Part shown: positions 1 through 64,000 of the stretch, piece by piece
Numbering within the stretch: the stretch's first letter is position 1
Layout: each line of letters opens with the position of its first letter
Source of the DNA: Planctomycetota bacterium
GTDB lineage: Bacteria; Planctomycetota; PLA2; JAEUHO01
Length of the DNA: 64,000 nucleotides
Reading direction: 5' to 3'
NCBI GenBank assembly: GCA_965223505.1
Contig: CBDCWP010000010.1
Location: 1-64,000 of the forward strand
Notes under the pieces: generated by a model
Databases searched by the model: none
Told to the model about the DNA's origin: nothing
The model's input: only the letters and a program-made list of their open reading frames with translations
Made by a program: the position numbers and the translations under genes

Positions 1-294
1 GACCGTGCAAACGATCAAGCAGTTCCTGACTTCGACCTTGCCGGTCAGCGACGAAGAGCCTGCGATCTCGTCTCCACGGCGGGGCGCCAAGATCCCAAGC
101 TGCGGGTCCGTGCGTTTGCATTCCGAGTCGTGCGCCCGTCGAAGCCGTGAGAACTCACGGCCGCGTTGATGAGGGCAAGTCCATAAGTCGTTGGCTTCGC
201 AGGAGTTGCGGGAAATCGAGATTTCTAGCCTGAGAGCGTGAGAACTCACCAGCGGGCTTCCAGGGCGCACAGCCGCGCCAGAAAGGAAGCCCCC

Positions 295-501
295 ATGACT
301 GTCACAAGCAGTAGAGCACCCTCCCGGTTGCTCAAGGTCTCTGAGGTCGCCGAACTCCTCGGCGTCTCTGAGCGAACCGTCTGGTCCCTTCTCGACGCAG
401 GAGACCTGCCCCGCACCCGTATCCGCGGAGCCACGCGAGTCGCTCTCGACGCCGTTCTCGCGTTCATCGAGCGCCGTACGGAGTTGGGAGGTGCCCGATG
501 A
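295..501 (+). CDS. Excisionase-like helix-turn-helix DNA-binding protein (HTH_17/MerR-like)
   Basis: LLKVSEVAELLGVSERTVWSLLDAGDLPRTRIRGATRV is a typical Xis HTH; GAAAGGAAG RBS before ATG 295; upstream of integrase. Confidence 0.85.
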   Translation: MTVTSSRAPSRLLKVSEVAELLGVSERTVWSLLDAGDLPRTRIRGATRVALDAVLAFIERRTELGGAR

Positions 502-1629
502 CCGCGGGGGATCTGCACTTCGACGTCCCCGCGCCCTGGCCCACTCCGGTCGAGCTGACGGATCTGCTGGACGAGACGGTCCACACGCTCACCGACCACC
601 TCGTGCTGTCCGAGCATGCTCCGGAAGCCATCGCGCTGTGGGTCGGGCACACCTACGTCATCGGATCGTGCTACTTCAGCCCGCGGCTCGTACTCACGTC
701 GCCCGTGATGCGGTGCGGCAAGACAACGACGCTCGCGCTGGTCCACAATCTCGCATCTCGCCCGCTCTCCGTGTCGAGCGCCTCCCCTGCGGCAATCTTC
801 CGCGTCATGAAGGCGGAACAGCCGACCTTGCTTCTCGATGAAGCCGAGGGATGGCTGACCAAGGACGAGCTGCTCCGCACGATCGTCAATGCTGGGTACT
901 CGAGGGCGAGCTCCATCGTGATTCGTGTTCACGAGAAGACGTTCGATCCCGTGCCCTTCGACTCGTTCGGCGCATGGCGATCGCACTGATCGGTGCGCCT
1001 GCGCCGACGATCCTCGACCGCTCCGTCGTCATCCCCCTTCGGCGGAAGCGAAGCTACGAGACGGTTCGACGGTTCCGGCAGAAGCGCGTCGAGGAAGAGG
1101 TGTGCCCCTTGCGGCGCAAGTGGGCCCGGTGGGCGAACGACCACCAGGCGGACTTGCTCGGCGCAGAGCCGACTGCCCCGATGAACTCGACGATCGTGCA
1201 GCGGACCTCTGGGAGCCGCTGTTGGCTATCGCCGAGTCCGCAGGCGCGGAGTGGTCGCAGAAGGCCTGCGCTGCCGCAGTCGCGCTATCGCGGGTCCGCC
1301 TTCAGGCGGAACCCGACGACCGTCATCGCTTGCTCGAGGATCTCCAGCACGTCCTCAACGACTCCCACGAGGATCGCTTCCCCAGCAAGAACCTGCTGTC
1401 GCGGCTCCGTGCGATCGAGACGTCGCCATGGGGCGAGTGGAAGCGGGGAGCACCCCTGACCTGCCACGGCCTCGCGAGCCTCCTGAGGCCCTTCGGAGTT
1501 GGTCCCGTGTCGGTCCGGCTGCCGGCCGGCGGGACGCCCAAGGGCTACAAGCGCGAGGACTTGGAACGGCTCTTCGAGCGGTACCTGGATCCTCTGGACA
1601 ACGCCACACCGCCACATGTGGACGCCTAG
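498..1629 (+). pseudogene. DUF3631-type replication protein (P-loop/primase-helicase associated), split by two apparent frameshifts (~975, ~1180)
   Basis: Three consecutive frames give SPVMRCGKTT (Walker A), PTLLLDEAE (Walker B), then MAIALIG..TILDRSVVIPLRRK, then DRAADLWEPLLAIA...LASLLRPFGV...KGYKREDL...FERYL; genuine decay or sequencing indels. Confidence 0.7.
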
Positions 1630-1694
1630 GCGTTTCTTCCCGCCGCCACAACGCAGCGTTCCGGGGCTCCCCGCGGGTGTGGCGTTGTGGCGGC
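1602..1694. repeat. CGCCACA iteron-like cluster including a 13-bp inverted repeat; putative element origin
   Basis: CGCCACA at 1602, 1610, 1644; TGTGGCG at 1678, 1686; GCCGCCACAACGC (1642-1654) pairs with GCGTTGTGGCGGC (1682-1694). Confidence 0.55.
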
Positions 1695-1748
1695 TCCCCA
1701 ACGCTCCGGTGCGACGTCTACGTGCCGTTGAGAGAAAGGTGTATTGAG

Positions 1749-2985
1749 ATGAGGGTCTACCGCCCTGGGTACACATCCAAGAAGGGTGTGAAGAAGAAGT
1801 GCAAGGTCTGGTACGTGCAGACCACGGTCAACGGAAAGCGATTTCGCAAATCCACCGGCTGTAAGGACCGGCGGTCGGCGATCAAGAAGGCCAGAGAGCT
1901 CGTGCTCGCGGCCGAGCGCCTGTCGGCCGGCCTTCACGACCAGCTTGATGTCCATCAGCGCCGCCCGTTGAAGGAGCACCTCGAAGACTTCGAGGCCACC
2001 CTTCGCGCTCGTGGCGTCGGCGAGCAGTACCTCGCGGATCGCATGCGCTGCCTCCGGGGATTCGTGTCCTACGCCGGCTGCAAGCGACTGATCGACCTTG
2101 ATGATTCGAGCGCGAGCCGATGGTTGGCGGAGGAGCGAGGCAAGGGTCTCTCGGCGCGAACGGTCAATCGCAGGTATCAGGCGCTTCGTCAGTTCGGGCG
2201 CTGGCTCGTCAAGGCGAACCGGTTGGAACGAGCGCCGTTCACGACGCTTCGCCCGCTCAACGAGCAAGCCGACCGTCGCCGGCAGCGACGATCGCTCTCC
2301 GCGGACGAGCTCCGCCTACTCTTCGCAGCCGCGAAGTCACGGCCCCTGCGTGCCGCGACGCGCCAGAGAGTGCGCAAAGGTGTGACCGACGCCGAGCGTC
2401 GGCGGTTGGTCAGCCTTGGCGAGGTTCGCGCCATCGTGTATCAGCTTGCCGCTGGCACTGGGCTTCGCCGGAACGAGTTGCGGGAGTTGCGCTGGCGTGA
2501 CTTGGACCTCAAGGCGGGCTGGATCACCGTTCCGGCAGCGACAGCCAAGAGCCGCAAGGACCAACGTGTTCCGCTTCGCACCGGTCTCGTGCAAATGCTC
2601 CGTGCCTTCCGATCGCATGACGCCCGCATGCGCGACCGAGTCATCCCGCCGAAGCTCTTCCCCCTCGCTACGGGCCCTCAAGCGGGATCTCGCGGAGGCC
2701 GGCATCGTGCGACGGGAGCTCGTCGACGTGTCCTCGGAATCGGGGGAGAAGAAGCGTCCCCGTGAGGTGTTCCATACCAAGGACGATCGCGGTCGCGTCG
2801 TCGACTTCCACGCGCTCAGGTACACCTTCGTCACCCAACTGGCAAAGGCCGGCGTGCACCCCCGTATCGCGCAGGCTCTGGCCCGGCACGCCAAGATCGA
2901 GACGACGATGGCCGTCTACACGGACATCCGCGATGGCGACCTGAGGGCCGCCGTCGAGCGGCTCGACGGCTCCCAAGAGGAGTAG
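1749..2985 (+). pseudogene. Tyrosine recombinase/integrase with +1 frameshift in a C-run at ~2660-2664
   Basis: GLRRNEL (R), AKSRK (K), FHALRYT (HxxR), LARH, MAVY (Y) motifs; N-terminal arm-binding-like region; removing one C joins the two frames. Confidence 0.85.
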
Positions 2986-3047
2986 ACCCCAGGCTAGAAT
3001 CAGCGCTGGCGTCCACTACGTACTCGGGGTAAGCCCTTGAAGTCGGC

Positions 3048-4355
3048 GTGAGAGCCGAGAAGGGAGGCCCCGTGGGTCCGAGTCGAGGGACATCCTCGAA
3101 GTTCGCGAAGCGTGTTGCGGCGGCACTGAAGGCGCTGGGAGCGCCGGATGCCGATCCGGCCGCACGCGACGACGTGGACCGCCTGCTGGATAAGGTCGAG
3201 AGCGAGGGGGAGGTCAGCGCCGAGGAACTGTCCGCCCTCAGGCTGGCCGCGGGCCTTCTTGCCGACGTGGAGAGCCAGGAGCTCGCTGCCAGGATTTGCG
3301 AAGGCCTGACGGAGCGGCTGGTCGAGGACGGCTGGGTCGCCGCTGCGGAGGTCGTGTTCGACCGCCTCGCGGATGTCGATCTCGGGAGACTCGAGTACCC
3401 GAAGATCCTGAACTGGGCGCCGACCGTCGCGTCGGTCGGTCGCCTCGCGAAGGCCGTGGACGGGACCACGAAGCCGATCTCAGAGGCTGTTGCCGGAAAC
3501 CCCTCGGCCTGGATCGGCAGCGCCGTTGGAGAGTGGGCGCTCCTTCGGGGCGATGCAAAGGCAAGACGTGCCACGGCCAGCTTGGCCGTGGATCGCCTTG
3601 TGGAAGGGGACTCCCGTAGCCGCGAGCTCATTCGTGAGAGCTTGCGCGGCGCCAAGGCGCAAGCTCTAGCTGCAGTCTTCTGGCGCCGAGCCGCCAAGGC
3701 AGCCGAAGCAGCTGACGCTCTCTGGCGGTTGGTGCTTGCCGATAACGAACTCGCGGTGAGTGAACCTCGACGTCTTGCCAAGACGATCGCGACTGCGGCC
3801 TCTGTGGGAGAACTCCTGCCGGCAATAGCCGCGCTCCGAGAGCTGACGACTTCAGATCTCGCGACTCGAGCGGGGCTCGCCCTCGCGATGATGCGCTTGC
3901 AGATCAGCGAGTCAGGCATCGTCGAGGGGCGTCGGATCCCGACAACGGTTGCTGACTACTTGGCAAAGCCACAGGTCCAGGGAGCGAAGGATGCTCTGTC
4001 GGCTGGGGAGGATTCGTCTTCCGAGGCTCGGTTCGTTCTTTCCGCGGCGGATCTCGGTGCCGTGCTCGCCAGTGTGTCCGAAAGCAGTCTGTCGCCGGCG
4101 CAGGCTGAGTGGGTTGTTGATGCGCTCGACGCGGTCGGGAGGGGCGATGACCCCGAGCTGATCGTCACAGCGATGGCGCAGAACCTGGGACTCGAACCCG
4201 TAGGCGCCGTAGGGGACCAAGTCGACTTCGACCCGATGAAGCATGATGGCGATGGGAAGGCGCGACCCGGCGACTTGGTGCAGATTCGCAACTCCGGTTG
4301 GCGCCTCGCGTCAGGGGTGATCGTGCGACATCCGCGAGTGGGCGCGAGCGAGTAG
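3048..4355 (+). CDS. Alpha-helical hypothetical protein with C-terminal GrpE-like beta domain
   Basis: C-terminus LGLEPVGAVGDQVDFDPMKH...GDLVQIRNSGWRLASGVIVRHPRV resembles the GrpE FDPxxH...GY.l.g.vlR.a.V head; start uncertain. Confidence 0.6.
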   Translation: MRAEKGGPVGPSRGTSSKFAKRVAAALKALGAPDADPAARDDVDRLLDKVESEGEVSAEELSALRLAAGLLADVESQELAARICEGLTERLVEDGWVAAAEVVFDRLADVDLGRLEYPKILNWAPTVASVGRLAKAVDGTTKPISEAVAGNPSAWIGSAVGEWALLRGDAKARRATASLAVDRLVEGDSRSRELIRESLRGAKAQALAAVFWRRAAKAAEAADALWRLVLADNELAVSEPRRLAKTIATAASVGELLPAIAALRELTTSDLATRAGLALAMMRLQISESGIVEGRRIPTTVADYLAKPQVQGAKDALSAGEDSSSEARFVLSAADLGAVLASVSESSLSPAQAEWVVDALDAVGRGDDPELIVTAMAQNLGLEPVGAVGDQVDFDPMKHDGDGKARPGDLVQIRNSGWRLASGVIVRHPRVGASE

Positions 4356-4372
4356 AAGGAACGGGGAAACCG

Positions 4373-5566
4373 ATGTACACGGAGCCGAGTCTCGCGATCG
4401 ACATGGGCGCGTCCTACACCAAGGTCGCTTATCGACCGCGCCTGGATGAAGATGCGCACCAGGCGCCTCGAGTCCCGAGGCGAAGAGCCTTCCAGGTCCC
4501 TACGGAAGTTGCGACGTTCAGGACGCGCCGCAATGAGACCGTGATGTGGGTTCCCAGCGCCGTGGCCCACGACAAGGAGCGGGATCACTGGTCCTTCGGG
4601 GAGGAGGCCGTTGCGCTCGACGGAACTCCCGGCGTGAAGGTCGACATCAACTGGAAGCGGCAGCTCTACCTGGCACCGAAGAGCGAGCGCCTCCGGCGCG
4701 TCTGCGGGAAGTTCTTATCCTGGGTGCTCGACGACGCGGCTCGACGCTGGGAACTGCCCGCTACGGTTCGTGTTCGTGTTGCTGTACCCGCACTTGAACA
4801 CCAAGCCGAGTTCGAGGAGGCGATTCGGAAGTCCGTTGGCTCCTTCCCGGGCATGATCTCATTTGCCACAGAGCCTCGGTGTAACGCGATCGGGTCCTTC
4901 TCGGAGGGGCGCAACGGGATCCACCGCCACGGCGGCTCGCTCTATGTCAGCCGCGGCAGGACCGTAGGTGGCCCCGAGACTGGAGGTTCCAACGGCGAAC
5001 TCTGGAATGCCCTTCGCGACGGAGACGGCCACGTCTACCGCCCGCTGTTGCTCGACCTCGGGGCGTTCACCGTGGATGTTGCGCGGCTTGAGCTCGACAC
5101 CTCGGAAGACGACATGCCCGAGGCCAAGGTCGACTGCCGAAGCCGAGAGGTCGGCCTCGTCAACGAGGTGGACCGGCGCGTCTTCGATCACATCCGGGCG
5201 CGTTGGGGCGGATACGACGCACGCAAGGAGCTCGGCCTGGCGGCGCAGGAACAAGCCAAGTTCCGTCTCTACGCTGGAGGATCCCTCGCGTTCCCTGGCG
5301 GCGTCGCGATGCAGGACGACCAGGACAAGATCGTCCTCTCCGAGATCCTCGACGGGTACGTCAGTAGTGCATGGGAGCTCCTGGCTCCGTACCTGGAGGA
5401 GGGAGATGAGCAGGTGATTGCGACCGGCGGTCCTGTCGGCGCCCCTCTCATTCGCCAACGTCTCGAAGCGAAGGCCGGCGCCGGAGGCGTTCGACTGTAT
5501 GTGCCGAGTGGTGGGCGTTACTGGACTCGAACCAGTGACCCCCAGCTTGTCGAGCTGGTGCTCTAG
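4373..5566 (+). CDS. Hsp70/actin-fold ATPase (nucleotide-binding domain only)
   Basis: Phosphate-1 LAIDMGASYTK, connect-1 EPRCNAIG, phosphate-2 LDLGAFTVDV, adenosine ATGGPVGAP; last 58 nt overlap the tRNA antisense. Confidence 0.7.
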   Translation: MYTEPSLAIDMGASYTKVAYRPRLDEDAHQAPRVPRRRAFQVPTEVATFRTRRNETVMWVPSAVAHDKERDHWSFGEEAVALDGTPGVKVDINWKRQLYLAPKSERLRRVCGKFLSWVLDDAARRWELPATVRVRVAVPALEHQAEFEEAIRKSVGSFPGMISFATEPRCNAIGSFSEGRNGIHRHGGSLYVSRGRTVGGPETGGSNGELWNALRDGDGHVYRPLLLDLGAFTVDVARLELDTSEDDMPEAKVDCRSREVGLVNEVDRRVFDHIRARWGGYDARKELGLAAQEQAKFRLYAGGSLAFPGGVAMQDDQDKIVLSEILDGYVSSAWELLAPYLEEGDEQVIATGGPVGAPLIRQRLEAKAGAGGVRLYVPSGGRYWTRTSDPQLVELVL

Positions 5567-5585
5567 CCAACTGAGCTAAACGCCC
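5509..5585 (-). tRNA. tRNA-Val(GAC)
   Basis: Reverse complement GGGCGTTTAGCTCAGTTGGCTAGAGCACCAGCTCGACAAGCTGGGGGTCACTGGTTCGAGTCCAGTAACGCCCACCA: acceptor stem, D loop, CCAGC/GCTGG anticodon stem with GAC, GTTCGA T loop, encoded CCA. Confidence 0.97.
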
Positions 5586-5826
5586 ACCCAGTGAGCGGGA
5601 GCATATACCGCCACCGCCAATCCGCCCAAATCACGCCCAACCACACCCCGACACGAGGTCCTCCGACCCCATTTCGCCCCATGAGCCCATTTCTCAGGCT
5701 GGACCGCCATTCAATGGGCCTTCCCATCGCGACCTCTCGCCACCCACGGGGTATCAGATCGCGCGCCCGCAGCGTGCAAGTCGTACAATCTCCACGTCTA
5801 GGTCCCCCTCTGCAGAGATTCTCGCC

Positions 5827-6609
5827 ATGACCAACATCGGCCCCATGCTCCTCATCAACGTCGTCCTCGTCGCCGTCGGCATCGGCGTCTACCACGTCGC
5901 CACCGCCGACGACTCCGCCGGATCCGGCGGTGACTTCATCACCGAGAAGACCACCGTCATCCACGACGACGGCAGCGACGGCCCCATGCTCGACGGCGGC
6001 TCCGCCCGCAACGACCGTCGCATCTCCGAGCTCGAAGCCGAGATCGCGTCCCTCAAGGAGCTCCTCGGCAAGCGCCACGCCTCCGGCGGCTCCTACGACG
6101 CCTCCGGCAACGGCGGCGGCTCAGGCGACATCCTGCCCTCCCTCGACCTCGACGTCGGCGGCACCGAGGAAAAGCCGACCTTCGACGAAGACTCGCTGAC
6201 GGCCATGAAGAAGTACATGGACGAGATCCGCCGACGCGACGCCGAAGAGCGCCTCGTCAACGGCCTCGAACGCCAGCTCGGTCGCCTCGACGTCAACCTC
6301 TCCGAGGAACAGAGCGAAGCCGTCATCAAGGCCACCATCGCCGCCCGCGAAAAGCGCATGGCCATGTTCCGCGAGATGGGCCAGCGCGGACGCAACCTCG
6401 ACGAAGCCGGCCGCGAAGCCTTCCGCGAAGAGATGCGCCAGGCCAACGACAAGCTGCGTGAGGAATGGTCCACAACCGTCTACAGCCTCGTGCCCGCCGG
6501 CGACGCCGAGAAGATCGTCGAAGGCATGGGCCGCTCCATCAGCTGGGGCGGTCGCGGCGGCTTCGACACGGGCGGTCGCGCCGGCGGCGGACGCAACCGC
6601 AACCGGTAG
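5827..6609 (+). CDS. Hypothetical membrane-anchored/exported coiled-coil protein
   Basis: N-terminal hydrophobic segment, strong host-like codon bias, G/R-rich tail. Confidence 0.75.
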   Translation: MTNIGPMLLINVVLVAVGIGVYHVATADDSAGSGGDFITEKTTVIHDDGSDGPMLDGGSARNDRRISELEAEIASLKELLGKRHASGGSYDASGNGGGSGDILPSLDLDVGGTEEKPTFDEDSLTAMKKYMDEIRRRDAEERLVNGLERQLGRLDVNLSEEQSEAVIKATIAAREKRMAMFREMGQRGRNLDEAGREAFREEMRQANDKLREEWSTTVYSLVPAGDAEKIVEGMGRSISWGGRGGFDTGGRAGGGRNRNR

Positions 6610-6667
6610 GGCGCGGAGCGAGCACGATTGCCGTCGCGCGTAGCGCGGGCGCGTGGGTCGCGGAATT

Positions 6668-6728
6668 GGGCAGCCACAAGGGCTGCCCCTACGTCGCAGG
6701 ATTGGGCAGCCACTAGGGCTGGCCCTAC
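6668..6728 (-). repeat. Two GTAG-family REP copies
   Basis: GGGCAGCCACAAGGGCTGCCCCTAC at 6668-6692 and a variant at 6704-6728. Confidence 0.9.
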
Positions 6729-6758
6729 ACTCCCCGCGTCATTCTCCGGGGGGTCACC

Positions 6759-7865
6759 ATGCGCATCGGCATTCCGACTGAGATCAAGGCCAACGAACAC
6801 CGCATCGCCGTCGTGCCCGGCGGCGTTCAAGCACTCGTCGCCGACGGCCACGAAGTCCTCGTCCAACGCGGCGGCGGCGTCGGCAGTGGCATCGCCGACG
6901 ACGAGTACGTCGCCGCCGGCGCACGCCTCGTCGACGACGCCGACGACCTCTGGGGCTCCAGCGAGATGATCGTCAAGGTCAAGGAGCCCCTGCCGGAGGA
7001 GTACGGCCGCTGCCGCCAAGACCTGCTCGTCTTCACCTACTTCCACTTCGCCGCCTCGCGCGAGCTAACCGAAGGCATGATCCAGTCCGGCGCCGCGTGC
7101 TTCACCTACGAGACGCTCGAGATCGACGACCAGCTCCCGCTGCTCATTCCCATGTCCGAGGTCGCCGGCCGCTTGTCCATCCAGGAAGGCGCGCACTGCC
7201 TCGAGAAGGCCCAGGGCGGCCGCGGCGTCTTGCTCGGCGGCGTCCCCGGCGTGGAGCCCGCCAACGTGCTCATCCTCGGCGGCGGCACCGCCGGCACCCA
7301 CGCCGCGCTCATGGCCGCGGGCCTCGGCGCCCACGTCGTCATCATGGACATCGATCTCGACCGGTTGCGCGAGCTCGAGGAGTTCATGCCCGCCAACGTC
7401 ACGACGGTCTTCTCCAACCCCGCCAACATCCACCAGCGGGTCCAGTACGCCGACCTCGTCGTCGGCGCCGTGCTGATCGAAGGCGCCAAGGCGCCGATGC
7501 TGATTCCCCGCTCCTACCTCAAGGACATGAAGGACGGCTCCGTCATCGTCGACATCGCCGTCGATCAGGGCGGCTGCGTCGAGACCATCAAGCCCACGAC
7601 GCACGCCGAGCCGACCTACGTCGTCGACGGGGTCGTGCACTACGGCGTCGCCAACATGCCCGGCGCCGTCGCCCGCACCTCCACCTACGCGCTCACCAAC
7701 GCCACCCTGCCGTTCGTGCGCAAGCTGGCCCGCATCGGCGCCGACGAGGCCGTCCGGGACGACGAGCTGCGCACCGCCCTCAACGTCTGGAAGGGCAAGG
7801 TGACCTACCAGGCCGTGGCCGAGGCGTTCGACCTCGAGTACGTCGATCCGCTGACGCTGCTCTAG
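6759..7865 (+). CDS. ald: Alanine dehydrogenase
   Basis: MRIGIPTEIKANEHR, KVKEP, PMSEVAGR, DIAVDQGGC, HYGVANMPGAV motifs. Confidence 0.97.
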   Translation: MRIGIPTEIKANEHRIAVVPGGVQALVADGHEVLVQRGGGVGSGIADDEYVAAGARLVDDADDLWGSSEMIVKVKEPLPEEYGRCRQDLLVFTYFHFAASRELTEGMIQSGAACFTYETLEIDDQLPLLIPMSEVAGRLSIQEGAHCLEKAQGGRGVLLGGVPGVEPANVLILGGGTAGTHAALMAAGLGAHVVIMDIDLDRLRELEEFMPANVTTVFSNPANIHQRVQYADLVVGAVLIEGAKAPMLIPRSYLKDMKDGSVIVDIAVDQGGCVETIKPTTHAEPTYVVDGVVHYGVANMPGAVARTSTYALTNATLPFVRKLARIGADEAVRDDELRTALNVWKGKVTYQAVAEAFDLEYVDPLTLL

Positions 7866-7919
7866 GCGCTCCCGCGCGGGTACCCTCGGCTTCGAAGGAT
7901 TCTCAACGACGGGGGTAGC

Positions 7920-9326
7920 GTGCAGCCCAACGGCAACGGCGACCGGCTACGCGAAGCCCCGCTGTTGCGGGAAACCGTCTCCTTCGGCATGCCGCTCGTC
8001 CTCGCGATGGCGCTGGGCGCGCTCTTCAACCTCGTCGACCTCTGGATCGTCGCCCAGTGGCAGGATCCGGGCATCTCCGTCGCCGCGGTCACCTTCGGCT
8101 CGCTCGTCAACTCGATCCCGCAGATCATCTTCAACGGCATCGTGAACGCCATGATCGCGCTCGTTGCGCGCTTCCATGGCCTCGGCTCCGTGCGCAAGGC
8201 GGGCGTCGCCGCCGGCCAGGGCCTCATGCTCACGCTGGTGCTGAGCGTGCTGTTCGGCGTGCCGCCGTGGTTCTACGCCGAAGAGATCTGCGTCGCGCTG
8301 GGCGCGAAGGGCGACGTCGTCGCGCCCGCCACCGACTACCTGGCCATCATGAGCCTGGGCACCATCACGATGTTCCTGCTGCTCATGGTCACCGGCGTGA
8401 TGCGCGCCGTGGGCAACAGCCTCGTTCCGCTCATCCTTCTGGGCGGCGCGAACCTGCTCAACATCATCCTCGACTACTGGTTCATCTTCGGCGGGCTGGG
8501 GCTGGAGCCGATGGGGGTGGCGGGCGCCGCCTGGGCGACGGTCGTCGCGCGCGGCCTGTTCTCCGTCGCGGGCCTGGCGCTGCTCTACCGCGGCTTCATC
8601 GGCATCAAGATGCGCCGCTTCCTGTGGCGCGCGCGAATCATGTGGCAGCTGCTCGCCATCGGCGTGCCCTCCTGCATGCAGTGGCTGGTGCGCATGGGCT
8701 CGTACCTCTACATCCTGGGCTTCGTCGCCCACGCCGCCCGCGCCACCGGCGTCGGCGAGACGGAAGCGCAGGCGGCCTTCGGCGTGGGCCTGCGGCTGGA
8801 CAGCCTGGTGCTGTTCTCCGGCTTCGGCTGGGGGGCCGCGGCCGCCACGCTCGTTGGCCAGAACCTGGGGCGCGGGCGCCCGGAGCGCGCGGTGCGGGCC
8901 GCCTGGATCGCGCTCGGCCTGAACATGGTGATGATGCTGCTGTTCGCCGCCGCCTACGTGATCTTCGCGGACCCGCTGCTTCACATGATGGGCTTCGACG
9001 TCGGACCCAACACCAACCAGCAGGCCGTGCTCGACATCGGACGCACGTATCTCTACGTCGCGTCGGCAGGGTACGTGTTCCTCGCGGTCGCGATCGCGCT
9101 CAGCCAGGCGCTCGCGGGCGCCGGCGCGACGAAGTTCCCGTTGTTGATCGAGGTCATCGCGTACGGCGCGGTCGGGTATCCGCTCGCCGGTTGGGCGGCG
9201 GAGAACGCGAGCGAGTTCGGACTGCGCGGACTGTGGTTGGTCGCCGTTGCGCTGCACCTCGGGGTCGCGGTAGCGTACGTGCTCTGGTTCCGGTTCGGCC
9301 GCTGGGCGCGAAAGGAGTTGCGTTGA
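7920..9326 (+). CDS. MATE family efflux transporter
   Basis: About 12 TM segments; RAVGNS..PL, NIILD..FIFG, GVAGAAWAT, GQNLGRG motifs. Confidence 0.92.
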   Translation: MQPNGNGDRLREAPLLRETVSFGMPLVLAMALGALFNLVDLWIVAQWQDPGISVAAVTFGSLVNSIPQIIFNGIVNAMIALVARFHGLGSVRKAGVAAGQGLMLTLVLSVLFGVPPWFYAEEICVALGAKGDVVAPATDYLAIMSLGTITMFLLLMVTGVMRAVGNSLVPLILLGGANLLNIILDYWFIFGGLGLEPMGVAGAAWATVVARGLFSVAGLALLYRGFIGIKMRRFLWRARIMWQLLAIGVPSCMQWLVRMGSYLYILGFVAHAARATGVGETEAQAAFGVGLRLDSLVLFSGFGWGAAAATLVGQNLGRGRPERAVRAAWIALGLNMVMMLLFAAAYVIFADPLLHMMGFDVGPNTNQQAVLDIGRTYLYVASAGYVFLAVAIALSQALAGAGATKFPLLIEVIAYGAVGYPLAGWAAENASEFGLRGLWLVAVALHLGVAVAYVLWFRFGRWARKELR

Positions 9327-10351
9327 GGAAAGGCGATCCGAAAGTTCTCAAGCTCGAACGGCAGCTGAACCTCGTCTCGTACCTGCTCTCCGCCAGAGCG
9401 CCCGTGCCGTTTTCCGACATTCGCGGCCGTGTCGTCGGATACGACGACGACGCGAGTCCCGACGCCGTCGAGAAACGCTTCGACCGCGACAAGGCCGACC
9501 TGCGCGCCATCGGCGTCAACATCGAGTACGTATCGAGCGACCTGTTCGGGCGCGCGGGCTACGTGATCGATCCGCGCGGCTACTTCCTGCGCGAGACCGA
9601 CCTCGAGCCCGAGGACGCGATGCTGTTGGCGGTCTTGCAGCGCACGTTGGGCGTCGCGGACGACGAGCTCGGCCGTAACCTCAAGTCGGCGTTGGCGAAG
9701 CTCACGATCGACAGCAGCCTACCCGAGCCGTTGCGTACGTCGGTGGGGGAGCAGCATCTGCTCAGCCTCGGCCAGCCCAACCGCGATCCGGGCCGCAATC
9801 ACCTGTCCACGCTCGGCGAGGCCATCGGGCGGCGCCGCCGTGTGAGCTTCCGCTACCACACGGTGGACGCGAACCGGATGGAGACGCGCGAGGTGCAGCC
9901 GTACGGGCTGGGGCTCGCGAAGGGCCACTGGCACATGGTGGGGTTCGACGAGTCGCGCAAGGCGTTGCGCAACTTCCGGTTGGATCGCATCAAGGGCAAG
10001 CTCAGCGTGATGGACAAGAAGGACGACGCGTTCGAGGTGCCGGACGACTTCGAGATCGACAAGCACATCGAGCAGCAGGAGTTCGACATCCCGGAGGGAC
10101 CGGTCATCAAGGTGACGGTCGAGTTCGACGACGTGGCGACGTGGTTGTTGCAGCGTCAGCGTCGTGGCGAGAGCACGTTGGAGGTGCTCGACGACGGGCG
10201 CGGGCACTTGCAGTTCTCGATTCGGAGTGTCGAGGGGTTGTTCCGCTGGGTGGCGGAGTGGGGGCAGCGTGCGCGCATCGTCAAGCCGAAGCACCTGGCC
10301 GACGAGTTCGTGAACCGCACGACCCGCACGCGGGATCTGTACGCCGTGTAG
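9323..10351 (+). CDS. WYL-domain transcriptional regulator (HTH-WYL-WCX, PafB-like)
   Basis: EKRFDRDKADLRAIG HTH; REVQPYGL..WHMVGFD...LRNFRLDRI WYL core; TTG start after AAAGGAG overlapping the MATE stop. Confidence 0.9.
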   Translation: MRKGDPKVLKLERQLNLVSYLLSARAPVPFSDIRGRVVGYDDDASPDAVEKRFDRDKADLRAIGVNIEYVSSDLFGRAGYVIDPRGYFLRETDLEPEDAMLLAVLQRTLGVADDELGRNLKSALAKLTIDSSLPEPLRTSVGEQHLLSLGQPNRDPGRNHLSTLGEAIGRRRRVSFRYHTVDANRMETREVQPYGLGLAKGHWHMVGFDESRKALRNFRLDRIKGKLSVMDKKDDAFEVPDDFEIDKHIEQQEFDIPEGPVIKVTVEFDDVATWLLQRQRRGESTLEVLDDGRGHLQFSIRSVEGLFRWVAEWGQRARIVKPKHLADEFVNRTTRTRDLYAV

Positions 10352-10420
10352 GGGCGACCCAATTCGTTCGTCCGCAGTTGGTGGTCGCCCAATTTGGGCA
10401 GCCACAAGGGCTGCCCCTAC
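10348..10420. repeat. REP doublet (interrupted GCGACC-type REP plus inverted GCAGCC-type REP)
   Basis: GTAGGGGCGACCC...GTGGTCGCCC followed by GGGCAGCCACAAGGGCTGCCCCTAC between convergent genes. Confidence 0.85.
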
Positions 10421-10423
10421 CAC

Positions 10424-11335
10424 CTACGACAGAATCCGGTCGGCCACCGCGTCCGCCGGCTCGCCGGGTGCGACGTCGATCCAGCGCAACCCGTCGAACG
10501 ACTTGAAGAACGTCATCTGCTTGCGCGCGAACCGGCGCGTACGCCGCGCAATCGCTTCCCGCGCCGCCGACTCCGACATCGTCCCCTCGATCACCGCCGA
10601 AAGCTCCGCCAACCCCAGCACCTTGCGCGCCTCCGGGCTCAGCGCCCGCGCCAACAACGCCCGCGCCTCGTTCAGCACGCCGTCCTCGAACATCAACCGC
10701 GTTCGCAGCTCGATCCGCTCGTTCAGGTCGTCCCAGTCCCGCCGCAACCCGAACACCGTCGCATCGACCCGGTCCGGGCGGTCCCACTGTTCGCGCTGCG
10801 CGCTCGCCCGCTTCCCCGTCGCCCGGATGATCTCCAACGCCCGCACGATCCGCCGCTCGTCGTTCGGATGGACCTGTTCCGCACGCTCCGGATCGAGCGC
10901 CCGCAGCTGCTCGTGAAGCGCCGCCGCGTCCTCGCCGGCGAGCGACGCCCGATAGTCGGCGTCCCGCGCCACGCCCGCGCCCATGCCCTTGAGCCAGCTG
11001 CGCAGATACAGCGCCGTGCCCCCGACGATCCACGGCGTGCCGCCGTCCATCCGGATGCGCTCGACCAGCGCGTCGGCGTCGGCCACGAATCGCGCCGCCG
11101 AATAGGTCTCCGACGGGTCGCACACCCCGACCAGGTGGTGCGGCACGTCGGTCGGCGCCTCCGGTGCGGCCGTCAGAATGCCCATGTGCCGGTACACCGA
11201 GAACGCGTCGCAGCACACCACCTCGCCGTCGGTCTTGCGCGCCAGCGCGATGCCGACGGACGTCTTGCCCGAGGCCGTCGAACCGACCAGGCAGGGCACG
11301 GACGCAGTCGTGGGGCGCGGATCCATGGGGGACAT
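10424..11335 (-). CDS. miaA: tRNA dimethylallyltransferase
   Basis: GSTASGKT P-loop, VPHHLVG, VGGTALY, HPNDERRIVRALE, TRRFARKQMTFF. Confidence 0.95.
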   Translation of the reverse strand: MSPMDPRPTTASVPCLVGSTASGKTSVGIALARKTDGEVVCCDAFSVYRHMGILTAAPEAPTDVPHHLVGVCDPSETYSAARFVADADALVERIRMDGGTPWIVGGTALYLRSWLKGMGAGVARDADYRASLAGEDAAALHEQLRALDPERAEQVHPNDERRIVRALEIIRATGKRASAQREQWDRPDRVDATVFGLRRDWDDLNERIELRTRLMFEDGVLNEARALLARALSPEARKVLGLAELSAVIEGTMSESAAREAIARRTRRFARKQMTFFKSFDGLRWIDVAPGEPADAVADRILS

Positions 11336-11397
11336 GCCGTGGTACCTTCCCGCGCGCGGGTAACCGCAAGAATGCGGGCCGCGCGCGAGGGTCGAGC

Positions 11398-12495
11398 TTG
11401 AGTGAAAAACGGGACCTCTGGGTGCCCGTCGCCCTGGCCCTGGGCGGCGCGGGGATCCTGACCTGGCACATCGTCGACGAGGCCGGGTCCCTGTGGGCCG
11501 GACTCGCCGCGCTCGTGATCGGGTTGGTCGGGGCGATCGTGTGTCTACCGCTGCGCATGCGCCGCGGACAGGCGCGGGTCGTCGCCTTCGGGCTCGGCAC
11601 CGCGATGCTCATGGCCGTCTTCGTGCCCGCCCTCTCACCCAGCGGCATTCACGTCTTCGCCTGGATCGTCGGCGCGCTCGCGTTCCTCCTTCCCATTCGC
11701 ACCGCGTCAGTACAAGTGCGCGCCGTCATGCTGTCCGCCGCGGGCGTGTTCGCGCTCCTCGCCGTCTTGAGCGTGATCGACGTGCTCGACGTGCGTCTGA
11801 CCTGGTTGTTCATCGCCGGCGCGTTCTTCTTCGCCGCCCAGGTGTGGAGTTCGCGCGTCGTGCCGGAGCCGGAGATCCCGCCCGGCCCGCGCATCTGCGT
11901 CTTTGGCGGCACCTTCGATCCGTTCCACATCGCGCACCGCGCGCTCGCGGAGGCCGCGCTGAAGGTCAACGACCGCCTGCTCGTCGTCCCCGCCGGCTCC
12001 GCGCCGCACAAGTTCCTCGGCGACGCCGGCGCCGTACCCGACCGCACGCCGTTTCATCATCGCGTCGCGATGGTGCGCCTGGGCGTCGAGGGCCTCCCGC
12101 GCACCGAGGTGCTCGAGATGGAGGGCAAGCGCGCGGGGCCCTCGTACACCGTCGACACGCTCGAGGCGTTGCGCGGTGCACACGGCCTCGGCACGCGCTG
12201 GCGGCTGCTCGTCGGCGCCGACATGCTGCAGGACTTCCCCAACTGGCGCGAGTGGGAGCGCATCGTCGAGGACACGGCGCTGCTCGTCGCCGCGCGGCCG
12301 GGTCACTCGATCGAAACGCCCGAAGCGTTCGAAGGCCGCGAGATCGAGGTCATCGCGCTCGAGGTCGCCGAGCGCGACGTGTCGTCCACGGACGTGCGAA
12401 CGCGATTGAAGTCTGGCAAGGACGTCGGAGGCGACCTCAGTCCCGCGATCAAGGCCTACATCGAAGAGCACGGCCTCTACGAGCCGAGCGAATAG
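11398..12495 (+). CDS. nadD: Nicotinate-nucleotide adenylyltransferase with N-terminal multi-TM domain
   Basis: FGGTFDPFHIAH, SYTVDTL, LVGADML...W.EW, VSSTDVR; preceded in frame by ~160 hydrophobic aa; TTG start inferred. Confidence 0.85.
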   Translation: MSEKRDLWVPVALALGGAGILTWHIVDEAGSLWAGLAALVIGLVGAIVCLPLRMRRGQARVVAFGLGTAMLMAVFVPALSPSGIHVFAWIVGALAFLLPIRTASVQVRAVMLSAAGVFALLAVLSVIDVLDVRLTWLFIAGAFFFAAQVWSSRVVPEPEIPPGPRICVFGGTFDPFHIAHRALAEAALKVNDRLLVVPAGSAPHKFLGDAGAVPDRTPFHHRVAMVRLGVEGLPRTEVLEMEGKRAGPSYTVDTLEALRGAHGLGTRWRLLVGADMLQDFPNWREWERIVEDTALLVAARPGHSIETPEAFEGREIEVIALEVAERDVSSTDVRTRLKSGKDVGGDLSPAIKAYIEEHGLYEPSE

Positions 12496-12672
12496 CGCCG
12501 CGAGGGGCCTGCGTTTGGCCGAACTGACCGGATTGTGGCCTCCAGGCCACCCGCTGGGTAGGATCTCGCCTCGGTCCGGCGAACGCCCGTCCAAGGCAGG
12601 TGGGGCGGTACGCCGGCGCAATCGTCGTCACGACGGCCTGGGAGGACGCCGTGACGCAAGGGAGGGTTTCGA

Positions 12673-12816
12673 ATGCGTCGGATCGGCTTGCTGATCGCTC
12701 TGGCACTGACCACCGTGGCGATGACCGGCTGTGCGTCCTGGAACTGGAGCGACCCGTTCCACCCGACCTCCAAGTCGCCGCTGAACCCGCCGTGCGCCAG
12801 CACGGAGTGCCGCTAG
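12673..12816 (+). CDS. Small lipoprotein (47 aa, not in ORF track)
   Basis: GGGAGG RBS; MRRIGLLIALALTTVAMTG-C ASWNWSDPFHPTSKSPLNPPCASTECR with a lipobox. Confidence 0.7.
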   Translation: MRRIGLLIALALTTVAMTGCASWNWSDPFHPTSKSPLNPPCASTECR

Positions 12817-13011
12817 ACACACGTTCGTCGCATGGGCGTCTTGCGCCCCTCGTTCGCGTGCATCGGAATGTCATGCTTTCGTAACCAAATACGAAATCAG
12901 GACTTGTACGAATCCGAGCGCAAGAAACATTTGACCCGCACGGGCTGCATTGGTACCTAAGCGCACTTGAAACGTCGTCGGGCAGGCGGCGTGTGAGGCA
13001 GGAGGTCGAGC

Positions 13012-13269
13012 ATGCTCAAGCGCATCACAATCGCGCTGCTTTTGGTCATGATGGTGGCGCCGATCGCCGCGTGTCGTTTCTACGCGCCGGTCATGGAAGA
13101 CCTGGGTGGTGGTGGCGTCGGCGGCATGTCGAAGACGCAGATGATCCTCAGTCAGCAGGGCCGCAACGCCCGCCAGCAGGAAGAGTTCATCGACACCTAC
13201 TTCCTCAACTACGACCGGAACGATCCGTACCGGGGTGACTACTACGTCCTGGACGGAAGCGGCCGGTAA
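13012..13269 (+). CDS. Small lipoprotein
   Basis: GGAGG RBS; MLKRITIALLLVMMVAPIAA-C lipobox. Confidence 0.8.
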   Translation: MLKRITIALLLVMMVAPIAACRFYAPVMEDLGGGGVGGMSKTQMILSQQGRNARQQEEFIDTYFLNYDRNDPYRGDYYVLDGSGR

Positions 13270-13327
13270 GTCACGCCGCGGCGGTGCGTCCCTGTGGGAG
13301 GGAGGCGCACGGTCGCCACGTGTCGGA

Positions 13328-13373
13328 CAAAGCCCGCGCGCCTTGTGGGAGGGGACGCGCGGGCTTTTCTTTT
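13328..13373 (+). terminator. Intrinsic terminator-like hairpin
   Basis: AAAGCCCGCGCG...CGCGCGGGCTTT followed by TCTTTT. Confidence 0.65.
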
Positions 13374-13437
13374 GTCCGCAGTTTTCCGCCACGAAGCTAG
13401 GTCCCGTTGAGGCCGGATCAGGCCTCGGAGACTCGTC

Positions 13438-14721
13438 ATGCTGGACCTGGCCTGGATTCGCGAGCACCCCGACGCGGTGCGGGAGGGCGCGGAGCGCAAG
13501 CGCATTCCCTTCGACGTCGACGCGCTGCTCGAGCTCGACACCGAGCGGCGCCGGCTGATTCGCCTCCAGGAAGAGGCCAAGGCCGAGCAGAACGCCCTGG
13601 GCAAGCAGGTCGCCTCGCTGCAGGGCGACGCCAAGCAGACGGCGCTCGAGCGCCTCAAGCAGATCAAGGCCAACGTCAAGGGGCACACCGACCAGCTCGG
13701 TCCGCTCCAGAAGCAGATCGACACGCTGCTCCTGGCCGTGCCGAATCCCCCCGACGCCGACGCGCCGGACGGCGACGACGACGAGGCCAATGTCGAGGTG
13801 CGGCGTTCGGCCGAGCCGCCGACGTTCGACTTCCCGGTGAAGGACCACATCGAGCTCATGGAAGGGCTCGGCATGGTGGACATCGAGCGCGCGGGCAAGC
13901 TCGCCGGCAGCCGCTCGTACGTGCTCAAGGGCGACGGCGTGCTGCTCGAGCAGGCGATCCTGCGCCTCGGCATGGACCGCATCACGGAGCGTGGCTACAC
14001 GCTCCTGTCGGTGCCGGTGGTGGTGAAGGAGTGGGCGCTTCGCGGCACGGCGTACTTCCCGGGCGCCGAGGAGCAGACCTACAAGATCGCCAACCCGACG
14101 GCCGACGACGAGGACTCGTGGCTCGTCGGCACGAGCGAGGTGAGCGTCACGGCGTTGCATGCGGGCGAGATCCTCGACGCCGATCAGCTGCCGCTGAAGT
14201 ACGCGGGGCTGAGCCCGTGTTTCCGGCGCGAGGCGGGCACCTACGGCAAGGACACGCGCGGCGTGTATCGCGTGCACCAGTTCAACAAGGTCGAGCAGGT
14301 GATCGTGGACGTCGCGGACGACGAGAGAACGCTGGCGCACCATGCGGAGATCGTGGACAACGCGGAGCGGGTGCTGCAGGACCTGGAGCTGCCGTACCGC
14401 TTGACGGCGACGGCGACCGGTGACATCGGCCGTGCGGCGACGTTCAAGTACGACATCGAGGCGTGGATGCCGGCGCGCGACGCGTGGGGTGAGACGCATA
14501 CGGCCAGCCGTTTCCGCGACTATCAGGCGCGGCGGTTGAACTTGCGCTACCGCGGCGAAGACGGCAAGGTGCGTTTCTGTCACACGCTGAACAACACAGT
14601 GGTGGCGACGCCGCGCGTCCTGGTGGCGTTTCTGGAGGTGCACCAACAGGAAGACGGCAGTGTGCGCATTCCGGCGGCGTTGCAGCCGTACATGGGTGGG
14701 CGCGAGGTGTTGACCCCGTAG
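13438..14721 (+). CDS. serS: Serine--tRNA ligase
   Basis: LVGTSEV, CFRREAG..GKDTRG.YRVHQFNKVEQ, HTLNNT.VATPR. Confidence 0.98.
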   Translation: MLDLAWIREHPDAVREGAERKRIPFDVDALLELDTERRRLIRLQEEAKAEQNALGKQVASLQGDAKQTALERLKQIKANVKGHTDQLGPLQKQIDTLLLAVPNPPDADAPDGDDDEANVEVRRSAEPPTFDFPVKDHIELMEGLGMVDIERAGKLAGSRSYVLKGDGVLLEQAILRLGMDRITERGYTLLSVPVVVKEWALRGTAYFPGAEEQTYKIANPTADDEDSWLVGTSEVSVTALHAGEILDADQLPLKYAGLSPCFRREAGTYGKDTRGVYRVHQFNKVEQVIVDVADDERTLAHHAEIVDNAERVLQDLELPYRLTATATGDIGRAATFKYDIEAWMPARDAWGETHTASRFRDYQARRLNLRYRGEDGKVRFCHTLNNTVVATPRVLVAFLEVHQQEDGSVRIPAALQPYMGGREVLTP

Positions 14722-14881
14722 GGGCAGTCCTTGTGGCTGCCCGACCGGTGGCGTTCGTGATTGGGCGACCTGTAGGGGCAGCCCTTGTGGCTGCCCAACT
14801 GGGTGCGAGCGAATTGGGCGACCACAAGGGTCGCCCCTACGGGGACACGTCGAATTGGGCGCCCACAAGGTTCGCCCCGAC
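14718..14881. repeat. REP cluster upstream of RAYT
   Basis: REPs at 14718-14742, 14772-14796, 14816-14840 (inverted) and a degenerate copy at ~14857-14881. Confidence 0.9.
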
Positions 14882-14910
14882 ATCCTGTTTCCGTCGTGCC
14901 GCGAGGCGCG

Positions 14911-15450
14911 ATGACTCAAGATGAACGACGACCTGGCGGCAGACGCTCCATTCGCTGGCGCGGATTCAGCTACGGCAGCGCCCGACGGTACTTCATCACG
15001 ATTTGCGTCGAACGCATGCAGTGCGTCTTCGGCGACATCAGAGCTGGGGCGATGTCGCTGTCCCCGGCCGGAGTCATGGTCGCTCGCGAGTGGCAGTCAC
15101 GGGAACGACTGCCGAACGTCCAGCTTGGCTGCTGGGTCGTCATGCCCAATCACCTGCACGGCGTCATTCGCCTGACCGTTCCGATGACGAACAAGTGCGG
15201 GCTGCCGGCGATCATCGGACGCTTCAAGTCACGTACGACGGTGTTGTACGCGAAGGGTGTACGAGGCTGTGGATGGGTGCCATTCGATCGCCGGCTCTGG
15301 CAGAGGAACGATTGGGATAGAGTGATTCGCGATGATGAAGAAGCGGGGCAAGTATCGAACTACATCCGGATGAATCCTCGCCGTTGGCGCGACGATCCCC
15401 ATCATCCACGCGCGACCTCGCAATCCGACCCTCATGTGGATTGGCTGTAG
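14911..15450 (+). mobile_element. REP-associated tyrosine transposase (RAYT, IS200-like Y1 HUH)
   Basis: YFITIC, VVMPNHLHGVI (HUH), IIGRFKS, LWQRN...IRD, YIRMNP (catalytic Tyr); flanked on both sides by REP clusters. Confidence 0.92.
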
Positions 15451-15622
15451 GGGCAGCCCTTGTGGCTGCCCAACTGGGGATGAACGAATTGGGCGACCTG
15501 TAGGGGCAGCCCTTGTGGCTGCCCAACTGGGGATGAACGAATTGGGCGCCCTGTAGGGGCAGCCCTTGTGGCTGCCCAACCGGGGGCGTTCGTCATTGGG
15601 CGACCACGAGGGTCGCCCCTAC
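15447..15622. repeat. REP cluster downstream of RAYT (53-bp tandem units plus an inverted REP)
   Basis: GTAGGGGCAGCCCTTGTGGCTGCCC at 15447, 15500, 15553; inverted GCGACC-type REP at 15598-15622. Confidence 0.92.
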
Positions 15623-15625
15623 AAA

Positions 15626-16393
15626 TCACCGCGGCGGCTGCGTGCCGCCGGGGTTCGCAGCGCTCCAACGCACCCCGTACGCGCTACGCAGCAAGATGAT
15701 CCGGTAGATCCGGTGCGGCTCGAGGTCCTCGCCCTTCGTGGTCGTCGTCTTCTCCGTCACGTCGAGCTCGATCTTCATCAAGATCGCATACGGCACGCCG
15801 TGCTTCAGGCGCGAGTCCCACTCCTCCAACCCCTCGCGCGCCTGCGAACGGTCCGGCGTCGGGAAGTACCGCAGGTCGAACGTGCGGATCTTGTCGTACA
15901 CCAACGAGTACATGCCGCCCGACGTCGGGTCGTCGTCCACGAAGTAGTCCTCGCGGCGCCAGAGCTCAAGCCAGCGGCCCTGCCGGTCGTCCTCGTTCAC
16001 GCGGCACGCGTAGCCGACCTCGGAGATCGGGCTGGTCCGATCCTGCTCGCGCCGCCGTCCATCGTCCTCGGCGCCGGTCAGGCGGGTGCGGCGGGCCGTG
16101 AGGAAGTCGACGCGGTCGGCGTCCATTCCGGCCAAGTTGTTGCTCTTGCCGAGAAATCCCGCATCGCCCGTCAGGCCGGGGAACGAGACGTAGCGGAAGT
16201 CCTTGAAGATCTGTGCGAGCACCGCGTTGGCGACCTTGGGCGTGTGCAGCGCATCGCGCGCCAGGTCGCGGCCGCGGATGATGCCGTCGATGACCGAGTA
16301 GATCAGCGCCACCACGACGGAGAGGATCGTGATCGCGATCGTGATCTCGATCAGCGTCATACCGTCGGAACGTCGTCGGGCGCGGCGCGTCAT
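15626..16393 (-). CDS. gspJ: Type II secretion minor pseudopilin (GspJ-like)
   Basis: Prepilin motif GMTLIEI; position in the gsp operon. Confidence 0.75.
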   Translation of the reverse strand: MTRRARRRSDGMTLIEITIAITILSVVVALIYSVIDGIIRGRDLARDALHTPKVANAVLAQIFKDFRYVSFPGLTGDAGFLGKSNNLAGMDADRVDFLTARRTRLTGAEDDGRRREQDRTSPISEVGYACRVNEDDRQGRWLELWRREDYFVDDDPTSGGMYSLVYDKIRTFDLRYFPTPDRSQAREGLEEWDSRLKHGVPYAILMKIELDVTEKTTTTKGEDLEPHRIYRIILLRSAYGVRWSAANPGGTQPPR

Positions 16394-16968
16394 TTCTCGT
16401 CCTCGGTGCCGGGCCGGATGAAGGTCGACAGCGTGAGGATCGGCTCATCGTCCATCTCGTCCGTCAGATAGATCTTCATCGTCACCTGCGTGAGGTTGAC
16501 GGCGGCCTGCGCTTCGTCCTCGCTCCCGGAGCCGGAGCCCGACCCGGAGCTAGACCCGCTGCCTTCGTCTTCGAGGTCCCCCTCGTCGCCGAAGATCGAC
16601 TCGTGTCCGTCCGCCTCGTCGCTCGTGCCGGCGGCGGTCTTGATGCGCTTCGTCAGGACGAACGAGTAGATGCGCCACTTCTCACGCTCGGCGCCCTTGA
16701 AGCCCGTCCACTCGCCGTAGTAGTCCTCGAGGTTGCCCGAGGTGCCGTCGGCGTGCTCCTGCAGCTCGTACAGGATGCGCCGAAACAGGGTGTCGCCGGC
16801 TTCGCGCAGCTCGCGCTTGGAGACGGCCCGCGTGGCCTTCTCCATGTTGTACGACCAGCTCTGCGCCATGAACCCGACGATGACCGCGAGGATGGCGAAG
16901 GCGCACATCACCTCCAGCAGCGTGAAGCCGGCCTGCCTGCGGGCGCTGGATCTAGCTTCCGAAGTCAC
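16390..16968 (-). CDS. Type II secretion minor pseudopilin (GspI-like)
   Basis: Prepilin motif GFTLLEV; operon order. Confidence 0.75.
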   Translation of the reverse strand: MTSEARSSARRQAGFTLLEVMCAFAILAVIVGFMAQSWSYNMEKATRAVSKRELREAGDTLFRRILYELQEHADGTSGNLEDYYGEWTGFKGAEREKWRIYSFVLTKRIKTAAGTSDEADGHESIFGDEGDLEDEGSGSSSGSGSGSGSEDEAQAAVNLTQVTMKIYLTDEMDDEPILTLSTFIRPGTEDEK

Positions 16969-17626
16969 TCGCGGGCCTGGCCTTTCGTAGTTCGTGATCG
17001 CCCTCCTTCCAAGAGGGCTCCGACGTGAGGGGGTTCACCAGGATGGTGATCGTCTTCTTCTCGCGATCGACCTCCAGATCCTGGCTCTCCAGCCGGATGC
17101 CGACTGCGCGTTCGATGTTGCCGTCCGCCGTGAAGCGGATCGGGAACAGCTTCCCACCGGGGGAGAGCTGCTGCCAGCTTCCGGAGCGCTCGCTCACGCC
17201 GACGAAGTCCACGCCCGGCTGCAGCTCCTTCCAGTTCGTGTACACCCACTCGCGTTCGCGGCTGCGCCGACGTGCGATCTCGTTCTCGCTGTCTTCGTCG
17301 CTGGACTTCTCCTGCGGCTGGTCGGTGAACTTGAAGCGGTAGCCCTGGCGCTTCTCGCCCTCGAGGTCGCGATACCAGCCGAGCTCGAGGTAGACGTCGT
17401 AGCCGTCTTCGATCGCCTTCTCGCGCGCGCCGGTGATGGCGGACACGAGCGAATTCGCGCTCGACTCCAGCCGCGAGCGCGCCCCGAAGCCCTCGAGGCT
17501 CATCGGGACCATGATCAGGATCCCGCCCAGCAGAAGCAGGACGACCATCAGCTCGATCAGCGAGAAGCCCCGCTGCTCGAGAGGGTGACTACTCGCTCTC
17601 GGCCGGCGGCCAGAAGATGTCGTCAT
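16952..17626 (-). CDS. Type II secretion minor pseudopilin (GspH/FimT-like)
   Basis: GFSLIEL prepilin motif; nearest in-frame ATG (17626) overlaps the gspG end. Confidence 0.75.
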   Translation of the reverse strand: MTTSSGRRPRASSHPLEQRGFSLIELMVVLLLLGGILIMVPMSLEGFGARSRLESSANSLVSAITGAREKAIEDGYDVYLELGWYRDLEGEKRQGYRFKFTDQPQEKSSDEDSENEIARRRSREREWVYTNWKELQPGVDFVGVSERSGSWQQLSPGGKLFPIRFTADGNIERAVGIRLESQDLEVDREKKTITILVNPLTSEPSWKEGDHELRKARPASDFGS

Positions 17627-17987
17627 CGGTGTCCGGCTGACCATCGGCGCCGTAGGACGTGAGCTTGTAGTCCTTGGTCGAGATCTTGCGGTAGTCGTAG
17701 TCATTGTCCCAGGGGTCCATCGGGATGCGCTTGATGTAGGACTCGCCGGTGCGCTCGTTCTCCTGCGTGAGCTCGTCCAGGGAGTCGGGCACCTTGCCCG
17801 CGTGGTCCAGCTTGTACATGTCGATCGCGCTGCCGATCGCGCTCATCTGCGTCTTCGCCTGCTCCTCCTGGGACTTGAACAGGGCGTTCCAGACGTTGGG
17901 CCCGACGATCGCGATGAGACCGCCGAGGATGACGATGACGACCATGAGCTCGACAAGGGTGAAGCCACGCTCGCGTCGGGTGTTCAT
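17589..17987 (-). CDS. gspG: Type II secretion major pseudopilin
   Basis: GFTLVELMVV, AIDMYKLD, DPW, SYGADG..DD motifs. Confidence 0.92.
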   Translation of the reverse strand: MNTRRERGFTLVELMVVIVILGGLIAIVGPNVWNALFKSQEEQAKTQMSAIGSAIDMYKLDHAGKVPDSLDELTQENERTGESYIKRIPMDPWDNDYDYRKISTKDYKLTSYGADGQPDTDDDIFWPPAESE

Positions 17988-18181
17988 TGCTGGATTCTCC
18001 GCAAACGATGCTCCCGGGCCTGCCCAGGAGCTCGAAGCCGCGTCTTGGACGCTGCTCCGGGACCATTTTCTTCCCGCCAATATAGGGCAAGGTTCGGGCC
18101 CCGGCACGCCGGGCGCGGGGAGAGCCCAGGCGGTTCCCGAGCGCGCGGAAGGCCGTCAGCGAGGCGTAAGGCGCCCGGGGG

Positions 18182-19420
18182 CTATCGCCGGCGAATGTTG
18201 TTGATGTCCGAGATCTTCAGGATCGGCAGCATGATGCTGATCACGATGAAGCCGACCACCAGCGCCATGGCCACGATCAGCAGCGGCTCGAGCAGGCTGG
18301 TCACCTTCTGGACCTGGATCTCGACCTCTTCGTCGTAGGCCAGGGCGACCTGCTCGAGCATGTTCTCGAGCTCGCCGCTCTGCTCGCCGACCGCGATCAT
18401 GTAGCCCACGACCGGCGGGAAGACGCCCGAGCGCTTGATCGGCGTGGCGATGTCGGCGCCCTCGACGATGCGGGTGGAGACGGTGTCCAGCACCCGCGCC
18501 AGGACGTCGTTGTTCACGATGTCCTTGACGATCTTCAGGGCCTCGAGGACGGGGACGCCGCTCTTGAGCAGCGTGCTCATGGAGATCGCGAACCGGCTGA
18601 CGGCGCTCTTGCGGAACAGCTCGCCGAGGACCGGGAGCTTCAGCTTGAACTTGTCCAGCCGGTAGCGGTACTCGGCGCTGCGCATGGCGACGCGGTGGGC
18701 GATCATCAGCCCGAGCAGCGCCATGACGAGGAACAGCCAGTTCCCGCCCAGAAAGTCGGCGCTGGTCTTCAGGATCTGCGTCGGGAGCGGGATCTTCTGC
18801 CCCGAGTTCTCGACGACCTTCATGATCTTCGGCACGACGAACGCCATCAGGATCACGACGATCACGATGCCGACGCAGATCATCACCAGGGGATAGGCCA
18901 GCGCCGCGCCGATCTTGTTGCGTAGCGCAGCCTGGCGCTGGAGATAGTCCGCCAGACGGTCGAGCACGAGGTCGAGCTGACCGGACGCTTCACCGGCCTT
19001 GACCATGTTCACGTACAGGTCCGTGAAGTACTCGGGGTGGTAGGCGAGCGACTCCGCGAAGCTCAAACCCTGCGTCAAGCGCTCGCGCACGTCGCGGAAG
19101 CAGGCCTCGATGTCGGGCACCTGGGCCTGCTCGATCAACGCCGACGTCGCCTGCGCGAGCGGAATGCCGGCCTTGAGCAGCGTGGCGAGCTGCCGCGTGT
19201 ACATCGGGATCTCGCCCTTGCCCTTCACGCCGCGCTTGAAGTCGAGGATCTTCTCCTTCTGCTTGTCGCGACGTACGGCACCGGCCCGCTGCGTGATCTC
19301 GGTGACCATCACGTTCTGCGCGCGCAGCTTGATCCGCGCCTCGCGCGGCGAGTCCGCATCGACGATGCCCGTCTTGGCCTTGCCGGCGGTGGTCAGACCT
19401 TTGTAGTTGAAGACCGGCAT
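18182..19420 (-). CDS. gspF: Type II secretion inner-membrane platform protein
   Basis: RQLATLLKAG, YVNMVKAGEASG, VGEQSGELE, LLEP. Confidence 0.93.
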   Translation of the reverse strand: MPVFNYKGLTTAGKAKTGIVDADSPREARIKLRAQNVMVTEITQRAGAVRRDKQKEKILDFKRGVKGKGEIPMYTRQLATLLKAGIPLAQATSALIEQAQVPDIEACFRDVRERLTQGLSFAESLAYHPEYFTDLYVNMVKAGEASGQLDLVLDRLADYLQRQAALRNKIGAALAYPLVMICVGIVIVVILMAFVVPKIMKVVENSGQKIPLPTQILKTSADFLGGNWLFLVMALLGLMIAHRVAMRSAEYRYRLDKFKLKLPVLGELFRKSAVSRFAISMSTLLKSGVPVLEALKIVKDIVNNDVLARVLDTVSTRIVEGADIATPIKRSGVFPPVVGYMIAVGEQSGELENMLEQVALAYDEEVEIQVQKVTSLLEPLLIVAMALVVGFIVISIMLPILKISDINNIRRR

Positions 19421-19429
19421 GTGCGCTCT

Positions 19430-21139
19430 TTAGACGATGTCCAGCTGCGTGACCCGCATCACCTCGTCGGGCGTGGTCTGGCCCATGACGACCTTCGCCG
19501 CGCCGTCCATGCGCAGCGTACGGAACCCGCGGTCGAGCGCGGAGCGCTTGATGGCGCTGGCGCTGGCGTGGTTGACGATCTGCTCGCGCACGGCGTCGTC
19601 GATCGGCAGGATCTCGTAGAGGCCGACGCGCTCCAGGTAGCCGCTGCCGAAGCAGTTGCCGCAGCCGCGGCCGCGGACGAGCTTGCCGTCGGTGAGCTGA
19701 TCCGGGTCGATCTTCAGCTCCTCGAGCTTCTCGAGATCCTCGGCGTCCGGATCCACCGCCTCGATGCAGTCCTGGCAGATGCGGCGCACGAGGCGCTGGG
19801 CGATGGCGACGACGACCGACGTGGCCACGAGGTAGGGCTCGATGCCGATGTCGAGCAGACGCGTGGTGACGGTGGGGGCGTCGTTCGTGTGAATCGTGCT
19901 GAAGACCAGGTGTCCGGTCTGCGCGGCCTGGATGGCGATGCGCGCCGTCTCCACGTCACGCACCTCACCGACCATCATGATGTCGGGGTCCTGACGCAGC
20001 AGGGAACGCAGGCCCGACGCGAACGTGAGCCCCTTCTTCTCGTTCACCTGGATCTGGCTGATCGCGTCGAGGTGGTACTCGATCGGATCCTCGATGGTCA
20101 TGACGTTCATGCGCACCGAGTTGATGCGGGTGAGCGCCGAGTAGAGTGTCGTGGTCTTACCCGAGCCGGTCGGACCCGAGACGAAGATGATGCCGTGGTT
20201 GTAGTGGATGAACCGGTCGATCATCTCCAGGTTGTCGTCCATGAGCCCGATCTCTTCGAGCGCGTACAGCCGGGCCGTCTTGTCGAGAAGACGCATGACG
20301 ATGCGCTCGCCGTTGTTGGTCGGCACGCTGGAGATACGCACGTCGACCTCGGCGTCGCCGAGCCGCAGCGATGCGCGGCCGTCCTGGGGGAGGCGGCGCT
20401 CGGCGATGTCCAGCTCGCCCATGACCTTGATGCGGCTGGTCACGGCGTCCTGCACCTTCTTCGGGATCGCCTCCATGTCGTACAGCACGCCGTCGATGCG
20501 GTACCGGACCTGCATCCGGTCCTCGAACGGCTGTAGGTGGATGTCCGAGGCGCGCATCTTCAGCGCCTGGAAGAACAGCATGTTGACGAGCTTGATGATC
20601 GGGGCCTTGTTGGCCACGTCGAGGATGTCCTCCGACGTGTCCACGACCTCCGCGAGCGACTCGAGGTCCTCGTCGTCGAAGTCGCCCATCGACTCCTCGA
20701 CGATGTCCTGCTTGTTTTTGTACGCCTTGTTGATGAGGCTCGTGATCTCGGTGCGCGGCGCCAGGACCGGATCGAGCTCGAGGTCGAGCATGGAGGCCAG
20801 GTCGTCCATCGGATACGCGTCGAAGGGCGACGCCGTCGCGACCTTCATCGTGCCGTTGGACTGCTCGATGCCGACGAGGTAGTAGTTGCGCGCGAACTGG
20901 ACGGGGATCTTGTCCACGAACGCCGCCGGCACGGCCCGCTGGTTGAGGTTTTCCTCGTAGGGCATGGCCAGGCCCTCGGACATGGCCTTCAGCAGGTCGT
21001 GCTCGGACAGGAAGCCTTTCGAGAGCAGGACCTTGTCCAGCGCCCAGCCGGTCTCGCGCTCGGACTCCAGCGCCTGCTCGAGCTGCTCGTCGGTCAGTAG
21101 GTTCTGCTTGCGTAGCGTACGGATCAGCGGATTTTCCAC
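19430..21139 (-). CDS. gspE: Type II secretion ATPase
   Basis: ASDIHLQP, GPTGSGKTTT, TIEDPIE, LRQDPD..MVGE, CxxC pairs. Confidence 0.95.
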   Translation of the reverse strand: MENPLIRTLRKQNLLTDEQLEQALESERETGWALDKVLLSKGFLSEHDLLKAMSEGLAMPYEENLNQRAVPAAFVDKIPVQFARNYYLVGIEQSNGTMKVATASPFDAYPMDDLASMLDLELDPVLAPRTEITSLINKAYKNKQDIVEESMGDFDDEDLESLAEVVDTSEDILDVANKAPIIKLVNMLFFQALKMRASDIHLQPFEDRMQVRYRIDGVLYDMEAIPKKVQDAVTSRIKVMGELDIAERRLPQDGRASLRLGDAEVDVRISSVPTNNGERIVMRLLDKTARLYALEEIGLMDDNLEMIDRFIHYNHGIIFVSGPTGSGKTTTLYSALTRINSVRMNVMTIEDPIEYHLDAISQIQVNEKKGLTFASGLRSLLRQDPDIMMVGEVRDVETARIAIQAAQTGHLVFSTIHTNDAPTVTTRLLDIGIEPYLVATSVVVAIAQRLVRRICQDCIEAVDPDAEDLEKLEELKIDPDQLTDGKLVRGRGCGNCFGSGYLERVGLYEILPIDDAVREQIVNHASASAIKRSALDRGFRTLRMDGAAKVVMGQTTPDEVMRVTQLDIV

Positions 21140-21224
21140 GTGGACATCCTACTGGCCGTCAAAGCCCCGACCAGCATCCGGTGCGGGGGCTCGCAGGCCT
21201 CGTCGTGCGATTCGAGCGGAGCGG

Positions 21225-23564
21225 TTACTTCCCGCGGGTGAGCGCAGCCTTGCGGGCGGCCTTCTCGGCCTCGAGACGCTGCTTGCTCACGTTGTGGAAG
21301 CGCGTGTACTCCAGAGCGCCGATCCGCTCGAGGCGGTCCGAGGCGCTGCCCGAGCCGCGCACGGCGCCCGGCCGACACGGGCCGAAGCGCCCGGACGCCG
21401 GATCCGCGGTGTCGCAGCCCACGAAGTTCGAGTTGTAGATCTCCGTGGTGCCGATCAACTCGTCGGCCTTCTGCTTGCGCTTGCAGCTTTCCTCGTCGTA
21501 CGTGTCGAAGCCGGCGGCGTCGCCCGTCATGATCGTCGGGGTCACGAACAAGAAGAGGCTGGTCTCGCGGTCGCTCTTGCTGGTGCTCTGGAAGAGCTCA
21601 CCGAGCAGGGGCAGGTCCGCGAGGATGGGCGTGCGGTCGACCGTGCTCTGCTGGTTGCGGCCCATCAGACCGCCCAGGACCACCGTGTGGCGGTCGGGGC
21701 AGGTGACGACCGTCGAGAGACGGCGCGTGATCTTGTCGGCCGGGATGACCGTGCTCGGACCCACCTGGCGCGGCTCGCCGGCGAAGGCCGAGACCTCGAG
21801 CTCGATGTTGAGCAGCAGGTGCAGGTCGTCGGCGATGTGGGGCGAGATGCGCAGCGTCGTGCCCGCTTCCTCGAACCCGCCGAACCCGCCTGTGGTCGTG
21901 CCGCCGGTGGTCGTCGTGCTCTGCGTCGTCGACTGCTGGTCCTTGACCTCGATGAACGCTTCCTCGTTGTCCGCCGTGACGATGCTCGGCAGCTGGAGGA
22001 TGCGGGTGCGGCTGATCGTGTTCAGCACGTTGAAGATCAGCGGGACCTGGCCGAACGCGAAGATGCCGCCCACCAGGCCGGTGGGGGGATCGTTGGCGTC
22101 GCTGTCCACGAAGGGCGGGATGCGATCCGTGAAGAACGTGTCGCCGTCCTTGTCCGCGAACGTGGTCAGGCCGTACTGCGTGCCGCCGAAGCCGGAGACC
22201 TCGTCGTTGTTGACCAGGCCGTTCGGGTCGGCGAGGCCCAGCTCGACGGACAGCCGGTAGGCGTCGTCCAAGGACAGCTCGATGAGCGCCGCCTCGATCA
22301 GCACCTGCGACTTCTTGATGTCGATCTCTTCGATGATGCGCTTGATCTGCTCGAACTGCCGTTCGGTGGCCGCGATGATCAGGCTGTTGCTCTTGATGTC
22401 GGCCACGACCGCGGGCTTCTCTTCGTCGCGGACGTCACCGCCGTCGCCGCCGCGCGGGGTCGGCCGGCCGCCGGGGCGGTTGTTCGCGCCGGCGCCGCCG
22501 GTGCCGCTCGCCGAGCCGAACAGGCTCGTGGCCTCGATCAGCGAGCTGATCACCTCGGCCGTCTCCTCCGCTTCGAGGTTCTTGAGGCGGATGACGTGCA
22601 CGATCGAGGTGCGGATGTAGATCGGGACGTCCAGGTGATCGACGACCTTGCGGATCTCGGCGATGTCCTGGCGCGTGCCGTAGACGATGATCTGGTTCGT
22701 GCGCACGTCGGAGATGATGCGCGGCTCCGGGTCTTCCTGGACGGAGCTGCTCGGCTGGTTGCCGCGCGGCGTGGGGCGGGCGCCGCCGGCGACGCGGTCG
22801 CGGCCCGTGAAGAGGTCCGTGAGGATCGGCTCGATCTCGTCCGAGGTCGCGTGCTCCAGCAGGATGTACTCGGAGGTGACCTCCTTGCCCTCCGGCTTGA
22901 CGTCCATGGACTTGAGCAGGTTGTAGATCGCGACGACGTTGGGGGCGAAGTCGGTGATCACGAACGCCTTGGCGTCCGGCACCTCGGTCACGTTGCCGAT
23001 GTTCTGGCCGGTGACGACGCGGGTGAGCGCGTTGCGGGCGTTGCGCAGGTCGCTCATGTTCTCGACGCGGATCGTCGTCGTGATGTACATGCCGTCCGCG
23101 TTCTTGAAGGAGTTGACGTTTTCGTCGGAGAGCTCCACGTAGGTGGCCTTGAGCTTGAGGATCGACGTCGTGCGGCGGGCGTCCATGACGAGCTGGACCT
23201 GATAGTCCTCGGGGCCGACCGGGATCATGACGAGCTCGTAGAAGGTCAGAAGCGCGCGCACGACCGAGAACAGCTGGCTCTTCGGCGCCTCGAGGTTCAG
23301 CGCGCCGATGATCTCCTTGCCGCGGATCTGCTTGTCCTGGGGGTCCCAGACCAGCGGGGTTTCCGTGACCTTGCCGACCGCCTTCAGGAAGTCCTCGACC
23401 TGCACGCTCTCCTGGAGGGCGATCTTGACCGTGGGATCATCGGCGTTCACGTCGCCGTCGTCGGTGGGCAGCAGCGCGCCCGGCGTCAGCAGCAGAACGG
23501 CCGCTACGGTGCACGCGACGACCAGACCCAGGAGCCGCCACTTCGTCTTGTTCGATGTACGCAT
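21225..23564 (-). CDS. gspD: Type II secretion secretin
   Basis: N-domain repeats, QVLIEA.LIE, P.L.DLPLLGELF, LFLFVTPTI. Confidence 0.9.
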   Translation of the reverse strand: MRTSNKTKWRLLGLVVACTVAAVLLLTPGALLPTDDGDVNADDPTVKIALQESVQVEDFLKAVGKVTETPLVWDPQDKQIRGKEIIGALNLEAPKSQLFSVVRALLTFYELVMIPVGPEDYQVQLVMDARRTTSILKLKATYVELSDENVNSFKNADGMYITTTIRVENMSDLRNARNALTRVVTGQNIGNVTEVPDAKAFVITDFAPNVVAIYNLLKSMDVKPEGKEVTSEYILLEHATSDEIEPILTDLFTGRDRVAGGARPTPRGNQPSSSVQEDPEPRIISDVRTNQIIVYGTRQDIAEIRKVVDHLDVPIYIRTSIVHVIRLKNLEAEETAEVISSLIEATSLFGSASGTGGAGANNRPGGRPTPRGGDGGDVRDEEKPAVVADIKSNSLIIAATERQFEQIKRIIEEIDIKKSQVLIEAALIELSLDDAYRLSVELGLADPNGLVNNDEVSGFGGTQYGLTTFADKDGDTFFTDRIPPFVDSDANDPPTGLVGGIFAFGQVPLIFNVLNTISRTRILQLPSIVTADNEEAFIEVKDQQSTTQSTTTTGGTTTGGFGGFEEAGTTLRISPHIADDLHLLLNIELEVSAFAGEPRQVGPSTVIPADKITRRLSTVVTCPDRHTVVLGGLMGRNQQSTVDRTPILADLPLLGELFQSTSKSDRETSLFLFVTPTIMTGDAAGFDTYDEESCKRKQKADELIGTTEIYNSNFVGCDTADPASGRFGPCRPGAVRGSGSASDRLERIGALEYTRFHNVSKQRLEAEKAARKAALTRGK

Positions 23565-23932
23565 CGTCTCACCGTCTCTCCTGCCCGATGGCCGCGCCCG
23601 CCGCGGCTCGAGCACCGATGGGACGGCCCCAACCGTCCCGCCTTCTGCCTGTCTGTATATCGGCCTGAAATCAGGCCTCTCCTACGCTCCGTGGAGGATT
23701 GTCAGGGGCCGGAAATCGGGGGCCAACCCCTGTCAGTCGCCCTCCGAACGGATGTAAGGCGCCGGGTTCTTGGACGTTTCCCCCGTGGACACTCTTTCCT
23801 TGGGCCTGGGCGGCAAACCGGTGTTCGTGTCCGAAACCCGGGAGAACCCGGTTTTCGTTTCACCGTTCTGTCACATCGCGCCGGCGGGTCCGGCGCCCGG
23901 CGGCAGATCGGGAGCGTAGGGCGGCGTGCTTC

Positions 23933-23960
23933 TTGACCCGACCCGGCGCGGGCGTACTCT
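23933..23960 (+). promoter_or_regulatory. Sigma70-like promoter of rpsU
   Basis: TTGACC-N16-TACTCT about 70 nt upstream of rpsU. Confidence 0.5.
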
Positions 23961-24029
23961 TTCCCGTTCGGCACTCGTTTCGGGCACAGGACCGAGAACG
24001 GGGCCGCGACCCCCAGGAGAGATCACTTC

Positions 24030-24242
24030 ATGGCCGTACGAGTCCAGGCGAAGGCCAACGAACCGTTGGAGAAGACGCTGCGCCGTCTGCGCAAGCTCTG
24101 CAACAACGAGGGCATCACCCGCGAGCTCAAGCGGCACGCCTACTACGAGAAGCCGAGCGAGCGCAAGCGCCGGAAGAGCCGTGAGCGCCTGAAGACCATC
24201 CGCCTCGCGCATAAAGCCATGGAGATGCTCGCCGGCAACTAG
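24030..24242 (+). CDS. rpsU: 30S ribosomal protein S21
   Basis: LEKTLRRLRK..EGITRELKRHAYYEKPSERKR; AGGAG RBS. Confidence 0.95.
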   Translation: MAVRVQAKANEPLEKTLRRLRKLCNNEGITRELKRHAYYEKPSERKRRKSRERLKTIRLAHKAMEMLAGN

Positions 24243-24444
24243 TCGCCCCACCGGATGCTCGCCATCGCTTTGGCATCTGCTCCTCGAGTGGCAGCCCACG
24301 AGTCGTCGCAGATGCCTACGCGCTGGCTTCGCCCCGATGGCTCGACTGCAGGAGCACCTCTTAGGAACGGAACACGAGGACCAGAACGGACGGGTTTCGG
24401 CCTAGGTCTTTCCCGCCGCACGGCATCTAGCTAGGGTTCGATCG

Positions 24445-27400
24445 ATGAGCCCGAGACCCGACGTCAGCATTGGAACCGGGTCCCGGGCTTTTCTCGTGTC
24501 CGCGTTCTTCGCGTCCGGCGCCGTGGGGTTGGCGTACGAGGTCGCCTGGAGCCGCGCGCTCCTGCTGCTGCTCGGATCGACCGCGACCGCATCGGCGATC
24601 GTGCTCGGCGTCTTCGTCGGCGCCCTCGGGCTCGGCGCGCGCTGGGGCGGCGTCCAGGCCGAACGCAGCGAACGGCCGCTGCGGTTGTACGGCATCTTCG
24701 AGATCGCCGCCGCCGCGCTGGCGCTCTTGTCCCTCCCGTTGATCTCGCTGCTCGAGACCCCGTACGTTTCGATCGCGACCGGAACGGGCGAGGTCGTTCG
24801 CCTGGTCCTGCGCATCGTCGTCGCCACGATCGTCGTGGCGCCGGCCGCGTTTCTGCTCGGCGCGACGTTGCCCGCGATGGTGCGTCACTGGGTGCAGGCA
24901 CGCGGCGGCGCCGGCCGCGGCACCGCGTGGCTCTACGGCGTCAACACCGTCGGCGCGGTGCTGGGGTGTCTCTGGACGGGGTTCAGCGGCATCGAGGCGT
25001 TCGGCATCGACGGCGTGCTGCGCGTGGCGGCCGGCGCCGGCGTCGTCATCGGCGTGCTCGCCTTGTCCGTGGCGGCGCGCGGCCCTGCCCGTTCGGTCGG
25101 GTCCGACGCGGCATCTTCGGTGTCGGCGGTTTCGAAGGAAGCGCTCTGGCTCGCGTTCGTCTGTGGGTTCATCGGTCTGTCGATCGAGGTGCTGGGCTTC
25201 CGCATCCTCGTGTTCTTCGTCGAGGGCTTCACCGTCACGTTCACCGCGATGCTGGGGGTGTTCATCGCCGGCCTCGGCATCGGCAGCCTCGTGCTCGGCC
25301 CCTGGATGGCGCGCACGCAGCGACCGCGGCGCCTGCTGGGCGTACTTCTGCTCGTCGACGGCGTCGTGCTCGTGATCGCGCTGTTCGGCATCGTGCCGAA
25401 CCTCGAAGACGTGATGCGCGACATCAAGGCGAGCGCGTACGCGGGGGCGGGGACCCAGGCGCAGATCAACGCGGCCCTGCGGCAGAGCTCGCTCCTGGGA
25501 TCCGCGTTGCTGCTGTTCGTGCCGGCACTGCTGATGGGGCCGACGTTCTCGCTGTGCGTGCGCTTCACGGAGCTTCGCGGCGCCGACCCGGCCATCGCGG
25601 TGGGCCGTACCTACCTGGGCAACGCGCTCGGCAGCGTGACGGCGCCGCTCGTCATGACCTTCGGCATCGTGCCGTGGCTTGGCGTGTTGGGCGCGTGGGA
25701 GGCGGTCACGGTTCTCACGCTCGCAGCGGGCATCGTCCTCTGCGTGGTCGTTCCGCGCTTGCGCGACGAGCAGCGCAGCGCGTTGTCGTCGGCGGTTGCG
25801 TGGGTCGGCGTGGTCGTCGCGGCCGCGCTGGTGCACATCACCAACGCGACCGGCACGAGCACGCGCGACCTCGTCGAAGCCAGCGTGGTGCTGCACGACC
25901 GGCCCGATCGCAGGTTGGTCGACACCGCGACCGACGCCGTCACGACCGCCAGCGTCGTCGAGACCCGCACGGGCGAGCGCTATCTCTACACCGACGACTT
26001 TGCGGCCGCGGCGACCGGTCGCTACTACCGCTACATGCGCATGCTCGGGCACCTGCCCGCGCTGTTGTCCGACCGCGCGGAGAACGCGATGGTCATCGCC
26101 TTCGGCACGGGCACCACGGCGGGCGCGGTCGCGCGACACGAATCCGTGAAGCGCATGGAGGTCGTCGAGGTCAGCCCTGCCGTGCTGGAGCTGGCCGACT
26201 ACTTCGGCGAGGCGAATCGCTACGTGCTTCGCGACCCGCGCACGGTCAAGGTGCTGGACGACGGGCGCAACGCGTTGCTGCTGCACGAGGCCGACCTCGA
26301 CATCATCACGCTCGAGCCGCTGATGCCCTACAGCCCGGCCGGCTTGCCCTTCTACACGAAGGAGTTCTACGAACTGGCGAAGTCGCGGATGCGCGAAGGC
26401 GGCGTCGTCTGCCAGTGGGTGCCGGTGCACGCGATGCAGGCGGATCTGTACGCCGCGTTCGTGCGCACCTTCTTCGAGGTGTTTCCGGAGGGCTCGCTCT
26501 GGTTCTTCGAGCAGTCCACGGCGCTCATCGGCCGCAAGGGAACGGCGCAGCCCGACGCGGCGACGCTCGCGGCGCGCATGGAAGCGCCGGACGTGCGCGC
26601 CGATCTGGTGGAGGCGGGGTTCACGACGCCGTGGATGTTCGCGTCGGGCTTCGTGGCGCGGGGCGCGGACGTGCTCGCCGCGCCGCCGCTTCCGGACGAC
26701 AGGTATGCCGGGCGGCCGGTGCGCGACCGCGATCCGTATCCCGAGTTCCAGCCGACGCCGCGCGCGTCGCTCAACACGCGCTATCTCACCGACACGCTGG
26801 GGTGGCTCTGGAATCTCGTGGAGCCGACCAAGGTGCCGACGGATCTCGCGTGGTGGCCGCCGGAAGGGGATCCGCCGTTCCGTCGCGGCACGAAGCTCGG
26901 GCTCGAGGCGCGCGGCCATCAGGCGCGCGCGGAGTACATGGCCGTGGGCGCGCGCTCGCTCGCGCCGCAGGCGCGCGCCGACCGTCTCGCGGGGATCCTG
27001 CAGGACTACGACACGGCGGCCGAGCGCTATCTCGAGGCCACCGTGTCGGTGCCGGGAGACCGCGTGTTGAAGCGGCGCCGCGTGACCGCGCTGCGCTCCG
27101 CGGCATACATTCGCATCGAGATGGCATTGCTCGCAGCGAACCTTGCCAAACGTCGCGGCGAGACGGGGGAGCGCGAGCGCTGGCTGCGGCAGGCGGAGGG
27201 GCTCGCGCGACGCATCCTGCCGCCCTTGCTGCCGGACCCGGAGCCCGAAGCCACGGACATCCACGTCGCCGCGCAGCTGCACGCGCGCACCCTCTTGATG
27301 CTGGGCCGCTGCGACGAGGCCCTCGCGGTTCTTCGGCGTGTGACGAACGTGCTGCCGCCGCCGAAGACGGGGCCTCATCCGTTGAAGGACCTGACGGACG

Positions 27401-28074
27401 CCGTCCAGTCGTACGTCGACGGCGGTTCGCGCGCCGTGCCGCCGCGTTGGAAGGCGTTCTTCGCCGACGCCGCGCCGTGCCGCGAGGAGGGCCTCGCACC
27501 GGTGAAGAGCGAGTGGGAGGCGCTGCAGCACGCCTGGGAGAGCGCATCGCGGTTCGAGGCGATTCGCGGGCGCGGGCGCGTCTTCGTGCAGGCGGCGCTG
27601 CGCGAGGGCGTACGTGACGCGGCGGCCGGGTCCGTGCGCGGGCTCCCGCCGGGGCCGGACGTGGCGTACCGCGCGCTCAAGGCGGTGATGCTCGCGCAAC
27701 TCGACGCGGCGGACGTGACGCTTCGCGATCTGTTGCGCGAGCCGGACGACGCCGCGTGCGCGGCGGCGCTGCGCGAGGTGGCGGACGCGAACCTGCTTCA
27801 CCGCTACATGGACGACGTCGACCAATTGTATGCACGCTCGTCACCGGATGTGGCGTTGGCGCTCGCCAAGGCGGCGGCGCAGGACACGAAACAGCGGTTC
27901 GACTGCTTGTTGGTCGAGATGCTGATGCACCGCGAGGTGGGGGTTCGCAAGGAGGCGGTGACGCGCTTGTTCACGCGCGCGGACGACGTGCTCGAGGACT
28001 ACGACCACGCCGCGCCGGCGTCCGAGCGCCGTCCGATCTACGAAGCGGTCAAGAAGCGCTTCAACTGTCCGTAG
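24445..28074 (+). CDS. Fused multi-TM / spermidine synthase-like SAM-fold protein with long helical C-terminal extension
   Basis: SGAVGLAYEVAWSR, LYGVNTVG TM repeats; IAFGTGTT, VEVSP, DDGRN methyltransferase-fold motifs. Confidence 0.85.
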   Translation: MSPRPDVSIGTGSRAFLVSAFFASGAVGLAYEVAWSRALLLLLGSTATASAIVLGVFVGALGLGARWGGVQAERSERPLRLYGIFEIAAAALALLSLPLISLLETPYVSIATGTGEVVRLVLRIVVATIVVAPAAFLLGATLPAMVRHWVQARGGAGRGTAWLYGVNTVGAVLGCLWTGFSGIEAFGIDGVLRVAAGAGVVIGVLALSVAARGPARSVGSDAASSVSAVSKEALWLAFVCGFIGLSIEVLGFRILVFFVEGFTVTFTAMLGVFIAGLGIGSLVLGPWMARTQRPRRLLGVLLLVDGVVLVIALFGIVPNLEDVMRDIKASAYAGAGTQAQINAALRQSSLLGSALLLFVPALLMGPTFSLCVRFTELRGADPAIAVGRTYLGNALGSVTAPLVMTFGIVPWLGVLGAWEAVTVLTLAAGIVLCVVVPRLRDEQRSALSSAVAWVGVVVAAALVHITNATGTSTRDLVEASVVLHDRPDRRLVDTATDAVTTASVVETRTGERYLYTDDFAAAATGRYYRYMRMLGHLPALLSDRAENAMVIAFGTGTTAGAVARHESVKRMEVVEVSPAVLELADYFGEANRYVLRDPRTVKVLDDGRNALLLHEADLDIITLEPLMPYSPAGLPFYTKEFYELAKSRMREGGVVCQWVPVHAMQADLYAAFVRTFFEVFPEGSLWFFEQSTALIGRKGTAQPDAATLAARMEAPDVRADLVEAGFTTPWMFASGFVARGADVLAAPPLPDDRYAGRPVRDRDPYPEFQPTPRASLNTRYLTDTLGWLWNLVEPTKVPTDLAWWPPEGDPPFRRGTKLGLEARGHQARAEYMAVGARSLAPQARADRLAGILQDYDTAAERYLEATVSVPGDRVLKRRRVTALRSAAYIRIEMALLAANLAKRRGETGERERWLRQAEGLARRILPPLLPDPEPEATDIHVAAQLHARTLLMLGRCDEALAVLRRVTNVLPPPKTGPHPLKDLTDAVQSYVDGGSRAVPPRWKAFFADAAPCREEGLAPVKSEWEALQHAWESASRFEAIRGRGRVFVQAALREGVRDAAAGSVRGLPPGPDVAYRALKAVMLAQLDAADVTLRDLLREPDDAACAAALREVADANLLHRYMDDVDQLYARSSPDVALALAKAAAQDTKQRFDCLLVEMLMHREVGVRKEAVTRLFTRADDVLEDYDHAAPASERRPIYEAVKKRFNCP

Positions 28075-28253
28075 GAGCGCGCGGCGAACATCGTCTCATC
28101 GACGGCCGGGCCGGCCGCCGACCGCCTCGGATCTCGTCCCAAAGCCCTGAACCAGCGCGAAAACACCCACTTCAGGACGCCTGCAATCCCTGGGTCCGGC
28201 GGCGGGGCCGGAGTAGAAACCAGGCCCTGGCAGGTGAGGGAGGGCGTTCCCAC

Positions 28254-29432
28254 ATGATCGTCGGCGTCGTCAAGGAGACGTTTCCGGGTGAGCGGCGCGT
28301 GGGCGTCGTTCCCGACCACCTATCGCCGTTCAAGAAGAAGGGCTTCGAGGTCGTCGTCGAGAGCGGCGCGGGTCTCGAGGCCGGCTATCCCGACGCCGTC
28401 TACGAAGCGAAGGGCGCCGAGATCCTGCCGTCGCGAGAGGCCGTCTTCCAAAAGGCCGACATCATCGCGCAGGTGCGTCTGTACAGCGCGAATCCCGACG
28501 AGGGCAAGGCCGACCTGGCGCTGATGAAGGAGGGACAGGTCCTAGTCGGCGCCGCCGAGCCCCTTTCGCGGCCGGACCTCGTCGAGGAGCTCGCGACCAA
28601 GAAGGTCAACGCCTTCGGCCTCGAGCTGATCCCCCGAACGACGCGCGCACAGGCGATGGACATCCTGTCGTCGATGGCGACGGTCGCCGGCTACCGCGCC
28701 GTCCTGTGGGCCGCCGACCGCCTGCCCAAGTTCTTCCCGATGTTCATGACGGCCGCCGGCACCGTCGCCCCGGCGAAGGTGTTCGTCGTCGGCGTGGGCG
28801 TGGCGGGCCTGCAGGCGATCGCGACGGCCAAGCGCCTGGGCGCGATCGTTAGCGCGTACGACGTTCGCCCGGCCGTGAAGGAAGAGGTCGAGAGTCTCGG
28901 CGGCAAGTTCGTCGAGATGGAGCTCGAGAGCGGCGAGGGCGAAGGCGGCTACGCGCGCGAGATGGACGAGGCGTTCTATCGCAAGCAGCGCGAGCTGATG
29001 ATCCGGGTCGTCGCGGAGAACGACGTCGTCATCACGACGGCGGCGGTCCCCGGCAAGAAGGCACCGATCCTCGTCACCGAGGAGATGGTCCGAGGCATGG
29101 CGCCCGGCTCGGTGATCGTCGACCTCGCGGCCGAGCGTGGCGGCAACTGCGAGCTGACGAAGGTCGACGAGGTCGTGCAGGCGCACGGGGTCACGATCCT
29201 GGGGCCCTCGAACGTGCCCTCGACGCTCCCGTTCCACGCTTCGCAGATGTACTCGAAGAACATCTTCAACTTCCTCTCGAACATGCTCTCCAAGGACCGG
29301 GAGCGCAAGAACGAGTGGGACCTCGAACAGGAAGACGACATCATCGCCGGCACGTGGATGACGAAGAACGGCGAGGTCGTTCACGAAGCGGTGAAGAGCG
29401 CGCTGGCTGCGAGCGTAGGAGGGCAGGCCTGA
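28254..29432 (+). CDS. pntA: NAD(P) transhydrogenase subunit alpha part 1
   Basis: PRTTRAQAMDILSS, GVGVAGLQAIATA, DLAAERGGNCE. Confidence 0.95.
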   Translation: MIVGVVKETFPGERRVGVVPDHLSPFKKKGFEVVVESGAGLEAGYPDAVYEAKGAEILPSREAVFQKADIIAQVRLYSANPDEGKADLALMKEGQVLVGAAEPLSRPDLVEELATKKVNAFGLELIPRTTRAQAMDILSSMATVAGYRAVLWAADRLPKFFPMFMTAAGTVAPAKVFVVGVGVAGLQAIATAKRLGAIVSAYDVRPAVKEEVESLGGKFVEMELESGEGEGGYAREMDEAFYRKQRELMIRVVAENDVVITTAAVPGKKAPILVTEEMVRGMAPGSVIVDLAAERGGNCELTKVDEVVQAHGVTILGPSNVPSTLPFHASQMYSKNIFNFLSNMLSKDRERKNEWDLEQEDDIIAGTWMTKNGEVVHEAVKSALAASVGGQA

Positions 29433-29719
29433 TGGAACTCCTCATCTTGCTTCTGACGATCTTCGTCCTGGCGATCTTCGTCGGCTTCGAGATCATCACG
29501 AAGGTGCCGCCGACGCTGCACACGCCGCTGATGTCCGGATCGAACGCGATCAGCGGCATCACCATCATCGGCGCGCTCCTCGCGGCCGGCATGTTGGGTG
29601 ACAGCTATCCGGCGTTGGCCAGGGTGCTGGGCATGGTGGCGCTCATCTTCGCCACCATCAACGTGGTCGGCGGCTTCCTCGTCACCGGCCGCATGCTGAA
29701 GATGTTCCAGAAGAAGTAG
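29432..29719 (+). CDS. NAD(P) transhydrogenase subunit alpha part 2
   Basis: KVPPTLHTPLMSGSNAISG, INVVGGF.VT.RML.MF. Confidence 0.95.
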   Translation: MELLILLLTIFVLAIFVGFEIITKVPPTLHTPLMSGSNAISGITIIGALLAAGMLGDSYPALARVLGMVALIFATINVVGGFLVTGRMLKMFQKK

Positions 29720-29727
29720 GCGTCGAC

Positions 29728-31329
29728 ATGCTTTCCCAGAACATCGTCAACATCGCGTACCTCGTCGCCGCGATCCTGTTCATCTTCGACCTGAAGTGGA
29801 TGGCGCATCCGCGCACGGCCGTTCGCGGCAACCGCGCCGGCGCGCTCGGCATGCTCATCGCCGTCGTCGCCACGCTGCTCAGCCCCGAGTGGCAGAAGTA
29901 CGGCGGATCAGGCATCGGTTGGGACTACATCCTGATCGGTCTGGCTGCCGGCGCGCTGATCGGCGCCGTCGCGGCGCTGCGGGTCAAGATGACCGCCATG
30001 CCGGAGATGGTGGGGTTGTTCAACGGCTTCGGCGGCGCGGCCTCCGTGCTCGTCGCGGCCGCCGCCGTCGTGGAGGCCGTCTCCACCGACTACGCCGCGA
30101 TCGACAGCCCCGGTCAGATGAAGGTGGCCACGGTTCTCTCGGCGCTCATCGGATCCGTGACCGTGTTCGGAAGCTACGTCGCCTTCGGCAAGCTCGCCGA
30201 GTTCCTCGCGGTCAAGTGGAAGCTCTACACCTGGCAGCGCGTCGTCAAATACGGCTTCAACGCGCTGCTGATCGCCGCCGCGGTCGTCTACGCCGCGGCC
30301 AACGGCTTCGCGCCCTGGACGCTCGTCTGCATCGCCTCCGCCGTGGTCATGGCCGGCGTGATGATGTCGAAGAAGGACACCTTCCCCGGCCTCAACGCGA
30401 TGAAGCTGGCCTCGCTGATCGCCGCGCTGACCCTGGCCGTGCTCGTCGTCGTCCATGCCGAGGACACGTCGGTCATCGGTCCCGACAACCAACAGATGTT
30501 CTGGGCGCTGGTGGCCGTCGCGGGCGTGCTGGGCGTGTGCCTCACGTTCTCGATCGGCGGCGCCGACATGCCCGTCGTCATCGCGCTCTTGAACAGCTAC
30601 TCCGGCATCGCCGCGTCGGCGACCGGCTTCGTGATCAACAACAACGCGTTGATCATCTCCGGCGCGCTGGTGGGTGCGTCGGGATTGATCCTGACGAAGA
30701 TCATGTGCAAGGCGATGAACCGCTCGTTGGCCAACGTGATGTTCGCGGCGATGGGGCCGACCGCCGACACGCCGGACGCGGACGAGGTCTACAAGACCGT
30801 CAAGTCCACGAGTGCCGACGAGATCGCCATGTTGCTCGAGACCGCGCAACGCGTGGTCATCGTGCCCGGCTACGGCATGGCGGTGGCCCAAGCGCAGCAC
30901 GCCGTGCGCGATCTCGCCAACCTCCTGGAGTCGAAGTTCGGCTGCGAGGTCGAGTATTCGGTGCACCCGGTCGCGGGGCGCATGCCGGGGCACATGAACG
31001 TGTTGCTGGCCGAGGCGAACGTGCCGTACGACGAGCTCAAGGAGATGGACGAAACGAACGCGACGATCGAGACGGTGGACGTCTGCATCGTCGTGGGCGC
31101 CAACGACGTGGTGAACCCCGTCGCGCGCACCGATCCGAACAGCCCGATCGCAGGCATGCCGATCATCGACGTCGACAAGGCGCGCACGTGCATCGTCATC
31201 AAGCGATCGCTGAGCCCGGGTTTCGCGGGCATTCCGAACCCGCTGTTCGCGATGGACAACTGCCTCATGTTCTTCAACGACGCCAAGAAGGCCTTCGTCG
31301 AGATCATCGAGGCCGTCAAGGAAGCGTAG
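29728..31329 (+). CDS. pntB: NAD(P) transhydrogenase subunit beta
   Basis: MTAMPEMV, IGGADMPVVIALLNSYSG, HPVAGRMPGHMNVLLAEA. Confidence 0.96.
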   Translation: MLSQNIVNIAYLVAAILFIFDLKWMAHPRTAVRGNRAGALGMLIAVVATLLSPEWQKYGGSGIGWDYILIGLAAGALIGAVAALRVKMTAMPEMVGLFNGFGGAASVLVAAAAVVEAVSTDYAAIDSPGQMKVATVLSALIGSVTVFGSYVAFGKLAEFLAVKWKLYTWQRVVKYGFNALLIAAAVVYAAANGFAPWTLVCIASAVVMAGVMMSKKDTFPGLNAMKLASLIAALTLAVLVVVHAEDTSVIGPDNQQMFWALVAVAGVLGVCLTFSIGGADMPVVIALLNSYSGIAASATGFVINNNALIISGALVGASGLILTKIMCKAMNRSLANVMFAAMGPTADTPDADEVYKTVKSTSADEIAMLLETAQRVVIVPGYGMAVAQAQHAVRDLANLLESKFGCEVEYSVHPVAGRMPGHMNVLLAEANVPYDELKEMDETNATIETVDVCIVVGANDVVNPVARTDPNSPIAGMPIIDVDKARTCIVIKRSLSPGFAGIPNPLFAMDNCLMFFNDAKKAFVEIIEAVKEA

Positions 31330-31342
31330 GCCTGCGCAGCCT

Positions 31343-32032
31343 CTACTCCGCGAGCCGTGCTCGCAGCCAAGCTCGCACGGGTGACGATGCGCGCTCGAGC
31401 AGGTCGTGGCCCTCGTCGAGATGCAGCGTCTCGAGCAACGCGCCGGCTTCGCGCCAAGCGGCTTCCACCTCGCTGGTGTACGCGGGCGGATACGACGCGT
31501 CGCGCGTCCCCGTGACCCAGTACACGGGCTTGTCCCTGCACGACGAGAGCGTGGGCCGAAACGTCGCGGGAATGCCCCCCGCCAGCCCGACGACGCCGGC
31601 GGCGCGATCGGGGTGAAGCGCGAGGAAGTGGCACGCCACGCCGACGCCCTGGCTGTAGCCGAGTAGGTAGGTCGTCTCGGGACGCGTTTCGTATTGCGCC
31701 GCCACCTGTTCGAGCGCGGCGTCGATCAGCGCGTCGTTGCGGCGATCGGTCGCCTCGCGGTTCGGGTCGGCGACCCAGCCGCAGCCGATGCCGCCCTTTG
31801 CCGCACCGCCCGGCGTTCGCGCGCGCCGGTAGAACGTGGACGGCCCCTCCGGCGCGATGACGACGGCTTCGTCCGATGCCACGCTGCGTGCGAACGCGAG
31901 CATCTGTTCCGGCGGCTGCCCGTACCCGTGAATCGCGACCAGAACGGGGGGTGTGCTCGACGAGACGCGCGGCGGTGAGAGACGGACGAAGCCCGTCGCG
32001 CGAATGCTCACTTCGAAGCGTTCGTCGTCCAC
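31343..32032 (-). CDS. Alpha/beta hydrolase (phospholipase/carboxylesterase family)
   Basis: HGYG oxyanion motif, GYSQG nucleophile elbow, GTRD, GH; GTG start inferred. Confidence 0.85.
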   Translation of the reverse strand: MDDERFEVSIRATGFVRLSPPRVSSSTPPVLVAIHGYGQPPEQMLAFARSVASDEAVVIAPEGPSTFYRRARTPGGAAKGGIGCGWVADPNREATDRRNDALIDAALEQVAAQYETRPETTYLLGYSQGVGVACHFLALHPDRAAGVVGLAGGIPATFRPTLSSCRDKPVYWVTGTRDASYPPAYTSEVEAAWREAGALLETLHLDEGHDLLERASSPVRAWLRARLAE

Positions 32033-32037
32033 GGCGG

Positions 32038-32490
32038 CTACGGCGTGACCGTTGCGTCCTCGATCGCCATGATCTTCGCGACGCGGCCCTCGTGCCGGCC
32101 GCCGTCGAACGGCGTGTCCAGGAACAAGTCGGCCATGCGCTGCATCGCAGTCGCGGAGAACGTGCGCGCACCCATGCAGGCGACGTTGGCGTCGTTGTGG
32201 CGACGCGTCATCTCCGCGGTGTACTCGTTGTGGAGCGTCGCGGCGCGGATGCCGTGCACCTTGTTGGCGGCCATGCAGACGCCGATGCCGGTGCCGCAGA
32301 GGACGAAGCCGCGTTCCGCGTCGCCCGACGCGACGGCGCGGGCGACGTCGGCGGCAACGTCCGGGTAGTCGACGGCGCCGCCGGGCGGACAGCCGAAGTC
32401 GTTCACATCGTGTCCGTTGCCGCGCAGGTGCTCGATCAACGCGATACGTTCGTCGATCGCGGCGTGGTCGGATCCGATTGCGATCTTCAT
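32038..32490 (-). CDS. rpiB: Ribose-5-phosphate isomerase B
   Basis: GSDHA, DYPD, CGTGIG, HNDANV, F.GGRH..RV. Confidence 0.96.
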   Translation of the reverse strand: MKIAIGSDHAAIDERIALIEHLRGNGHDVNDFGCPPGGAVDYPDVAADVARAVASGDAERGFVLCGTGIGVCMAANKVHGIRAATLHNEYTAEMTRRHNDANVACMGARTFSATAMQRMADLFLDTPFDGGRHEGRVAKIMAIEDATVTP

Positions 32491-33563
32491 TGCACGAGGC
32501 TCCCCGCGATGATCGTTGCCGCCGCGTCGAGCCGGCGCGCCAGCTTGCGGTACTCAGGATACGGCCCGCCGGCGGGATCGGCGATGTCGCCGCCTTCCGG
32601 GTCGAGCAGGAACACGTCGCGCTCGCGATGGGGGAAGAACGCCAGGATCTGTTCCCGCTGCTCGCGCTCCATGCAGAAGATCCGCGAGGACTGCTCGACG
32701 AGATCCTCCGAGAGCTTCTGCGAGCGGTGCGCTTCCAGATCGAGCGGCGGATCGAACATCTCGTTCGCGACGCGGCGCGCCTTGCGCGAGGCGCGCCGGT
32801 TCGGTTCGGCGGCGACACCGGCGCTCGAGACGATGAAGCCGCGTTTCTCGAGCTCGTTCTCGCGGCAGCCGATCTGCATGGCGAGCCGGCGGCGAAGAAC
32901 GGCGGCGACGAGCGGGCTGCGGTCGGTGTTGCCCTTGCAAACGAAGAGGATGTTCGCCCACCGCGGCGCGCGCACCCGCCACTCGGGGATGCCGCCTTCG
33001 CGCAGCACGGTGACGTCGTCACCGACGATCTTGACGACCGTGCTGGCGACGCCGCCTTCCGCCGGTCCGCCGTCGATGACCATGTCGAGCTCGCTCGGGA
33101 AGTCACGCAGCACGTCGTCCGCGGTTGTGGGCGAAGGGTTGCCGGAGATGTTGGCGCTTGGAACGTAGAGCGGCACACCGGCCGCACGCACGAGGCCGCG
33201 CGCCAGCGGATGCGAAGGCAGTCGGAACCCGGCGAGGCCGCCCGCGCGATCGGGAAGCACGAGCGTGAGCGGACCGGGCCAGAAACGCTTCATGAGGTCG
33301 ACAGCGGCGCGGGGGATGTTCGGGCAGCGGTCGCGCACAGGTGTCGTGCTCGCGACCATCATCGTCATCGGCTTGTTGCGCGGACGACCCTTGAGCTCGT
33401 ACAGACGTTCGACCGCATCCGGAAGCTCGGCGGAGACCGCGACGCCGTAGACGGTCTCGGTCGGGAACGCAACGAGGCCGCCTCTGCGCAGGATGGCGCC
33501 GGCGCGCGCAAGCTCTTCGTCGAGCGCGCCTCGGTCCAGTACACGTAGCACTTCCGTTCCCAT
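32487..33563 (-). CDS. tsaC: L-threonylcarbamoyladenylate synthase fused to a low-molecular-weight protein phosphatase
   Basis: AFPTETVYG, KGRP..KP, FWPGPLT, SANISG; then FVCKGNTDRSP and DIADP. Confidence 0.9.
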   Translation of the reverse strand: MGTEVLRVLDRGALDEELARAGAILRRGGLVAFPTETVYGVAVSAELPDAVERLYELKGRPRNKPMTMMVASTTPVRDRCPNIPRAAVDLMKRFWPGPLTLVLPDRAGGLAGFRLPSHPLARGLVRAAGVPLYVPSANISGNPSPTTADDVLRDFPSELDMVIDGGPAEGGVASTVVKIVGDDVTVLREGGIPEWRVRAPRWANILFVCKGNTDRSPLVAAVLRRRLAMQIGCRENELEKRGFIVSSAGVAAEPNRRASRKARRVANEMFDPPLDLEAHRSQKLSEDLVEQSSRIFCMEREQREQILAFFPHRERDVFLLDPEGGDIADPAGGPYPEYRKLARRLDAAATIIAGSLVQ

Positions 33564-33660
33564 GGGGGCGGAGGATACCTCCGCTTTCCCCCGCACTCAG
33601 AGATGGCGGCACCGGGTGCATTCGGCGCGGGACGAAGCGGGTGCGGTAGCCTTGTGCGCC

Positions 33661-34413
33661 ATGGACGACCGCTCGCGCGATGCCCCGACACCAAAGGGAC
33701 TTCAGTTCCTCGGCGCGGTTGCCGGCGGGCTGGTGCACGAGATTCGCAACCCGCTCTCCACCATGAACGTGACGTTGCAGCTGCTGCGGGAGGCGTGGCC
33801 GCAGGGGGAGGGGGACGCCCGCGAGCGCAAGACGGCGCGGCGCATCCACACGTTGCTCGACGAGGTGAAGCGGCTCGAGGCGATCCTCGACGACTTCATG
33901 CGGTACGCCGGAATTCGGCGCCTGAACCTGGCCAACGTGGACCTGAACCGGGTGCTGGAGGAGTTGACCGGGTTCATCCTCCCGGAGTGCGCGCGCGCGG
34001 GCGTGGAGCTGGCCTTCTACCCCGACCGCAAGCTGCCGATCATGCCGCTCGACGAGCGGCTGGTGAAGCAGGCGGTGCTCAACCTGTTCCTCAACGCGAT
34101 CCAGGCGATGGAGACGAACGACGACGAGGGAGCGGAGCGGCAGTTGATCGTCCGAACGCGACTGGACGGCGATTTCGCGCGCGTGGACGTCATCGACACG
34201 GGGCCGGGCATTCCCAAGGACGCCCGCGAGAAGGTGTGGGAGGTGTACTACAGCCGCCGGCGAACGGGCAGCGGGCTCGGCCTGCCGACGGCGCGCCGGA
34301 TCGCCGAGGAGCATGGCGGAGACCTCTCGTTCGAGACCGACGAGGGCAAGGGGACGAACTTCGTGCTGCGTCTGCCGTTGGCCGGTCCGCCGCGTGGCGA
34401 GGACGACGCGTGA
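33661..34413 (+). CDS. Histidine kinase core (HisKA + HATPase) without input domain
   Basis: HEIRNPL H box, NAIQAM N box, DTGPGI, GSGLGL. Confidence 0.9.
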   Translation: MDDRSRDAPTPKGLQFLGAVAGGLVHEIRNPLSTMNVTLQLLREAWPQGEGDARERKTARRIHTLLDEVKRLEAILDDFMRYAGIRRLNLANVDLNRVLEELTGFILPECARAGVELAFYPDRKLPIMPLDERLVKQAVLNLFLNAIQAMETNDDEGAERQLIVRTRLDGDFARVDVIDTGPGIPKDAREKVWEVYYSRRRTGSGLGLPTARRIAEEHGGDLSFETDEGKGTNFVLRLPLAGPPRGEDDA

Positions 34414-34799
34414 ACGGCGGCCCCCAGGCACTCGAAGTGTTCGGTCTGACCCTGAGCGTGGAGATGCTCGAGGACGGGATCCGCATGCGCGCGCTCTACA
34501 AGCAGACCGCGGTGCGGGGCGGTTTCACCGTGTGGCCCTCGCAGGCCCAGCTGGGGGAGCTGCTGGCGCAGATCGAGCGCCAGTATCACGACTTCGAGCA
34601 GCCGGTCGACTGGACGCTCGACGTGGGGGACAAGCACCTGTCGCTGGCGTGGACGCTCGACGGGCTCGGCCACGTGCAGGCGGGGCGGCTGCGCATGGCC
34701 GACGCGGCCGCCGGCTGGTCGCTTCAGGGGCGGCTGAGCGGCGATCAGAGCTACCTGCCCCGCATCGCGATGGGTTTGCAGCTCCTGCTGCGGGCCTAG
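34410..34799 (+). CDS. Hypothetical protein (possible WapI-like fold)
   Basis: GTG overlaps the kinase stop (GTGA); host-like codon use; C-terminal DGLGHV...DQSYLP. Confidence 0.6.
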   Translation: MNGGPQALEVFGLTLSVEMLEDGIRMRALYKQTAVRGGFTVWPSQAQLGELLAQIERQYHDFEQPVDWTLDVGDKHLSLAWTLDGLGHVQAGRLRMADAAAGWSLQGRLSGDQSYLPRIAMGLQLLLRA

Positions 34800-34930
34800 G
34801 CGTATCCCCGAGGCCCCGTCGCGCGATGTTCGTTTGGGGGGCCCCCAAGAATGGGCACGCAGCGCTGCAACGCCTGATTTCTGCCCCTTCCCCGGTGGAC
34901 CTGCCAGGATGTCGTGACACATTGGCAGCA

Positions 34931-36343
34931 ATGTCCACTGCACCCACCGCACGTTTGAAGATCCTGGTCGTCGAGGACGACGAGGCCCACGGCGAGGTCA
35001 TCGCCGACGTCCTCGAGTCCGAGGGCCACCGCGTCGCCCTCGCAACCAGCGCCGCCGCCGGGATCGAGGCCCTCGAGAAGCCGGGTATCGACCTCGTCGT
35101 CACGGACCTGCGCCTCCAGGACGCCGACGGCCTGGAGATCGTCGAGCGCTGCGGCGCCCTGCGCGGCGACCATGCCGTGCCCCAGTGCGTGGTCGTCACG
35201 GGCTACGGAACGGTCGACGGGGCCGTCGCGGCCATGCGCGCCGGCGCGCTGCACTACCTCCAGAAGCCGCTGGACGTGGACATCCTGCGCGAGACCGTCC
35301 GGTCGGCCGCCGAGCGCATCGCGCTCGAGGTCGAGAACCGCGAGCTGCAAGTCACGCTCGACAAGTCCTTCGCCTTCCCCGGCATCCTCGGTCAGACGCA
35401 GGCCATGCAGCGCATCTTCGACGTGATGAACCAGGTCGTCGAGACGGACGCCACGATCCTCATTCGCGGCGAGTCCGGCACCGGCAAGGAGCTCGTCGCC
35501 CAGGCGCTGCACCGCGCCGGCCCGCGTCGCGGCAAGCCGTTCGTGCCCCTCAACTGCGCGGCCCTGGCCGAAGGCGTGCTCGAAAGCGAGCTCTTCGGAC
35601 ACGAGGAAGGCGCGTTTACGGGCGCCAGCGCGCAGCGCAAGGGGCGCTTCGAAGCCGCGCACGGCGGGACGCTGTTCCTCGACGAGATCGGCGACATGCC
35701 TCTCGCCACGCAAGCGCACCTGCTGCGCGCGCTCGAGTCCGGCGAGATCGTGCGCGTCGGCTCGAACGACCCGCTGCAGGTGGACGTGCGCGTGATCGCC
35801 GCGACCAACCAGGACCTGGACGCCATGGTCGCCGAGAAGCGCTTCCGCGAGGACCTGAGCTTCCGACTGCGTGTCGTGCAGATCGACCTGCCTCCGTTGC
35901 GCGAGCGCCTGGCCGACCTGCCGATGCTCGCGGAGCATTTCCTCGCCGAGGCCGCGGAGAAGCACCGCAAGCCTGCGCGCAACTTCGGACCCGACGCCAT
36001 GGACCGGCTCATGAGCTACGGCTGGCCGGGGAACGTCCGGGAGCTCAAGAACGCGATCGAGAGCATGGTCTTGATGTCGCGCGGTCCGCTGCTCACCGCC
36101 GAGCAGATTCCGGCCTACGTGAAGCCGAGCGAGGAGCGGCCGGAGAGCTTGCGTAGTCTCTCCGGGCTCGTACTGGAAGACGTCGAACGCGCGCTGATAT
36201 CGAACACTTTGCGCGACGTCGGCGGCAATCGGGAACGCGCTTCGCAGATGCTGGGCATCAGCACCCGAACGCTGTACCGGAAAATCAAGGCCTTCGGCCT
36301 GTCGAGGCGCCCGAAGGGTGTCGAATCGGCAAGGTCGGACTGA
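34931..36343 (+). CDS. Sigma-54-dependent response regulator (NtrC family)
   Basis: Receiver [39 protein letters not shown]-terminal Fis HTH. Confidence 0.96.
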
Positions 36344-36444
36344 CGGACCCTGCCGAATCGGCACGTCCGCGGTCGCATCGAACGTCGCAGGGCCGGTCTC
36401 CGAACAGGGTTCGGACGGTGGTTTTTGAAGAAAAAGGAGCCGAA

Positions 36445-38385
36445 ATGGCCGAACGGATCATTGGTATCGACCTCGGAACGACCAACAGCGTCGTCGCCGT
36501 GATGGAAGGCGGCGAGCCGCGCGTGATCGTCAATCAGGACGGCCATCGCATCACCCCCAGCGTCGTCGCGTTCACCGAGGGCGGCGAGCGGTTGGTGGGG
36601 CAGGCGGCGCGCCGTCAGGCCGTGACGAACCCCGAGAACACGGTCTACAGCATCAAGCGCTTCATGGGCCGCCGGCACAACGAGGTGGAGTCCGAAGAGA
36701 AGCTCGTCTCGTACCGCATCGTCGGGGCGCCCGACGAGCTCGTGAAGTGCGACATCCGCGGCAAGACGTACACGCCCCCGGAGATCTCCGCGATCATCCT
36801 CCAGCACCTCAAGAAGGCCGCGGAAGACCACCTCGGTGGGCCGGTCAAGGACGCGGTGATCACGGTCCCGGCGTACTTCAACGACAGCCAGCGCCAGGCG
36901 ACGAAGGACGCCGGTGTCATCGCCGGCCTCAACGTGCGCCGCATCCTCAACGAGCCGACGGCGGCCGCGCTGTCCTTCGGCATCAACAAGAAGGAGACCG
37001 GCACCATCGCCGTCTTCGACCTGGGCGGCGGCACGTTCGACATCTCGATCCTCGAGCTCAACGAGGGCGTCTTCGAGGTCAAGTCGACCAACGGCGACAC
37101 GCACCTCGGTGGTGACGACTTCGACCAGATCCTGCTCGACCACGTCGCGGACGAGTTCAAGAGCGAGCACGGTATCGACCTGCGTCAGGACACGATGGCG
37201 CTGCACCGCGTGCGCGAGGCGTGCGAGAAGGCCAAGATCGACCTCTCGAGCTCGCCGCAGACCGACATCAACCTGCCGTTCATCACGGCCGACGCCGCCG
37301 GTCCGAAGCACCTCACACGCAGCATCACCCGCGCGAAGTTCGAGCAGCTCATCAGCGAGACGCTCGACCGCGTCCGCGGACCGTGCCAGAAGGCGATCGA
37401 GGACGCCGGCATCGCCGCGTCCGAGCTCGACGAGGTGCTGCTCGTCGGCGGCTCGACGCGCATCCCGCTCGTCCAGACGGTGGTCAAGGAGATCTTCGGC
37501 AAGGAAGGCAACAAGACCGTCAACCCCGACGAAGGCGTCGCGCTCGGCGCCGCGATCCAGGCCGGCATCCTGTCGGGCGACGAGACGCTGCAGGACCTGC
37601 TCCTGCTCGACGTCACGCCGCTGTCGCTGGGCGTCGAGGTCCAGGGCGGCATGATGCACACGCTCATCGAGCGCAACACGACGATCCCGACCAAGAAGGA
37701 CGAGGTGTTCTCGACCGCCGCGGACAACCAGCCGCAGGTCGAGGTGCACGTCCTGCAAGGCGAGCGGCCGCAGGCCTCGGCCAACCGCACGCTCGGCAAG
37801 TTCATCCTCGACGGAATCCCGCCGGCGCCGCGCGGCATGCCGCAGATCGAGGTGACGTTCGACATCGATGCCAACGGCATCCTCAAGGTGTCCGCCAAGG
37901 ACAAGGGCACCGGCAAGGAGCAGAACGTGGTGATCGAGTCGTCCTCGGGTCTCTCCAAGGACGAGGTCGAGCAGATGCGCAAGGAAGCCGAGTCGCACGC
38001 CGAGGAGGACGCCAAGTTCAAGGAGGTCGGCGAGGCGCGCAACAAGGCTGATCACGCGCTGCACGAGGTCGACAAGCTCCTGAGCGAGCACGGCGACAAG
38101 GCCGACGACGCGATCAAGAGCACCATCGAAGAGAAGAAGAAGGCGCTCGAGAGCGTGAAGGACGGCGACGACCCCGCGGCGATCGAGGCGGCCATCAACG
38201 ACCTGATGACGGCCATGCAGGAGATCGCGAAGAAGGTCTACGCCGAGGCGCAGGCGGCCGATCCGGCTGCCGCCGCCGCAGCGGCCGCCGCCGCGGGCGG
38301 TGTGCCGGACGCCGGGACCGAGACCACGTCGGCCGAGAGCGACGAGAACGTCATCGACGCCGACTTCGAGGTGAAGGAGACGTAG
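36445..38385 (+). CDS. dnaK: Chaperone DnaK
   Basis: [42 protein letters not shown]-terminal DADFE. Confidence 0.99.
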
Positions 38386-38409
38386 GCGCGGCGCGGCTGC
38401 GCCGCGCCT

Positions 38410-38627
38410 GTAGGGGCAGCCCTCGTGGCTGCCCAACCGGGGCACGGAATTGGGCGACCACGAGGGTCGCCCCTACATCCGCCAGCGTTCATCGCCTCGC
38501 GGTCGCCGAGGTGTCGTGCACGATCACGTGCACGTTCACGTCCACGTGGCGCAGAAGCTGTAGGGGCAGCCCTTGTGGCTGCCCAACCGAGGACGCGTAG
38601 TTGGGCGACCACGAGGGTCGCCCCTAC
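38410..38627. repeat. Two REP doublets (REPIN-like)
   Basis: Forward GCAGCC-type plus inverted GCGACC-type at 38410-38476 and 38560-38627. Confidence 0.92.
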
Positions 38628-39091
38628 GTCGCCATCTTGACGACGTGGTCGAACTCGGCCTTGCGCACGGGCTGCACCGACAGCCGCGCGCCGCGCTGAA
38701 CGACCATCATCTTCGCGAGCTTCTTTTCGCCCTTCAGCGCCGAGAGCTCGACCACCTCGTCGAACTTGCGCACGAACGTCACGTCCACGACGTACCAGCG
38801 CGGGTCGTCCTTGCTCGACTTCGCGTCGTAGTACTTCGACTTCTTGTCGAACTGCTCGGGGTCCGGGTAGCCGGCGCGCGTCACCTTGGCGATTCCGGCC
38901 ACGCCCATGGGCTTCGCGTTGCTGTGGTAGTAGAGGACCTCGTCGCCCTTCTGGATCTCGTCGCGCAACAGATTGCGCGCCTGGTAGTTGCGAACGCCCT
39001 CCCAGTACGTCGTCTGCTTCGGCGCCTTCCTCAGGTCGTCGATGCTGAACACGTCGGGCTCGCTCTTGAACAGCCAGTACTTCTTCGCCAC
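38624..39091 (-). CDS. EVE domain protein (PUA-like)
   Basis: YWLFKSEP, WEGVRNYQARN, YYHSN, YYD.KS....PRW, RLSVQPV. Confidence 0.95.
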   Translation of the reverse strand: MAKKYWLFKSEPDVFSIDDLRKAPKQTTYWEGVRNYQARNLLRDEIQKGDEVLYYHSNAKPMGVAGIAKVTRAGYPDPEQFDKKSKYYDAKSSKDDPRWYVVDVTFVRKFDEVVELSALKGEKKLAKMMVVQRGARLSVQPVRKAEFDHVVKMAT

Positions 39092-39126
39092 AGGTCGGTC
39101 TCCGTCGGGCGCCACACGGTACCGGA

Positions 39127-40203
39127 TCAGGCGAAGAATGTAGACGCCGCCTCGGCGTGCGGCAGCGGCTCCGGAATGTCGAGCTTCGGCTCGTTCTGAA
39201 TCCACCACTGCTGCGCCGCCTCCGGCGACCACACGCCGGCGTCCGGACACGCCTCGAGCGCGTGCAACACGGCGCCCGCCGTCGGCGGCCGCGCGTCCGG
39301 CACCTTTTCCAGGCACTGCATCACCAACCGCTCGAGCGTGGGCTCGATGTCGCGCCCGGTGCGCTCGCTCAGCGGCTCCGGCGCGTCCTTGATGTGCTTG
39401 CGCAGGATCTCGATGTCCGTTTCGCCGCGAAACACGTGATCCCCGGCGAGCATGAAGTACGCGACGGCGCCGATGGCGTACAGGTCCTGGCGGCCGTCGT
39501 GCCGGAAGGCGGGCGACAGCGCTTCGGGCGCCATGTAATGCGGCGTGCCGCTGATGTGCTTCGGCATGTCCTCCTCGATGTCGTCGGCCACGTTCTTGAC
39601 GAGCCCGAAGTCGAGCACCTTGAGCCAGTCGTACACTCCGCCGCGAACGCACAACATCAAGTTGCCCGGCTTGATGTCGCGGTGGATGAGCCGTACGCCG
39701 TGCGCCTCGCTCAACGAGCCGCAGAGCTGACGCAGCACGTGGATCGTGCGGCTCTCTCCGAACGGCCCCGTCTTCGCGATGATCCGTTCGAGCGACGCGC
39801 CCGCGAGGTACTCCATCGCGTAGTAGAAACGGCCGTCACGCGTTCGTCCGTGGTCGTAGATCGCGACGGTGTTCGGATGGCGAAGCTGCGCCGTCAGCTG
39901 AACCTCCTGTTCGAAGTAGCTGATCGCCTCCTCGTCGGCGACGTTCATGCGCAACGCCTTGACCGCGGCGGGGCGAGCCAGCTGCGCGTGACGCGCGAGG
40001 TACACCTCGCCCATGCCGCCGTCGCCGATCTTGCGCTCGAGCGTGTAAGGCCCGAGGCGCGACGGGGAGACGCCGCCGTTTCCCGGCCTCGAGCCGCGCC
40101 GGCGCAGCCACCAGAGGACGAAAGTCGCCGTCGAGGCGACGAGCACGCCCACGAGCACCGAAGCGGGATCCAGGGCGGCCGGGGTCGGAAGAGGTGCGGG
40201 CAT
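39127..40203 (-). CDS. Hanks-type Ser/Thr protein kinase with N-terminal TM segment
   Basis: IGDGGMGEVY, AVK, HRDIKPGN, DFG, GTPHYMAPE. Confidence 0.95.
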   Translation of the reverse strand: MPAPLPTPAALDPASVLVGVLVASTATFVLWWLRRRGSRPGNGGVSPSRLGPYTLERKIGDGGMGEVYLARHAQLARPAAVKALRMNVADEEAISYFEQEVQLTAQLRHPNTVAIYDHGRTRDGRFYYAMEYLAGASLERIIAKTGPFGESRTIHVLRQLCGSLSEAHGVRLIHRDIKPGNLMLCVRGGVYDWLKVLDFGLVKNVADDIEEDMPKHISGTPHYMAPEALSPAFRHDGRQDLYAIGAVAYFMLAGDHVFRGETDIEILRKHIKDAPEPLSERTGRDIEPTLERLVMQCLEKVPDARPPTAGAVLHALEACPDAGVWSPEAAQQWWIQNEPKLDIPEPLPHAEAASTFFA

Positions 40204-40271
40204 GCGGCGCAGAGGATACCCGTTTGGCTGATGACCGTCGGGAAGCACGGGTTGGTACGATTGCCCGCGTG

Positions 40272-41696
40272 ATGCATCGCACCCTTTGTCTCGTGGTCGT
40301 TCTCGCCGTCTCCCCGCCCGCCCGCGCGGACGAGTCGCCCGCCAAGGGCGCCGCGCACGCCGTTCCGAAGGTGGACGGCATGGTCTTCGTCGGCGTCAAC
40401 GAGCACGGCGCGGAGGAGTGGTATCGCGTCATCGACGAGGCCATCGTGATCCGGATTCCCGGCGGTCCGTTCCTCGAGCGGCCCTACGAGGCCCAAGGGA
40501 CGACCGAGGATCCGAAGCCCTCCAACGTCGCGTCGTTCTTCGTCGACAAGCACGAGGTGACCAACGCGCAGTTCGTCCGGTTTCTCAACGCGGTCGTTCC
40601 GAACGGACGCACATCGCTCTCGAAAGACGGACCTGCGCTGTTGGTGCCGCCCGCGGAGAAGCGATGGGCGCACATCCTGCGCGCGGTCAACGACGGGAAG
40701 GAGCACCCGTCCGACGGCTGGCGCGTCGTCCCCGGCCGTGAGTCGCATCCGGCCACGATGGCGACGGGACACGGCGCGCTGCAATACGCGAAGTGGGTTC
40801 GGGGCCGCATTCCCGAGCGCAGGGAGTGGGAGAAGGCGGCGGGCGGACCGAAAGGGCTGATCTATCCGTGGGGCGATGCGCCGCCCGACGCGACCCGCGC
40901 GAACTTCGGCGGCGTCGATGCGAAAGGCACGTTACCCGTCGGCTCGCGGCCCGACGGCGCGTCGCCCTACGGCGTCATGGACATGGCCGGCAACGCGTAC
41001 GAGCGCGTCATGACGATTCGCAACAACCAGAGCCTTCCCGTCATGATCAAGGGCGGCGCCTGGGTCTCGCCGCATCCCCTCAACCTGCGGGTGAGCGACA
41101 TGTGCGTCCAGCCGATGCAGGTTGCGGATCGAAGTGTCGGGTTCCGGTGCGCGATGGACGATCCGCAGCCGGACCGCGCCTCGATGCCCGAAGATGCGTC
41201 GCCTGTCTTGCGGCTCGAGAGCGACTTCAGCGACGCCGTCGAACGCGCGCAGGAAGAGCGCAAGCCGATCTTCCTGTCGCTGATGTACGAAACCTGCGGC
41301 CAGTGCGACCGGGTGCGTGCCCAGCTCTATCGCGATCCGCTGTTCATCGCGTACTGCAACGAGTACATGGTCGTCGTGTTCGGCCTGCAGGCCGGCGACG
41401 CCACCACCCGTGGCTACAAGCCCAAGGACCGTCCGCTGCATCCGGACATCGAGCAGTGGGAGCACCACCATCTCTTCAGCCGCGGCATCGCGGTGGTCGA
41501 GGGCTTCCAGGTTTCGCCGGGGAACTTCGTGCTGCATCCCGATCGCGCCGCGCCCGGCGCCGGAGAGAAGGCCCTGCTCGTCTCGGAGCGCGAGCTACCG
41601 AAGTGGGGCGGCGCCACGGACACGTACCTGCGCGCGTTCGATCGCGCGCGCAAGGCGTTGGCCGCGGAGGACGCGAAAGCCTCCGAGAAAAAGTGA
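40272..41696 (+). CDS. Exported FGE-sulfatase (SUMF1)-domain protein with C-terminal thioredoxin-like CxxC domain
   Basis: Signal peptide; EVTNAQF, EWEKAA, YPWG, DMAGN, GFRC; then KPIFL...CGQC. Confidence 0.85.
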   Translation: MHRTLCLVVVLAVSPPARADESPAKGAAHAVPKVDGMVFVGVNEHGAEEWYRVIDEAIVIRIPGGPFLERPYEAQGTTEDPKPSNVASFFVDKHEVTNAQFVRFLNAVVPNGRTSLSKDGPALLVPPAEKRWAHILRAVNDGKEHPSDGWRVVPGRESHPATMATGHGALQYAKWVRGRIPERREWEKAAGGPKGLIYPWGDAPPDATRANFGGVDAKGTLPVGSRPDGASPYGVMDMAGNAYERVMTIRNNQSLPVMIKGGAWVSPHPLNLRVSDMCVQPMQVADRSVGFRCAMDDPQPDRASMPEDASPVLRLESDFSDAVERAQEERKPIFLSLMYETCGQCDRVRAQLYRDPLFIAYCNEYMVVVFGLQAGDATTRGYKPKDRPLHPDIEQWEHHHLFSRGIAVVEGFQVSPGNFVLHPDRAAPGAGEKALLVSERELPKWGGATDTYLRAFDRARKALAAEDAKASEKK

Positions 41697-41735
41697 ACCG
41701 GAAACGGGTGTGACGGGCACTCCACACCAGACGCG

Positions 41736-44465
41736 ATGAAGCACCCCAACGACGTCATCGACCGCGACGTGCTCGTGAGCCACATGGACGGTGTGCGCCG
41801 GCTCGCGCGCAGCCTCGTTCGAGACGACACCACGGCCGACGACGTCGTGCAGGAGGCCATGGTCGCGGCACTCGAGACCCGACGACCGGTCAAGCACAGC
41901 GTGAAGGCGTGGCTGTCGGGCGTGGTGCGCAACGTCGTTCGCCGCGATCATCGAAGCGCATCGAGGCGGTCCGCGCGCGAGGAGGCCGCCGCGAAGCCCG
42001 AGGCAACGCCGTCGGTGGCGGAAGCCGTCGTGCAGGCCGCGGAGCAGAGCCGCATCCTCGACATGGTCGTCAACATGGCGGAGCCGTACCGCTCGGCGAT
42101 TCTGCTGCGCTTCGTGCAAGATCTGCCGCCGCGCGCCGTCGCCGAGCAGCTCGGCCTGCCGGTCGAAACGGTGCGCACGCAGGTCAAGCGCGGCCTCGCG
42201 CAGCTGCGCGGCGAGCTCGACCGCCGGCACGGCGGACGCGCGAGGTGGATGGGGGTGTTGTCGGTCGTCGCGTCCGGGCCGGCCCTCGGAAAGGTCGCGC
42301 CGAAGGTGGGATCGGCGAGCGGCGCGAAGATCGCGGTGTCGGCCGTGGTCGTCGCGGCGATCGGGTTCACCGCGTGGTGGTCCTGGACCCTGGCGTTTCC
42401 CGAAGAGGATCCCGTTCCGGACGAATTCGAGCTGGACGACGGCAGGTCGCTGGTCGCCGACACGCCGGAACAGCCGCCCGAGATCGTGCTGAAGCCGTTG
42501 ACGGCCGATACGCCGAAGGGCGACGAGGGTGTCGTCGTCGATACGGATCCGCCGCCGCAGTTGATCGTCGAGAGCGAGGTTGAGGCCGAGAAGAGCGAGG
42601 ATCGTCCCCAGCCGGAGGGCGCGACGCCGACGCCGCGGCTGCAGCCGACGAACACGTCGAAGCCCGATGTCGTCAAGCCCGAGCCGGACCGCTTGCGCGA
42701 TCGACCGCTCGGCTCGCTGCAGGCCGACACGACCGGCGGGCTCGTCGAGATTCCCGAAGGCAACGTCTGGATCGGCACGCCGCTTCGGTGGGTCGAAGGA
42801 CGTGCCGGGGCGCTTGGCGGACGCAACGTGCCGAGCGGCCTCTTCATGGAGACGCCGCGGCATCTCGCAGCCGTCGGCGCGTTCAGCATCGATCGCTACG
42901 AGGTGACCAACGCGCAGTACCACCGCTTCCTGATCGAGTCGTCGCGTGTCGAGTACGAGGTGCGCGAGCGCAATGAGACGCTCGATCGCGTCGCGGAAAA
43001 GCTCGTCCGGCGCGACGTGCCGGCGAACCTCGACTGGGACCACACGGTCTACCAGCTGTACCGAACGAACTTCGCGACGCTGCACGCGCAGGATCCCGGG
43101 TCGGTGCGGCTCGATCCCGAGACGAAGCTTCCGGACTTCGAGCGCACGTTCGAGGTGTTCCGCAAGCGGGCGCTTCGTCGCCGCACGATGTTGCTCTTCT
43201 ACGATCGCCCTCCGCCGGGGCACTGGCCGTCCGATCGCTACGAGGTGGGCTCCGCCAACCAACCCGTGCGCTTCGTCTCCCAGCGCGAGGCGGCGGCGTT
43301 CGCCAACTGGGCCGGCAAGCACCTGCCGACCGAGCTCGAATGGGAATATGCGTCACGCGGCGCGGACGGCTGGGCGTATCCATGGGGCGGTCGCGCGACC
43401 GGGTTCGCGACCCGGGTGAACGGTGGAGGCGCGCGCAACCCCGGCGAGGCGCCGTTCACCGTCGACGTCGACCAGCTCGAAGGCGGCGTGTCGATCTTCG
43501 GGATCTACAACACGCTCGGGAACGTGTCGGAGTGGACCAGCTCGGTGCTCACACGGTATCCCGAGTCCACGGCGGCGCACTGGAGAGAGGGACGGGTCGT
43601 CGTGGTTCGCGGCGGATCGGCGGCCGACCAGGACCGCCTCGTGGTGCGTCCCGCATTCCGCGGCTGGCGTGGCGACGAGCCGCTGCCGAACCGACGGCGC
43701 GAGTGGACCGGGTTCCGCTGTGCGCTCTACGCCGAACCGGCGCGCAGCCGTCTGCCGGACCTTCAGACGCTGCTCTCCGCGACGCGCACGTTGCCCGCCG
43801 ACGCGCTCGATCTCGACAGCTACGCCGGCGCCGAAGCGACGGCGCTCGTGCAACCGGGCGCGGCGGTGGAGAACGCGATCTTCGTCACCAACCAGGCGTA
43901 CGCGGTGCTCGGCGCGACGCTGCGATCCGTCGGTACGACGACGTCGAAGCCGACGCGCTTCAGTGTCACGAAGACGCACGCGCTGCGTGAGACCGATCAT
44001 CTGCTGGCCGAGAGCGAGAAACGGGTGCCCGTCGTCTTCGGCATGATCTACACGGACGTGCCGATCACGAGCGTGTTCGGAAGCGGCGGCAAGCCGTTCG
44101 ATCTGCCCAAGACGTCGATGCCGCGCCGCGTCGCGCCGCCCGGCGCCTACCTCGTCGGCTTGTATCTACAGCGCCTGGTCCTGATGCCGTTCGACGGCGA
44201 TCTCTTCTACATCTCCCGCAAGCCCGTGCCCAAGAGCGTCGTCAATGTCGTGAAGCGCTCGGCGCCCCGCCGGGGGGAGCCGAGCGGCGAGGTCGTGTTC
44301 CGCATGTTGGAGAGCGCCGATCTGCTCCGCTTCGAGATGACCCTTCCGCTGGGCGGCGGCGCGCCGGACGGGACCGTCGTCGTCGTTCGCTTCCAGCTCG
44401 GTACCGAACGTCGTGCATTGCGCGACGCGCAGCAGTTCGCCCGTTGGCAGTTCCATCCGAGGTAG
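41736..44465 (+). CDS. ECF sigma factor fused via a TM helix to an FGE-like domain
   Basis: Sigma2 (ADDVVQEA, AWLSGVVRN) and sigma4 (AEQLGLPVETVRTQVKRGL); TM IAVSAVVVAAIGFTAWWSW; Pro-rich linker; YEVTNAQY, LPTE.EWEYA, GNVSEW, RGGS, GFRC. Confidence 0.85.
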   Translation: MKHPNDVIDRDVLVSHMDGVRRLARSLVRDDTTADDVVQEAMVAALETRRPVKHSVKAWLSGVVRNVVRRDHRSASRRSAREEAAAKPEATPSVAEAVVQAAEQSRILDMVVNMAEPYRSAILLRFVQDLPPRAVAEQLGLPVETVRTQVKRGLAQLRGELDRRHGGRARWMGVLSVVASGPALGKVAPKVGSASGAKIAVSAVVVAAIGFTAWWSWTLAFPEEDPVPDEFELDDGRSLVADTPEQPPEIVLKPLTADTPKGDEGVVVDTDPPPQLIVESEVEAEKSEDRPQPEGATPTPRLQPTNTSKPDVVKPEPDRLRDRPLGSLQADTTGGLVEIPEGNVWIGTPLRWVEGRAGALGGRNVPSGLFMETPRHLAAVGAFSIDRYEVTNAQYHRFLIESSRVEYEVRERNETLDRVAEKLVRRDVPANLDWDHTVYQLYRTNFATLHAQDPGSVRLDPETKLPDFERTFEVFRKRALRRRTMLLFYDRPPPGHWPSDRYEVGSANQPVRFVSQREAAAFANWAGKHLPTELEWEYASRGADGWAYPWGGRATGFATRVNGGGARNPGEAPFTVDVDQLEGGVSIFGIYNTLGNVSEWTSSVLTRYPESTAAHWREGRVVVVRGGSAADQDRLVVRPAFRGWRGDEPLPNRRREWTGFRCALYAEPARSRLPDLQTLLSATRTLPADALDLDSYAGAEATALVQPGAAVENAIFVTNQAYAVLGATLRSVGTTTSKPTRFSVTKTHALRETDHLLAESEKRVPVVFGMIYTDVPITSVFGSGGKPFDLPKTSMPRRVAPPGAYLVGLYLQRLVLMPFDGDLFYISRKPVPKSVVNVVKRSAPRRGEPSGEVVFRMLESADLLRFEMTLPLGGGAPDGTVVVVRFQLGTERRALRDAQQFARWQFHPR

Positions 44466-44468
44466 CCG

Positions 44469-46700
44469 GTGGACCGCAGGACGCTCTCCGTACTCCTCGC
44501 CGCGGTCGCGCTCGCCGCGCTCTGCATCTGGCTCTTGCTGGGTCGCGACGACGACGCCCCCGAGCCGCGCTACGCCGAACCGCTTCCCGACCCGGCGCCG
44601 GAACGCATGCTCGAAGGGGAGCCGGATGCGAAACCCGCGCCGGTTCACCCCATCGTCGAGCCCGAGCCGGTTGCGAAGAAGCCGGACGTCGAGCTCAGGG
44701 ATCCGCTGGATCCGAACGAGCCGCCGAAGGACCCGCCGGTCGTCGTCGCAGAGGACGACCCGAAGAAGAAGAAGGACACGGGTACGACCGGCGTCGTCTC
44801 GGGCTCCGGCCCACGCTCGCCACCGAACCGCGAACCCCTGGACGGCAACGGGGGCATGGTCTGGATCGAACCGGTTCACAGCATGCGCTTCGGCGCGCCG
44901 AAGGTGGACACGATCGGGCGCACGAATCGCATGGGAGAGCGCGGGCCGGTCAACTACCAGTCGGAGTGGCCGCAGCACACGAAGGATCTGCGCAAGTACG
45001 CGATCGATCTCTACGAGGTGACGAACGCGCAGTACCACCGCTACCTGACCGAAGCGGCCCAGATCACCTACATCACCGACCGCAACGAATGGGACTACGA
45101 CACCCAGACGCCGGTGCCGCCACTGGTCAAGATCGCGACGGTGATCGTGACGGAGCTGCTGCCGGACGGCAAGGAGTGGGTCGTGCCGAGGGGGCTGGAG
45201 TGGTACGAGGTCGCCCGGCAGCTCTACGAGACGAACAAGGACACGCTGCACCGGGTGTATCCGGCCCTGATGCAGTTCGACAACAAGACGGAGGCGTTCG
45301 ATCCGGAGGCGACCTGGGAGGCGTTCCTGAACAAGGAGCTTCGCAACGACATCGAGCTGCGGTTCTACGACCGCGCGCCACCGGGGTCGTGGCCCGAGAG
45401 CAAGTATGCGCCGGGCATGGGCGCCCATCCGGTTCGCGACATCACGTTCGAGGAGGCGCAGGCATTCGCGCACTGGGCCGGCAAGCACGTGCCCAACGAG
45501 TACGAGTGGGAGTACGCGGCACGCGGTCCCGCCGGACTCGAGTTTCCCTGGGGGCGCAAGTCGGTCGGCTTCGCCGACGTCGTCAACGGCGGAACGCCGC
45601 TCGAAGAGGGCGCCAAGCCGAAGACGCAGCACATCACGACCAACGTGGGCGGGATCTCGTGGGCCGGATGCTTCCACATGCTCGGTAACGTCTCCGAGTG
45701 GACCGGCTCGCGCTTCCGGCCGTATCCCGACTGGGTGCAGGAGTTCAACCTGACACGCGCGCCGTGGGCCGCGCTCGAGCACGTCGGACGCGCCATGGTG
45801 ATCCGCGGAGGCAGCGCCGCCGACGAGTACATGGAGCTCGTGTCCACGACGTCGCGCGGCTACCAGCGCGTTACCAAGGCGTTCGAGAAGTACATCAAAG
45901 ACACCTTCGGGGACGAGCGTCGTCTGGAGTACGAACCCCTGCCGAAGCGCCGGCTGCAGTGGTCGGGATTCCGCTGTGCCCTCTACGAGGAACCTGCGCG
46001 CAGCCGCTTGCCCGAGATCGAGTACCTGCTGACGCAGGCGAACCGCGTGCGGTACGGCGACTTCGACGAGGACGGCTACGCAGGAGCGGAGGTGAGCTTC
46101 GCGGGTGGCCCGGGGCACGCGCCGGAGGACGGGGTCTACGTGTTGCACGCGGCGCACACGTTCGTCTCCCTGCCGGCCAAGAAGCCCCGCTATCCGACCG
46201 GCGCGACGGGGGCCGTGCCCAAGATCGAGGACGACGAGTCGTTGCTCGAAGCCGGCGCGACGGACACGCCGCTCTTGCTGGGTCTGTTGCAGCTGGATCT
46301 GGAGGCCTACAACCTTCGCACGGTGCGCGACCTCGATCCGATGCAGCCGCCGTCGCGTTATCTGGAGGAGCCGCTGCCGGGCGACGTGTACGTGATCGCC
46401 GTGTTGTGGAAGCACCTGGCGTTGCTCTCGCCGGACCTGCGGACGGTCTACTATCTCTCCGCCAAGCCGATCACCGGCGGCAATCTCAAGTACCTCAAGC
46501 CCGTGAAGACGGCTGTGTTTCCGAAGTCGAACATCGAGGTGCGACCGCAGCAGAACGACGTGCGCGTGGAGCTGTTCGTGCCGCTCGACAAGGAAGAGGA
46601 GGACGGCCCGCAGGCGCAGATTCGCGTGCGGTTCCACCTCGAGATCGAGCGCAACCTGCTTCGTCGGATCGGCGAGTGGCAGCTGCACCGAAGCCGCTGA
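44469..46700 (+). CDS. Membrane-anchored FGE-like domain protein, paralogue of the C-terminal part of the upstream gene
   Basis: N-terminal TM, Pro-rich linker; shared YEVTNAQYHR, FYDR.PPG.WP, WAGKH.P, GFRCALY.EPARSRLP. Confidence 0.85.
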   Translation: MDRRTLSVLLAAVALAALCIWLLLGRDDDAPEPRYAEPLPDPAPERMLEGEPDAKPAPVHPIVEPEPVAKKPDVELRDPLDPNEPPKDPPVVVAEDDPKKKKDTGTTGVVSGSGPRSPPNREPLDGNGGMVWIEPVHSMRFGAPKVDTIGRTNRMGERGPVNYQSEWPQHTKDLRKYAIDLYEVTNAQYHRYLTEAAQITYITDRNEWDYDTQTPVPPLVKIATVIVTELLPDGKEWVVPRGLEWYEVARQLYETNKDTLHRVYPALMQFDNKTEAFDPEATWEAFLNKELRNDIELRFYDRAPPGSWPESKYAPGMGAHPVRDITFEEAQAFAHWAGKHVPNEYEWEYAARGPAGLEFPWGRKSVGFADVVNGGTPLEEGAKPKTQHITTNVGGISWAGCFHMLGNVSEWTGSRFRPYPDWVQEFNLTRAPWAALEHVGRAMVIRGGSAADEYMELVSTTSRGYQRVTKAFEKYIKDTFGDERRLEYEPLPKRRLQWSGFRCALYEEPARSRLPEIEYLLTQANRVRYGDFDEDGYAGAEVSFAGGPGHAPEDGVYVLHAAHTFVSLPAKKPRYPTGATGAVPKIEDDESLLEAGATDTPLLLGLLQLDLEAYNLRTVRDLDPMQPPSRYLEEPLPGDVYVIAVLWKHLALLSPDLRTVYYLSAKPITGGNLKYLKPVKTAVFPKSNIEVRPQQNDVRVELFVPLDKEEEDGPQAQIRVRFHLEIERNLLRRIGEWQLHRSR

Positions 46701-46746
46701 CCCCCGCGCGACGACGCACGCGGGGGTCGAACCGCAGCCCCGGCTC

Positions 46747-47549
46747 CTAGGGCAGGTTGTCCGCGATGAAGCTGATCACGTCGGCGATGTCCGTGCGCGT
46801 GTAGAAGCCCGTCCCGGTGCACTTGGCGTCGCCCCACGACGTGACGCCGACGACGACCCACTCGCCCGTGTCGGGATCCTGCCGCATGAGCGGACCGCCG
46901 GAGTCGCCGAAGCAGGAGCCACCGTTCGTGCTGTGCAGGTTCTGCGCCATGTTGACGTGTCGCGGAAGCAGCTGCTTCACTTTGGAGTCCACGTAGCGCC
47001 GGCGGAACGGCACGTCGAGCGTGGGTGTCGGCGGCGCGGTCGGATCCAGGTGCGTGCCGTACCCCGCGGCGCGCAGCGTTCCCTTGAGCGCCCGTGCCTT
47101 CTTGAGCTCGGAGAGCAGACCTTGGTCCGGCAGCGGTGCGGGGTCGATTCCCACGACGGGCGTGACGAGGATGATCAGGCCGACGTCGGTCTGCTCCGAC
47201 GACATCTGGCTCTGCAACCTGAACTTGGGGTGCAAGACCATGCTCTCTACGGGAAGGTTCCCGAGTGTGCCCACGGGCGACGGCACGTTGACCGGTAGGA
47301 AGTTGACGCTCAGCTGATCGATACTCGTCACGCCCGCGTCGATGGCGTTCTGGAACCCCGCAACGCAGTGGCCCGCGGTCAATACGACGCGCGGATGAAT
47401 CAATGTACCGCTGCACAGCTGACCACCCTGTCCGATCCGCAGGACGACGACACACACGTTGTCGTGGATGTTGGTGTCGTCGAGGACGCCCTCGGTGATT
47501 GCGCCGGCCGGAACGGCGAACATGCCGATCAGGCACACCGCCAACATGA
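46747..47549 (-). CDS. Secreted trypsin-like (S1) serine protease
   Basis: [19 protein letters not shown] triad motifs; signal peptide; start may be 47577. Confidence 0.9.
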
Positions 47550-47844
47550 TTCGAATCGAAGTCCTCGTCCGCAACACATCCTCCTATCTCGAACGCGGGA
47601 TCGCGTAGTTTGGTTTGGCCGTCCGGAGATACCGCTTCGCGGAACGAATCGAAAGGGGCAAAGTCAGCCGACAGGCGATGTGGACGCTTCTGCAGTGTCG
47701 ATGTCCATCGAGCGCAACATGGTGCACGTCGCGGGCCGGACACGTTTCGGGTGGTGTGAACTCGGGCTCGGTGTGTACGCTGCGGGTGATGTGAGTGAGG
47801 TGGCCTCTGGGGTTGGCGCGTCTCGGGTCACCCAGCGCATCGGC

Positions 47845-48055
47845 CAGCTCCAGCATCACTTGATGACGCCACCGATTCCGCCGCGCAGACGCCTCGACAC
47901 GGTTCCGTCCGATCTCGAAGACGTGATCTTGCGTTGTCTGGCGAAGGCCCCCGACGATCGCCGCGACGATGCCCGCATGCTGGGGATGCGCTCGGCGCGT
48001 GCGAAGACGCCGATTCGTGGAGCCGCACAGGCGACGAATGTGGTGGAACGGGCAC
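47845..48055 (+). pseudogene. Relic of a Ser/Thr kinase C-terminus
   Basis: [10 protein letters not shown]...[20 protein letters not shown], then a frameshifted [12 protein letters not shown]...WW; parallels the end of kinase 39127-40203. Confidence 0.55.
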
Positions 48056-48208
48056 GGCGAGCTGCGCGCCTCGACCGCGCCGTCTCGTCGGCCCTTTGCC
48101 CCTGGCGGGCGGCGCGAGCGAGCCGGGCGCGTCTTCTCGGGGCGGGCCTCCGGACCGGCGCGGCGAACGAGTGGGGCGGACTCTGTGAGGCGCGCCGCGG
48201 CCGCCTGA

Positions 48209-50590
<2,382 letters not shown>

Positions 50591-50612
50591 CGATCCCGTC
50601 CTGAGGTGAGCG

Positions 50613-51167
50613 ATGCCTGACGCGAGCGCCGTCGCCGGCGTGTCCGACCACGCGGGTTGGGCCGTGGTGGTGTGCGTGGAGGCCGGTCGCGTGCTCGACG
50701 CACGCCGGATCGAGCTGCTCGAGCCCGGCCTGCCGAAGCTTCCGCACCATCACGAGGCGCAGACGCTTCCGATCGGTGAGGCGACGGCGCTCATCGAGCG
50801 GGTGCGCGCATCGGCGGTGTCGTGCGCGAGCACGGCGCTGGACGTGCTGCCTGCGGGTGTCGGCGCGATCGCGATTCGCAAGCGTCCCGCGCTGTCTTCG
50901 AGCCTCGAAGAGCGAATCGGCAACTACTGGGCACAGTGCCGGGCCGACTCGGTAATGTACCGCGACGTGCTTGCCGAGACGGCGCGGGCTCGAGGCTGGA
51001 CGGTGCACGAGTACGACGCGAAGGCGGTCACGGCGGAGGCGGCCGACGTGCTCGGACTCGACGACGTCGCGGCGCACTTGAAGGCGCTCGGCAAGGCGTT
51101 CGCGCCGCCCTGGAACAAGGACCACCGTCTCGCGACCTCCGCCGCCATCGTGGCCGCGGCGAGGTAG
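50613..51167 (+). CDS. Hypothetical protein
   Basis: GAGGTG RBS; directly follows katG; plausible globular composition. Confidence 0.65.
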   Translation: MPDASAVAGVSDHAGWAVVVCVEAGRVLDARRIELLEPGLPKLPHHHEAQTLPIGEATALIERVRASAVSCASTALDVLPAGVGAIAIRKRPALSSSLEERIGNYWAQCRADSVMYRDVLAETARARGWTVHEYDAKAVTAEAADVLGLDDVAAHLKALGKAFAPPWNKDHRLATSAAIVAAAR

Positions 51168-51199
51168 CAGGCGCGCCGGGCGCACGCTACGTTCTGCCC

Positions 51200-51673
51200 G
51201 TGCCGAACGACGCCGCCATTCGCGCGTTCTGGGAACGCTGCCGAGCGCAGCGGCCCGCGTGGCAACGGGCGGACTTCCCGGCGCCCGAGGCCTGGGGCTT
51301 CGGGGCCGATTCCGCCATGGCCGACCGGTTGGGTGCGCTCGTGATCGAAGGCGTCAAGACCGCGACGAGCAGCGCGCTCTGGGAGTACGAGCATGACGGA
51401 TCGCCGCTGCCACGTGCCGGTGATCTCGGCAACGTGATCGACGGGCAAGGCGAACCGCTCTGCTTGATCGAGACGACGGAGGTTCTGGTCCTGCCCTTCG
51501 ATCAGGTGCCGTCCGACTTCGCCTACGAAGAGGGAGAGGGGGATCGCACGCTCGCTACGTGGCGTGAGGCGCATTGGGACTTCTTCGCGGGCTTCCTCCC
51601 ACGCATCGGATTGAAGCCCGCGTCCGACATGCCGGTCGTGTGCGAGCGCTTCCACGTGCTGGCGCTCGCGTGA
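51200..51673 (+). CDS. ASCH domain protein
   Basis: WGFG...LG.LV..G.KTATSS, FAYEEGEGDRTL..WR.AHW.FF, VVCERF. Confidence 0.9.
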   Translation: MPNDAAIRAFWERCRAQRPAWQRADFPAPEAWGFGADSAMADRLGALVIEGVKTATSSALWEYEHDGSPLPRAGDLGNVIDGQGEPLCLIETTEVLVLPFDQVPSDFAYEEGEGDRTLATWREAHWDFFAGFLPRIGLKPASDMPVVCERFHVLALA

Positions 51674-51704
51674 TCGGCAAGGCGAACGGCGTGCGCCAGG
51701 TGGC

Positions 51705-51916
51705 TCACGCCGACCTGGCGCCCCACGAACGGGCAAGCCCTGGCGCATCTCCATGTTCTGCATTCGAGCGCGCCGCGAGCCACGTCCGCAACAGGCGATC
51801 GATCTCCGTCTCGCTCGCGTGCGGGTGGCCGCGCCGCAGTTGTGCCCGCTTCATCGGCACGACGGCCTCGAACAGGTCGAGCGCTTGTCGAAGTCGAAGG
51901 GCATGCGTGCGGGGCA
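51705..51916 (-). CDS. Small hypothetical protein (possibly antitoxin-like); start uncertain
   Basis: LRQALDLFE...LRRGHPHASETEIDRLLRTWL...EHGDAPG; part of it is duplicated at 56413-56462. Confidence 0.5.
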
Positions 51917-51985
51917 TGCTGTTGGAACCGCACGGGCGGGGGACATGCAGGCGCGACCTCCCTACAATCCCGCCCGGAGGCATGG

Positions 51986-54361
51986 ATGTCGGACATGGAT
52001 CTCAGGCAGGACAGCGCACTGCACCCCGAAGGCGGCGAGCCGAAGTACAGGATCGAAGCACCGATCGGGCAGGGGGGCATGGGCGACGTTTATCTCCTCG
52101 AGGACCGGGACCTCGGCAGGCAGGTGGCCCTGAAGGTCCTGAAAGCCGATCTCGCGGAGGAAGACGCAGCGCGCGCGCACTTCGTGGCGGAAGCCCAAGC
52201 GACGAGCCAGCTCGAGCATCCCGGCGTGCCGCCGGTGCACGACCTCGGTGTGACGGCCGATGGGCGCGTCTACTTCACGATGAAGCTGATCCGCGGCCGG
52301 ACGCTGCGGGAGATCCTGCACGATCTCGTGCTCCGGCGCCGCGAGGTTCAGCGCGAATACAACCTCCACCGACTCGTCAGCATCGTGGCTCGCATCGCGG
52401 AGACGCTCCACTTCGCCCACGAGCGGGGCGTGCTCCACCGTGACATCAAGCCCGAGAACATCATGCTCGGCGACTACGGCGAGATTCACCTGGTCGACTG
52501 GGGCCTGGCTCGCGTCGATCGCCTTCCGGACGGTGAGGACCTGGAGGATGCGGAGCAGGTCGCCACGGCGCGCAGTTCGGAAGGTCTCCAGACCGAGCAC
52601 GGATCACTGAAGGGCACCTTGGCCTACATGAGTCCCGAGCAGGCACGCGGCGCCGTCCATGACCTCGATCCACGTAGCGAGGTCTTTGCTCTGGGCCTTG
52701 TGCTCTACGAGATCCTCACGTTGAAACCCGCCTTCGACCCGACCGATGCGAACCTGCTGGCCGCCGTCGCCGGCGCCGAGGTCCCCGACGTCGCAGAGCG
52801 CAATCCCAAGCGCAAGATTCCCACGGGGCTCGTGTCCGTCGTCCGCCGCGCGCTGCAGCCCGATCCAGCAGATCGGTTCCGAGACGCGAGCGCCATGGGG
52901 GAGCGTCTGCGCGCGTGGCTCGACGGCACGAGCGATCGAGACCGACGCCACGAGGAGGCGGAGCGCCTTGCGCGGGAAGGGCGCGAAGCGATCGGCCACT
53001 TTCAAGGACTGGCCAACGAGGCGCGCGAGGCCGAGGTGCGGGTCGAGGAGGTCAAGGCGGGGCTTGCCCCGCACCAGCCGATCGAGGAGAAGACGGCGTT
53101 GATCGCGGCACGCGCATGCGTGAAGCAGAAGAAGCGCGAAGTGGCGCTTGCGTTCGCCGATGCCACCCACCTGCTCAACGCAGCGCTCGCCCAGGAACAG
53201 GAGAACCCGTCGGCGCGTTCCGCGCTGTCCGACTTGTGGAAGGACCGCCTCGAGGATGCGGAGCGCGAGGGCGATGCGGCCGACGCCGCGCACGCCTTGG
53301 CCATGATCGAGCGTTATGACGACGGCTGTCTGGCGGCGTTCGTCGCCGGGGACGGGAGCCTCAGCCTGACCTCTGAACCTCCGGGTGCCGAGGTGAGCGT
53401 TGGCCGGTTCGAGGAGCAGAAGGGCGTCTTGGCGGTCGGAGAGGAGCGTGGGTTGGGGCCTACGCCGATACGGCGGGTCGGTCTACCCATGGGCTCCTAC
53501 CTCTGCACCCTGAAGCATGAGAGCGGCGAGGTCGTGCGCTATCCCGTTCACATCACCCGCAACCACCACTGGGAGGGCAAGGTCCGACTGCGTACGCGGG
53601 CGGAGATCGGAGACGGGTTCGTCTACGTACCGGGCGGCCCGTACCTCTACGGGGAGGGACGCGACGCGCGTGTCGTCGAGGTGCCCGACTTCGCCATCCA
53701 GCGCTTTCCGGTCACGTTCTGTGAGTACGGCGCGTTTCTCCAGGCCATCGAGGCGGAAGAGGGACGGGAGGCCGCTCGACAACGCGTGCCGCGTATCGGG
53801 TCCTCCGATGGCGAGTACATGGTGCGCGCGGAGGACGGATCGTGGCGCCCGAGGCCGGATCTGATCGAGGGCGATGCCCTGAAAGCGGCTCTCGAGCGGT
53901 TCGGTCCGGGTTTCGAGAAGGACATTCCCGTCCTGGCCGTCTCGTTCCATGACGCCGAGGCCTATTGTGCCTGGAAGACGAATACGACGGGGCTCACGTG
54001 GCGGCTACCGACCGAGCTCGAGCGCGAGAAGGCGGCGCGCGGCGTGGATGGCCGCATGTTTCCGTGGGGCGACATCGAGGATGCGAGCCTCGGCAAGTGC
54101 AGGGAATCCAGGGCCGAGAGCACGCAGCCCGAGCCGGTCGGTGCGTTTCCGCGCTCCGCGTCCGTCTACGGCATGGGCGACGCCGCCGGCGGCGTCTGGG
54201 ACTGGACGACGTCCTGGCTCGACCACCGCGAGGTGCTGCGCGTGTTGCGCGGCGGCTCCTGGGTCAATCCACCAGCGGGCATGCGCTGCGCGGTTCGCAT
54301 CGGCACCCAGCCGTCGAACCGCATCGCGGACTACGGGTTTCGTTGCGCGAGGGACCTCTAG
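51986..54361 (+). CDS. Ser/Thr kinase - helical - PEGA-like - FGE-type C-type-lectin protein (putative DGR target A)
   Basis: IGQGGMGDVY, HRDIKPEN, DWG, GTLAYMSPE; SLTSEPPGAEV PEGA-like; LPTE.EREKAARG, RVLRGGSW...GFRCAR at the C-terminus; no TM. Confidence 0.92.
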   Translation: MSDMDLRQDSALHPEGGEPKYRIEAPIGQGGMGDVYLLEDRDLGRQVALKVLKADLAEEDAARAHFVAEAQATSQLEHPGVPPVHDLGVTADGRVYFTMKLIRGRTLREILHDLVLRRREVQREYNLHRLVSIVARIAETLHFAHERGVLHRDIKPENIMLGDYGEIHLVDWGLARVDRLPDGEDLEDAEQVATARSSEGLQTEHGSLKGTLAYMSPEQARGAVHDLDPRSEVFALGLVLYEILTLKPAFDPTDANLLAAVAGAEVPDVAERNPKRKIPTGLVSVVRRALQPDPADRFRDASAMGERLRAWLDGTSDRDRRHEEAERLAREGREAIGHFQGLANEAREAEVRVEEVKAGLAPHQPIEEKTALIAARACVKQKKREVALAFADATHLLNAALAQEQENPSARSALSDLWKDRLEDAEREGDAADAAHALAMIERYDDGCLAAFVAGDGSLSLTSEPPGAEVSVGRFEEQKGVLAVGEERGLGPTPIRRVGLPMGSYLCTLKHESGEVVRYPVHITRNHHWEGKVRLRTRAEIGDGFVYVPGGPYLYGEGRDARVVEVPDFAIQRFPVTFCEYGAFLQAIEAEEGREAARQRVPRIGSSDGEYMVRAEDGSWRPRPDLIEGDALKAALERFGPGFEKDIPVLAVSFHDAEAYCAWKTNTTGLTWRLPTELEREKAARGVDGRMFPWGDIEDASLGKCRESRAESTQPEPVGAFPRSASVYGMGDAAGGVWDWTTSWLDHREVLRVLRGGSWVNPPAGMRCAVRIGTQPSNRIADYGFRCARDL

Positions 54362-54378
54362 CCCCCTGGCTCCCTGCG
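54234..54378 (+). repeat. DGR-like variable repeat VR-A with shared 3' flank
   Basis: Differs from 59303-59352 only at template adenines; CCCCCTGGCTCCCTGCG after the stop is identical to VR-B. Confidence 0.8.
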
Positions 54379-54444
54379 CTCGGGGTGGCGTGCTCGATGT
54401 AGCGAGATCTGTGTGCGTGCCGGGCGGAGGCGTGCCGGACCTTT

Positions 54445-54532
54445 CGCCCGCTGCCTTGGACTCGTCGCTTTTCTCCGCCAACCCCGCATCGACGGCGTTC
54501 TCGTCGCCGGAGTCCTGCTGCTTCGCGGAGTC
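54445..54532 (-). pseudogene. Degenerate thiC 3'-end relic
   Basis: Encodes DSAKQQDSGDENAVDAGLAEKSDESKAAG, homologous to the ThiC C-terminus and to relic 56515-56642. Confidence 0.7.
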
Positions 54533-54550
54533 TGCCTCGGCCCCAGGTCC

Positions 54551-56359
54551 TCAGAGCAGCTCCAGGATGATCACGGTGGCGACGGCCATGGTGAGGCTCA
54601 TGCCGATTCCCACTCGGGCAAAGTCCTTGGTTCGATAGCCCCCGGGTCCCATGACCATGAGATTGCACTGATGGGCGAACGGGAGCATGAAGGCACAGCT
54701 CGTTCCGAAGGCGACGGCCATGAACGTCTTCGACAGGTCAAGGCCGGACATGCTGGACACCTGCCATGCAACCGGAGCAAGAATGACGGCTGCCGCTCCG
54801 TTGTTGCTGGTGGTGCTGAGCACGGCGCTGACGACGAACAAGGCCGCGAATACGCCGGAGGAACCGAGTGGCGATTTCAGCTGTACCAGGAACGTCGCCA
54901 TCTCACCCGCCACCCCGTGCTGCTCCAACGCCATCCCGAGGGGGACCGTACCGGCGATCAGGAACAGGATCCGGAAGTCCACGGAGCGGCGCGCGGCCTC
55001 CAGGGACACGCAGCCTGTCGCGAGCATCAGGAGGGCGCTTCCGATTGCGCTGAGCGCCAGCGGCAACCAGTTGACGAGTGGCGGGATCAGGGCGACGAGC
55101 AAGAGAGCAATCGCAAGTGGTGCTCTACGGACGTCCTCCGCTTGGGCGGCGTCGGTAAGCACGATGAAGCGCGGATCCTCGGACAGCTTGCGGAGGTCCG
55201 GGGCCGAACCGGAGACGAGGAAGGCATCACCCAGCTGGAGTGGTTCGTCGCCGAGATTGCCTGCGATGACCTGATCGCGGCGCATGATCGCAAGGGCGCT
55301 GAGGCCGAATTCGTTACGGAAGGAAAGGCTGCGAAAGGTCTCTCCGATGGCCTCCGACCGCGGCGGGAGCGTCGCTTCGCCCAACAGCACGCCCTGCTGG
55401 AGAAGGCGAGTCGTCACCGCGGGATCCGCGATCCCGAACTGCACAAGGGCTTCTTCCGCGAATCGCCACGCGTTCTCTTCGGCTCCGGCTACGTACAACT
55501 GATCATCGGGTTCGATACGCAGGTCAGGGTGGGGGTGAATCGACGTGCGCCGCCTGGTGCCTTTGGGTCTACGTACCAGCACGACCCTGAGGGACCAACG
55601 CCCGCCGATATCGGCTTCACGGAGCGATTGGCCGGCGATCTCCGACTCATCGGGAACGCGCATGCGATAGAGATTCTCGGGGAAGTTGTAAGCCTCGGCC
55701 AACTCCTCAGGAACCTGCGCGCGGCCTAGCCGCTCTTCGCTCGACTCTTTCGGTAGCATGCGTCTGCCGATGATGCTCATGTACGCGATGCATATCGCCG
55801 TTACTGGCGCGCCGACTTTCGCGAACATGAACATGTCTACGGGCGTGCCCAGCCGGCCGCGCAGGTCTTCGGCGAGGATGAGGTTCGGTGTCGTTCCGAT
55901 CACGGTGAGGGCGCCGCCGACGATGGCGGCGAAGGCGAGCGGCATCATCAGCCTCGACGCCGGGACCTCCGCGCGGCGTGCGAGCACTGCCACCGCCGGC
56001 AGGAAGACGGCCACCGTCGCCGCATTGGACATGAACGCCGAGAGCACGGCCACCGATGCCATGATCGCAACGATCAGACGCACCTCGCTTCGCCCGCCGA
56101 CGCGTTGCAGTCCGCGGGCCATGAGCGTGGCGACGCCGCTCTCCTTCAGGCCCGCGCCCATGACGAAGATCGCCCCGAGTGCGATGACCGCGGGGTTTCC
56201 GAATCCGACGAGGGCCTGGTCGGGGCTCTCGAGCGTGCCCGTCGCCGCAAGTACGACCGGAATGGCCAGGGCTGTCATCGCGAGGGGGATCGCCTCCGTG
56301 ATGAAGAGGACGACCGCGGCTACGAGCGTGCCAATGGCGATGAGTTCATGAATTCCCAC
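54551..56359 (-). CDS. SLC13/CitMHS-type permease with two TrkA-C (RCK_C) domains
   Basis: SAFMSNAAT, LTVIGTTPNL, FMLPFAHQCNLMVMGPGGYRTKDF; central soluble RCK_C repeats. Confidence 0.92.
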   Translation of the reverse strand: MGIHELIAIGTLVAAVVLFITEAIPLAMTALAIPVVLAATGTLESPDQALVGFGNPAVIALGAIFVMGAGLKESGVATLMARGLQRVGGRSEVRLIVAIMASVAVLSAFMSNAATVAVFLPAVAVLARRAEVPASRLMMPLAFAAIVGGALTVIGTTPNLILAEDLRGRLGTPVDMFMFAKVGAPVTAICIAYMSIIGRRMLPKESSEERLGRAQVPEELAEAYNFPENLYRMRVPDESEIAGQSLREADIGGRWSLRVVLVRRPKGTRRRTSIHPHPDLRIEPDDQLYVAGAEENAWRFAEEALVQFGIADPAVTTRLLQQGVLLGEATLPPRSEAIGETFRSLSFRNEFGLSALAIMRRDQVIAGNLGDEPLQLGDAFLVSGSAPDLRKLSEDPRFIVLTDAAQAEDVRRAPLAIALLLVALIPPLVNWLPLALSAIGSALLMLATGCVSLEAARRSVDFRILFLIAGTVPLGMALEQHGVAGEMATFLVQLKSPLGSSGVFAALFVVSAVLSTTSNNGAAAVILAPVAWQVSSMSGLDLSKTFMAVAFGTSCAFMLPFAHQCNLMVMGPGGYRTKDFARVGIGMSLTMAVATVIILELL

Positions 56360-56514
56360 ATCGGAAGGGTACGCCTGACCCTCCAAGCGCAAGACTGTTG
56401 CGTACCCCCTTGATCGACACGCCGGCCTCGAACAGGTCGCGCGCTTGTCGAAGTCGAAGGGCCGCGGCTTTCTGCTAGAGATCGTAGAGCGACGCGGTTG
56501 GGCGGTGGCCGAAG

Positions 56515-56642
56515 CTACGAGTAGATCTCGCCGCCCGCTGCCTTGAACTCGTCGCTCTTTTCCACCAACCCGCTTCGACGGCTTCCTCGTCGTCGAGGCC
56601 CTGCTGTTTCGCGCAGTCGCGCACCTGCTGCGTGATCTCCAT
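56515..56642 (-). pseudogene. thiC 3'-end relic (with a 1-nt deletion)
   Basis: [25 protein letters not shown] / LVEKSDEFKAAGGEIYS* versus intact [42 protein letters not shown]. Confidence 0.85.
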
Positions 56643-56823
56643 GGCGTGTTCGGGCGGGCAGGTGCGGGTCATCGGCGGTAGACCCTTGGTCCATGCGAGG
56701 CGATGGAGAGGGTGTTTGTCCAGCCGCGAGCGTTTGCCCGAGTTTCCGGGTTGCTACATGGCGTCGCCCCTGGGCGGGCAAACCTCCGCCCGCTCTGCCT
56801 AGAATCCTCGCGGAGGACTCCGC

Positions 56824-59218
56824 ATGAGCCACGTGATCGGACCGCGCAGCATCATCGAGTGGGCCGAGAAGGCGCCCGAGGGCCTCGGCGGGGAGTTCAC
56901 CCCCTCCGAGGAACGTTTCGTCACGGAGGGCACGGTGGGACGCGGCGCGATGGGGGAGGTGTTGCTCGTCAGCGACCAGGACCTCAAGCGCCAGATCGCC
57001 ATGAAGGTGCTCCGTGAAGAATCGGCCGGGACCCGCGAGCATCGGCTGCACTTCCTCGCGGAAGCGCAGGCCACCAGCCAGCTCGAGCACCCCGGAATTC
57101 CCCCGGTCCACGACATCGGCCTGACCCCCGAAGGTCGGCTCTTCTTCACGATGAAGCTGGTCCAAGGACGCACCCTCGAGGAGGTGCTTCACGACCTCGT
57201 GCTCAAGCGCCGCGCGGTCCTGCGCGAGTACGACCTGCACCGGCTGGTGACGGTGCTCGAGCGCATCTGCGAGCCGCTCCACTTCGCCCACGAGAAGGGG
57301 GTCGTGCATCGCGACCTCAAGCCCGCCAACATCATGCTCGGTGACTTCGGCGAGGTGCACGTCATGGACTGGGGGGTCGCCAAGACGCTGGGGGAGAGCG
57401 ACGAAGAAGGAGCGCTCGAGCCCGTCGAGACGATGCGTACGGAAACGGGTCTCGAGACCCGGCACGGAACCGTCAAGGGGACGGTCCCCTACATGAGCCC
57501 CGAGCAGTTTCGGGGGCAGCCGCTCGATCGACGCAGCGACGTCTACGCGCTGGGCTGCCTGCTCTACGAGATGCTCACGCTCCAGATGGCCTTCGACCCG
57601 CACGATCGCGACCTCTTGCAAAAAAAGGTGAGCGGAACCGTCCCCGACGTGCGCACACGCAATCCGCGGCGCAAGGTGCCCGAGCCTCTGGCCGGAATCT
57701 GCGAGCGGGCCATGTCTGCCGACCCGAACGACCGGTACCAGACGGCCGACGCGCTCGCGCACGACCTTCGGGGCTGGCTCGACGGCACCTTGGAGGCGAC
57801 GCGGCGGCACGAGGAGGCCGAGCGCCTCGCGAGCGAGGGGCGGGACGCGGCAGATCGGTTCCGGACGCTGGAACACGAGATGCGCGAGGCCGAGACTACG
57901 CGCGACGAAACGGCCGAGCGGGGCGAAGCGTGGCGGCCGCTGGCGGAGCAGACACCCTGGCTCGAGGCGCGCGCGCGGGTGCGTGCGTTGGAGCGGGACA
58001 CCGCCATCGCCTTCGCCGACGCCACGCACCTGCTGAACGCCGCGCTCGTGCAGGAGGAGGACAACGCGTCGGCGCGCACGGCGCTAGCCGACCTGTGGAA
58101 GCACCGTCTCGACGATGCCGAGGCGCGAGGCGATCCGGCTGACGCTGCTCATGCGATTGCGATGGTCGAGCGTCACGACGACGGCCGGCTCGCGTCCTAC
58201 ATCGCGGGGCGCGGCAGCCTGACGCTCGGGTCGGAGCCTGTTGGCGCCGAGGTCTTCCTCTCGCGCTACGAAGACCGCGACGGCGTCCTCGTCGCCGAAG
58301 GAGAACGATCGATCGGCGTCGCGCCGATCGCTGGACACGCGCTCCCCATGGGCTCGTACCTGTGCGTCCTCAGGCACGAGGGGCTGCCGGACATTCGCTA
58401 CCCCGTGCAACATCGCGCGCAATCGGGAGTGGGAGGGAACGGTGCGCATGCCCGAGGCCGAGGAGGTCGGCGAGGGCTTCGTCCACGTTCCCGCCGGTCC
58501 CTTCATCTACGGGGAGGGCAAGACGAGGACGGAGATCGACCTGCCGGACTTCGCGATCCATCGGTTCCCGGTGACGTTCGGCGACTACCTCGAGTTCGTG
58601 GCCCACGTCGAGGCCGAAGAGGGACTCGAGGCCGCCACGGCGCGCGCGCCGCAGACGCCGGGAGACGGCCTGTACGTCGAGCGCACCGAGGCCCGGGTGT
58701 GGCGCACGCTGCCGGTGATCGTCGAGGGCGAGGCGTACGAGGCGTCGCTCGAGCGATTCGGGGAGGGGTTCCTCGAACGGATCCCCGTGATGGGGGTGTC
58801 GTTCGAAGATGCCGAGGCCTACTGCGCGTGGAAGACGAAGACCAGCGGCTGTACGTGGCGCTTGCCGAGCGAAGAGGAGCGCGAGAAGGCCGCGCGCGGC
58901 GTGGACGGGCGCACCTTCCCCTGGGGCGAGACCGAGCACGCGAGTCTCGGGAAGTGCCGAGAGTCGCGGCCGGAGAGAACGCAGCCCGAGCCCGTCGGCG
59001 CCTTCCCCACGGCAGCGTCGGTCTACGGCATGGGCGATGCCGCTGGCGGCATGTCGGACTGGACGACGTCGTGGCTCGATCACCGCGAGGTGCTGCGCGT
59101 GTTGCGCGGCGGCTCCTGGAACGCTCCACCGGCGAACTTGCGCTGCGCGTCTCGAAGCGGCGTCCAGCCATCGGTCCGCAGCTCGAACATCGGGTTTCGT
59201 TGCGCGAGGGACCTGTAG
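56824..59218 (+). CDS. Ser/Thr kinase - helical - PEGA-like - FGE-type CLec protein (putative DGR target B); +1 frameshift at ~58409
   Basis: Paralogue of 51986-54361; GTG CAA CAT CGC versus paralogue GTT CAC ATC indicates one extra A; the two frames join into a full-length protein. Confidence 0.85.
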
Positions 59219-59235
59219 CCCCCTGGCTCCCTGCG
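59091..59235 (+). repeat. DGR-like variable repeat VR-B with shared 3' flank
   Basis: 4 mismatches to 59303-59352, all at template adenines. Confidence 0.8.
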
Positions 59236-59302
59236 GCCTGTCCGGGGCCCCTGCGAGCACAGGCCCGCCCAAGGGTCGAGATACGGCACCGAAAGCGTTG
59301 GT

Positions 59303-59352
59303 TGCTGCGCGTGTTGCGCGGCGGCTCCTGGAACAATCCACCAGCGAACATG
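59303..59352 (+). repeat. Truncated DGR template repeat (TR) candidate
   Basis: Intergenic TGCTGCGCGTGTTGCGCGGCGGCTCCTGG AAC AAT CCA CCA GCG AAC ATG; adenine-rich version of both VRs. Confidence 0.75.
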
Positions 59353-59465
59353 TCCGTACACCACTCGGGTGGTGCCGCCTGCAGCCACCATCGACGATCG
59401 GTGTCGAGGGAGACACGGAACCGCGAGCCCACGGTACCGCCCGTGTGCGCTGCTATGCTCTCGGG

Positions 59466-61856
59466 ATGTGGCGACTCGCCCCCCTGCTGCTCCTCGGCGC
59501 GGCCTGCGGCGGCGGTAGCGACGCCACGCCGCTGCCGACGGCCGAGGTCCTTGCCGTTACCACCCCTCTCCCGGCCGCCGGCGGCGTGGAATTTGCTGTA
59601 ACCGGCACGAGCCTGCCCGGAGGCGTCGGGGAAACCGTCGGCGTGCTGTTTCGCGCTGTCGAAGGAAACCCGTTCCTGGGCTGCACCACAGACACCCTCG
59701 ACGCCGTGGGCACGATCGCCGAGGACGGCAGCGTGCAGGGCACCGCGCCCGTGACCGGACTCGCGGGTCCTGTCGATGCCTACGTCACGCTCGACTACGG
59801 CGCCGGCGTGGAGCTCACCTCCGCGGCACCGATCGCGCGGTTCGAAGGCGGCATGGATCCCGCGATCGACCAGGACCTCGACGGCGTCCACGACCGCTGC
59901 GATCCAAAGACCTACGACTTCGAGGACGATGTGCCGGGCGTGCGGCCATCGGGCATGACCCAGCTCGACGGGCTCGAGCCGGGCTTTGTCGTCGCAACGA
60001 TGGACGGCGAGCAGGTCGCGCGCTACGACGGCGCCGCTTCCACGGGCCTGCACGATCGCTTCGACCGGTTTCGGCAGGACCTCCCGCACCAGGACGTCAC
60101 CGCGTACATCGACTACGACAGCACACCGAGCCTCTGTTCGCTCGAGTTCTGGTCGGAGGGCTCGTACGCGGGGAACGCGGGCGCCGGCCTGATCCTGCAG
60201 GTGCGGAGCGGGCTCCTCTACTTCTTCCCCCGCATCTGGCGCAACGTCCCCCCGGTGGTAGGACCCGCGCTCCCCGCGAGCGGCCGCATTCGCGTGCGAC
60301 TCCGGAAGGAGGAAGGAACCCGCAGCACCATGTACGTGGACGCGTGGGTGTCGGGCGCGTGGACGCTCGATCACGCCGTGTTCCCGATTCCCGACGACCG
60401 CCCCTTCCGGGGGCTCGACACCGCGATGGCGGACTATGGTTTCGGTTCGCGTGGCGTGAAGCGCGTCACGCTCGTGCGCGAACCGCTCGCCGGTGCCCTG
60501 ACCATTGCCCGCGCCGCACACACCGTGGCCGACTGGAAGCTCTTCCAGCGCGATGCCGACGACCGGGCCGCGATTCCCCTGCCGGTGCACTACAACGCCA
60601 GCGAGCCCGTCGTCTTGCAGGCCCGCGTGGTCTCGAGCGAGACACGAAGCGTGCTTCCAGGACACGGGTTCGCCGACCACCGCCTGGATCTTCCGGCAGC
60701 AACCGGTGGTCGGGCGTCCCTCGAGCTTGCGGGTGTGCCGACCGGTGGCAACTACGACATCGAGGTCCTGCTCACGGCGGCGGACGACGGCGCCGTGCTT
60801 GCCTTCGATCGCGTCGAGGAGATTGCGGTCGGCGATCTGTGGCTTGCCATCGGCCAGAGCAACATGGCCGGCTACTCCGGCACGCTCGCCGGCGCCACGA
60901 CGCCCATTTCGCAGGCGCACCTCTACGGCAATGACGGGCGTTGGAAGCAGGCGACCGAGCCCATGGACGACGGTACCGACCAGCTCGACGCCGTCTCGCG
61001 CGAGTCGCCGCAACACAGCCTGATGCTGCCCTTCGCCAAGTACCTCTACGAGCAGACAGGCGTCCCCGTCGGCGTCATCCCGGCGCCGAAGGGCGGCACG
61101 TACCTCTACACCCAGTGGCAGCGCAAGCCCGACGACCCGGATCACCGCGCGACGCTCTACGGCTCCGCCCTACACCGGGCACTCGTCCAAGGCGGTCCAC
61201 CCTTGCGCGGCATCCTCTGGTACCAGGGCGAGGGGGACGCCATCGCAGGCCGCACGACGGCGCAGTACAGGGAGGATCTCGAGCGGCTCATCGCGCAGTA
61301 CCGGGCCGACCTGTCGGCACCCGAGGCGGTGTTCCTCTGCGTGCAGTTGGGGACGTGGTCGGCCGGCCGCTTTCCCCACTGGACGAACATCCAGGAGGCG
61401 CAGCGGCAGGTGTGCCGGGCAGACGCCCTCGCCGCCCTGGCGACGGTGAAGGACCAGCCGCACTCCGACGGCATCCACTACGCGGTCGCGGCCGCCCAGG
61501 AGCTCGGCATGCGCTTGGCGGACCAGGCCCGCGTGCTTGTGTTCGGCCACGCGATCGATCCCCTGACCGAACTCGTCGATGTCGTGGCGAGCCCAGACGG
61601 CATGGCGATCGAGTTGCACTACGACGCGCCCGTCTTCGGAGGCGCGGCGGCGCTCTACGCCGTGGCCGACGATACGGGAACCAACGCCGTGATCGGCGTG
61701 TCGGCCTCGGGCAGCACGGTCACGCTCGAGCTCACCCGCGCGCTCGATGCCGGCGCTCTCGTGCGCTACGGCATGGCGACCGGCTCGAACGTCGCTTGGG
61801 TCGAGGATGCCCAAGGCGTGCCCGTCCCGGCCCTTGCCGACGTCGCCGTCCGGTAG
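59466..61856 (+). CDS. Lipoprotein with sialate O-acetylesterase-like SGNH domain
   Basis: Lipobox LGAA-C; IGQSNM, ILWYQGE, DGIH catalytic motifs. Confidence 0.85.
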   Translation: MWRLAPLLLLGAACGGGSDATPLPTAEVLAVTTPLPAAGGVEFAVTGTSLPGGVGETVGVLFRAVEGNPFLGCTTDTLDAVGTIAEDGSVQGTAPVTGLAGPVDAYVTLDYGAGVELTSAAPIARFEGGMDPAIDQDLDGVHDRCDPKTYDFEDDVPGVRPSGMTQLDGLEPGFVVATMDGEQVARYDGAASTGLHDRFDRFRQDLPHQDVTAYIDYDSTPSLCSLEFWSEGSYAGNAGAGLILQVRSGLLYFFPRIWRNVPPVVGPALPASGRIRVRLRKEEGTRSTMYVDAWVSGAWTLDHAVFPIPDDRPFRGLDTAMADYGFGSRGVKRVTLVREPLAGALTIARAAHTVADWKLFQRDADDRAAIPLPVHYNASEPVVLQARVVSSETRSVLPGHGFADHRLDLPAATGGRASLELAGVPTGGNYDIEVLLTAADDGAVLAFDRVEEIAVGDLWLAIGQSNMAGYSGTLAGATTPISQAHLYGNDGRWKQATEPMDDGTDQLDAVSRESPQHSLMLPFAKYLYEQTGVPVGVIPAPKGGTYLYTQWQRKPDDPDHRATLYGSALHRALVQGGPPLRGILWYQGEGDAIAGRTTAQYREDLERLIAQYRADLSAPEAVFLCVQLGTWSAGRFPHWTNIQEAQRQVCRADALAALATVKDQPHSDGIHYAVAAAQELGMRLADQARVLVFGHAIDPLTELVDVVASPDGMAIELHYDAPVFGGAAALYAVADDTGTNAVIGVSASGSTVTLELTRALDAGALVRYGMATGSNVAWVEDAQGVPVPALADVAVR

Positions 61857-61910
61857 GCACGGCAAGGCAAGGCCGGTCCGGCTGCGAAGTGGCGCTGGCG
61901 CGGAGACGGG

Positions 61911-63865
<1,955 letters not shown>

Positions 63866-63891
63866 GGGATCATACGCTGGCGAGCCACCCT

Positions 63892-64000
63892 GTGGGGGCA
63901 GCCCTTGTGGCTGCCCAACGAGGGAACATGACCAATTGGGCGACCACGAGGGTCGCCCCTACCACGGACGCGCGCGATTGGGCGACCACGAGGGTCGCCC
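63892..64000. repeat. REP cluster
   Basis: GCAGCC-type at 63892-63916; inverted GCGACC-type at 63938-63962 and 63980-64000. Confidence 0.9.

Follow-up and report, generated by a model that had tools for sequence, protein, structure and literature searches.

Hsp70 machines usually operate as a triad, in which an ATPase carrying a client-binding domain works with a J-protein and GrpE. The nucleotide-binding domain (NBD) of eukaryotic Hsp70 is also served by HspBP1, Fes1 and Sil1, which are nucleotide-exchange factors built of armadillo repeats. In bacteria, dedicated HSP70 and GrpE genes have been predicted within GTPase-centred (GAP1-N2) conflict systems (Kaur, Burroughs, Iyer & Aravind, 2020; PMC7159879); according to the part of that article available to us, a subset of these systems has a second HSP70 without the peptide-binding domain, and the systems include GTPases, FNIII-repeat proteins and DnaJ/TPR fusions and are found mostly in actinobacteria and firmicutes. 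PADLOC-DB v2.0.0 further holds a two-gene candidate, PDC-M61 (models PDC-M61A and PDC-M61B), whose presence was negatively correlated with prophage number among P. aeruginosa isolates, as stated in the available portion of a preprint (bioRxiv 10.1101/2024.04.30.591980). Within the literature searched PDC-M61 is mentioned only as such a correlate and no experimental test of it is reported, and the terms 'PDC-M61', 'Hsp70' and 'GrpE' are absent from the main text of Payne et al (2024; 10.1101/2024.01.29.577857).

Here we describe a gene pair, ORF1 and ORF2, located near one end of a 64,000-nucleotide stretch of planctomycete DNA (the window), that proves to be genuine and represents a so far unannotated variation on the Hsp70-GrpE theme. 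ORF1 is an open frame of 435 codons (3048..4355, + strand) whose likely start is a GTG at 3072, preceded at a distance of 5 nt by a AAGGGAGG-type ribosome site; the database copy of the protein (P0003, 427 aa) starts at the same GTG. The ORF2 ATG lies at 4373, 17 nt past the ORF1 stop, and opens a frame of 397 codons (4373..5566, + strand). Both frames are coding-like in their G+C content by codon position (0.74/0.52/0.73 for ORF1, 0.71/0.48/0.76 for ORF2), and they are unlike host genes, with third-position values of 0.73 and 0.76 against approximately 0.95 in the host. Related contigs from public sequencing runs align to positions 2950-4728 without gaps, and 14 of the 20 listed substitutions in ORF1 fall at third codon positions (binomial p = 0.0009), showing that purifying selection acts on ORF1. 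Promoter and terminator scans over 2800-5900 found neither element. When ORF1 and ORF2 were compared with Pfam, NCBIfam and PADLOC (E <= 0.1 to 10) and with PDB sequences (E <= 10) no match was obtained. Word-indexed homologue searches with ORF1, also when started from a 14-sequence alignment, found none, and the ESM Atlas returned unnamed clusters only.

An AlphaFold2 model of ORF1 built with a family alignment (A5) reached a mean pLDDT of 82.6, while prediction from the single sequence was unusable (mean pLDDT 43). In the model, 20 helices of approximately 4 to 22 residues form a solenoid that has no long helix, and residues 17-346 (3096..4085, + strand) appear as stacked short helices resembling HEAT/ARM repeats. 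ORF1 is homologous over its full length to the long-form partner proteins at five other loci (L012, L013, L017, L019, L029). Residues 350-433 (4095..4346, + strand) constitute a domain of two helices and six short strands, the strands lying at residues 382-433, and the C-terminal end carries an FDPxxH...GW...R..V pattern. When a profile of 39 partner tails (A3) was aligned by hhalign with 19 true GrpE proteins (A6), they matched over 61 columns with a probability of 96.3% (E = 1.5e-9), covering template positions 99-163 of 166; the two best matches of the same profile in the PDB were both GrpE (3a6m, E = 0.0019; 8gb3, E = 0.011). The invariant or near-invariant columns of the tail (H, G-W, A.V) align with the conserved H, G-Y and A.V of GrpE, the invariant histidine being H399 and the G-W pair G417/W418 in ORF1, and the partner tails carry the beta-domain pattern of the GrpE family (PF01025; G..FDP..HEA ... 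GY ... RPA.V).

The resemblance is confined to the C-terminal domain; the long paired helix at the N-terminus of GrpE and its four-helix bundle were undetected in ORF1. A structure search with the whole 435-residue model retrieved no GrpE match for the tail. Pfam, searched with ORF1 at E <= 10 and with its last 84-100 residues at E <= 1, gave no match, GrpE included, and none of the 39 partner tails matched the Pfam GrpE model. Judged from these profile comparisons, the ORF1 tail is shown to be a diverged homologue of the GrpE C-terminal beta-domain, as the preliminary description had recognized.

ORF2 is an Hsp70-NBD-like ASKHA ATPase that lacks a substrate-binding domain and is truncated at its C-terminus. 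The four ATPase motifs reported in the preliminary description are all present, and their key residues are invariant or nearly so within the family: D10 and G12 of phosphate-1, E167 and P168 of connect-1, D228, G230, T233 and D235 of phosphate-2, and T351, G352 and G353 of the adenosine motif. The family is rare, with 142 representatives at E <= 1e-3. Most relatives span 410-470 aa and the family profile has 431 positions, compared with 397 aa for ORF2; these lengths leave no room for a substrate-binding domain or its lid, and no such domain was matched. The closest relative (P0004) is 41% identical, word-indexed searches with ORF2 retrieved only one distant relative (P0002), and two metagenome scans for close relatives (one with P0004 alone, one with ORF2 and P0004) found none. 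A C..C.G.G zinc-knuckle, reminiscent of the zinc centre of DnaJ, follows the ATPase core in 45 of 144 proteins, 142 of which are representatives of the family.

Membership of ORF2 among the actin-like ATPases would give the pair a different meaning, with ORF2 as a filament former of the ParM/Alp/MreB type and ORF1 as an adaptor to it, the two acting to maintain or segregate a mobile element. The ASKHA fold is common to actins, the genes sit on a mobile island, and 15 of 45 ORF2 relatives gave sub-threshold Pfam matches to actin-type families (MreB-like_C, ParM_N, Alp7A_like_C, MreB_Mbl, Actin); however, all of these lie under the curated cut-offs, the best at 24.2 bits against 27.8. Pfam assigned no family to ORF2 at E <= 10, and the HSP70 model was matched by none of the 45 relatives at E <= 0.01. 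The ORF2-family profile (50 members) discriminates further: searched against the PDB, all 60 matches listed were Hsp70 NBDs (E = 7.1e-11 to 8e-7), that of DnaK in 1dkg among them, and searched against the six-frame translation of the genome it found ORF2 and DnaK (E = 1.7e-6) and nothing further at E <= 10, leaving unmatched the MreB encoded on contig C38. The partner moreover bears a GrpE-type domain, no centromere-like iterated repeats were found adjoining the two genes, and integrative islands are not known to require a partition system. These comparisons support a grouping of ORF2 with Hsp70 NBDs rather than with ParM or MreB, a point on which the preliminary description would have failed had the result been the opposite, and they make the filament reading very improbable.

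The pairing is conserved well beyond the window. Of 42 loci, in several phyla, that encode an ORF2 relative, 39 have a GrpE-tailed partner directly upstream on the same strand (38 of these partners are aligned in A3 and that of L050 was assigned by clustering). In other genomes of the phylum, GrpE paralogues that Pfam recognises immediately precede Hsp70-like genes, in the same order (e.g. L077, L078, L082, L084, L085). The ORF2 family occurred in 1 of the 400 further genomes of the phylum that were sampled. The host genome has its own DnaK, encoded at 36457-38241 of the window, and a PF01025 search of the genome placed canonical GrpE on contig C39 only; the pair is thus additional to the housekeeping proteins. 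Its conserved association and its presence beside a separate DnaK both agree with the preliminary description.

The neighbourhoods of the family fall into two kinds. A conserved synteny unrelated to defence surrounds at least 18 of the 42 loci: ten loci in Gemmataceae and Isosphaeraceae have all or part of the order hisD-hisC-hisB-[partner]-[ATPase], four in Verrucomicrobiales have the pair following an M23 peptidase gene (in three of these four a tRNA 2-thiouridine synthase-type gene comes after it on the opposite strand), and four have it among CNNM transporter and oxidoreductase genes. A PADLOC match (E <= 1e-4) was found nearby at 10 of the 18 non-syntenic loci scanned, in a neighbour set that was hand-picked and has no background control. 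The matches were to DzbA (L011), SspB (L012, 1e-103), a type IIG enzyme (L013, 4e-98) and a fragment of another (L019), MTase_II (L035), HEC-07 and PDC-S59 (L037), mad2 (L038), PDC-M55C/HEC-05 (L039), DruE and a PLD nuclease (L040, 3e-72 for DruE) and a type I REase (L048, 1e-175), and at L026 the gene preceding the ATPase encodes a Lipase_3-SLOG-CHAT protein of 1624 aa. The long-form branch is often beside restriction, Ssp, Druantia and Dazbog genes on mobile or defence-rich DNA, whereas the short-form branches are core-genome genes of PVC bacteria in fixed housekeeping neighbourhoods. As regards the defence neighbourhood anticipated for the pair, the picture across the family is mixed.

The copy in the window is carried on an island integrated at a tRNA-Val(GAC) gene (5509..5585, - strand; ARAGORN). 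Upstream of the pair are an excisionase/AlpA-type HTH gene (238..501, + strand; Pfam HTH_17, E = 1.8e-13), a DUF3631 gene (498..1629, + strand) and a tyrosine integrase gene (1755..2985, + strand). In the assembly, DUF3631 is divided into segments 498-974, 975-1179 and 1180-1629, each open in its own frame (Pfam match E = 5.3e-33 on frame 925-1629), and the catalytic domain of the integrase is broken near 2660, frame 1251-2765 covering positions 24-86 of the Phage_integrase profile and frame 2416-2985 covering positions 125-169. Related contigs from public runs X1-X3 have a single additional base at two places, after 974 and after 1179, and those of X1 and X2 have one base fewer at 2660, within a run of C. 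Because the breaks lie in or beside short base runs, all three may be assembly errors, and the island may be less decayed than it appears. ORF1 and ORF2 are the sole genes between the end of the integrase (2985) and the tRNA gene (5509), as was originally noted; however, the first base of the window is also the first base of contig C10 and already lies within the island, so that the pair cannot be called the sole cargo of the island as a whole.

ORF2 runs directly into the integration site. Its last 19 codons (from 5509) and its stop are the antisense of the tRNA-Val gene, and a 49-bp att-like stretch (5507..5555, no strand assigned) recurs exactly once elsewhere in the genome (G000:C44:273243-273291, 100% identity), at a position without a tRNA. 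ORF2 lacks the fifth ASKHA motif, which its family has as a C-terminal helix at the 'connect 2' position with the consensus L.RLATA.GGAS (R and G columns at least 90% conserved among 50 aligned sequences). A search of all six frames of the 5.15-Mb assembly did not recover the missing segment (best E = 0.03), and it is absent beyond the att copy on C44, where the frame running on from the repeat closes after 11 codons; with the genome at 92% completeness, the segment could be in unassembled DNA. Since ORF2 loses its last conserved helix where it meets the att/tRNA junction, the copy is probably crippled or inactive in the integrated state, as far as its sequence indicates. The preliminary description had missed this truncation, as well as the broken frames of the integrase and DUF3631 genes.

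Three observations hint that the att core may lie within the 3' end of the ATPase gene. In P0004 the segment ..QTSDCQL.. aligns with the tRNA-encoded ..RTSDPQL.. and the protein then runs for 45 residues through the conserved helix. A 686-letter contig from run X2 matches ORF2 gap-free up to 5506, the base preceding the 49-bp repeat, and continues for 267 letters more, and a second X2 contig departs from the window at 5492 and continues unlike it. On such a reading integration would strip the last helix and a complete ATPase would be encoded by the excised form only. A fuller proposal, which joins this arrangement to a self-contained Hsp70-derived switch acting as a mobile conflict or defence module, with a solenoid, fused to a GrpE-type domain, taking over client recognition from the lost substrate-binding domain and with activity coupled to the state of the element, seems to us improbable.

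On balance we favour the interpretation that ORF1 and ORF2 form a conserved two-gene module derived from the grpE-hsp70 theme, in which a bare Hsp70-type ATPase is combined with a solenoid partner ending in a GrpE-type tail, and whose copy in the window is probably inactive. According to this model, the GrpE-like tail would dock on the ATPase and speed ADP release; ORF2 would then be a switch driven by nucleotide and served by a dedicated exchange factor, and its target would be held by the ORF1 solenoid in place of a substrate-binding domain, the whole module being carried in this genome on the tRNA-Val island. For a predicted complex of ORF2 (alignment A1) with ORF1 residues 335-435 (A5) the scores were 0.00 and 0.23, the mark being 0.32, and this is counted neither for nor against the model.

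What such a switch might serve can be read in two ways. One is that the family is a specialised housekeeping machine of chaperone-like or cell-biological function, an Hsp70-type switch for one cellular client or structure, of which the island copy would be an incidental, horizontally moved and damaged passenger. Stable synteny across genera at the his-, M23- and CNNM-linked loci is what such a role would produce, and the zinc-knuckle points to a chaperone-type ancestry; however, the family is rare in a phylum where a core function would predict otherwise, and its long-form branch repeatedly adjoins defence and mobile genes, so we hold this account to be possible but somewhat unlikely. The other is that the pair is a stand-alone or accessory anti-phage or conflict system carried as island cargo, its solenoid sensing an invader and the ATPase/exchange-factor switch transmitting or executing the response. 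The island setting of the window copy, with its third-position G+C below that of the host, would suit such a system, as would the PADLOC-recognised neighbours of the non-syntenic loci, the position of the L026 ATPase beside the SLOG-CHAT protein and the weak PDC-M61 matches of some relatives, and, from the accessible parts of the respective sources, the HSP70-GrpE combination (sometimes with an NBD-only HSP70) of conflict systems (PMC7159879) and the prophage correlation of PDC-M61 (bioRxiv 10.1101/2024.04.30.591980). Set against this, no effector domain (nuclease, TIR, pore or protease) was found in either protein, the two window proteins gave no PDC-M61 match at E <= 0.1, the matches of their relatives are weak and mostly to the C-terminal part of the ATPase, and PDC-M61 is itself a candidate only in the literature searched. 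The many loci in non-defence synteny and the lack of a background control for the neighbours also weigh against a defence role, and tblastn with ORF2 found no match among 72,556 plasmids and 50,697 phage records; we therefore regard such an anti-phage or conflict function as rather unlikely.

The family retains only the ATPase core and the exchange-type domain, the latter fused to a large repeat scaffold. If the proposed mechanism is true, the nucleotide cycle of Hsp70 would have been reused as a bare molecular switch, and the pair would be a bacterial counterpart of the repeat-built exchange factors of eukaryotes. Neither Pfam nor NCBIfam detects the family, and PADLOC misses the branch found in the window, so that these genes are now annotated as hypothetical. 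Because members occur both in defence islands and in housekeeping neighbourhoods, their function can be tested directly in two settings.

Compared with described systems, the pair resembles Hsp70-GrpE in the Hsp70-type motifs of ORF2 and the homology of the ORF1 C-terminal domain to the GrpE beta-domain, and it shares with the GrpE-Hsp70 paralogue pairs of the phylum the order of exchange-factor gene first and ATPase gene second. It differs in that ORF2 has no substrate-binding domain, no J-protein gene is nearby, an alpha-solenoid of approximately 330 residues takes the place of the long paired helix of GrpE, and the Pfam models of HSP70 and GrpE match neither protein. The earlier label of an undescribed system was too strong, given the published HSP70-GrpE theme (PMC7159879, as far as the available text goes) and the related PADLOC candidate, although the window pair itself is without a match in the databases searched. 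PDC-M61 is likewise a two-gene candidate; PDC-M61B is weakly matched by 10 of 50 ORF2 relatives (best E = 2.4e-7) and PDC-M61A by 1 of 14 long-form partners (E = 0.0012), but the PDC-M61B model has 588 positions against approximately 430 in the ORF2 family and the matches fall mainly in its last ~100 positions, which places the kinship, on profile evidence, at the superfamily level. None of the hallmark genes of the GAP1-N2 systems (GTPase, FNIII-repeat protein, DnaJ/TPR fusions) is among the scanned neighbours of the pair. CnuD of the predicted type III CoCoNuT defence system likewise has HEAT-like helical repeats joined to an Hsp70-like domain, and the available text describes it as keeping the NBD/SBD unit, having degenerate ATPase motifs and being linked to McrBC-like GTPases, with no occurrence of 'GrpE' (PMC11090510). 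Unlike CnuD, ORF2 has conserved catalytic residues and the repeats are carried by its partner. For the cooperation of a solenoid with an NBD, HspBP1, Fes1 and Sil1 offer an analogy, with no homology claimed: the exchange-type domain would be the GrpE-like tail in ORF1, whereas in the eukaryotic proteins it is the repeat itself.

The window is taken from a 5.15-Mb assembly of 44 contigs (92% complete), where it makes up the first 64 kb of contig C10. The right-hand end of an integrative island occupies bases 1-5555. Its genes run in the order HTH_17 excisionase type (238-501), DUF3631 (498-1629), tyrosine integrase (about 1755-2985), ORF1 (3048-4355) and ORF2 (4373-5566), and a tRNA-Val(GAC) gene lies on the minus strand at 5509-5585. 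GC3 is 0.69-0.86 in the island genes versus about 0.90-0.95 in host genes beyond the island. The most likely start of ORF1 is the GTG at 3072, judging from a strong ribosome site and the same start in a database copy, and the ORF1 stop lies 17 nt before the start of ORF2. Neither protein has a sequence match in Pfam, NCBIfam, PADLOC or among PDB chains.

Searched exhaustively with HMMER, 1.84 billion representatives yielded 142 relatives of ORF2 at E<=1e-3 and 54 at E<=1e-10, mostly 410-470 aa long with a few of about 760-940 aa. Scanned sequence by sequence against Pfam, 15 of 45 relatives gave sub-threshold actin-like matches (MreB-like_C, ParM_N, Alp7A_like_C, MreB_Mbl, Actin), and none of the 45 matched HSP70. 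When a profile of 50 family members was searched against the PDB, all of the 60 matches listed were Hsp70 nucleotide-binding domains (NBDs), including those of BiP, Hsp70-1A, Hsc70, Ssb1 and the DnaK of 1dkg (E 7.1e-11 to 8e-7). A six-frame search of the window's own genome with this profile matched ORF2 and the canonical DnaK (window 36157-38382, E 1.7e-6) and, at E<=10, nothing else; MreB on contig C38 went unmatched. These two profile searches thus place ORF2 with Hsp70 NBDs and DnaK rather than with ParM or MreB. The phosphate-1, connect-1, phosphate-2 and adenosine residues are kept in the family and are all present in the window protein, which lacks a substrate-binding domain.

In 45 of 144 proteins, 142 of which are ORF2-family representatives, the ATPase core is directly followed by a C..C.G.G zinc-knuckle, most typically of the form C.C.GGNKDC..C.G.G. 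The larger forms (~760-940 aa, about a dozen) have an extra, unassigned C-terminal region of ~350 residues, many of them ending in F(F/Y)D(I/L)PLQWY, and one family member carries a GYF_2 domain. The genome's single canonical DnaK is encoded 31 kb from the pair, at 36457-38241 (+) of the window (PF00012, E 5.7e-255), and its canonical GrpE on a separate contig (C39:340997-341485).

Starting from a 10-sequence family alignment, 41 loci were found in one-per-species genomes of Verrucomicrobiota, Planctomycetota (many of them Gemmataceae), Gemmatimonadota, Myxococcales, Binataceae and Bacteroidota, as well as in two MAGs that bear the labels Enterobacteriaceae and Bifidobacteriaceae. One further locus came from scanning 400 other genomes of the phylum to which the window belongs. 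In 39 of these 42 loci, a partner with a tail domain of ~65 residues (consensus N.G...(I/L)G..G..V.FD...HE...G..PGD.V.....GW.L......(K/R)A.V) is encoded directly upstream of the ATPase on the same strand (38 in the tail alignment, plus L050 via clustering). The exceptions are a Verrucomicrobiales locus in which a 1624-aa Lipase_3-SLOG-CHAT protein directly precedes the ATPase (L026, 108-6236), a locus without a partner (L051), and one whose contig ends at the partner position (L032).

A profile of 39 partner tails, searched against 177,635 PDB sequences, ranked GrpE first and second (3a6m, E 0.0019; 8gb3, E 0.011) and also matched human GRPEL1 (E 0.81); the remaining rows were only three unrelated chains (E 0.73-4.9). 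In a profile-profile comparison with 19 true GrpE proteins of the same phylum, the tails matched over 61 columns (probability 96.3%, E 1.5e-9) spanning the last helix and beta-domain of GrpE. The invariant His of the tails aligns with GrpE's conserved H, and their near-invariant G-W and A.V columns align with its conserved G-Y and A.V. ORF1 is homologous nearly end to end with long-form partners of ~420 aa (e.g. L017, residues 71-412). Its AF2 model, built from 39 sequences (mean pLDDT 82.6), shows a short-helix solenoid (17-346), followed by two helices at 350-379 and six short strands at 382-433. Because fold searches with the whole model returned only HEAT/ARM-like rows at noise level, 'HEAT/ARM-like' is used here as a description of the predicted shape, with no homology claimed.

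The preliminary description had read the two genes as a GrpE-like protein paired with an NBD-only Hsp70/actin ATPase; the profile matches bear out this structural reading, and the pairing itself recurs in other genomes. A dedicated exchange-factor/ATPase pair is supported by the homologies, by the almost strict adjacency of the genes and by the preserved catalytic residues; we infer that the two proteins dock. Extra GrpE paralogues detectable with Pfam occur in other genomes of the phylum (L076-L085, in G008, G013, G016, G018, G021 and G023), some as the tail of long proteins (654, 434 and 360 aa). Five paralogues sit directly upstream of Hsp70-like genes (519-737 aa) in the same order as ORF1-ORF2, an arrangement that fits descent of the module from a grpE-hsp70 pair.

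Long-form and related loci often lie in defence or mobile DNA, with neighbours including SspB, type I and IIG restriction enzymes, DruE with a PLD nuclease, DzbA, HEC-07, PDC-S59 and PDC-M55C, together with TraG-like and DUF932 genes. A PADLOC match at E<=1e-4 was present near the pair in 10 of 18 non-syntenic loci scanned, a count from hand-picked neighbours without a background control. In one Planctomycetaceae locus (L040, 168-11257) the pair is flanked by a 1499-aa DruE-like helicase (E 3.2e-72) and a PLD-family nuclease (ZacB/DrmC-like). Short-form loci occupy fixed housekeeping neighbourhoods. Ten in Gemmataceae/Isosphaeraceae immediately follow the histidine-biosynthesis genes hisD, hisC or hisB, a position kept across genera (L033, L036, L041-L044, L046, L047, L049, L050); an ACP phosphodiesterase gene follows the pair in L041, L043 and L045, the last on a contig that begins at the partner gene. 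Four Verrucomicrobiales short-form loci follow an M23 peptidase gene, and four lie amid CNNM transporter and oxidoreductase genes. No effector-type domain was found in ORF1 or ORF2, and the anti-phage role raised in the preliminary description is possible as a defence role of the pair.

The window copy of the pair is probably crippled. The last 19 codons and stop of ORF2 are the antisense of the tRNA gene, and the family's C-terminal helix, L.RLATA.GGAS, which sits where the ASKHA fold has its 'connect 2' motif, is missing. This segment was found neither behind the second occurrence of the 49-bp att stretch nor anywhere in the assembly. That only other copy (C44:273243-273291) is exact and matches the 3' part of tRNA-Val, with no tRNA gene at the site; this copy may mark the far att end of the island or be left over from a different event. 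Next to it (L007 5244-5292) are a repeat-protein gene on the minus strand and a pair of transposase-like ORFs (L007 7737-9119 and 9881-11059). The att core may itself lie inside the ATPase gene. The closest relative of ORF2, P0004 (41% identical), aligns ..QTSDCQL.. with the window's tRNA-encoded ..RTSDPQL.. and runs 45 residues beyond it, conserved helix included. In public sequencing run X2, a 686-letter contig matches ORF2 to 5506, the base before the att repeat, followed by 267 letters not located on the window; a second contig departs at 5492 and continues unlike the window sequence.

The integrase catalytic domain is divided over two frames and DUF3631 over three. A copy about 96-97% identical, differing at 61 positions without gaps over 2950-4728, is present on contigs from three public runs that belong to one study. 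Relative to the window, these contigs have one base more after each of positions 974 and 1179 and one fewer at 2660, within a run of C. Since these single-base differences fall exactly at the DUF3631 and integrase frame breaks, the breaks reflect either true, recent decay by frameshift or misassembly of short base runs. Most of the listed substitutions fall at third codon positions (ORF1 14/20, DUF3631 10/12, integrase 5/7), so all three genes were under purifying selection until recently.

PADLOC-DB v2.0.0 lists a two-gene candidate, PDC-M61. Weak matches to its B model come from 10 of 50 ORF2 relatives and to its A model from one of 14 partners, but the window proteins match neither. The main text of the Payne 2024 preprint (10.1101/2024.01.29.577857) does not mention PDC-M61; the one paper found to name it reports a negative correlation with prophage number in P. 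aeruginosa isolates (bioRxiv 10.1101/2024.04.30.591980). For GTPase-centred conflict systems, an HSP70+GrpE theme, sometimes with an NBD-only HSP70, was described by Kaur et al. 2020 (PMC7159879), and the CoCoNuT paper describes CnuD proteins as Hsp70-like plus HEAT-like (PMC11090510). The ORF1-ORF2 pair is real and conserved, and represents a variant of the Hsp70-GrpE theme that at present lacks annotation.

What the first reader, a model, noticed from the sequence alone, without database searches (positions are those of the whole stretch)
54234..59352. DGR hypermutation signature: two kinase-lectin genes differ from an intergenic template only at adenines
Seen: the 50-bp intergenic repeat 59303-59352 (...TGG AAC AAT CCA CCA GCG AAC ATG) aligns to the 3' ends of both kinase-FGE genes: VR-A 54234-54283 (TGG GTC AAT CCA CCA GCG GGC ATG) and VR-B 59091-59140 (TGG AAC GCT CCA CCG GCG AAC TTG). 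Each has 4 mismatches, all 8 at the template's 9 adenines and none at its 41 non-A positions. Beyond the template fragment the VR-A/VR-B codons differ as GTT/TCT, CGC/CGA, ATC/AGC, ACC/GTC, CCG/CCA, AAC/GTC, ATC/AGC, GCG/TCG, GAC/AAC and TAC/ATC, mostly at codon positions 1-2 with the third C kept, as expected from AAC/AAT template codons. They then share GGGTTTCGTTGCGCGAGGGACCT and 17 identical nt after the stop (IMH-like). Established: adenine-specific TR-to-VR mutagenesis in the RGGSW...GFR segment of an FGE-type C-type-lectin fold is the DGR hallmark. Inference: these are DGR-diversified binding heads on signalling kinases, sharing one template.
Basis: partly seen in the sequence, partly recalled or inferred. 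Interest (0 to 1): 0.93.

Follow-up and report, generated by a model that had tools for sequence, protein, structure and literature searches.

The report
Orphaned DGR targets with truncated template
Two kinase genes in this window carry the genuine mark of a targeted-hypermutation retroelement, but their local template is cut down to 50 bases and one gene is frameshifted, so the locus looks like a switched-off copy of a known system.

Summary
The three 50-nt copies exist as described. Each variable repeat (VR) differs from the intergenic copy at 4 of its 9 adenines and at 0 of 41 other bases (P about 3e-7 for both).

The carriers are two paralogous, apparently cytoplasmic Ser/Thr-kinase + FGE-sulfatase (C-type-lectin fold) genes.

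The intergenic "template" is only the first 50 nt of a template repeat (TR). It breaks off at 59352/59353.

The one reverse transcriptase, Avd and full-length TR in the 92%-complete assembly lie on another contig, C43. That cassette has its own two kinase-FGE targets, which match its TR at 92 of 92 non-A positions.

The window's VRs differ from the C43 TR at 7 and 9 non-A positions. All five of these that fall inside the remnant are shared with it. So a local TR wrote them, and that TR is now truncated.

The VR-B gene also carries a 1-nt insertion.

Best reading: a disabled duplicate diversity-generating retroelement (DGR) cassette, with VR-A frozen and VR-B decaying. Kinase-lectin DGR targets and incomplete DGR loci are both in print, so this is a new member of a known kind.

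The parts
51842..54361 (+). VR-A gene: Ser/Thr kinase + FGE-sulfatase (C-type-lectin fold), intact ORF. The longest ORF starts at 51842. The database's called product is 791 aa, which implies a start near 51986.
   Evidence: Pkinase 1.7e-34, FGE-sulfatase 1.6e-37 running to the last residues. (P0001, 791 aa). (VAxK, HRDxKPxN, DWG and SPE motifs; no 19-residue stretch with mean hydropathy above 1.38).
54234..54358 (+). VR-A, the variable repeat at the 3' end of the gene. Changed sites lie between 54263 and 54332.
   Evidence: 4 of 9 A and 0 of 41 non-A changed against the local remnant; 13 of 26 A and 7 of 92 non-A changed against the C43 TR.
54335..54378 (+). IMH-like 3' block (GGGTTTCG...GGGACCT), stop codon and 17 nt of conserved flank. 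Shared with VR-B apart from the last sense codon (CTC in VR-A, CTG in VR-B).
   Evidence: Folding as DNA is no better than shuffles.
56824..58410 (+). VR-B gene, N-terminal (kinase) part, in frame 1.
   Evidence: ORF. (Pkinase 4.9e-41). (tblastn: frame 1 up to about 58407-58410).
58401..58419 (+). Site of the 1-nt insertion, an extra A in ...GTGCAACATC.... It shifts the VR-B gene from frame 1 to frame 2.
   Evidence: alignment with the three paralogues. (the three frames). Unitigs with 0 differences over the site in 3 runs (X1 record 5, X2 record 14, X4 record 27).
58403..59218 (+). VR-B gene, C-terminal (FGE-sulfatase) part, in frame 2, ending at TAG 59216-59218.
   Evidence: FGE-sulfatase 1.2e-38..
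59091..59215 (+). VR-B, a variable repeat.
   Evidence: 4 of 9 A and 0 of 41 non-A changed against the local remnant; 14 of 26 A and 9 of 92 non-A changed against the C43 TR.
59219..59302 (+). 84-nt spacer between the VR-B stop codon and the TR remnant. The same position and length (85 nt), with partial similarity, are seen between VR1 and the full TR on C43.
   Evidence: alignment of the spacers.
59303..59352 (+). Template-repeat remnant: the first 50 nt of a TR, with unmutated AAC/AAT codons.
   Evidence: It keeps all 8 A's that the C43 TR has in this stretch. It shares with VR-A and VR-B the 5 non-A differences from the C43 TR that fall within it.
59353..59465 (+). Unrelated unique sequence after the truncation junction, running up to the start of a SASA-esterase lipoprotein gene at 59466.
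   Evidence: no TR, RT, Avd or repeat homology. (SASA 1.7e-40). The junction is bridged by unitigs with 0 differences in two samples (X1 record 4, X4 record 30).

Best explanation
The window holds the remains of a second DGR cassette. Two paralogous, probably cytoplasmic Hanks-type Ser/Thr kinases end in an FGE-type C-type-lectin fold. The last ~100 nt of each gene (VR-A, VR-B) were rewritten by mutagenic retrohoming: an RT copies the TR RNA, inserts random bases opposite template adenines, and the cDNA replaces the VR. The template was a local TR lying 84 nt downstream of the VR-B gene, the same layout as the intact cassette on contig C43 (kinase-FGE, then TR, then Avd and RT converging on the opposite strand). 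A rearrangement removed everything after TR position 50: the rest of the TR with its IMH* end and, by inference, a local Avd and RT. The VR-B gene then or earlier gained a 1-nt insertion and is a pseudogene. VR-A is an intact gene whose binding-site sequence is now fixed. The surviving cassette on C43 has not overwritten the window's VRs. Shown: the A-specific pattern, the truncation, the frameshift, the single RT/Avd/full TR in the assembly, and the mismatch to the C43 TR. Inferred: the former local RT/Avd, the order of events, and present inactivity.
For: A-specificity against the remnant is 4 of 9 A and 0 of 41 non-A in each VR. The C43 cassette has RVT_1 at 5.8e-15, bAvd at 2.7e-20 and NCBIfam DivGenRetAVD at 88.3 bits against a cut-off of 80. 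Its VR1 has 15 of 26 A and 0 of 92 non-A changed; its VR2 has 13 of 26 and 0 of 92. The window's VRs against the C43 TR give 13 of 26 A and 7 of 92 non-A (VR-A) and 14 of 26 A and 9 of 92 non-A (VR-B). Seven of these non-A differences are common to both VRs. All five that lie in the first 50 nt are also in the remnant. The remnant keeps 8 of 8 A's of the C43 TR, whereas the four VRs changed 3 to 5 of those 8, so it derives from a TR and not from a VR. The spacing is the same as on C43: 84 against 85 nt after the target's stop codon. Only six TR/VR-like copies exist in the genome. There is only one RT and one Avd. The frameshift is shown. Unitigs from 2 samples bridge the junction and the frameshift with 0 differences. 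Relatives carry the same convergent layout, with 17 of 27 A and 0 of 91 non-A changed in G011:C726. G011 has at least four RT paralogues, so genomes with several cassettes occur in this family. The region is rearranged: thiC 3' fragments flank the neighbouring transporter gene.
Against: The assembly is 92.5% complete in 44 contigs. DGR contigs in relatives are short (2.3-9.8 kb in G011), so a contig with a full local-type TR and RT could have escaped binning. The runs available are kept only as low-depth (2-10x) contigs, which drop rare variants, so inactivity is not shown. The 41 non-A bases are still identical in all three copies, so the truncation is either recent or not the end of activity. 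VR-B's three private changes (CGA, CCA, CTG) are all synonymous, which does not look like free decay. Two of them could instead be TR-A sites. Whether the lost part included an RT and Avd cannot be seen.
Confidence: 0.72

Rival explanations
1. The locus is still diversified. A full-length local-type TR, with or without its own RT/Avd, exists in the unassembled part of the genome or in a structural variant carried by part of the population. The truncated form is then only the assembled haplotype.
For: Completeness is 92.5%. TR/VR repeats break assemblies: unitigs end at the shared 29-mer, and the DGR contigs of G011 are short. The non-A bases of both VRs and the remnant are identical. Passages read in PMC10907252 report disrupted DGR loci in Thiohalocapsa with intact structural variants in the population.
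Against: No such TR was found in 5.15 Mb. There is no second RT or Avd at tblastn E<1 or with PF00078. Unitigs run through the truncation junction without a branch in two samples. No exact match to the TR core exists in the genome or metagenome collections. The VR-B gene is frameshifted.
Confidence: 0.18
2. The window's VRs are remote targets serviced in trans by the C43 cassette (its TR, RT and Avd), and the 50-nt copy is irrelevant.
For: Remote targets and trans action are established for DGRs (passages read in PMC5758913, and PMC10907252). The 17-nt GGGTTTCGTTGCGCGAG block is identical between the C43 TR and the window's VRs, and the following IMH-like bases differ from C43's VRs at one position.
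Against: VR-A differs from the C43 TR at 7 of 92 non-A positions and VR-B at 9 of 92, against 0 of 92 for C43's own VRs. The shared differences match the local remnant wherever it exists. Homing from the C43 TR would have erased the internal ones.
Confidence: 0.05
3. There is no retroelement involvement: ordinary divergence of paralogues plus a chance or gene-conversion fragment.
For: None beyond the fact that FGE-domain C-termini are conserved in many kinase-FGE genes that have no DGR nearby.
Against: All 8 differences fall on 9 A's of 50 positions (P about 3e-7). The same pattern appears with a full TR, RT and Avd in the paralogous cassette.
Confidence: 0.01

Closest known systems
Cyanobacterial DGR variable proteins with an N-terminal Ser/Thr kinase and a C-terminal C-type-lectin domain, including 'remote' variable proteins (Vallota-Eastman et al. 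2020, PMC7517822; passages read)
   Same: The domain logic is the same: a Hanks-type kinase joined to a C-terminal CLec/FGE fold with the VR at the 3' end. Paralogues occur both inside and away from the DGR cassette. The proposed role is tuning of ligand or substrate recognition in signalling.
   Different: The phylum differs: the nearest RT record is titled Planctomycetia, and the kinase-FGE homologues are named Planctomycetota. Here the away-from-cassette VRs do not match the genome's only full TR at non-A sites, and they sit beside a stump of their own TR.
Incomplete or disrupted DGR loci of Thiohalocapsa PB-PSB1, DGR 1, 3 and 7 (Dore et al. 2024, PMC10907252; passages read)
   Same: The genome has several related DGR loci, some lacking an RT or TR. 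There are VRs with no perfect TR match elsewhere in the genome. The same question arises: past activity or activity in variant cells.
   Different: In that work diversification was measured in reads, and intact structural variants were found with long reads. Neither could be done here. The cause named there was transposons; no IS or repeat was found at this junction.
Bordetella phage BPP-1 DGR (mtd-avd-TR-brt), the mechanistic prototype (introduction of PMC5758913; otherwise recalled)
   Same: A-to-N TR/VR pattern. VR at the 3' end of a C-type-lectin-fold gene. IMH-like conserved 3' block. Avd plus RT.
   Different: This is a cellular and not a phage system. On C43 the RT and Avd lie on the opposite strand and converge on the TR; PMC5758913 notes that such an arrangement occurs. 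A downstream hairpin was not supported here.

Membership tests
Diversity-generating retroelement (DGR) target / variable repeat | A TR/VR pair whose differences are confined to template adenines | tested here: met
   4 of 9 A and 0 of 41 non-A changed in each VR against the 50-nt remnant. For the remaining ~70 nt only the paralogous C43 TR is available: 13-14 of 26 A against 7-9 of 92 non-A changed.
Diversity-generating retroelement (DGR) target / variable repeat | VR at the 3' end of a gene, within a C-type-lectin / FGE-sulfatase fold | tested here: met
   the PF03781 match reaches profile position 255 of 255 at the last residues of both genes.
Complete, functional DGR cassette at this locus | Full-length cognate TR with its 3' IMH* end | tested here: not met
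   homology ends after 50 nt at 59352. No other local-type TR was found in 5.15 Mb; 0 exact matches in the two public collections.
Complete, functional DGR cassette at this locus | DGR-type reverse transcriptase and Avd accessory protein | tested here: not met
   None in the window. The genome's only RT and Avd are on C43 (one PF00078 match, NF033474 at 88.3 bits against a cut-off of 80). The IGxxxSQ motif seen in the RT is a DGR hallmark that I recall from memory, not from a call.
Complete, functional DGR cassette at this locus | Intact target reading frames | tested here: inconclusive
   VR-A is intact. The VR-B gene has a 1-nt insertion near 58409, supported by unitigs in 3 runs.
Complete, functional DGR cassette at this locus | IMH and a GC-rich inverted repeat downstream of the VR | tested here: inconclusive
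   A conserved IMH-like block and 17 conserved nt after the stop codon are present. Predicted DNA hairpins are no better than shuffles, with z from -1.33 to +0.38.
Complete, functional DGR cassette at this locus | Population variation concentrated at TR-A positions | not testable with these tools
   Only Logan contigs at depth 2-10 of 4 runs from 2 samples of 1 study were available. Contigs drop rare variants. The VR-A protein is a singleton cluster.
Hanks-type Ser/Thr protein kinase | Pkinase domain with the catalytic motifs (VAxK, HRDxKxxN, DFG-like, APE-like) | tested here: met
   (PF00069 at 1.7e-34 and 4.9e-41). (VALK, HRDIKPEN, DWG and SPE in VR-A). The motif names are recalled.

The most novel reading that the evidence does not exclude
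Loss of the template is the way a DGR-evolved specificity gets locked in. After diversification produced a useful VR-A binding head, truncation of the local TR froze it. Meanwhile the nearly identical IMH region is not used by the paralogous C43 cassette. That would mean sister DGR cassettes in one cell are insulated from each other by something other than the 3' homing block, for example cassette-specific RNA elements downstream of the TR or matching to the TR 5' end.
Probability: 0.2. Interest if true: 0.55.

Novelty: new member of a known kind. Interest (0 to 1): 0.38.

Why it matters
The locus shows a DGR caught in decay: a template stump, one frozen target and one broken target, in a genome that still has a working-looking sister cassette. 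That gives a natural test of whether sister cassettes cross-target each other's genes. Here they apparently have not. It also adds Planctomycetota to the lineages in which cytoplasmic Ser/Thr kinases carry DGR-diversified lectin-fold heads. It does not reveal a new mechanism.

Tried and rejected
- **Exact-pattern scans.** Scans for the TR core in genome contigs and metagenome contigs gave 0 matches each, so no conspecific intact copy could be fetched.
- **Reads.** Four runs (2 samples, 1 study) are held only as contigs at depth 2-10. VR-A, VR-B, the junction and the frameshift site are each covered by unitigs with 0 differences, and no VR variant was listed. 13 rows of differences were not shown. 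This does not show inactivity.
- **Protein clusters as a proxy for population variants.** The VR-A product is a singleton and the next relative is 64% identical.
- **Hairpin or cruciform downstream of the VRs.** Not distinguishable from shuffled sequence.
- **A mobile element at the truncation.** The 118 nt after the junction have no repeat in the genome apart from one weak 56-nt hit. There is no RT or Avd remnant by tblastn.
- **Trans-service by the C43 TR.** Rejected on non-A mismatches.
- **Trees of the kinase and FGE parts.** These pair VR-B with VR1 or G011:C726 and pair VR-A with VR2, but with support of only 85-89/90-96 and other forks weak. I treat this as a hint of whole-cassette duplication.
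- **Earlier notes of this scan.** Nothing on this genome's DGR. One decayed DGR in another genome.
Full report
**Observation.** The three 50-nt copies are at 54234-54283 (VR-A), 59091-59140 (VR-B) and 59303-59352 (intergenic) (family D3). Against the intergenic copy each VR has 4 changes. All 8 lie on its 9 adenines and none on its 41 other bases. If changes fell at random the probability would be 5.5e-4 per VR and 3e-7 for both. In addition, the last sense codon differs (CTC in VR-A, CTG in VR-B).

**The genes.** VR-A ends an intact ORF (51842..54361; called product 791 aa). It matches Pkinase at 1.7e-34 and FGE-sulfatase at 1.6e-37, the latter running to the last residues. Its kinase motifs are present, and no 19-residue stretch reaches a mean hydropathy above 1.38, so it is probably cytoplasmic.

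VR-B ends an FGE-sulfatase frame (to 59218, 1.2e-38), but the kinase part (from 56824, Pkinase 4.9e-41) is in another frame. tblastn with the three paralogues switches from frame 1 to frame 2 at about 58403-58410. The nucleotide alignment shows one extra A in ...GTGCAACATC..., where the other three genes have one base fewer.

Between the two genes lies a CitMHS/TrkA-C transporter on the minus strand, not an RT.

**The rest of the genome.** BLAST of the three copies against the 5.15-Mb, 44-contig assembly finds only six related stretches: the three in the window and three on contig C43. On C43 a kinase-FGE gene (VR1) is followed after 85 nt by a full-length, AAC-rich TR. Then, on the opposite strand and converging on the TR, come an Avd and an RT, followed by a second kinase-FGE gene (VR2).
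- The Avd matches bAvd at 2.7e-20 and NCBIfam DivGenRetAVD at 88.3 bits against a cut-off of 80.
- The RT matches RVT_1 at 5.8e-15.
- VR1 differs from this TR at 15 of 26 A's and 0 of 92 other positions. VR2 differs at 13 of 26 and 0 of 92.

It is the only RT (one PF00078 match; tblastn E<1) and the only Avd in an assembly rated 92.5% complete.

**Which template wrote the window's VRs.** Against the C43 TR, VR-A has 13 of 26 A's and 7 of 92 non-A's changed. VR-B has 14 of 26 and 9 of 92. Seven non-A differences are common to both VRs. The five that fall within the first 50 nt are all present in the intergenic remnant too. So both VRs were last rewritten from a local TR type, about 90% identical to the C43 TR over the part that survives, and not from the C43 TR.

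The remnant itself derives from a TR and not from a decayed third VR. It keeps all 8 adenines that the C43 TR has in that stretch, whereas the four VRs changed 3 to 5 of those 8. It also sits 84 nt after the VR-B stop codon, matching the 85 nt on C43, with partly alignable spacers.

**The truncation.** After 59352 the sequence is unrelated to any TR, VR, RT or Avd, and it is not repeated in the genome. A lipoprotein-type SASA esterase gene starts 113 nt later.

In public runs kept as contigs (4 runs, 2 samples, 1 study, depth 2-10), unitigs with 0 differences run from the shared 29-mer through the junction to 59700 in both samples (X1 record 4, X4 record 30). Others cover VR-B plus the spacer (X1 record 6, X4 record 29), VR-A (X1 record 3, X3 record 15) and the frameshift site (X1 record 5, X2 record 14, X4 record 27). 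These runs may be the source of the assembly, so they are not independent. They do argue against a binning or scaffolding artefact.

No VR variants were listed, but contigs drop rare variants, so present inactivity is inferred and not shown.

**Signs of rearrangement.** Two fragments of the 3' end of thiC (54445-54532 and 56514-56642) flank the transporter gene. The true thiC is at 61911..63779 on the minus strand. The neighbourhood has therefore been reshuffled, which fits loss of the TR 3' part by rearrangement.

**Relatives.**
- Close homologues of the RT occur in G011 (75, 61, 59 and 42% identity, four contigs) and G030 (60%) among 41 genomes searched. 11 of 41 have any match at E<=1e-10, and some of these are other RT types.
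- In G011:C726, G011:C1 and G030:C265 the RT and Avd converge on the TR as on C43. The kinase-FGE gene sits directly upstream of the TR in the two G011 loci, and next to the RT on its far side in G030, which is the position VR2 holds on C43.
- In G011:C726 the TR/VR pair shows 17 of 27 A's and 0 of 91 non-A's changed. In G030 the figures are 17 of 30 and 7 of 76.
- Genomes with several cassettes, each with its own RT, thus exist in this family. This is why I infer that the window's cassette once had its own RT and Avd.
- Trees hint that VR-B pairs with VR1 or G011:C726 and VR-A with VR2, with support of 85-89/90-96 and other forks weak.
- Kinase-FGE orthologues at E<=1e-150 are in 15 of 41 genomes. 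Four that I inspected have no TR copy, RT or Avd within about 6 kb. The protein family therefore also lives without a DGR.
- More than 800 homologues at E<=1e-50 are in the protein database. The source names that are given are mostly Planctomycetota. The nearest RT record is titled Planctomycetia.

**How it works.**
- *Established from the DGR literature* (introduction of PMC5758913): TR RNA is reverse-transcribed with random incorporation opposite A, and the cDNA replaces the VR, guided by the IMH at the VR 3' end.
- *Shown here:* the products of that process in VR-A and VR-B, and a template stump that lacks about 70 nt of TR and its 3' end.
- *Inferred:* without the TR 3' end no cDNA covering the VR can be primed and homed. 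VR-A is therefore a frozen variant of a ligand-binding head on a signalling kinase, and VR-B is a pseudogene.

**What is known already.** Kinase + CLec DGR targets and remote paralogues are described in cyanobacteria (PMC7517822, passages). A kinase-domain target class, remote targets, and TR and RT on different strands are described in PMC5758913 (passages). Incomplete DGR loci, trans action, and VRs with no matching TR in the genome are described in Thiohalocapsa (PMC10907252, passages). The bioRxiv version of the global survey (10.1101/2020.04.01.020958) mentions only a CotH-like kinase target in the passages I saw. I saw no supplements of any of these papers, so a planctomycete kinase-FGE DGR may already be listed there. 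My single literature search returned no title on Planctomycetota DGRs, which is weak evidence of absence.

**Verdict.** This is a real DGR signature in a known kind of target, at a disabled duplicate cassette. The points of interest are the clean evidence that the surviving sister cassette has not overwritten these VRs, and the snapshot of decay.

Noticed in passing
L001 (G000:C43:14000-32000): 5303-7708(+), 7794-7919(+), about 8061-8480(-), 8351-9610(-), 9595-12003(+): A complete DGR on another contig: kinase-FGE target VR1, a full AAC-rich TR, Avd and RT on the opposite strand converging on the TR, and a second kinase-FGE target VR2. Both VRs match the TR at all 92 non-A positions.
   Followed up: yes
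window 54445-54532, 56514-56642, 61910-62039: Two fragments of the 3' end of thiC, encoding the last ~40 residues and 78-84% identical, flank the CitMHS transporter gene in direct orientation. The intact thiC is at 61911-63779(-). This points to past segmental rearrangement around the DGR remnant.
   Followed up: partly
G014:C3, G020:C8, G010:C217, G029:C69 (L096-L099): Kinase-FGE orthologues (55-63% identical) in related genomes have no TR-like copy, RT or Avd within about 6 kb. The protein family therefore exists with and without a DGR.
   Followed up: partly
window 57256-57703: Summed contig depth rises to hundreds or thousands in all four runs, with many loose ends. This is the conserved catalytic core of the kinase domain, picking up contigs of other organisms. 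It is not a copy-number signal.
   Followed up: no
G000 contigs C13, C29, C32: G+C is 0.61-0.65, against 0.67-0.70 for the other 41 contigs. These may be islands or mis-binned contigs.
   Followed up: no
window 52497-52505 region (VR-A protein residue 182) and paralogues: All three intact paralogues have DWG in place of the usual DFG magnesium-binding motif of the kinase domain.
   Followed up: no
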